Made by a program: the position numbers and the translations under genes | The notes under the pieces: generated by a model | Told to the model about the DNA's origin: nothing | What the model saw: only the letters and a program-made list of their open reading frames with translations | Databases searched by the model: none | Part shown: positions 1 to 20,743 of the stretch, piece by piece | How positions within the stretch are numbered: the first letter of the stretch is position 1 | Layout of the letters: every line of letters begins with the position of its first letter | Source of the DNA: Candidatus Bathyarchaeia archaeon | GTDB lineage: Archaea; Thermoproteota; Bathyarchaeia; Bathyarchaeales; Bathycorpusculaceae | NCBI GenBank assembly: GCA_049969855.1 | Contig: JBMFOB010000022.1 | Span: 1-20,743, forward strand | Direction of reading: 5' to 3' | DNA: 20,743 nt

Positions 1-262
1 CTATTAGCGTCATCATTCCTGGCTGTCGAGCCTTTACTTCGTCCGCTAAGCCCTTAAGGAAGGGCCATCCACCGTAAAGGTAAACGATTAGGGATAGGAA
101 GAGTAGGATTTCTTTTTTGAATGGTATTTGTAATGCTTGAAGAATTGGAAACCATGTTTGCATCATTTCTGAGAGAAGCAGAATTGGTGCTGTTAATATT
201 AGGGAAATCCAGAACTTGTTTTTGAATTCTTGTATGTGGTGAGCGTGGTGTTGATGTTGCAT
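1..262 (-). CDS. copB: Heavy-metal (copper) translocating P1B-type ATPase, CopB-like; 5' part only, runs off the window start
   Basis: Not in the ORF track. Hand translation from ATG at 262 gives MQHQHHAHHIQEFKNKFWISLILTAPILLLSEMMQTWFP...YLYGGWPFLKGLADEVKARQPGMMTLI. The His-rich N-terminus, 'F++FW+SL+L++P', 'YGGWPF' and 'PGMMTLI' are hallmarks of P1B-3/CopB ATPases. Confidence 0.9.
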   Translation of the reverse strand, partial: MQHQHHAHHIQEFKNKFWISLILTAPILLLSEMMQTWFPILQALQIPFKKEILLFLSLIVYLYGGWPFLKGLADEVKARQPGMMTLI

Positions 263-334
263 GTTTTCACTTATTGTTTAATATGCCGTATGTCATAAAA
301 ACTTGTCGGTTAACAAACCAAAAATGAACCCAGT

Positions 335-814
335 TTATCCTCCCGGAGCACCATGGAAAGGAACATTCTTCCAGAGCAAATCCCACCAGTCAGCCTCTGT
401 TATGGCTTCGCCCCTAACAAGAATCTCCAAAACCATCTTTAATAGTTCATGATGTCTCTTCTCATCCTCCAAAATGGCGCTTAAAAGAAGCTTAACCTTC
501 TCATTCTCAACAGTTGGCAAAACATCACTGATTTTCTTGATAAGCTCAGCCTCCAAACGTATGTGCTTTTCCACAACCGCCTTCTGCTTGTCCAATTGTT
601 CTTGAGTAATGGCTTGGGAAACCCTTGTCAAAAGTTCTGTGGCTGCAGCATACATTTCTGCATGCTTCAATGAGTCTAAGGATATACCCTTCAAAACTCC
701 TTTTACAGGCGGGTTTTTCATGTTAATTAACGCATTGTTCAGCGAATCTACAATCTCATTTTCAATCTTAATCTGCCTCTTCATAAACTCAATTAGTTCA
801 TTTTTCGTTTTCAT
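335..814 (-). CDS. Ferritin-like (rubrerythrin-fold) four-helix bundle protein
   Basis: Two-fold internal repeat: (Q/H)IxxExE...NxxVK..L..I..D(S/E)xxH, seen as DSLKH and DEKRH. ATG at 814 follows a GAAGGAG RBS and is preferred over the GTG at 829. Ends in WWDLLWKNVPFHGAPGG. Confidence 0.75.
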   Translation of the reverse strand: MKTKNELIEFMKRQIKIENEIVDSLNNALINMKNPPVKGVLKGISLDSLKHAEMYAAATELLTRVSQAITQEQLDKQKAVVEKHIRLEAELIKKISDVLPTVENEKVKLLLSAILEDEKRHHELLKMVLEILVRGEAITEADWWDLLWKNVPFHGAPGG

Positions 815-838
815 AATCTTCTCCTTCACTAAAACATG

Positions 839-1282
839 TTAGCTTATGTGCATAAGTCTTTCGGCAACTTTCCTCCCAAACTCTCTACATTTTTCTAAAC
901 CATCATGGTCAGGCGTGTACTTAATTAAAAGCGGCGGTTCAGCAACTTCCATTTCAAACTTGTTCTTCAAAATTTCAAGAACCAAACGAGGAGCTTCGCC
1001 GCTCCAACCATAAGAACCAAAAGCAGCTCCAATTTTTCCTTTTAAAACTATTTTTTTAACAGCAGCCTCCTCCAAAAGATTTTTTATGTTTAAAGGCATG
1101 TCATGATGGTACGTTGGAACTCCAAACGCTAAAGCGTCAAAACTGGTTAAAGCTTCAACAGCCATATAATAAGCTGTTTCCACATTCACTCCTTGAACTG
1201 TTCTAGCGCCTTCAGCCACAGCCTTAGCCATCTTCTCAGTATTCCCAGTTCGACTATAATAAAGAACAAGAAACTTAGCCAT
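839..1282 (-). CDS. Flavodoxin domain protein (similar to the FprA C-terminal domain)
   Basis: FMN phosphate loop YYSRTGNTEKMA, plus GVPTY and AFGSYGWSGEA. ATG at 1282 follows GGTG; alternative start at 1297. Confidence 0.88.
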   Translation of the reverse strand: MAKFLVLYYSRTGNTEKMAKAVAEGARTVQGVNVETAYYMAVEALTSFDALAFGVPTYHHDMPLNIKNLLEEAAVKKIVLKGKIGAAFGSYGWSGEAPRLVLEILKNKFEMEVAEPPLLIKYTPDHDGLEKCREFGRKVAERLMHIS

Positions 1283-1319
1283 ATACACCACACCCATTCA
1301 TTAATAGTTGCATGCCTAA

Positions 1320-2018
1320 TTAGAGATTTTGGCTTGCCGCCTGCTTTATTTCTTTTTTGAATTTTTCTGTTTCCATAAAAAAAGTTTGTATTGGTTTAGC
1401 ATTAACTATGAGCCACCAGTTTTTGCGTTTCATTGATTCTTCGGGCTTTTGCCACTCGTTTATCATTTCAATTTTTATGTCGGGTAAAACTTCTCTAATA
1501 ATTTGTTCAATTCTTTTTGCAAATGAATAAGAAAACTGACATGCGGAGCCATAAAGGATTACTGCTTTGTTCTTGTCTTCTTCTAACGGTTCATATTCCA
1601 CTTTTGGAACGGGTTCATATGTGCCTTCGATTGGAAGGTATAGCATGCTTCCTTCTTTTGTTGGGAGGAACCCGTTTTTCTTGTAAAATTCTGGCATTGG
1701 AAGAAGCTCACCGGTGTTGAAAGCTTTGGCTAAGATGAATTTGCATGGTTTATTGCCGAGGCATGACTTCTTCATTTTAACATCTAAAATTACCTCTTGC
1801 AGCAGTTTTTTGCCTATACCAATTTTCTGCGCCTCTGATGTAGGATTGTAAATGCAGTTTATGACAAGAACTCCTTCCCGCCTAAACTCCTTGGCTACGT
1901 CAGCTTCTTCTGGATAATAGAGTATTTGGGCTACTGGTTTTCCATCGTAGTAAGCGATTTTTGCGCACGATCCATAACCGTTAAGCATTTCATGTAGCCA
2001 TTGTCTTTTCAGCGCCAT
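1320..2018 (-). CDS. GNAT-family N-acetyltransferase with YoaP-like C-terminal domain; probably 5'-frameshifted (native start likely 2082)
   Basis: INCIY...QKIGIGKKLL acetyl-CoA motif A and FYKKNGF motif B. C-terminal CQF...thioredoxin-like YoaP-type segment. An out-of-frame ATG with an RBS-like sequence lies at 2082. Confidence 0.7.
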   Translation of the reverse strand: MALKRQWLHEMLNGYGSCAKIAYYDGKPVAQILYYPEEADVAKEFRREGVLVINCIYNPTSEAQKIGIGKKLLQEVILDVKMKKSCLGNKPCKFILAKAFNTGELLPMPEFYKKNGFLPTKEGSMLYLPIEGTYEPVPKVEYEPLEEDKNKAVILYGSACQFSYSFAKRIEQIIREVLPDIKIEMINEWQKPEESMKRKNWWLIVNAKPIQTFFMETEKFKKEIKQAASQNL

Positions 2019-2094
2019 GCCCTGCTGATGGATTGGGTCGTTGAGCCTTTTGGAGATTTTCGATTCTCACTTTATCTTGCATTGAATTTTACCT

Positions 2095-2661
2095 TTAAGC
2101 CTTCTTGCCCATTTCCTTTATTATCTCATCCACAGTCATTATTTTTGCATTGTAAACATATTCTAAATATTTCAATCCTTGTTCATGGTCTTCTTGTGTG
2201 AATGATTCCACTCCGTCTTTTGCGATTATTATTTTGTATCCTCTGAAGAAGGCGTCTGCTGCCGTGTGCCTTACACATATGTGCGTGTGCAGTCCACCTA
2301 AAATGACTGTTTTGGCGCCTTCTCCGTTGTATAGGCTTCTAAGCAGCGGGTCCAAACCTGTCTCGTAGAAGCCGCTATATGTTCTTTTTTCGACGATGAA
2401 GTCCTCCTCTGTAGGCTTGAGTTCTGGAATGACTTCGGCTCCTTTTGTGCCTTTTATGGCGTGTTTTCCCCATTTTGCGACAACTTCAAAGTCTTCTGGA
2501 TAATGGGCATCGTTGCTGTAGATGACTGGGATGTTATGCTTGCGGGCGGCTTCTATTAGCTTTTTAAGATTTGGAATTATGTGTTTGGCTCTTTCGCATT
2601 TTAAATCTCCAGTGACAAAATCGTTCAGCATATCAATTATTATTACAGCCTTCCTACTCAA
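2095..2661 (-). CDS. Isochorismatase-family cysteine hydrolase (nicotinamidase-like)
   Basis: IIDMLNDF (catalytic Asp), DAH...WGKH (metal ligands), EKRTYSGF (Lys) and GLHTHICV (catalytic Cys). TTG start with GGTG RBS. Confidence 0.9.
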   Translation of the reverse strand: MSRKAVIIIDMLNDFVTGDLKCERAKHIIPNLKKLIEAARKHNIPVIYSNDAHYPEDFEVVAKWGKHAIKGTKGAEVIPELKPTEEDFIVEKRTYSGFYETGLDPLLRSLYNGEGAKTVILGGLHTHICVRHTAADAFFRGYKIIIAKDGVESFTQEDHEQGLKYLEYVYNAKIMTVDEIIKEMGKKA

Positions 2662-2716
2662 GGGCGAAAGACACCTTCAGCAATTTCGATTATGCCTTAC
2701 GTCATATTTAAGCTAT

Positions 2717-3790
2717 TTATCTTGCACTCTCTAAAGTGTAAAAGCCATCCGTGAATTTTTCAGCCTTTCCCTTCTTCACTAAAACCGTGTCCTCTATGCG
2801 GATGCCTCCGAAATCAATAAGGTATATGCCCGGCTCAATTGTTACCACATTTCCAATTGTTAATTTATCCTTGCTTTCCATGTTAAGCGTTGGCGGTTCA
2901 TGAATTTCTAAGCCTACACCGTGGCCTAATCCGTGGACGAAATATTCTCCATATCCAGCCTTTTCTATGACTTTTCTGGCGGTGTTGTCTATTTCTTTGG
3001 CTTTTGCCTTCGGCTTTACTGCTTGGAAGGCTTTTTCCTGAGCTTCTTTAACAACTTCATAAAGCTTAATTTGTTTATTTAAGGGTTTCCCAGCGACAAT
3101 GGTTCTTGTCATGTCAGAACGGTAATACTTGTAAGTGGCTCCTATATCAACAACAACCAAATCCCCTTCACGTATCTCTTTATCTGTGCATCCGCCGTGA
3201 GGAAAGGCTGAACGAACGCCGGAAGCCACTATGGTATCAAAGGCTGTTCCCCAAGACCCCCTTTTTCGCATGGCATGTTCAATTTCCGCAGCAGCCTCAT
3301 ACTCTTTTATGCCAGGCTTAATCACTTCATAAGCAGCTTTCATGCCTTCGCTTGTTAGTTTTCCAGCCTTCCGCATAAGTTCAAGCTCTTCTTCATCCTT
3401 CACCTTACGCAGTTCCCAGACAAGGTCTCCTCTAACCTTTAGCTTTGTTTCGCCGCGCAATTCTTTTGCGAGTTTGCGGTAGTTCTCAACGTTTAATGTG
3501 TCTATGGCTAACTTTTTTATTTTGAAAGCCTTAGTCTGCTTTGCAATTTTTGCCAACAAATTTTCGTTGCGTTTCACCAATTCAACAGTGAAACCTTTAA
3601 CTTCAGCTTTCGCCTGCTCATAATTAACATTGTAGACATATGCTTTGCCCTCACCAGATTTTGGTATCAACACGCATGCCAATCCAGGACAACTTGAAAA
3701 GTACAAAGTGTTAATTTCGTTTGTAATCAAAAACCCGTCAAACCCCTTTTGCTCAAAAGCCTTTTGTTTTAAAGCCTCTATCCTATTCAT
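2717..3790 (-). CDS. pepQ: Xaa-Pro aminopeptidase/prolidase (M24B)
   Basis: Creatinase-like N-domain, then PHG, VDIGA, SDMTRT, HGLGHGVGLEIHE, TIEPGIY and GIRIED metal-binding motifs. AGGTGA RBS at 3795-3800. Confidence 0.92.
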   Translation of the reverse strand: MNRIEALKQKAFEQKGFDGFLITNEINTLYFSSCPGLACVLIPKSGEGKAYVYNVNYEQAKAEVKGFTVELVKRNENLLAKIAKQTKAFKIKKLAIDTLNVENYRKLAKELRGETKLKVRGDLVWELRKVKDEEELELMRKAGKLTSEGMKAAYEVIKPGIKEYEAAAEIEHAMRKRGSWGTAFDTIVASGVRSAFPHGGCTDKEIREGDLVVVDIGATYKYYRSDMTRTIVAGKPLNKQIKLYEVVKEAQEKAFQAVKPKAKAKEIDNTARKVIEKAGYGEYFVHGLGHGVGLEIHEPPTLNMESKDKLTIGNVVTIEPGIYLIDFGGIRIEDTVLVKKGKAEKFTDGFYTLESAR

Positions 3791-3830
3791 TTTTTCACCT
3801 TCTAGAAAGCAATCATAAATGACTGTTTAG

Positions 3831-3846
3831 TTTAAAATCTTTTGCA
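3831..3846 (-). promoter_or_regulatory. Archaeal BRE/TATA promoter for pepQ
   Basis: The minus strand reads GCAAAAGA-TTTTAAA about 40 nt upstream of the pepQ ATG. Confidence 0.55.
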
Positions 3847-3866
3847 AAAAGAATTAAATTTCGGCG

Positions 3867-4157
3867 TTATCCACCGCTAACTATGGGAAGTAAAGCCACA
3901 TGGTCCCCGTTTTTAAGTTTTGTTTTGATTCCGTTTAACTGGTTGAGCAGATAACCGTTCACTGTGATTACGTAGTTTGTCTTTACATCCTTGCCTTTAG
4001 GTTCGTAAAGAGCCTTTTGAAAGGGTTCACCATATCTTTCAGAAAGCCTAACCAATAAGTCTGCTATGGAAGAGTCTTCGCTAATTTCAACTTCCTCTTC
4101 CCGACCACTTTTAATAATATTTCTTATATGACCGAAGTATTCAACCTTAACTTTCAA
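3867..4157 (-). CDS. moaD: MoaD/ThiS-family ubiquitin-like sulfur carrier (SAMP-like)
   Basis: MKVKVEYFG N-terminus, ITVNG, and LKNGDHVALLPIVSGG with a C-terminal di-glycine. 96 aa. Confidence 0.9.
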   Translation of the reverse strand: MKVKVEYFGHIRNIIKSGREEEVEISEDSSIADLLVRLSERYGEPFQKALYEPKGKDVKTNYVITVNGYLLNQLNGIKTKLKNGDHVALLPIVSGG

Positions 4158-4200
4158 GGCGAAACCCCAAAGGCTTCTATAATATCATGGCTCAAGTTCG

Positions 4201-4241
4201 TTATATAATTGTTTCACCCCTTTCTATCGCTAAATTAATAT
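4201..4241. promoter_or_regulatory. Divergent promoter region between moaD and the flavin reductase
   Basis: TTATATAA at 4201-4208, preceded on the minus strand by GAAACAA (BRE-like), fits moaD. TAAATTAATAT at 4231-4241 lies about 45 nt before ATG 4286. Confidence 0.5.
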
Positions 4242-4285
4242 TGATTACACCACTAATGTTTCATGCCTTTAGGAAGTTTGTGAAA

Positions 4286-4816
4286 ATGAAAGAGGAAGTT
4301 CCAGTTTCCGAAGGGTTAAGCCAGTTCCCAATTAGACCAGTTTATTTAGTTTCAACAGAGCATAAAGGCAAAAAGAACATTATAACCGTCGGCATGTTCG
4401 CCTTCTTCTCCGGAAAACCAACATTGGTTGGTGTGGGCATTGCTCCTACGAGATACTCATTTGAATTAATTCGCCAAAGTAAAGAGTACGTAGTTAACGC
4501 TGTTGACGAGAATCTTATTGAGGCTACGCGGATTTGTGGGGAAAAATCAGGGCGAGAAGTGGACAAATTTGAACTGGCGAAGCTTACTCCAGAAAAGGGA
4601 ACCAAAGTAAATGCGCCCCTCATCAAAGAGAGTCCCGTTAGCATTGAATGTAAGGTTGTTAAAGAAGTTGAAATCGGCGACCACGTTTGGTTTATAGGCG
4701 AAGTGCTCGCTGCTCATGTTCGCAAAGGATACAAGTGGAGTGAGGGTTTACTGTTTAAGTGGATAGGTGAAGACGGCTTCTTTTACAAAGTGGGAAAAGA
4801 AATAGGCAAATACTAA
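4286..4816 (+). CDS. Flavin reductase-like FMN-binding split-barrel protein (flavoredoxin/DIM6-NTAB family)
   Basis: PVYLVS, NIIT, RYSFELI, CGEKSGREVDKF, PLIKES..IEC and GDH.WFIGEV motifs. ATG 4286 is preferred because the longer ORF from 4187 crosses the divergent promoter. Confidence 0.88.
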   Translation: MKEEVPVSEGLSQFPIRPVYLVSTEHKGKKNIITVGMFAFFSGKPTLVGVGIAPTRYSFELIRQSKEYVVNAVDENLIEATRICGEKSGREVDKFELAKLTPEKGTKVNAPLIKESPVSIECKVVKEVEIGDHVWFIGEVLAAHVRKGYKWSEGLLFKWIGEDGFFYKVGKEIGKY

Positions 4817-4840
4817 ACGCATTTTACTGAGAGATAACGC

Positions 4841-5275
4841 TTGGATTTTGAATATCCCAAAAATGTTCGTTTCATATGCAAGAAATGTGCCATATGCTGC
4901 GGCGACACCAAGGAAAAGGTTAGGTTCATTCTTCTCTTAAAGAAAGAGGCTGAACGCATAGCAAAGAAAACTCTAAAAGATATTGAGGAGTTCGCTGAAA
5001 AAGTTGAAGACACACAGCTTTACGTTTACCAGATGAGAAAAACTGCTGAAGGAAAATGTGTATTCCTTAAAGACGGTTTATGCTCAATTTACCAGATAAG
5101 ACCGTTAATATGCAAATTCTATCCATTCCAACTTAACAATAAAAATGGCAGATTCGAATTCGCATACACAACTGAATGCCCAAACATTGGTAAAGGCCCA
5201 AAATTGAAAAAGAAGTTTTTTGAAAAGCTCCTTAGAGAATTCGTAAGAATTATGGAAGAGAACGCTTCTCATTGA
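4841..5275 (+). CDS. YkgJ/UPF0153 CxxCxxCC cysteine-cluster protein (putative Zn/Fe-S binding)
   Basis: [25 protein letters not shown] and a later CP. TTG start. Confidence 0.88.
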
Positions 5276-5321
5276 CAATTCTTTTATGTTTCTCAAACAG
5301 TCTAGTTTTAGGGTGTCTTCA

Positions 5322-7004
5322 ATGTTGTTTGACAAGCAGACGCTGGAGGAGATTCGTAAAAGGAAAAAGGAATGGGAGAAAGAAACTGTATCAAAGAGTT
5401 TGGAAAAGCTTCCGGAAAAAGCTGAATTCTCAACAAGTTCTGACATTCCCATAAATAGGGTTTACACGCCAGTTGACATTGAAAAGCTTGACTATTTAGA
5501 AGATTTAGGTTTTCCAGGGGAATATCCCTTCACCCGCGGCGTTTATCCAACAATGTACCGTGCTAGATTATGGACTATGAGGCAATATGCAGGCTTCGGA
5601 ACGGCTGAACAAACGAATCAACGCTTTAAATATCTGTTACAGCAGGGACAAAGGGGCTTAAGCGTGGCTTTTGACTTTCCAACACAAGTTGGTTATGACT
5701 GCGACCATCCCATGGCACGTGGCGAAGTTGGAAGGGCTGGCGTAAGTGTTAGCACTTTAAGGGATATGGAAATCGTCTTTGATGGAATTCCCTTAAAGGA
5801 AATCACGACCTCTATGACTATTAATGCTCCAGCAACAGTTTTGCTTGCCATGTATGTTGCTGTTGGACAAAAACAGGGTGCTGAACCATCTCAGTTGGGT
5901 GGAACAGTGCAGAATGACATTTTGAAGGAATATGCAGCCAGAGGCATGTACATTTTTCCACCTAAACCATCCATGAGGCTAGTAACAGACATATTCGAGT
6001 ACTGCTCTCAACACATGCCACAATGGAACACTATAAGCATAAGCGGCTACCACATTCGCGAGGCTGGAGCAACAGCCGTTCAAGAAGTAGCCTTCACATT
6101 AGCAAACGCCATCGCCTACGTGCAAGCAGCCATCGACAGAGGTTTAGATTTGGACAAATTCGCAGGCAGATTATCCTTCTTCTTTGCGTCCCACAACAAC
6201 TTCTTCGAAGAAATTGCCAAATTCAGAGCTGCAAGAAGGCTATGGGCTAAAATAATGCGGGAACGCTTCAAAGCAAAAAATCCAGCCTCATGGATGTTAC
6301 GTTTCCACACTCAAACTTCTGGGGTTTCCCTCACAGCCCAACAACCATACAACAATATTGTGAGGGTTGCTCTTCAAGCTTTGGCTGCTGTTTTAGGTGG
6401 AACCCAATCTTTGCATACAAACTCTTTTGATGAAGCTTATGCCTTGCCAAGCGAACAAGCCGTCACAGTAGCGCTTAGAACTCAACAGATAATAGCTTAC
6501 GAAAGCGGAGTAGCCGAAACCATAGACCCAATTGCAGGCTCATACTATGTGGAGTACTTGACAAGTCAGATAGAAGAGAAAGCAGCAAAATACATTGAAC
6601 AAATTGACGAAATGGGAGGAGCCGTTGCCGCCATCGAAAAGGGTTTCATGCAACGAGAAATTGTAGAAAGCGCCTACCGCTTTCAAAGAGAAGTGGAAGC
6701 AAAAAAGCGCATAATTGTTGGAGTAAACGAGTTTATAACAGAGGAAGAGGTACCGATAAAAATTTTGCAGATAGACCCTGAAATAGAGAAAAAGCTTGTA
6801 GAACGCCTAAAACAGATAAAACAGCAGAGAAACCAAACAAAAGTTAAAGAAATGCTAGACAAATTACGCTTGGCTGCTGAAAAAGAAAATGCGAATCTCA
6901 TGCCATTCATAATTCAAGCAGTAAAAGAATACGCCACCATAGGAGAAATCTGCGACACCTTGCGGGAGGTTTTCGGAGAATATAAGCCACCTTCCATCTT
7001 CTAA
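5322..7004 (+). CDS. mcmA: Methylmalonyl-CoA mutase, large (substrate-binding) subunit
   Basis: [55 protein letters not shown] and GGTQSLHTN. No DxHxxG B12-binding domain. ATG 5322 follows a GGGTG RBS; the ORF track starts at 5286. Confidence 0.95.
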
Positions 7005-7555
7005 ACAATAATAAATAGGGCTTCGCCTTCGCTTACCGAAGAACCCTCAGAAACAAGTATTTCCTGAACTGTGCCGCTTTTAGGAGCTGCAACTTCATTT
7101 TCCATTTTCATGGCTTCCAGAATACAAAGAACCTGTCCGGCTTTCACCTGTTCTCCCTTTTTGACTTTTATGGAAAGAATTTTTCCAGTCATGGGCGCAG
7201 CCACAGCACCTTCCACTGCTGGCTTGGGTTCCGCTGGTCTTTTTGCAGGCGCTACTGTAGTGGGTTCAAAAGTTGCTAATGCAAGTTTTCTCATTGACGT
7301 TTTTACTTCCGCCTTGAAAACTGCTTCTTCAACTTTAACCGAAAAAGGCTCTTCCCTCTTGAGTTCTGGCAAATTTACCTGATACTTTTTGCCATCGATA
7401 TTTATGAAGAAACCTTTTTCTAATTCAAGCTTTTCAGTTTCTAACTCCACTTTTAAAGGCTTTCCGTCCACTTTGACTTCGAAAGTGTTCTCTCCAGTTT
7501 TTGTCAACTCGATTTTTCGTGGTTTGCCGTCAATAAAAACTTCGTAAACTGGCAT
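7001..7555 (-). CDS. Biotin carboxyl carrier protein (transcarboxylase 1.3S/MmdC-like) with extended N-terminus
   Basis: APMTGKI...[11 protein letters not shown] biotinylation motif, a Pro/Ala linker and N-terminal repeated xDGK hairpins. ATG 7555 lies 1 nt after the upstream stop. Confidence 0.92.
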
Positions 7556-7556
7556 T

Positions 7557-9101
7557 TTACACACCATATTCTGCTAAGCTTTTTCGTCCAGTCAAAACCC
7601 AAGCAGACATTGTGCCCCTTGCTCGTAGAGGTATTAGTGCTTTGGTTTTTCCCAAACTTTTAATGTAGGCGGCAACAGCCACAGAAACTGCGGCAACATC
7701 CTCCAGTTCTGCGATTTTGTCAGGTGAAATTTCAGTTTTGGCTTCTTCTTTTTTGGCTTTTCTTTTTTTAAAGAATTCTAAGGCCACTTGTGGAAAAAGC
7801 GCATATGTTATCTTATCCTCTTCACTTTCAATGTATGGTTTTACTTCTTCAGGTATTTTGTCAAGGGCGCTTTCTAATAGGTCTGCTGGACGGCAAGTTA
7901 TTGGTTCCTCATCGCCTATTATCTTCTTTTTAACCTTAGGATTGATGGGGGCTGGCGGTTTTCCATACAAGCCCTTCACATAATCTTTTATCTCTTTTGG
8001 CACTATGCTGTAGCGTTTACCAGAAATAACATTAAAAACGGCTTGAATACCCACAAGCTGACTTGTAGGCGTTACTAATGGAGGATAACCCAACTCTTTT
8101 CTAACCCTCGGAACCTCTTCAAGAACCTCCTTAAGCCTATCAAGCGCTTTTTGTTCCCTCAATTGCTCGAGAAGGTTGGAGAACATTCCGCCTGGAATTT
8201 GATGTACAATAATGGATGGATCAACCTGTTCAGCTTTTTTGTCTATAAGCTTTAATGGGTCATAATATTTCTCTCGCAGTTCTCTGAAGTAAGATGCAAT
8301 TTCGCTTAAAAGTTCCAAATCAAGTCCAGGATCGTATGGCGTTCCTTTTAAGGCGGCTACTATCGATTCTACTGGCGGCTGCGATGTACCCCAAGCAAAA
8401 GGTGAAAAGGCCGTGTCAATTATGTCCACTCCAGCTTCACATGCTCGAAGATATGTCATCATAACCATGCCGCTTGTGCTGTGACTGTGCAAGTGTACGG
8501 GTAGGCTTATCTCCTCTTTTAGCACTGTTATAAGCTCATAAGCTGGTTGTGGCGCAAGCATTCCAGCCATGTCTTTTATGCATATGGAATCACAATCAAG
8601 TTCAGCCAATTCTTTGGCAACTTTAACATAGTACTTTATTGTGTGGACTGGGCTTATAGTGTAGCATATTGTTCCCTGCGCATGCTTGCCAACTTTTTTA
8701 ATAGTTTTTATTGCCACTTCCATGTTTCTTACATCGTTTAAAGCATCAAAAACTCGAAAGATGTCTATGCCATTTTCAGCCGCCTTCTCAACAAATTTTA
8801 TGAGAACATCGTCTGGATAATTGCGATAGCCAACAATATTTTGTCCCCGCAAAAGCATCTGAAGCGGCGTCCTTTTTATGTGGCGCTTTAGCTGGCGTAT
8901 TCTCTCCCAAGGGTCTTCGCCTAAATAGCGTATGCAAACGTCGAATGTGGCTCCTCCCCACATTTCCAAAGAGAAAAAGCCCACTTGGTCGATTTTTTCT
9001 GCTATGGGAAGCATGGCGTCAGTGCGCATTCTCGTAGCCATCAAAGACTGATGAGCGTCTCTAAATGTGGTGTCGGTGATTTTAACTGGTTTCGAAGCCA
9101 T
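7557..9101 (-). CDS. Pyruvate/oxaloacetate carboxyltransferase (transcarboxylase 5S / PycB / OadA-like), without a biotinyl domain
   Basis: RDAHQS, WGGATFD, QMLLRG, CIKDMAG (carbamylated Lys), HLHSH, HQIPGGM and PPLVTPTSQ. No EAMKM in this polypeptide. Confidence 0.92.
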   Translation of the reverse strand: MASKPVKITDTTFRDAHQSLMATRMRTDAMLPIAEKIDQVGFFSLEMWGGATFDVCIRYLGEDPWERIRQLKRHIKRTPLQMLLRGQNIVGYRNYPDDVLIKFVEKAAENGIDIFRVFDALNDVRNMEVAIKTIKKVGKHAQGTICYTISPVHTIKYYVKVAKELAELDCDSICIKDMAGMLAPQPAYELITVLKEEISLPVHLHSHSTSGMVMMTYLRACEAGVDIIDTAFSPFAWGTSQPPVESIVAALKGTPYDPGLDLELLSEIASYFRELREKYYDPLKLIDKKAEQVDPSIIVHQIPGGMFSNLLEQLREQKALDRLKEVLEEVPRVRKELGYPPLVTPTSQLVGIQAVFNVISGKRYSIVPKEIKDYVKGLYGKPPAPINPKVKKKIIGDEEPITCRPADLLESALDKIPEEVKPYIESEEDKITYALFPQVALEFFKKRKAKKEEAKTEISPDKIAELEDVAAVSVAVAAYIKSLGKTKALIPLRARGTMSAWVLTGRKSLAEYGV

Positions 9102-9159
9102 AAATTGCTTAGCCCCTCTAGTATTTTTAGAGTTTGAAAATGGTCAAGCAACTATTAAT

Positions 9160-10728
9160 CTATAATGGTATGTTTCCGTGTTTTCTGGATGGTCTAGGCT
9201 CGCGTTTTGTGATTAGGCTTTCTAAGGCGCTGATAAGTTTTGGTCTTGTTTCTGCTGGTTCGATTACTTCGTCTATGTAGCCTTTCTGGGCTGCAACGTA
9301 TGGGTTTGCAAATTTTTGGCGATACTCGCTTACAAGTTCCATTCGCTTTTGTTCTGGATTTTCTGCTTCGGCTATTTCCTTTCTGAATATTATGTTTATG
9401 GCGCCTTGAGGTCCCATCACGGCTATTTCGGCTGTTGGCCAAGCATAGTTTATGTCTGCGCCTGAATGTTTAGAGCCCATGACGTCGTATGCTCCGCCAT
9501 AGGATTTGCGTAATATGGTGGTGATTTTTGGCACTGTTGCTTCGCAATAAGCGTATAAAAGTTTTGAACCATGCTTTATTATGCCGCCGTGCTCTTGCTC
9601 AAGACCGGGCAAGAAGCCTGGCACGTCTACGAATGTTATTATTGGAATGTTGAAGCAGTCGCAGAAACGTATGAATCGTCCTGCTTTCATGCTGCTGTTT
9701 ATGTCTAGGGCTCCAGCATAATGCAATGGTTGATTCGCCACTATGCCAACCGTCTTGCCATTTAACCTTGCAAAGCCTATAACAATGTTCTGCGCCCACA
9801 AGGGCTGAATTTCAAAGAACTCGCCATTATCAACCACACGAGTAATAATCTCCTTAACATCATAAGGTTTGTCTGGATCGTCTGGAAGAATCCTCGCCAA
9901 ATCTTCATCAGTGCGGTCTGGGTTATCTGTGGACTCTACTGCTGGCGGGTCTTCAAGATAATTGCTTGGCAGATAACTCAAAAGTTTCTTTATAATTTGA
10001 ATGCAATGCTCTTCGTTTTGGGCTATGAAATGGGCTACGCCGCTGGTTGTGCTATGCACCATAGCGCCGCCTAATTCTTCAAAAGTAACCTCTTGTCCCA
10101 AAGCAGCTTTAACCACGTCTGGACCAGTGATAAACATGTGACTTGTCTTGTCAACCATGATTATGAAGTCGGTTAGTGCAGGCGAATAGACGGCTCCGCC
10201 AGCGCATGGTCCCATTATAGCGCTTATCTGTGGAATTACGCCTGAGCTTATGACGTTTCTGAAGAAAATGTCCCCATAACCAGCAAGGCTTGCCACACCT
10301 TCTTGTATGCGCGCTCCGCCACTGTCATTTAAGCCTATGACTGGCGCTCCAGCTTTTAGGGCTAAATCCATTATCTTGCAAACCTTTTTTGCAAACATCT
10401 CACCCAACGAACCGCCAAAAACAGTGAAGTCTTGGCTGAAAACGTAAACGAGTCTGCCGTCTATTGTGCCATAACCCGTAACAACGCCATCGCCAAGATA
10501 TTTGCGTTCTGCCATGCCAAATTCTGTGCACTGATGAACCACAAAACGGTCAAGCTCATTGAAACTGCCTGGATCAAGCAACAATTCAATGCGCTCTCGA
10601 GCTGTCAATTTACCCTTAGCATGTTGTTCCTCAATGCGCTTTTGTCCACCGCCAAGTTTTGCTTGCTCATTTAATTCCCGTAAACGCTTAACCTTCTCAT
10701 CAACACTAGGCTCTTTTGTAAAGACCAT
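9160..10728 (-). CDS. Acyl-CoA carboxyltransferase (methylmalonyl-CoA carboxyltransferase 12S / MmdA / PccB-like)
   Basis: [54 protein letters not shown] and C-terminal RKHGNIPL. Confidence 0.95.
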
Positions 10729-10791
10729 CGCTAATACCTCTTGCTTTTAGGTATGGCATCTCGGATATTTAGAATATACGGAAAAGGAAAC

Positions 10792-11589
10792 CTAAGTTTT
10801 CCATTCATTTATTTTAAGAGAAATATCTCCAACAAAAAAACGTTTCACTGTTCCATCTTCAAGCCTAACAACCAATGCTCCCTTATTATTAACGTCTAAA
10901 GCTAAGCCACAGAATCTTTCCGTTTCACCAGCGACTTCCACTGTTTTACCAAGAAAATCTGCATACTTTTTCCATTCCTTCAGAACCCAAGTGAAACCTT
11001 CTTTCAAAAACTTTTCATAAAGACTATCCAACTTTTCAAGCAACAATTTAAGCAGTTCTTCCAGCTTAACTTTTTTGCCCAACTCGCTTTCAAGTGATGT
11101 TGCAACAGTCTTCAGCTCTTCTGGAAACTCTTTTTTAACATTAACATTTGCGTTTATGCCTACGCCTATTATTACATAGTTAACTTTTCCACCTTTTGTC
11201 CTCATCTCGCTTAGTATTCCGCAAACCTTTCGACCGTTCACCAAAACATCGTTTGGCCACTTAGTCTCCGCATGCAATCCATATTTTTCATGCAAAACCT
11301 CTACAACTGCTAAGCCAGCCACAAATATGAGACCAACAGATTCTTTTACGGTGACTTTTGGCCTTAAAATAACGGAAAAATAGAGTCCGCCTTTTGACGA
11401 AAACCATTGTCTATCAAGTCTTCCTCGTCCAGCGGTTTGAGTTTCTGCTATGACAATGGTTCCTTCAGAAGCCCCGTAATTAGCCATTTCCTTAGCTAAG
11501 TCGTTTGTGGAACCAACCTCATGTAAGAACAGTATTTTTTTGCCAAGCTTTTTGGTTTGAAGGTTTTCTTGAATCTTATCTATTTTCAA
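10792..11589 (-). CDS. birA: Biotin-protein ligase (class I, no N-terminal HTH)
   Basis: STND, QTAGRGR, KWPND, KVCGIL and GIGIN motifs, with a C-terminal SH3-like domain. TTG start after GAGTGA. Confidence 0.95.
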   Translation of the reverse strand: MKIDKIQENLQTKKLGKKILFLHEVGSTNDLAKEMANYGASEGTIVIAETQTAGRGRLDRQWFSSKGGLYFSVILRPKVTVKESVGLIFVAGLAVVEVLHEKYGLHAETKWPNDVLVNGRKVCGILSEMRTKGGKVNYVIIGVGINANVNVKKEFPEELKTVATSLESELGKKVKLEELLKLLLEKLDSLYEKFLKEGFTWVLKEWKKYADFLGKTVEVAGETERFCGLALDVNNKGALVVRLEDGTVKRFFVGDISLKINEWKT

Positions 11590-11596
11590 CTATAAT

Positions 11597-11740
11597 TCAC
11601 TCTTCAAGAATGATATATGAAGGTATGTAAAAAACTATGTATGTTGAAGCGGCCAATAGAAACGGAATAACAAAACCTAAAGCTGCAATGAGAAAGCCGG
11701 ATAAAGCCAAACTTGGTTTGCCAACATGCAAGCTAAACAT
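11597..11740 (-). CDS. Possible 47-aa hydrophobic membrane peptide or gene remnant
   Basis: Hand translation: MFSLHVGKPSLALSGFLIAALGFVIPFLLAASTYIVFYIPSYIILEE. It is co-oriented between mce and birA, and its stop overlaps the birA RBS. No clear RBS of its own. Confidence 0.3.
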   Translation of the reverse strand: MFSLHVGKPSLALSGFLIAALGFVIPFLLAASTYIVFYIPSYIILEE

Positions 11741-11838
11741 TAACAAGCCCTGTTTACAGCCCCTATTGAGCCTTCCTTTGATTCAAACCATCACTTTCTA
11801 CCAAAACGTGTTTAGAATGGTTGCTTTTTAAATCCGAA

Positions 11839-12240
11839 TTACCTCATAACAAGCTCCAGAAGAACGCCTTTTGTGCTTTTTGGGTGAACAAAGGCAATTT
11901 TTGCGCCTTCAGCGCCAGCTCTAGGCTTATCGTCAACCAAAACCACGCCTTTACGCTTAAAATCCTCAAGCACAGCGTTAATGTTTTCAACTTTTACAGC
12001 GATATGGTGGATGCCTTCGCCTCGATTTTCAAGAAACTTTGCAACTGGACTGTCGCTGCCTAAGGGCTCTAAAAGCTCAATTCGGGTTTCGCCACCGCTG
12101 GAGAGAAAAGCAACTTTAACCTTCCTCTCACTTAAAACATGGATACCCTCAAGCTTAAAACCCAAAACATTCTTGTAAATGCCAATTGCCTCATCCAAAT
12201 TTTTTACAGCAACACCAACATGGTCAATACCTGTAAGCAT
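11839..12240 (-). CDS. mce: Methylmalonyl-CoA epimerase (VOC family)
   Basis: [25 protein letters not shown] and [17 protein letters not shown] 12240 follows GAGGTGA. Confidence 0.95.
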
Positions 12241-12286
12241 ACATGCTTCACCTCTCACAGAGTTTTAAATGCCATGTTAAACACAT

Positions 12287-12370
12287 TATAAAAAGTTTCT
12301 AAATATTTTGAATGAGAACTTGCTGTAAACTAAGATTTTCATAGCCGAATAGTGTTAGAAAACTATAAAG
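12287..12370. promoter_or_regulatory. Divergent BRE/TATA promoters for mce (-) and sdhA (+)
   Basis: Minus strand AGAAAC-TTTTTATA at about 12287-12300. Plus strand AGAAAA-CTATAAAG at 12357-12370. Each is about 35-50 nt from its start codon. Confidence 0.6.
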
Positions 12371-12405
12371 GGTAGGTCGCAAAATTTAGGTTCTCTCTAA
12401 AATGG

Positions 12406-14115
12406 GTGAACATGTTGGAGAAATATGTCCACGACATAATTATTATTGGAGCTGGCTTGGCTGGTCTTAGGGCTGCAATTGCAGCGGCTGAAGTTAGCAA
12501 CAAACTTGACATAGCCGTAATATCAAAACTTCATCCACTCCGCTCACATTCTGTCTGTGCTCAAGGCGGAACGGCTGCAGTAATGCGGGAAAAAGATTCT
12601 TATGATTTGCATGCTTTCGACACCATTAAAGGCGCTGATTATTTAGCCGACCAAGATATTGTTGAATTTTTTGTGAGACGAGCACCAAGAGAGATAGTTT
12701 TAACAGAACATTGGGGATGCCCATGGAGCCGCACATCCGATGGAAAAATAGACCAACGCCCTTTTGGAGGCCACACTTATCCGAGGGCTTGTTTTGCGGC
12801 GGACATGACTGGTTTTCATGAAATGCACACATTGTATGGAAAAGCCTCCTCATATGACAACATTAAATTTTATGATGAATGGTTCGCCACATCTCTAATG
12901 GTTGAAGACAAAACAGCAGTTGGCTTAACAGCTATAGAATTGAAAACTGGCAAGATACATGCCTTCCAAGCAAAAGCCATTGTGATTGCAACTGGAGGTC
13001 ACGAGCGCATATACGAATTCACAACTTTCTCTTACACAACCACTGGTGATGGGATGGCTATGGCTTACCGTGCTGGGGCTCCATTAATGGATATGGAATT
13101 TGTCCAATTTCACCCCACTGGTTTAGTACCATCTGGCGCATTAATAACTGAAGGAGCCCGAGGTGAAGGCGGATACTTAATTAACGCTCAAGGCGAACGT
13201 TTCATGAAACGTTACGCTCCAGAAAAAATGGAGTTAGCCCCCAGAGATGTGGTTTCAAGGGCTGAACAAACAGAAATTAACGAAGGCCGAGGACTGGAAG
13301 GACCTTATGGGTCTTACATAGCATTAGACCTGAGGCATTTAGGTGAGGAAAAAATAAACGAGAGATTGCCGCTTATTCGGGAAGTTGCCATAAAACTTAG
13401 CGGAGTAGACCCCGTCAAAGAGCCTATTCCAATAAGGCCGGCAGCCCACTATTCCATGGGTGGAATAAAGGCTAACATAAAAACTGAAACGCCAATTAAA
13501 GGGTTATACGCTGCTGGTGAATGCTCCTGTCTAAGCCTTCATGGAGCAAATAGGCTTGGCACAAACTCAACAGCAGAATGCCTTGTTTTTGGAGCAGTTG
13601 CTGGAGAAGAGGCTGCTAAACATGCCTTATCAAACAGCATAAAAGAACTATCCCATGAAAAAGTTCTAGCAGAGGAAAAGAGGGTTTTTGATGGAATTTT
13701 GGGCAGCGAAGGCGGCGAAAGGGTTTCAGTTATAAGAGATGAGATGAGGCGTATAATGAAAGAGAAAGTTTGGATATTCAGAAGAGGCGACCAACTTGAA
13801 AGCGCCTTGAAAGAGATAAGGGCGCTCAAAGAAAGGTTCAGACACATAAAGGTGCAAGACAAGGGCGGTCCGTTCAATACTGGTTTGGTGGATGCTTTGC
13901 AGCTTGACTTCATGCTGGAGCTTGCAGAAGTCACCATAGTGAGTGCACTTCCAAGGACCGAGTCCCGTGGAGCCCACTCAAGAATTGACTATCCGAAACG
14001 GGATGATGTAAACTGGTTAAAGCATACGCTGGCATACTACACAAAGGAAGGCCCAAGGCTTGAGTACATTCCTGTAACGATAACTAAGTGGCAGCCAGCA
14101 GCGAGAACGTATTAG
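12406..14115 (+). CDS. sdhA: Succinate dehydrogenase/fumarate reductase flavoprotein subunit
   Basis: [16 protein letters not shown] (covalent-FAD His), [41 protein letters not shown] and ESRGAH. The exact start could be 12406, 12412 or 12415. Confidence 0.95.
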
Positions 14116-14127
14116 GAGGTTGAATGC

Positions 14128-15693
14128 ATGAACTCTAAAGTGGAGAAAATTGTTGAGTTTAGGATAAACCGTTTTGACCCTCAAAATAAAAGGCATTATG
14201 TATCCACGTATAAGGTGCCGATTCGTAAGGGAACAAGCATCCTTGAAGCCCTCCAGTATATTAGGGATAATCTTGATGAGACGCTTTCTTTTAGGCATTC
14301 TTGTAGGATGGGCATCTGCGGAAGCTGCGGAATTAACGTTAACGGGCAACCCATGCTGGCATGTTATACTCAAGTTCTTGACCTTGGAGTTGACACGTTA
14401 GAGTTGGCGCCTTTATCCAACATGCCAGTAATAAAAGACTTAATAGTTGACATTGAACCCTTCTTTGACACTTTTAAGAAAATTAAAAAGTTTCTAATAA
14501 AACCCGAAGCGGAACTTAACAAGCTTGTAGAATTCGTGCAGAATCCTTTAGACTTGAAGAAATATTGGGACCTTACGCTTTGCACGAAATGTTCAATTTG
14601 TTATTCCGCTTGTCCAGCAGCAATAGACCAGAAGTTCCTCGGGCCATCAACATTAACTGCTAACTATCGCTTCATAGCTGATTCTAGGGATGAAGGGTTG
14701 GATGAACGATTAAAGCCGATGGCAGACAACATCTGGCTTTGCACTTCATGCAATTCATGTACGCTGTTCTGTCCAAAACTTGTTAACTGTTCAAACGCCG
14801 TAATTGACGACCGCAGCCTCCTAGTTGAGTCTGGAGTTATACCGAGAACTGTTAAAGACGTTTTGGAAAGCGTAATCAAATATCATAACCCTATGGGAAC
14901 CCATCAAAGCAAGAGAATGGACTGGAGTAAAGGCTTTAATATCAAGACGTTTCCTGATGTGGCGAAGGCTGATGTTTTGTTTTTTGTTTGCTGTTCAACA
15001 GCCTATGATATGAGAAATCAGGAAATGGCTGAAGCAATGGCTTCAATATTGGATAAAATGGGCATTAACTATGCAACTTTAGGCTCTGAAGAATGGTGCT
15101 GCGGAGACCACATTCTCAGATTAGGCGAGAAGGGATTATTCGAAGAGCTTGCTGAACACAACATTGAATTGTTCAAAAAGTTCAATGCAGAAAAAATTGT
15201 GGTCCTATCGCCTCACTGCTATAATACTTTCAAGAACGATAAGCCCTATAAGGATGCGGGACTTAACGTTCAACATTACACGCAGTTTTTGGCTGAAGCC
15301 ATCGAAAAAGGCAAACTGAAAACTTCTAAAACCATAAAGAAAAAAGTCACATACCACGACCCATGCTTCCTCGGAAAACGCAACAACATATACGATGCAC
15401 CCAGACAAATCTTGCAGTCTATAAACGGCTTAGAACTTGTGGAAATGAAAAGGACAAGACAAAACAGCTTCTGCTGCGGCGGAGGCGCCGGAAGAGTTTG
15501 GACTGAAGAGGCAGTCCCAGAAAAGAGACCAAGCGTGGAAAGGCTTAAAGAAGCATTGGCATTAGACGTTGAAGTCATAGCTACGGCTTGCCCATTCTGC
15601 GTGACAACGTTAGAAGATGCCGTGAAAGTTTTGGATGTGGAAGGCAAGATAGTGGTGAAAGACATATTAGAACTCTTGAAAGATGCTGTGTAA
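14128..15693 (+). CDS. SdhB/FrdB iron-sulfur subunit fused to two CCG (HdrD/GlpC-like) domains; TfrB-like architecture
   Basis: [2Fe-2S] SCRMGICGSC...AC, then CTKCSICYSACP and CTSCNSCTLFCP. CCG domains: FVCC...WCCG...SPHC and YHDPC...FCCGGG...ACPFC. GGAGG RBS. Confidence 0.9.
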   Translation: MNSKVEKIVEFRINRFDPQNKRHYVSTYKVPIRKGTSILEALQYIRDNLDETLSFRHSCRMGICGSCGINVNGQPMLACYTQVLDLGVDTLELAPLSNMPVIKDLIVDIEPFFDTFKKIKKFLIKPEAELNKLVEFVQNPLDLKKYWDLTLCTKCSICYSACPAAIDQKFLGPSTLTANYRFIADSRDEGLDERLKPMADNIWLCTSCNSCTLFCPKLVNCSNAVIDDRSLLVESGVIPRTVKDVLESVIKYHNPMGTHQSKRMDWSKGFNIKTFPDVAKADVLFFVCCSTAYDMRNQEMAEAMASILDKMGINYATLGSEEWCCGDHILRLGEKGLFEELAEHNIELFKKFNAEKIVVLSPHCYNTFKNDKPYKDAGLNVQHYTQFLAEAIEKGKLKTSKTIKKKVTYHDPCFLGKRNNIYDAPRQILQSINGLELVEMKRTRQNSFCCGGGAGRVWTEEAVPEKRPSVERLKEALALDVEVIATACPFCVTTLEDAVKVLDVEGKIVVKDILELLKDAV

Positions 15694-15764
15694 ATAAACC
15701 ATTAAATTAATATAACCTACTTCACACCTTATACTTTTCTTAAGTTAAGCTTGGAGGAAAAATC

Positions 15765-17633
15765 TTGTACGGATATGCTGGAAGAGTACTCCACATAGAC
15801 CTAACAACAGGAAAAACCCATGTTGAACCATTAAATGAAGACTATGCCAAAAAATACATTGGCGGCATAGGCTTAGGAATGCGCCTCTGGCTTGACCACT
15901 CAAAAGCTGGAGTTGAACCCTTCAGTCCAGAAAACCCACTAATACTAACAACAGGACCAATTTCGGGTACGGTTTGGCCAACAGGCGGGAACGGCCACGC
16001 TTTCGTTTCAAAGTCGCCGCAAAGCTACGGAGTTGGGGAAGCAAAATCCCACGGCTCCTTTGGTACAGAACTGAAGAGGGCGGGATATGACGCCGTAATT
16101 TTTAAGGGCAAATCAGAAAAACCCGTTTACGTTTGGATTGACGACGACTCAGTGCAACTTTTAGACGCTTCACATTTGATGGGCAAATCTCCAGCAGAAA
16201 CAGAAGACACCATAAAAGAAGAGTTAGGCGACTATTACATCCGCGTGGCAGCCATTGGTCCAGCAGGCGAAAAACTCGTCAGAATCGCTTGTATAATCAA
16301 TGAAAAAACAAGGGCTGCTGGAAGAACAGGAATGGGCGCCGTCATGGGTTCAAAAAATCTTAAGGCAATTGCTGTTCGCGGAACACATGATGTTGCTGTG
16401 GCGAAACCTGATGAATTCATGGAGTTTGTTAAGGAATTTCATGAAAGAATGAAGGGGCCAGCCACACAAAAATACAGAACCTTAGGCACGCCGGAAAACG
16501 TTTTAGTCCACAATGCTTTGCACTGCATGCCTACAAGAAACTATAACAACGCACATTTTGAAGCAGCAGAAAGAGTAAGCGGAGAAACCTTGAATGAAAG
16601 ATTCGTTGCCAAAATCATAGGATGCAGCTCCTGCGCTATGCGATGTGAACACATTGCTGTTGTTCCCGAAGGACCATACAAAGGTGCAATGGCTCGGGTT
16701 GAATATGAACCGTTATGGGCTTTGGCACCCTACTGTGGAATAGACCGCCTTGACGCTGTAATTAAGGGAATAGAACTTTGCAATCATTATGGGATAGACG
16801 CTATAGGCGCTGGCGTTATAGTCGGCTTTGCCATGGACTGTTACGAAAATGGAATCTTAACACTGGAAGACCTTGATGGAATAGACGCCAGATTCGGCAA
16901 TCATGAAGCCCTAGTCAAACTTATAGAAAAAATGGGCAAACGTGAAGGGATAGGAGACATCCTTTCAGAAGGAGTGAAAATCGCCGCTGAAAAAATTGGA
17001 AAAGGAGCAGAAAAACTGGCACAACACATCAAAGGAGTAGAGGTTACCGGCTACGACCTCCGATCCCTAAAAACAGCTGCTTTAGGCTTTGCCGTTTCCT
17101 TCCGTGGAGCAGACCACAACAGACATGGAGCCTACGCCTTCGACGTGAAAGGAAAAGTCAACCGCTTAGTTGCTGAGAAGGGTAGAGGAAGAATGGTTAA
17201 AGACATCGAGGACATATACACCATTATCGACTCCCTAATAATTTGCAAATTCTCAAGGGGAACATACTACAAAGAAGCTGAAGATTTGGCTAAACTTTAC
17301 TCGTTAGTTACTGGATTTGAAACTACGCCAGAGGAGATTAGACGAAGCGGTGAGAGAATAAACAACGTCGCCAGATTATTCAATGTCAGAGAAGGACTCG
17401 GCAGAAAAGATGACACATTACCCTACAAGGTTATGCACCAGCCAATTCAGGACGAGGGACCGTCAAAAGGAGCTTATGTTTCACAAGAAGAACTTGACCT
17501 GTTATTGGATGATTATTATATGGCTCGTGGATGGAATAGGGAAGGTGTGCCAACAATAGAGAAGCTGAAAGAACTGGGTATGGACGACCTCATTTACATT
17601 GTTGAAGAGAAAACGAAAAAGACGGAGGAATAA
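15765..17633 (+). CDS. aor: Tungsten-containing aldehyde:ferredoxin oxidoreductase family protein
   Basis: MYGYAGRVL..DL, SKSP, IGPAGE, AAGRTGMGAVMGSKNLKA, CSSCAMRC, EYE, GID, RGADH, DSL.IC and DDTLP. TTG start after GGAGG. Confidence 0.93.
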   Translation: MYGYAGRVLHIDLTTGKTHVEPLNEDYAKKYIGGIGLGMRLWLDHSKAGVEPFSPENPLILTTGPISGTVWPTGGNGHAFVSKSPQSYGVGEAKSHGSFGTELKRAGYDAVIFKGKSEKPVYVWIDDDSVQLLDASHLMGKSPAETEDTIKEELGDYYIRVAAIGPAGEKLVRIACIINEKTRAAGRTGMGAVMGSKNLKAIAVRGTHDVAVAKPDEFMEFVKEFHERMKGPATQKYRTLGTPENVLVHNALHCMPTRNYNNAHFEAAERVSGETLNERFVAKIIGCSSCAMRCEHIAVVPEGPYKGAMARVEYEPLWALAPYCGIDRLDAVIKGIELCNHYGIDAIGAGVIVGFAMDCYENGILTLEDLDGIDARFGNHEALVKLIEKMGKREGIGDILSEGVKIAAEKIGKGAEKLAQHIKGVEVTGYDLRSLKTAALGFAVSFRGADHNRHGAYAFDVKGKVNRLVAEKGRGRMVKDIEDIYTIIDSLIICKFSRGTYYKEAEDLAKLYSLVTGFETTPEEIRRSGERINNVARLFNVREGLGRKDDTLPYKVMHQPIQDEGPSKGAYVSQEELDLLLDDYYMARGWNREGVPTIEKLKELGMDDLIYIVEEKTKKTEE

Positions 17634-18146
17634 ATGATGGTTAAAGTTCATGAAAGAAAATTTGTAACAGCCGACCCTGAAAAATGCGTTGGATGCCAAG
17701 TTTGCGAGTACATATGCTCATTTGAGAAAGAAAAAGTTTTCAACCCATTAAAATCAAGAATAAGAGTTGTGCGACTAAACCCGCTGGTAAACGTTTCCAT
17801 CGCCTGCAGACTCTGCGAAGACCCACCATGTGTCGCAGCATGCCCAAGAGATGCATTAACGCAGTCTGAGGAAACAGGCATAATAATGGTTGACGAAGAT
17901 AAGTGCAATGGTTGCGGATGGTGCATCGAAGCATGCGATTATGGGGCAATCATGATACATCCAGATAGGAAAGTCGTTTTTGTCTGTGACTTGTGCAAAG
18001 ATAAGGGTGAACCTCAATGCGTCAAATGGTGTCCAGAAGAAGCCTTAGACTTAGTTACAAGCGATGTCTTAGCCCAGAAGGCAAGAATTGCCGCCACAAA
18101 GAAACTTTTCAAAGAAGCCCTAAAGGCAACTCCAATAACTTCATAA
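17634..18146 (+). CDS. 4x[4Fe-4S] ferredoxin-like electron-transfer subunit (DmsB/HydN/AorA-like)
   Basis: 16 Cys in CVGCQVCEYIC, CRLCEDPPCVAACP, CNGCGWCIEAC and CDLC...CVKWCP. The ATG directly abuts the aor stop. Confidence 0.9.
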   Translation: MMVKVHERKFVTADPEKCVGCQVCEYICSFEKEKVFNPLKSRIRVVRLNPLVNVSIACRLCEDPPCVAACPRDALTQSEETGIIMVDEDKCNGCGWCIEACDYGAIMIHPDRKVVFVCDLCKDKGEPQCVKWCPEEALDLVTSDVLAQKARIAATKKLFKEALKATPITS

Positions 18147-18157
18147 TCTTCCTTTTT
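18147..18157 (+). terminator. Oligo-pyrimidine archaeal terminator after the aor-ferredoxin operon
   Basis: TCTTCCTTTTT immediately after TAA 18146, in the 11-bp gap between convergent genes. Confidence 0.45.
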
Positions 18158-18685
18158 CTAATTAATTTGCTTCAGAATTTGAATTAAAAGTTTGGCAATT
18201 TCTGCCGCTACCTTTGCAAGCTCAAGCGTTAATCCTTCTCCAAAATCAGCACTTTTTGGTTCTATGAGCAATAAGGCAATTTTGGCTCCCGTTGTCTTTG
18301 TCAAGTATTCACAAAATATTCGCAATGGAAGCATATGCGTAGAAAACGCAGGAAAACTTTTCAACTGTTCCGTTTGTACAAGCTTTGCATCGCTTGGTTT
18401 CAAACCTAAAAGTGCAGCATCTATTAGGAGAATATGCGTAGGGTTGAAATCTGTAATTTGTTGAATAAAACTTTCCGGAACGGTTTCACATTCTATTAGG
18501 TAAACTTTTTCAGAAACTCTTCCACGCAAATTTTGAACAATTTGGACCCCTACAAAATCGTCCATGCGAATAGGGTTTCCAATGCCAGCCACAACCACTC
18601 GCTTAGCATGAGAAAACCAAGTCTTCAATTCCTTTTCAAGACTGTATTTTTCGCTAGACACTGAAACTACCACGAAACAAATCAA
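18158..18685 (-). CDS. hycI: Hydrogenase maturation endopeptidase (HycI family)
   Basis: VAGIGNPIRMDDFVG, ETVPE, LIDAA and STHMLPL. Lies directly downstream of mvhA. The true start may be a few codons later. Confidence 0.9.
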   Translation of the reverse strand: MICFVVVSVSSEKYSLEKELKTWFSHAKRVVVAGIGNPIRMDDFVGVQIVQNLRGRVSEKVYLIECETVPESFIQQITDFNPTHILLIDAALLGLKPSDAKLVQTEQLKSFPAFSTHMLPLRIFCEYLTKTTGAKIALLLIEPKSADFGEGLTLELAKVAAEIAKLLIQILKQIN

Positions 18686-18690
18686 TCATT

Positions 18691-18708
18691 AAAGAAAAGG
18701 AAAAGGTT
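18691..18708 (-). terminator. Possible oligo-T terminator after mvhA
   Basis: The minus strand reads CCTTTTCCTTTTCTTT right after the mvhA stop. Confidence 0.4.
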
Positions 18709-20163
18709 TTACCTTTGCACCGTTTTTAGAAGTTTCTTTTCCCTATTATAAATTTCAATGGTTAGTGGCATTTGTCCAACCGCAAAATGCGTGGCACATC
18801 CAAAGCATGGATCGTAAGCCCTAAAAGCCATCTCAACCATATTCAATATTCCCTGGTCAACTTTATCGCCATGAATTAAGCCTTTAGCAGCATTCCGAAT
18901 AGACATGTTTATGGATGGACTGTTGTTGACGGTCGCCACTATAAGGTTAACGTCTTTTATCAGCGCATTCTCATCCAAAACATAATGATGAATTAGGGTT
19001 CCCCTAGCCGCTTCAACAACCCCTATACCCTCTCCTGGTTCGCCGGGCTTGTTGCGGACATCTTTGCTTGTTATTTCAGGGTCTCTGCTTAATTCCAAAG
19101 CTCTTTCAGATGCATAAAGCAGTTCTATAAGTCTAGCCCAATGATAAGCAAGCGTTGAGTGGACTGGTTTTCCGCCAAGTGTTTTGTACATAAACTCATA
19201 TTCTTCTTGCGCTAGTGGCGTAGCCATGCCATCTGCAGCGTTAAATCTTCCAATGGGTCCAACACGATAGGCTCCGCTTTCTGGTCCATCGATAAAGCCT
19301 TTCCAGCCTATTTTCTTTAGGTATGGGAATTTGACGTAGGTCCATTCTTCAACATGCTCTGCAATGTAGTCGAGATAGTTTTTTGCTTCGAATTTCACGA
19401 ATTCCTTGCCGTTTGGGTCGACTACCCTAATTTTGCCGTCGTAAAAGTTCGCTTTGTTGTTTTCATCAACCAATCCCATATAGTAAGTCTTCAATGTATA
19501 GGCATCGCTTTTGATTAAGTCAACATACTTGCTGTTTCCAAGCACAATGTCACGGAAAAGCTTCAGCGAAAACTTTGCAAAATTCACAGAAGAAGAAGCC
19601 ATATTCTCAATTTCTTTTCTATCCTCTTCGCTTAATGGCTTGGAGATTCCGCCTGGTAATCCGCAGACTGGATGCGTGGCTTTTCCGCCAATTATCTCCG
19701 TTATTCTTTGTCCATAAGCCCTATGCTTTATGACCTCTTTGCCAATGTCTAATCCAGCCTTTTCAATGACGCCTATAATATTCCTTTTTTCAGGCGGAGC
19801 GTCTGGTCCAACTATAAAGTCTGGTCCGCCCAAATAGTAAAAGTGCAGCGTGTGATCGTAAATGAAGTAGCCGCAGTACATAAGTTCCCTAAGCTTTTTG
19901 GCTGCAGATGGTGGTTCAACATTGAATGCTGCATCTAAGGTTTTTGTTCCAGCCATGTGATGGGCTACTGGGCAAACACCGCATATCCTGCTTGTCAAAA
20001 GCGGCATGTCTTCAGCTTTTCTTCCAACGCAGAACCTTTCGAAGCCCCTAAGCTCTGGAATTTGCATGTAAGCATTTTCAACTTCCCCTTCGTCATTTAG
20101 GAATATGGCTATTTTCCCATGGCCTTCAAGTCTTGTTATTGGGTCGATAACAACTTTTTTCAT
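18709..20163 (-). CDS. mvhA: [NiFe]-hydrogenase large subunit, F420-non-reducing MvhA type (group 3c-like)
   Basis: IDPITRLEGHGK, ELRGFE, L1 RICGVC, EAARGTLIHHY and L2 RAYDPCFGCATH, followed by a cleavable C-terminal extension. Confidence 0.93.
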   Translation of the reverse strand: MKKVVIDPITRLEGHGKIAIFLNDEGEVENAYMQIPELRGFERFCVGRKAEDMPLLTSRICGVCPVAHHMAGTKTLDAAFNVEPPSAAKKLRELMYCGYFIYDHTLHFYYLGGPDFIVGPDAPPEKRNIIGVIEKAGLDIGKEVIKHRAYGQRITEIIGGKATHPVCGLPGGISKPLSEEDRKEIENMASSSVNFAKFSLKLFRDIVLGNSKYVDLIKSDAYTLKTYYMGLVDENNKANFYDGKIRVVDPNGKEFVKFEAKNYLDYIAEHVEEWTYVKFPYLKKIGWKGFIDGPESGAYRVGPIGRFNAADGMATPLAQEEYEFMYKTLGGKPVHSTLAYHWARLIELLYASERALELSRDPEITSKDVRNKPGEPGEGIGVVEAARGTLIHHYVLDENALIKDVNLIVATVNNSPSINMSIRNAAKGLIHGDKVDQGILNMVEMAFRAYDPCFGCATHFAVGQMPLTIEIYNREKKLLKTVQR

Positions 20164-20743
20164 TTTATCACTTTTCTCCTAAGAATTGATGCAGGTAAAG
20201 CATACATGTAAAAAGTGCCAATAGGGTCCTTTATTTGGCTAATTAATTTTTCAACTTCCTCTTCAGTGTACTTGTCCTTCTCTTCCTCCAACCCCAATAT
20301 GGAAGCTAAGGCGCTTATCATCGCCGCCCCTTGTTCCGGCGAGTTTGGACATGGTCCACCGCATCCTGTGCAGGGCATATCAGCCTTTAGGCATCTTGCA
20401 CCGCATCCGCCTCTTGTGGCTGGTCCCATGCAGATTATCCCCTGTTCAAGCAAGCATCTTTCCGGGTCTGGTGCCTTTTCATAAACCCGATATATCTTAG
20501 AGATTTTCTTGTTTTCTTTCTTTCTTGGGCATTCATCACAAACCGATTTAAGTGGCGCTAGAACAGAGCCTTTAGGCGGCAATTCGCCCTTTGCTATAAC
20601 GTCTAACGCATATAGTGTGCGTTCAACGGCTGGTGGACAGCCAGGGACGTAATAGTCCACGTCCACTGTTTGGTCAAGTGTTCTAACTGTATCGTAAAAT
20701 TCTGGAATGTCTAATTCGCCTTCCTTAACAGTTACTTTTGGTT
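20160..20743 (-). CDS. mvhG: [NiFe]-hydrogenase small subunit MvhG; 3' part only, frame open to the window end
   Basis: Frame continues upstream as PKVTVKEGELDIPEFYDTVRTLDQTV, then VDYYVPGCPP, SVCDECPR, CLLEQG..CMGPATRGGCGARC and PCTGCGG. ATGA overlap with mvhA. Confidence 0.92.
   Translation of the reverse strand, partial: PKVTVKEGELDIPEFYDTVRTLDQTVDVDYYVPGCPPAVERTLYALDVIAKGELPPKGSVLAPLKSVCDECPRKKENKKISKIYRVYEKAPDPERCLLEQGIICMGPATRGGCGARCLKADMPCTGCGGPCPNSPEQGAAMISALASILGLEEEKDKYTEEEVEKLISQIKDPIGTFYMYALPASILRRKVIK

Follow-up and report, generated by a model that had tools for sequence, protein, structure and literature searches.

A four-gene operon in a Bathyarchaeia genome probably encodes an ATP-independent methylmalonyl-CoA:pyruvate transcarboxylase, in which a 5S-type carboxyltransferase would replace biotin carboxylase (BC) on a 12S core. 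The window analysed here (20,743 nt) is the entire contig C22 of a 1.28 Mb MAG of an uncultured archaeon, with 93% completeness and 3.8% contamination. A preliminary description of this DNA had reported four adjacent, co-oriented genes, for BirA, an acyl-CoA carboxyltransferase, a pyruvate carboxyltransferase lacking a biotinyl domain, and a biotin carrier, and had read them as a transcarboxylase working without ATP. All four ORFs were recovered on the minus strand between 7001 and 11589, and the analysis supports that interpretation, as an activity predicted from the genes; most of the checks proposed with it turned out favourably.

The operon and its neighbours

Gene identities were assigned by Pfam and NCBIfam profile searches, with PDB chains as solved homologs. 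The matches of the four genes are full-length, with E-values down to 1e-211, and thus the pattern is not due to chance. The birA gene (10792..11589, minus strand) encodes a 265 aa biotin-protein ligase which matches PF03099 (BPL_LplA_LipB) at 86 bits, PF02237 (BPL_C) at 28 bits and TIGR00121 at 225 bits (cut-off 83), and which has no N-terminal repressor domain. The 12S-type acyl-CoA carboxyltransferase (PccB/MmdA-like; 522 aa; 9160..10728, minus strand) matches Carboxyl_trans (PF01039) at 702 bits over profile positions 2-493 of 493 and is the genome's only Carboxyl_trans gene. The 5S-type pyruvate/oxaloacetate carboxyltransferase (514 aa; 7557..9101, minus strand) carries PF00682 (HMGL-like) and PF02436 (PYC_OADA) and is likewise the genome's sole PYC_OADA gene; Pfam found no Biotin_lipoyl domain in it. 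The free-standing biotin carboxyl carrier BCCP1 (188 aa; 7001..7567, minus strand; PF00364 Biotin_lipoyl, 81 bits) consists of an N-terminal domain of ~95 residues, a linker, and the biotinyl domain. Its biotin attachment site, which we take from family knowledge to be K154 (codon 7106..7108, minus strand), lies in the AMKM of the motif EAMKMENE, and the genome encodes no biotinyl protein besides BCCP1; its second Biotin_lipoyl match is a lipoyl E2. The end of the 5S gene and the start of the carrier gene share 11 nt, and the remaining intergenic gaps are 58 and 63 nt.

The cluster is flanked by methylmalonyl-CoA mutase, epimerase, and fumarate reductase genes. The mutase large subunit (572 aa; 5286..7004, plus strand; PF01642 at 788 bits, TIGR00641 at 844 bits) is convergent with the BCCP1 gene, and the epimerase (139 aa; 11839..12258, minus strand; TIGR03081 at 166.7 bits, cut-off 115) lies upstream of birA in the same orientation. 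Beyond the epimerase is a TfrAB-like fumarate reductase/succinate dehydrogenase (12406..15693, plus strand; NF004724 at 892 bits, cut-off 826; PF13085 and PF02754), made up of a flavoprotein (12406-14115) and a fused Fe-S and CCG subunit (14128-15693). The TfrB model NF004898 scores 323.5 on it, under its cut-off of 385, and no membrane anchor was seen with these genes in the window. A [NiFe] hydrogenase is also encoded near the fumarate reductase and transcarboxylase genes.

The preliminary description had likened the operon to the transcarboxylase of Propionibacterium freudenreichii (shermanii) (12S/5S/1.3S, EC 2.1.3.1), and the resemblance holds for the subunit set: both systems have two carboxyltransferases and one free carrier, with neither BC nor a membrane subunit. 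The three Bathyarchaeia subunits match 1on3 (12S), 1rqb (5S), and 1dcz (1.3S) at 620, 473, and 57 bits, and motifs around the 5S active site are aligned. It does not extend to close orthology of either carboxyltransferase, as PCC beta (1vrg, 762 bits) scores higher for the 12S-type, and PycB (5ks8, 570 bits) and OadA (2nx9, 536 bits) score higher for the 5S-type; BCCP1 matches MMD gamma (2d5d) at 64.5 bits. The 1.3S subunit is ~123 aa long, in contrast to the 188 aa of BCCP1 with its N-terminal domain. Also unlike P. freudenreichii, the Bathyarchaeia 5S-type bears a C-terminal tail, and birA lies within the operon.

A transcarboxylase of other specificity, acting on malonyl-CoA/acetyl-CoA or on a different 2-oxoacid pair, would suit the 12S-type's score under the mmdA subfamily cut-off (TIGR01117, 873 vs 998.8 bits) and its closest matches among solved structures, which are generic beta subunits of acyl-CoA carboxylases; archaeal members of this carboxyltransferase family can moreover be promiscuous. 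We consider it rather unlikely nonetheless, given that the operon sits between the methylmalonyl-CoA epimerase and mutase genes both here and, among 16 mapped clusters of relatives (L086-L101), wherever a cluster reaches both, and that the 5S-type retains motifs common to pyruvate/oxaloacetate enzymes (RDAHQS at 14-19, KDMAG at 176-180, and HLHSH at 203-207), which align with all three solved homologs.

The 5S-type subunit and its C-terminal tail

Automated naming of the 5S-type gene would be misleading, as the preliminary description had anticipated. The protein passes the cut-off of NF008985, "oxaloacetate decarboxylase subunit alpha" (745.8 vs 718), and falls under that of the transcarboxylase 5S equivalog NF008984 (572 vs 827). 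In a carboxyltransferase-domain tree, the Bathyarchaeia 5S clade groups with fused PycB proteins encoded beside BC in methanogens and Clostridia (SH-aLRT 95), apart from the other 12S-linked clade, and joining the two 12S-linked 5S clades was rejected by an AU test (p 0.0015, with groups named after the tree was built). The nearest relatives outside Bathyarchaeia are Methanosarcinales PycB proteins (60-62% identity). The PycB of the two-subunit PycA/PycB enzymes of methanogens and bacteria is also the top solved match and falls into the same part of the tree. The tree comparison proposed earlier counts against a transcarboxylase. PycB differs in carrying its biotinyl domain as a fusion, next to a PycA gene, and in being tailless (21 of 100 5S-like frames); the Bathyarchaeia 5S-type has a separate carrier, no PycA, and a 12S neighbour.

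The tail of ~60 residues (residues 450-514; 7560..7754, minus strand) carries the motif ELEDVAAVSVAVAAY ... SAWVLTGRK, and we found it shared between 5S-type and BC proteins over ~45-60 residues. This is a new observation; PycA/PycB and OadA do not have the tail. Its W and R are invariant in the tail alignment A2 (20/20). Among the 100 5S-like frames it is present in 35, including 27 of the 32 that lie near a 12S gene with no fused carrier or OadB neighbour, and in 0/21 BC-adjacent fused PycB and 0/13 OadB-adjacent frames. Within the Bathyarchaeia order it ends all six in-cluster BCs and 7/8 other BCs, and it was found on 0/21 PycA-type BCs. Searching 10,135 frames with a profile of BC tails only retrieves 22 5S-like proteins (best E 1.4e-13), and the tail profile has no match in 1rqb or any other PDB chain. 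Of five further genomes whose 5S bears the tail, four yielded no BC match. Because BC and the 5S-type end in the same tail, we infer that the 5S takes the position of BC, most likely on the 12S core.

That the two carboxyltransferases are instead decarboxylases, 5S with BCCP1 acting on oxaloacetate or 12S with BCCP1 on methylmalonyl-CoA, relying on an unrecognised partner or on spontaneous loss of CO2 from carboxybiotin, is quite unlikely. The NF008985 match would fit, and against OAD_gamma and ACC_epsilon the tail gives sub-threshold matches only, among them weak C-terminal-part matches to OAD_gamma for three tails from the order (E 0.0015-0.12); two family relatives (G005 and G031) also own a true OadA-OadB pair. 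However, no OAD_beta gene was found in the genome or in four congeners, and the OadB-linked paralogs are only 56-58% identical, lack the tail, and form a branch of their own. To our knowledge, the known decarboxylases require a beta subunit to decarboxylate carboxybiotin.

Absence of BC and reduction of the cluster

The preliminary description had noted that the window holds neither BC nor MmdB/OadB, and indeed none of its ORFs has a BC or OAD_beta domain. Extending the search as it had suggested, we found no match to the BC profile PF02785 in the whole genome (control matched in 13/14 genomes), and no OadB. The only PF02786 match (25.8 bits) is a 360-aa RimK/PylC-like ATP-grasp protein. All five genomes of the genus (87-93% complete) carry both carboxyltransferases, with BC and OadB not found in any of them. 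In a survey of 61 genomes of the order, all 30 with the 12S also carry the 5S; BC was found in 14 of these 30 and not found in 16. Fifteen of those 16 are also without OadB, seven of the 15 being at least 90% complete and at most 5% contaminated. Strict co-occurrence of BC with these subunits, named beforehand as an argument against a transcarboxylase, is thus partly seen in relatives, where all 15 BC-bearing genomes of the 61 have the 5S-type gene, and is not seen in the genus.

Gene order is conserved in the clusters of relatives, as the synteny check proposed earlier shows. In six of them (G012, G023, G029, G033, G036, and G042) the cluster includes a BC-BCCP2 pair, with a 12S 86-94% identical to the one studied here. 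Between the epimerase and fumarate reductase genes our genome has an empty slot of 147 nt (12259..12405) in contiguous assembly; the slot holds BC-BCCP2 in G012, G033, and G042 and an AMP-forming acetate/propionate-CoA ligase in G001 and G004, and is empty also in G000 and G002. No BC remnant was found in it by tblastn. An intact MFS gene (PF07690) lies between the epimerase gene and birA in congeners; here a ~170-nt remnant of its 3' end is left (11615..11782, minus strand), aligned by tblastn over 50 aa at 72% identity with residues 318-367 of the 372-aa G001 protein. The cluster is a reduced form of one that has the BC-BCCP2 pair in relatives. The archaeal-type three-subunit acyl-CoA carboxylase (BC, BCCP, CT) of family relatives has the same 12S gene and a tailed BC, whereas BC and BCCP2 are missing from the genome and genus studied here. 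BC persists beside these genes in roughly half of the related genomes, so the core may have its evolutionary origin in ATP-dependent carboxylases.

Could the genes still belong to ordinary ATP-dependent propionyl-CoA and pyruvate carboxylases, with BC missing from an incomplete MAG? The 93% completeness leaves some room for this, and a BC bearing the 5S-like tail is present in 14 of the 30 order genomes with both carboxyltransferases. It is nevertheless decidedly unlikely, as BC is found in none of the five genus genomes or the seven high-quality genomes above, the slot is contiguous and empty, and a relative's BC as tblastn query matched nothing in the genome at E<=1e-3, not even a fragment. 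It is highly unlikely that the operon is a decaying relic, non-working after the loss of BC-BCCP2: the cluster is visibly reduced, with its MFS remnant and no CoA ligase in the slot, but all four ORFs are intact, birA is retained for a single biotin protein, and the four genes are under strong purifying selection, with dN/dS among four BC-less congeners of 0.016-0.035 (12S), 0.054-0.068 (5S), 0.10-0.22 (BCCP), and 0.15-0.22 (BirA) at dS 0.3-0.85 (0.28-1.0 over the six genes compared).

Related systems and proposed role in propionate metabolism

The review PMC8892533 describes a transcarboxylase of syntrophic propionate oxidisers that carboxylates propionyl-CoA ATP-free; in the mmc cluster of Pelotomaculum thermopropionicum, the genes for transcarboxylase 5S, an MMD-alpha-like 12S, a gamma carrier, epimerase, mutase, and succinate dehydrogenase lie together. 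That cluster, which we compare from its description only, is bacterial and has a separate epsilon subunit (mmcI), whereas here an epsilon-like peptide appears to be fused to the 5S. The preliminary description knew of no biochemical characterisation in archaea; a similar genomic inference is already in print: according to Imachi et al. 2020 (PMC7015854), Asgard propionate metabolism was deduced from genomes as transcarboxylase-linked, with a methylmalonyl-CoA decarboxylase-like protein, a carrier, a pyruvate carboxylase-like protein, and a "transcarboxylase-associated biotin ligase". At two Thorarchaeota loci (L033 and L040) a tailed 5S precedes a carrier, as in Bathyarchaeia, and their two genomes gave no BC match; the Thorarchaeota 5S differs in belonging to the other 12S-linked clade.

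In the transcarboxylase that we favour, BirA would biotinylate K154 of BCCP1 as the single carrier of the predicted complex, the 12S-type would move CO2 between (S)-methylmalonyl-CoA/propionyl-CoA and biotin, and the 5S-type would move it between carboxybiotin and pyruvate/oxaloacetate. Biotin would be charged without an ATP-grasp subunit and discharged without a membrane beta subunit. The enzyme would join the epimerase, B12 mutase, and fumarate reductase with succinyl-CoA synthetase (on contig C2), fumarase (C7), malate dehydrogenase (C30), and pyruvate:ferredoxin oxidoreductases (four POR_N genes). With the mutase B12 subunit, MeaB, and CobA on C19, the gene set of the methylmalonyl-CoA pathway between propionyl-CoA and pyruvate is complete. 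The direction of flux is ambiguous. The TfrAB-like fumarate reductase and nearby [NiFe] hydrogenase would suit propionate formation, while the BC or AMP-forming CoA ligase that fills the slot in relatives, together with the MFS transporter, would suit propionyl-CoA consumption; we lean towards the latter for a reaction that is reversible. If the transcarboxylase reading is true, this archaeon would pass CO2 between methylmalonyl-CoA and pyruvate at no ATP cost.

The four-gene cluster and the absence of biotin carboxylase and OadB

The four minus-strand ORFs that the preliminary description had placed at 7001-11589 were recovered at exactly these coordinates, and Pfam and NCBIfam searches bore out the domain make-up claimed for them, i.e., a carboxyltransferase without a biotinyl domain, a separate carrier, and birA. 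Along the minus strand, birA (10792-11589, 265 aa) is followed by a 12S-type acyl-CoA carboxyltransferase (9160-10728, 522 aa; PF01039 Carboxyl_trans at 702 bits, with the whole profile covered), a 5S-type pyruvate/oxaloacetate carboxyltransferase (7557-9101, 514 aa; TIM-barrel HMGL-like PF00682 and PYC_OADA PF02436, with biotinyl PF00364 absent), and a free biotin carrier, BCCP1 (7001-7567, 188 aa; PF00364 Biotin_lipoyl at 81 bits). The start of BCCP1 is overlapped by 11 nt by the 5S stop. BCCP1 has an EAMKMENE motif (AMKM) with K154, and the 5S-type protein, when aligned with solved PycB, OadA, and transcarboxylase 5S, retains the RDAHQS, KDMAG, and HLHSH motifs, which we take to be metal and substrate ligands.

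The preliminary description had found neither a biotin carboxylase (BC) nor an MmdB/OadB membrane subunit in the window. HMM searches (Biotin_carb_C 0 matches, OAD_beta 0 matches) and tblastn extended both absences genome-wide, in a MAG of 1.28 Mb and 49 contigs that is 93.2% complete and 3.8% contaminated and of which the window is one entire contig (C22). The Biotin_carb_C profile (PF02785) was silent here, with the control positive in 13 of 14 genomes, and the sole match to CPSase_L_D2 (PF02786), at 25.8 bits, was a 360-aa ATP-grasp protein that is not a BC. OAD_beta (PF03977) had no match in this MAG or in four congeners, and tblastn of the MAG with a relative's BC and OadB gave no match at E<=1e-3. 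The gene for this ATP-grasp protein, on contig C8, was considered as a cryptic BC and rejected, its domains being ATP-grasp_3, PylC-like_N, and RimK, without Biotin_carb_N or Biotin_carb_C. Carboxyl_trans and PYC_OADA genes each occur once in the MAG, and there is a single biotinyl protein (a second Biotin_lipoyl match is a lipoyl E2); birA is retained for this one client.

We surveyed 61 genomes of the order, including this one, which are kin rather than independent samples. PYC_OADA matched 32 of them, Carboxyl_trans 30, Biotin_carb_C 15, and OAD_beta 2. A 5S accompanied the 12S in all 30 genomes that have a 12S; among the BC-bearing genomes, 5S was present in 15/15 and 12S in 14/15. Of the 30 genomes with 12S and 5S together, 14 have a BC and 16 lack one. 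OadB is missing as well from 15 of the 16, and 7 of these 15 reach a completeness of 90% or more with contamination of 5% or less. Within the genus, both carboxyltransferases were found in all five genomes, BC and OadB in none. The five closest loci among GTDB species genomes, one of which has the same sequence as a contig from a genome of the same family, all come from Bathyarchaeia/Bathyarchaeota MAGs, with 79-86% identity in the 5S-type protein.

The cluster lies among genes for methylmalonyl-CoA metabolism. A methylmalonyl-CoA epimerase gene, epi (11839-12258, minus strand), is upstream of birA on the same strand, and the gene for the methylmalonyl-CoA mutase large subunit (5286-7004) is convergent with BCCP1. 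Divergent from epi is a TfrAB-like fumarate reductase (12406-15693, plus strand), in which a flavoprotein is followed by a 521-aa subunit, a fusion of an SdhB-type Fe-S domain with two CCG (HdrB-like) domains, and behind which the window has no gene for a membrane anchor. On contig C19 (22000-26406, locus L132), the MAG encodes the B12-binding small subunit of the mutase, MeaB, and a CobA adenosyltransferase, and elsewhere it encodes succinyl-CoA synthetase (C2), class I fumarase (C7), malate dehydrogenase (C30), four POR-type 2-oxoacid oxidoreductases, and an AMP-forming acetate-CoA ligase (C10). Taken together, the window and the rest of the genome encode a complete methylmalonyl-CoA pathway between propionyl-CoA and pyruvate.

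Several further genes were observed along the way. Downstream of the fumarate reductase, at 15765-20741, are an aldehyde:ferredoxin oxidoreductase and a 4Fe-4S protein (ferredoxin) on the plus strand and, on the minus strand, a HycI-type maturation protease, a [NiFe] hydrogenase large subunit (484 aa), and a frame with a weak small-subunit (Oxidored_q6) match that runs off the contig end. A second mutase-like large subunit, cut by the contig end and with 65% identity across its last 117 aa, precedes the B12 subunit in L132. Two B12-binding proteins of 223-237 aa, the size of methyltransferase corrinoid proteins, are matched on contig C11 (27372-27713 and 37800-38141) and occur in the congeners too. 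At 3867-4157 on the minus strand, beside an M24 peptidase gene, the window encodes a 96-aa ThiS/MoaD-like (ubiquitin-fold) protein; 7 of 11 relatives' loci containing the M24 gene have an ORF of 96-100 aa at this position.

Comparison with known biotin-dependent enzymes

The arrangement is that of transcarboxylase (EC 2.1.3.1), a classical enzyme: a 12S-type protein, a 5S-type protein without a biotinyl domain, and a free AMKM carrier, with BC absent. An acyl-CoA carboxylase (BC, BCCP, and carboxyltransferase) differs in having BC encoded with the carboxyltransferase, whereas this MAG has no BC. In PycA/PycB pyruvate carboxylase, the biotinyl domain is fused to PycB and PycA is the partner; here, the carrier is a separate ORF. 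A Na+-translocating oxaloacetate or methylmalonyl-CoA decarboxylase requires the membrane beta subunit (PF03977) that the MAG and its four congeners lack. With one biotin protein, no BC, and no beta subunit, only one known chemistry closes the biotin cycle, namely transfer between two carboxyltransferase sites. The best reading, inferred entirely from sequence and in our judgment probable, is that the cluster encodes an ATP-independent methylmalonyl-CoA:pyruvate transcarboxylase, as had been proposed from the gene arrangement; the reaction would be methylmalonyl-CoA + pyruvate <-> propionyl-CoA + oxaloacetate.

The individual subunits were compared with those of Propionibacterium freudenreichii through PDB and NCBIfam scores only. 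Against the PDB, the 5S-type protein scores 570 bits with PycB (5ks8), 536 with OadA (2nx9), and 473 with the P. shermanii 5S (1rqb, residues 4-465). It falls short of the NCBIfam equivalog cut-off for transcarboxylase 5S (NF008984, 572 vs 827) and of the cut-off of NF010644 (681 vs 734), compared for two-subunit pyruvate carboxylase. In contrast, it exceeds the cut-off of NF008985, "oxaloacetate decarboxylase subunit alpha" (745.8 vs 718), so the expectation that automated naming would mislead was correct. The 12S-type protein scores 762 bits with the Thermotoga maritima PCC beta subunit and 620 with the P. shermanii 12S (1on3), and at 873 it is below the cut-off of the mmdA model TIGR01117 (998.8).

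Trees of the carboxyltransferase domain were built with FastTree from 99 rows (one truncated row was dropped) and with IQ-TREE (LG+G4, quick) from 55 hand-picked rows, and their deep branches are weakly resolved. The 5S proteins of the order form one clade (support 99), all unfused, with a 12S gene within about 3.6 kb in all loci that extend far enough. This clade falls on the side of the BC-adjacent fused PycB of Methanosarcinales, Methanotrichaceae, and Clostridia (SH-aLRT 95). Opposite it is a second clade of unfused, 12S-linked proteins, whose members come from Chloroflexota, Acidobacteriota, Thorarchaeota, and another Bathyarchaeota MAG. Placing the 5S of the window in one clade with the 12S-linked 5S of Thorarchaeota/Chloroflexota was rejected by the AU test (delta lnL 48, p 0.0015), for groups that were named after the tree was seen.

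Two family relatives have a separate carrier-OadA-OadB operon (L104 of genome G031, 2741-6524; L105 of G005, 375-3840), with an OadB of 380-382 aa that matches PF03977 at 470 bits in G031 and 464 bits in G005. The operon encodes a true Na+-pump-type oxaloacetate decarboxylase. Its OadA is a separate paralog, 56-58% identical to the 5S-type protein of the window, and does not have the C-terminal tail described next.

A C-terminal tail on 5S-type proteins and biotin carboxylases

The 12S-linked 5S-like proteins are about 505-535 aa long, vs about 450-480 aa for unfused OadA types. The difference is a conserved tail of about 60 extra residues comprising an Ala-rich segment, "AA(V/I)(S/A)AxxA", and the motif "(S/T)xW(K/V)xxxR", whose W and R are invariant in all 20 aligned tails. 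A profile of the tail matched 35 of 100 5S-like frames, 20 of which had been used to build it. When these frames were classed by gene context, the tail was found in 7/7 frames having a 12S with BC nearby, 1/1 with BC adjacent, and 19/24 unfused frames with a 12S, as well as 8/23 unfused frames without a 12S within 3 kb. The same profile search found no tail on BC-adjacent fused PycB (0/21), OadB-adjacent (0/13), or other fused proteins (0/7), nor on those with a 12S plus OadB (0/3) or a 12S plus a fused carrier (0/1).

The tail also occurs on BC. The profile matched all six in-cluster BCs of relatives (E 1e-5 to 3e-10) and otherwise only the 5S among their ORFs, and it matched 7 of 8 BCs situated elsewhere in genomes of the order. 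Among 24 BCs in 80 public loci, 3 matched (two Bathyarchaeia loci and one Chloroflexia locus, each with a tailed 5S); none of the 21 PycA-type BCs did. Against 1.84 billion representative proteins, the profile gave 32 matches at E<=1e-3, most of them by eye C-terminal fragments of 5S-like proteins and five of them the end of a biotin carboxylase followed by the tail. The reverse search, with a profile from 14 BC tails alone against 10,135 frames, retrieved 22 5S-like proteins, the best at E 1.4e-13, along with 9 BCs and a single frame of another kind.

That other frame is in locus L085, from a Thermodesulfobiota MAG, at 2339-2551 on the plus strand. It is an open frame of 71 residues (68 aa from the first Met) directly downstream of the 12S; the 5S of this locus has no tail, and the tail motif is present as a stand-alone ORF, which by its sequence looks like a free epsilon-like subunit. 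Further stand-alone tail matches of 74 and 82 aa (P0028 and P0029) were seen in the representative library.

Known families were approached below threshold. OAD_gamma (PF04277) gave 13.5-19.7 bits on 3 of 10 5S tails (threshold 27), and ACC_epsilon (PF13822) gave 13-18 bits (threshold 25) on two of the ten 5S tails and four of the six BC tails, in each case at profile positions of about 9-52. NCBIfam returned only sub-threshold oadG_fam on ten tails (E 0.02 and 0.28), and the tail profile against all PDB chains gave only noise (E>=0.45). A complex prediction for the 12S and the 5S tail (alignments A3 and A2), run without controls, scored 0.27 and 0.14 against a mark of 0.32 and weighs neither way as to binding.

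Outside the order, a 12S-5S(tail)-carrier operon was observed in an Anaerolineaceae locus (L036, 1-7270), followed by mutase and epimerase, and also in an uncultured bacterium (L042), Anaerolineales, and another Bathyarchaeota MAG (loci L042, L056, and L062). Methanomassiliicoccaceae (L025) have birA-12S-5S, and Thorarchaeota (L033 and L040) have 5S-carrier. A search for BC in five other genomes with a tailed 5S gave no match in four (two Thorarchaeota, one Bathyarchaeota, and one Anaerolineaceae, of no stated completeness), so the architecture is probably widespread.

The BC-BCCP2 cassette and a possible exchange of heads on a 12S core

Six relatives in the order (G012, G023, G029, G033, G036, and G042) have a BC (498-520 aa) and a second carrier, BCCP2, in the same cluster. 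This second carrier shares the two-domain build of BCCP1, with 30-35% identity to it. The genes of G029, G036, and G042 run BC-BCCP2-epi-(MFS)-birA-12S-5S-BCCP1 toward the mutase; the clusters of G012 and G023 have extra genes inserted, and the contig of G033 stops partway through its cluster. In G012, G033, and G042, the BC-BCCP2 pair is flanked by the fumarate reductase gene on one side and epi on the other. The 5S and the 12S of G012 are also separated by an insertion on the opposite strand, a gene for a 735-aa CHASE4-PAS histidine kinase (L088, 8921-11128, plus strand).

In the congeners G001 and G004, the same slot is occupied by a CoA ligase gene of the AMP-forming acetate/propionate type, and a gene for an MFS transporter lies between epi and birA. 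In the window (147 nt, 12259-12405) and in the congener G002, the slot between epi and the fumarate reductase is empty. The position that a BC would occupy is thus assembled and empty in the window. At 11615-11782 on the minus strand is a 3' remnant, about 170 nt long, of the MFS transporter gene, with 72% identity over 50 aa to the intact 372-aa gene of G001/G004, which shows that a deletion occurred recently in the lineage of the window. With its slot empty and its transporter gene reduced to a remnant, the cluster of the window is a reduced derivative. Pairwise dN/dS among four BC-less genomes of the genus (the MAG of the window, G001, G002, and G004; dS 0.28-1.0) was 0.016-0.035 for the 12S, 0.054-0.068 for the 5S, 0.05-0.065 for the mutase, 0.10-0.22 for BCCP1, and 0.15-0.22 for BirA, indicating strong purifying selection without BC.

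The pairing of 12S and 5S (30/30), the optional BC, and a tail common to BC and 5S and absent from PycA/PycB and OadA make 5S and BC resemble two alternative heads for a partner that they share. We take that partner to be the 12S core, given the stand-alone tail behind a 12S gene and the epsilon subunits of actinobacterial carboxylases, which bind the carboxyltransferase subunit; the N-terminal domain of the carriers would be an alternative partner. We tentatively propose, at somewhat less than even odds, that BC and 5S may be interchangeable heads docking on a 12S core through a homologous epsilon-like tail, that lineages may switch between them or run both by gain or loss of the BC-BCCP2 cassette at a fixed slot, and that this transcarboxylase may have arisen independently of that of Propionibacterium, from a PycB-like ancestor. 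As to direction, BC, or an AMP-forming ligase and transporter, in the slot of relatives would argue for propionyl-CoA consumption as the older role of the cluster; the soluble TfrAB-like reductase and the hydrogenase would fit the formation of propionate as well.

Similar clusters occur in bacterial syntrophs (review PMC8892533), and Imachi et al. 2020 (PMC7015854) inferred propionate metabolism in Asgard archaea, along with a carrier and a ligase associated with transcarboxylase. Our literature search, with most subscription journals and supplements outside its reach, found no description of the system under Bathyarchaeia with transcarboxylase, carboxyltransferase, or propionyl-CoA. Within the same reach, it found no biochemically characterized archaeal transcarboxylase, in agreement with an earlier remark to that effect, and the literature yielded no known docking tail on an archaeal BC. 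As far as we have seen, then, three things are new: the clean presence or absence of a BC-BCCP2 cassette in clusters that are otherwise the same, the PycB-side ancestry of the 5S of the order, and the tail common to BC and 5S.

If the proposed exchange of heads is true, lineages would alternate between a carboxylase driven by ATP and a transcarboxylase that needs none, or use both on one core. The tail on BC and 5S offers a concrete hypothesis for module swapping among biotin enzymes, and genomes whose clusters differ only in having or lacking the cassette form a natural series for comparison. Bathyarchaeia, which live close to the energetic limit, rank among the most abundant uncultured archaea of hot springs and anoxic sediments. 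ATP-free propionyl-CoA carboxylation or oxaloacetate synthesis would alter the ATP balance of their metabolism of propionate and amino acids and would place them alongside bacterial syntrophs as potential propionate consumers or producers.

Follow-up and report, generated by a model that had tools for sequence, protein, structure and literature searches.

The locus analyzed here raises the question of which electron carrier serves a succinate dehydrogenase/fumarate reductase that appears to have no membrane anchor. The window, that is, the whole 20,743-nucleotide stretch of Bathyarchaeial DNA, contains an sdhA gene followed by one gene for a 521-aa protein, in which an SdhB domain is joined to two CCG domains, and this arrangement, described in an earlier note, was reproduced by the ORF calls and the Pfam matches (Table 1). 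An in-frame ATG at 12412 is a possible alternative start of sdhA, while a GGAGG sequence lies 8 bases 5′ of the second gene.

Table 1. Features of the window (CCG, non-cubane-cluster domain; cluster types are predicted)
Feature	Position	Strand	Basis or remark
MCM large subunit	5286..7004	+	methylmalonyl-CoA pathway
1.3S biotin carrier	7001..7567	-	methylmalonyl-CoA pathway
5S subunit	7557..9101	-	methylmalonyl-CoA pathway
12S subunit	9160..10728	-	methylmalonyl-CoA pathway
BirA	10792..11589	-	methylmalonyl-CoA pathway context
Epimerase	11839..12258	-	methylmalonyl-CoA pathway
sdhA/frdA-type flavoprotein gene	12406..14115	+	569 aa, GTG start
Fused iron-sulfur subunit (SdhB-like part and two CCG domains)	14128..15693	+	521 aa
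[2Fe-2S] domain, residues 11-113	14158..14466	+	Pfam Fer2_3, E 3.8e-35
Two CxxCxxCxxxCP motifs, C152/155/158/162 and C205/208/211/215	14572..14778	+	eight Cys invariant
CCG domain 1, distal cluster, Cys C289, C324, C325, C364	14974..15234	+	genome scan, alignments
CCG domain 2, proximal non-cubane [4Fe-4S] cluster	15346..15612	+	five Cys C413, C449, C450, C488, C491
Tungsten-type aldehyde:ferredoxin oxidoreductase (AOR)	15765..17633	+	Pfam/family profiles
170-aa poly-[4Fe-4S] protein, AOR partner	17634..18146	+	Pfam/family profiles
HycI protease	18158..18685	-	Pfam/family profiles
MvhA/VhuA-like [NiFe] large subunit	18709..20163	-	Pfam/family profiles
MvhG-like small subunit	from 20160, cut by contig end at 20743	-	family profiles

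An assembly artefact, which would have undermined the reading of the locus, was ruled out, since a fused gene of constant length occurs in many assemblies and more than 100 Bathyarchaeial protein clusters have the fusion. The homologues among the matches listed form 120 clusters at 90% identity, 117 of them 520–524 aa and three 514–517 aa long, which are 74–94% identical to the window fusion. The full-length fusion gene was found in 18 of the 151 sampled Bathyarchaeia genomes, and sdhA adjoined it in every locus fetched. The named relatives recovered by a second homologue search were Bathyarchaeia- and Nitrososphaeria-labelled MAGs only, and a homologue 56% identical to the window fusion was present in a Methanomethylicia MAG. 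A peptide-pattern search of genome contigs with a single pattern returned 80 loci, two of which were full-length fusions (L004 and L006), the rest being mostly bacterial HdrD/EMO-like genes; no named methanogen TfrB on which to root a tree was among them.

The flavoprotein consists of the Pfam domains FAD_binding_2 (residues 10–388) and Succ_DH_flav_C (residues 444–569), and it exceeded the cut-off of the SdhA/FrdA subfamily model NF004724 (891.7 bits, cut-off 826) but not that of the TfrA model NF004900 (509.3 bits, cut-off 718). Its best solved relative was E. coli FrdA (553 bits), and in the alignment with FrdA the catalytic motifs HPTG, TEGxRGEGG, PRD, HYxMGG, and HGANRLG were all conserved; the His for covalent FAD attachment and the catalytic residues (His/Arg/Thr/Glu) of complex II flavoproteins are both present. 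The His of the RSHS motif, to which covalent FAD binding had been attributed earlier, is indeed retained as H48 and aligned to the His of the RSHT motif of FrdA. The same residue is kept in Bathyarchaeial TfrA as well, thus it is no discriminator between the window enzyme and Tfr.

The N-terminal half of the fused subunit passed the SdhB subfamily model NF004616 (236.1 bits, cut-off 228), which, along with the motifs of SdhA, makes up the likeness to complex II (E. coli QFR/SQR). The putative [2Fe-2S] ligands C59, C64, C67, and C79 were invariant in the homologue alignment, and the Pfam 4Fe-4S dicluster domain covered residues 149–217. When the third-cluster motif was aligned against 'CTFVGYC' of E. 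coli FrdB and 'CHTIMNC' of mitochondrial SdhB, the window protein showed an extra Cys (C208), because of which a [4Fe-4S] cluster is predicted where complex II has [3Fe-4S]. Four Cys at this site are also found in TfrB and in the type E SdhABEF enzymes of Sulfolobales, in which the third cluster is [4Fe-4S]. The quinone-site residues of SdhB, the Trp of 'SYWW' and the His of 'CH', were missing from the fused subunit in the alignment. The entire chain aligned to the TfrB model NF004898 from end to end (residues 7–520 on model positions 2–487 of 488), and the succession of a [2Fe-2S] domain, two [4Fe-4S] motifs, and two CCG domains is that of TfrB, as claimed previously, but the score of 323.5 bits was below the cut-off of 385. 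The C-terminal half is HdrD-like by family profile scores, and with the SdhA/FrdA-type flavoprotein and the SdhB-type N-terminal half the characterization of the enzyme as a hybrid held true.

Unlike in complex II, no anchor gene (SdhC/D) was found in the window or in the 93%-complete genome, which agrees with the earlier note. The intergenic gaps near the gene pair (147 bp and 71 bp) are too short for an anchor gene, and a hydropathy scan revealed no multi-helix ORF in the free space near the operon. Pfam Sdh_cyt, the anchor family searched for, had no match genome-wide, while control genomes did give matches. The hydrophobic segments of the fused subunit correspond to two buried core elements only, none of them transmembrane, thus the enzyme is predicted to be soluble, as had been supposed. 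The com, mcr, and hdrABC genes, whose search the earlier note had proposed, gave divergent results: no match in the genome was obtained for the CoM-synthesis markers ComA and sulfopyruvate decarboxylase (representing ComDE) or for McrA, but hdrACB, a gene of the HdrD-like kind, and a hydrogenase of the Mvh type are present. The quinone-synthesis markers MqnA/D were not found either, and UbiA-family genes are represented by a single copy. Since the genome is 93% complete, these absences are no proof.

The motif CXnCCXnCXXC was reportedly described for such domains by Heim et al. in 1998. A part of the text of Kosian et al. assigns '10 cysteine residues' to HDR. The window fusion does not contain two complete motifs of this kind: its module has nine Cys compared with ten in Hdr/Tfr, as S361 stands in place of the first Cys of the Hdr/Tfr CxxC in CCG domain 1, which leaves four instead of five Cys for the distal cluster. 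The Cys of CCG domain 2 align with C637, C672, C673, C709, and C712 of EtfD from M. smegmatis (PDB 9OJN), which, like EMO of S. aciditrophicus, is an ETF:(methyl)menaquinone oxidoreductase with a structure solved in 2025–26. In domain 1, S361-P-H363-C364 aligned to C581-P-H583-C584 of EtfD, so that H363 matches EtfD His583 and EMO H534, whereas TfrB-type fusions have Gly, Ser, or Cys at this position (TfrB reads CAGC or CPGC versus SPHC in the window). H363 would thereby block the thiol-binding iron, which is expected to be open in a TfrB. The available portions of PMC13083937 and bioRxiv 10.64898/2026.08.18.745454, on which the structural meaning of this His is based, describe it as capping the proximal non-cubane cluster. 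According to the latter preprint, EtfAB docks on the cytoplasmic part of EMO with its FAD 12–13 Å from the two non-cubane clusters.

Sequence and fold comparisons gave the same picture. For residues 200–510 the closest solved relative was EtfD (9ojn_A, E 7.8e-58); HdrC chains had E 2.6e-5 to 2.7e-4, and none of the HdrB chains passed E 0.001 in this search of solved structures. The AlphaFold2 model of the fused subunit (pLDDT 90.1) also had its best fold match in 9ojn (E 8.5e-26, 30% identity), compared with E 6e-8 to 8e-6 for HdrB chains; thus, EtfD/EMO provide the best match for about residues 145–520, where an HdrC-like domain that holds two cubane-type [4Fe-4S] motifs and two CCG/NCB domains with the P-H His form one chain. 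Of 128 relatives without the fusion, 124 carried the EtfD/EMO-type His, and so did 15 of 25 full-length fusions. The remaining 10 are CxxC fusions, nine of which belong to one clade, and the representatives scoring above the TfrB cut-off (3/3) were among these 10. Among the 17 window-type Bathyarchaeial proteins the distal site reads CC + SPHC in 15 and CS + CPHC in two, giving four distal Cys in each (17/17), in contrast to five in all of the four true TfrB. The ligand set C289, C324, C325, C364 is an exact match to neither bacterial enzyme: EtfD has CT + CxxC and EMO CPHG versus CC + SxxC in 15 of the 17 window-type proteins, although none of these has all five Cys at the distal cluster. By its His and Cys pattern, sequence, and fold, the module appears closest to the EtfD/EMO kind and is probably not of the Hdr/Tfr kind. 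The argument from the His relies on comparison with two bacterial homologues that are only about 30% identical.

Thiol/disulfide had been the preferred carrier of the earlier note. True TfrAB occurs in other Bathyarchaeia, in four of the 151 sampled genomes, where TfrB scored 502–541 bits against NF004898 and TfrA 708 and 735 bits against NF004900. These form their own clade apart from the window-type fusions in a FastTree phylogeny, 71 of whose 144 inner branches are unresolved. The separate clade, the scores of both window subunits below the TfrA/TfrB cut-offs, H363, and the nine Cys argue against the thiol preference, while the fallback offered beside it, another unknown carrier, was probably right in that the evidence points to EtfAB.

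Part of this evidence comes from co-occurrence and synteny. Among the 151 sampled genomes, in which a specific EtfA orthologue was defined by at least 58% identity, this orthologue and a stand-alone HdrD-like protein were present in all of the 20 with a window-type fusion, and all 20 had one specific EtfAB/HdrD-like/HdrA2 module. Of the 127 genomes lacking both types of fusion, 16 had the specific EtfA, as against none of the four true-TfrB genomes; these counts were made over related genomes and overstate independence. In three loci (L119, L120, and L121) hdrD-like–sdhA–sdhB/CCG is divergent from hdrA2–etfB–etfA, the hdrD-like gene being the immediate upstream neighbour of sdhA in the same orientation; in L122 the same ETF-module genes are 5–10 kb from the fusion, and in the Methanomethylicia MAG EtfAB is 5–7 kb away. 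However, etfAB adjoins the fusion in only 3–4 of the 17 window-type loci, and in this genome it is on another contig (C14), where hdrD-like, TrxR, polyferredoxin/MvhD protein, and NfnAB-like genes and etfBA stand in one row divergent from hdrA2. Since HdrD-like and HdrA2 accompany the ETF module in every case, either of these could be the actual partner. The HdrD-like/HdrA2/Etf module is also found in 16 sampled genomes without the fusion, therefore it works on its own. A complex prediction with EtfA, EtfB, and fusion residues 140–521 gave neither support nor evidence against.

Since neither biotin carboxylase nor OadB was found in the genome, the biotin set upstream reads as a transcarboxylase, and a Na+-pumping decarboxylase or a carboxylase was rejected. 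The ORF at 4841–5275, considered as the B12-binding MCM subunit, is a CxxCxxCC-domain protein instead. An obligate tie to the methylmalonyl-CoA pathway was also discarded, as MCM was found in 16 of the 20 fusion genomes and was not found in G020, a fusion genome listed as 100% complete. Class I fumarase genes adjoin the fusion in seven of the 17 window-type loci and malic enzyme in one, in line with a role in dicarboxylate metabolism. AOR and the 170-aa protein are possibly co-transcribed with the sdhA pair, and the AOR neighbours are kept beside it only in close kin (L114, L116, and L004); the gene after MvhG in L114 and L116 encodes an HdrB-like CCG protein. The window operon itself has AOR and an Mvh-type hydrogenase as neighbours instead of ETF, which speaks against an ETF link.

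Our best explanation, proposed tentatively and with a confidence just short of even, is that the gene pair specifies an ETF:fumarate oxidoreductase that is soluble, independent of thiols, and serves a C4/methylmalonyl-CoA branch. The architecture, motifs, family scores, co-occurrence, and synteny were observed, whereas which way the electrons flow, which protein is the partner, and what types the clusters are is inferred. SdhA, with covalently bound FAD and the dicarboxylate site, would form a two-subunit fumarate reductase/succinate dehydrogenase with the fused subunit, whose chain would run from FAD through [2Fe-2S] and two cubane [4Fe-4S] clusters to the C-terminal CCG module. H363 would cap the iron to which coenzyme M is bound in heterodisulfide reductase, making the module an electron-transfer port for a protein partner rather than a thiol/disulfide catalyst. 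The likeliest partner would be the EtfAB of this organism (in EMO, such a module is where EtfAB docks), so that high-potential electrons of acyl-CoA and amino-acid oxidation could reach fumarate without quinone or thiol, and the succinate formed may be passed on to the products of the neighbouring methylmalonyl-CoA/transcarboxylase genes. Because the potentials of ETF and fumarate/succinate are almost equal, electrons could also flow in reverse. EtfD/EMO share the co-occurrence with EtfAB, but they carry an N-terminal heme-b membrane domain instead of an SdhB-type [2Fe-2S] domain coupled to SdhA, and their acceptor is menaquinone instead of the proposed fumarate. With somewhat more reserve, the enzyme may be regarded as the first member of an undescribed class, in which an EMO/EtfD His-capped ETF-docking module replaces the anchor of an SdhAB core; the literature searched contained no paper on this Bathyarchaeial fusion or on an ETF-dependent fumarate reductase.

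In a hard-wired Hdr-type complex, which we consider unlikely, the CCG module would dock on the HdrD-like protein that stands alone, on HdrA2 (a flavoprotein in which HdrA and MvhD are fused), or on both; a flavin-based bifurcation or confurcation involving ferredoxin and H2 or NAD(P)H would then have fumarate/succinate as its high-potential arm, and ETF would be just a neighbour in the same redox network. The constant presence of the HdrD-like protein in the 20 fusion genomes, its gene directly upstream of sdhA opposite to hdrA2 in L119–L121, and the row of redox genes divergent from hdrA2 in this genome are in line with such a complex, as are MvhAG beside the operon in the window and two relatives, with the HdrB-like gene in L114 and L116, and a non-catalytic His-capped module would suit any protein partner. 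However, the occurrence of the HdrD-like/HdrA2/Etf module in 16 fusion-less genomes weakens it, and we know of no case where one NCB module passes electrons to another. For a His-type NCB module, the structural reports, in the portions available, document no partner other than EtfAB.

Quite improbable in our judgment is a thiol:fumarate reductase, the CCG domains of which would form a disulfide by oxidizing a pair of thiols (CoM-SH/CoB-SH or some other thiol of archaea), with Hdr-like enzymes re-reducing it. Two soluble, anchorless subunits, the full-length match to the TfrB model, and the hdrACB, HdrD-like, and Mvh-type hydrogenase genes are compatible with this, and a homologue exists in the Methanomethylicia MAG; as this group is regarded as methanogenic, with both CoM and CoB, a thiol donor is conceivable for the family. 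Published reconstructions, in the parts available, also assume Tfr in Mcr-less archaea (PMC9635834, PMC9723716). Against these stand the sub-threshold scores of both subunits with a flavoprotein in the NF004724 subfamily, the distinct clade of true TfrAB, H363 at the CoM-binding position together with one missing Cys of ten, the failure to find ComA, the ComDE marker, and McrA in the genome, and the Etf orthologue, found in 20/20 window-type versus 0/4 true-TfrB genomes. A monotopic quinone-linked type E complex II, with the CCG module as its membrane attachment and a lipid-soluble carrier receiving the electrons from it, is very improbable. The extra Cys of the third cluster, the respiratory SdhA/FrdA subfamily of the flavoprotein, and the nuoH/nuoI-like genes adjoining the operon in one relative (L123) would fit it, but MqnA/D were not found and only one UbiA-family gene is present, the Trp and His of the SdhB quinone site are lacking, and the hydrophobic segments are just two buried core elements. 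Moreover, the CCG part is fused and HdrD/EMO-like, whereas in type E enzymes SdhE is a separate HdrB-like protein with two CCG domains, accompanied by SdhF; the SdhE anchor model NF042965 was not among the 25 families matching at E <= 0.001, although it does match the HdrB of this genome, and the type E reading was rejected by this comparison, which was made for SdhE.

To our knowledge, the Hdr-like CCG proteins of Bathyarchaeia have no known substrate, because most lineages are without CoM/CoB and Mcr. The available parts of metabolic reconstructions (PMC9635834, PMC9723716) and the source names of the homologues label the gene pair by default as 'succinate dehydrogenase' or 'thiol:fumarate reductase'. 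These labels presume quinone or thiol, and this genome shows the means of making neither. If the ETF port is true, chemistry resembling fumarate respiration would take place in the cytoplasm without a lipid carrier, amino-acid and fatty-acid oxidation would be linked to succinate/propionate formation in these archaea, and P-H versus x-G in the first CCG domain, along with four versus five distal Cys, would serve as an annotation signature separating the electron-transfer type from the thiol type. In archaea without Mcr, many genes annotated as 'TfrAB' or 'SdhAB' would then be credited with the wrong electron carrier. For quinone-free anaerobic archaea, the enzyme would provide a direct sink for the electrons of acyl-CoA dehydrogenases, which are difficult to dispose of, or, if run in reverse, would let succinate electrons enter an HdrA2-based confurcating module.

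The source genome (1.28 Mb, 49 contigs, 93% complete) carries sdhA and the fused sdhB-CCG gene on a 20.7-kb contig (C22), which the window covers entirely. The two genes are separated by a gap of 12 bases, GGAGG lies ahead of the fused gene, and an AOR gene followed by a gene for a 170-aa poly-[4Fe-4S] protein lies 3′ of it on the same strand. Pfam and NCBIfam bore out the domain anatomy proposed for both genes in the earlier note, and the anchorless layout also stood: a scan of the operon surroundings revealed neither space for an anchor gene nor a multi-helix ORF, and Sdh_cyt had no match across the 93%-complete genome, although control genomes did match. In SdhA, all catalytic motifs were retained, and H48 falls on the His that binds FAD covalently in E. 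coli FrdA. The closest protein relatives of the window bear the source labels Bathyarchaeia or Bathycorpusculaceae. The concern that the fusion might be an assembly artefact was ruled out, as the fused gene recurs in 120 clusters among the matches listed (74–94% identity; 117 of 520–524 aa and three of 514–517 aa) and, at full length, in 18 of the 151 sampled Bathyarchaeia, with contig-end-cut copies in two more. The set of sdhA, a fused sdhB-CCG gene (73% identical to that of the window), AOR and two FeS genes also occurs on DASPTR010000183.1 (locus L004), a contig of 4.9 kb under the label 'Candidatus Acidoferrum sp.' that is probably Bathyarchaeial and mis-binned.

Features of the window and of the other loci considered (L, fetched loci; G, sampled genomes; C, contigs)
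Feature	Location	Strand	Description
Flavin-reductase-like and CxxCxxCC-domain genes	window 4187-5275		209 and 144 aa; directly upstream of the gene for the MCM large subunit
Methylmalonyl-CoA genes	window 5286-12258		near-complete set: MCM large subunit, epimerase, 12S, 5S, 1.3S biotin carrier, BirA
sdhA	window 12406-14115	+	569 aa; FAD_binding_2 and Succ_DH_flav_C (Pfam/NCBIfam)
Fused sdhB-CCG	window 14128-15693	+	521 aa; Fer2_3 (residues 11-113), dicluster ferredoxin domain (149-217), two CCG domains
[NiFe] Mvh-type hydrogenase	window 18158-20743		HycI, MvhA with VhuU-like C-terminus, MvhG
hdrA-hdrC-hdrB row	L001:6751-15127 (C4)		acyl-CoA dehydrogenase gene directly after hdrB
hdrD-like row	L002:3459-13880 (C14)		hdrD-like first, with TrxR, polyferredoxin/MvhD protein, NfnA-/NfnB-like genes, etfB-etfA
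Mvh-type hydrogenase and HdrB-like CCG genes	L114:15760-19621; L116:7747-11643		hydrogenase as in the window, followed by an HdrB-like CCG protein
Biotin carboxylase	L115:12732-14267 (G077)		beside the same methylmalonyl-CoA genes, in a relative
Fusions with CSG + CPHC	L120:9733-11304; L121:2933-4498		
RadA/Rad51 gene	L125:3814-6516 (G009)		900 aa, LAGLIDADG-domain intein; beside a fumarase-sdh cluster

The fused protein has the TfrB architecture and aligned to the whole TfrB model, but it scored 323.5 bits (cut-off 385), and SdhA reached 509.3 bits with the TfrA model (cut-off 718). SdhA passed the SdhA/FrdA subfamily NF004724 (891.7 bits, cut-off 826) and the N-terminal half of the fusion the SdhB subfamily NF004616 (236.1 bits, cut-off 228). 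In a search of 1.84 billion proteins, only three of 25 full-length or near-full-length representatives passed the TfrB cut-off. True TfrAB was found in four of the 151 genomes (G122, G119, G073 and G037), where the fused subunit is only 28–29% identical to that of the window in BLASTP (30–32% in the search across the sampled genomes). Scans of three of these genomes gave TfrB scores of 502–541 bits; TfrA partners scored 708 and 735 bits in two of them, and NCBIfam yielded no match for the TfrA partner of the third at E ≤ 1e-120. A FastTree phylogeny covered the HdrD-like part in 147 rows; of its 144 inner branches, 71 are unresolved. One clade (support 98) holds nine of the ten CxxC-type fusions; the window protein, together with its nearest representative, adjoins a short HdrD-like protein (support 100), and the remaining fusions with the P-H motif are dispersed among stand-alone HdrD-like proteins. 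The hybrid nature that had been claimed for the enzyme thus holds: a respiratory-type SdhA/SdhB core carries an HdrD-type module and is distinct from TfrAB. The covalent-FAD His does not discriminate the two types, since Bathyarchaeial TfrA also retains it. The position of a Glu in E. coli FrdA, a residue reported to bias the direction of catalysis in E. coli complex II, is Gln in 13 of the 16 window-type SdhA read, as in the top-ranked FrdA chain 2b76, and Glu in all three TfrA read.

Alignment of 23 full-length relatives (30–67% identity) showed no variation in the four Cys of the [2Fe-2S] cluster or in the two CxxCxxCxxxCP motifs. In the second motif a further Cys, C208, stands in place of the Val/Ile of E. 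coli FrdB and mitochondrial SdhB, which predicts a [4Fe-4S] third cluster instead of a [3Fe-4S] one; the quinone-site residues of SdhB ('SYWW' and the His that follows the first Cys) are absent. CCG domain 2 has the complete five-Cys set (C413, C449, C450, C488, C491), and domain 1 has C289, C324, C325 and C364, with S361-P-H363-C364 instead of the C-A/P-G-C of TfrB-type proteins. Among 17 window-type Bathyarchaeial proteins, 15 combine CCG with SPHC, and two (from G062 and G118) combine CS with CPHC, the pattern of M. smegmatis EtfD, so the distal site has four Cys every time, while each of the four true TfrB has five. We take this sequence covariation to reflect selection for a distal cluster with four ligands.

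Among solved structures, 9ojn_A matched residues 200–510 best (E 7.8e-58), and 9ojn also headed the Foldseek ranking for the pLDDT-90 model at E 8.5e-26 (428 columns with 30% identity), far above HdrB chains. This structure is M. smegmatis EtfD, an ETF:menaquinone oxidoreductase, whose CCG domains are described as holding a linear [3Fe-4S] cluster on Cys503, 538, 581 and 584 and a non-cubane [4Fe-4S] cluster on Cys637, 672, 673, 709, 712 and His583 (Courbon et al., EMBO J 2026, PMC13083937). The HMMER alignment placed H363 onto His583 and the other Cys of the window protein onto EtfD ligands. When the best 150 representatives were surveyed together with the source genome's own HdrB and HdrD-like proteins, the P-H His was present in 124 of the 128 non-fusion rows and 15 of the 25 fusions, the ten fusions lacking it being the CxxC, TfrB-type ones. 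Judged from alignment and model, the CCG half is of the EtfD/EMO kind. In the EMO:EtfAB structure of S. aciditrophicus, as the preprint describes it, EtfB mediates ETF binding to the cytoplasmic domain, and the ETF FAD lies 12–13 Å from both non-cubane clusters (Kosian et al. 2026, bioRxiv 10.64898/2026.08.18.745454).

Window-type fusions (at least 47% identity across the full query, contig-cut copies of equal identity included) occurred in 20 of the 151 genomes, spanning nine families, though kin among them are not independent. All 20 had an EtfA orthologue (at least 53% identity; one contig-cut copy at 76% included) and a stand-alone HdrD-like protein, while the orthologue was found in none of the four true-TfrB genomes, three of which had no EtfA match at E ≤ 1e-30, and in 16 of the 127 with neither fusion. 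In-frame stops were seen in the aligned stretch of HdrD-like matches (one TGA and two TAA codons, G028:C15 and G031:C10) and, singly, in several EtfA matches of other genomes; pseudogenes, sequencing errors and overlap with neighbouring genes are possible explanations. Seventeen window-type loci were read (the window and 16 fetched, six of the fetched contigs shorter than 9 kb). The fusion adjoins sdhA in all of them, class I fumarase alpha and beta genes in seven and a malic enzyme gene in one. In three (L119–L121) an hdrD-like-sdhA-sdhB/CCG row is divergent from hdrA2-etfB-etfA, and in L122 the hdrA2, etfB and etfA genes lie 5–10 kb from the fusion operon; a Methanomethylicia MAG has homologues 72% and 56% identical with EtfAB 5–7 kb off. 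AOR, FeS, HycI and MvhAG (plus HdrB-like) neighbours occurred in three loci, all close kin, and methylmalonyl-CoA genes in two. The window, L114 and L116 contigs all end at or just past this stretch of hydrogenase and HdrB-like genes, suggesting that the hdr region there is repeated or difficult to assemble.

The source genome encodes three CCG proteins: the fusion, HdrB and an HdrD-like protein. HdrB belongs to an hdrACB row on C4; 1–4 kb downstream are the genes of a second EtfA paralogue (39% identity) and of a FixC/GlpA-like FAD oxidoreductase. The stand-alone HdrD-like protein (373 aa) has the same CPHG motif as EMO, and its row on C14 runs divergently from genes for an HdrA2-like protein fused to an MvhD domain and for an ADP-forming acyl-CoA synthetase. 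This module, present in 36 of the 151 genomes as judged by the EtfA orthologue, has the look of a soluble ETF acceptor, similar to EMO, that is connected to an HdrA-type flavoprotein. The solved structure closest to EtfB is the AMP-binding ETF from Methylophilus, at 197 bits compared with 121–146 for bifurcating ETFs, which suggests an ordinary, non-bifurcating carrier.

Class I fumarase is encoded on C7, and MCM was found in 16 of the 20 fusion genomes. The B12-binding small MCM subunit is absent from the window. Since the 93%-complete genome yielded no match for biotin carboxylase or OadB, we read the biotin enzymes as a methylmalonyl-CoA:pyruvate transcarboxylase, which would be unusual for an archaeon; the window thus encodes most of a Wood-Werkman-type route.

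The architecture is established: to an anchorless SdhA/SdhB core is fused an NCB module of the EMO type, in which the proximal cluster is capped and the distal one has four Cys. The fusion strictly co-occurs with one EtfAB/HdrD-like/HdrA2 module and is associated with fumarase. What the enzyme does with these parts is less certain. Tentatively, at a little under an even chance, we infer an ETF:fumarate oxidoreductase: EtfAB, reduced by acyl-CoA dehydrogenases in amino-acid or fatty-acid oxidation, would dock on the NCB module of the fused subunit, and electrons would pass through the cubane clusters, the [2Fe-2S] cluster and FAD to fumarate. The enoyl-CoA/acyl-CoA couple lies at about −10 mV and fumarate/succinate at about +33 mV, so fumarate would serve as a sink of matching potential, with no need for quinone or for a reverse redox loop, and the reaction should be reversible.

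The constant company of the HdrD-like protein would suit a hard-wired complex with HdrD-like/HdrA2, which we regard as unlikely; the two gene sets adjoin in three of the 17 loci. True thiol chemistry, the carrier the earlier note had favoured, would fit the TfrB architecture but is rather improbable: the search for com genes and mcr found no ComA, sulfopyruvate decarboxylase or McrA in the 93%-complete genome. A monotopic, quinone-linked enzyme is very improbable: MqnA/D had no match in the same genome, and the UbiA family is represented by one gene only.

The fused protein has been named 'succinate dehydrogenase iron-sulfur subunit' or 'heterodisulfide reductase-related' in its sources. In the relevant passages of papers on Mcr-less archaea, Tfr or Sdh is taken for granted (PMC9635834, PMC9723716), and the preprint text on NCB enzymes classes TfrB as catalytic and archaeal Sdh as quinone-linked (Kosian et al., bioRxiv 10.64898/2026.08.18.745454). 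Our search of the accessible literature found nothing on this Bathyarchaeial fusion or on an ETF-dependent fumarate reductase. It is well supported that the fusion represents a distinct family, which combines traits of complex II with those of EMO/Tfr and has ETF as its putative partner.
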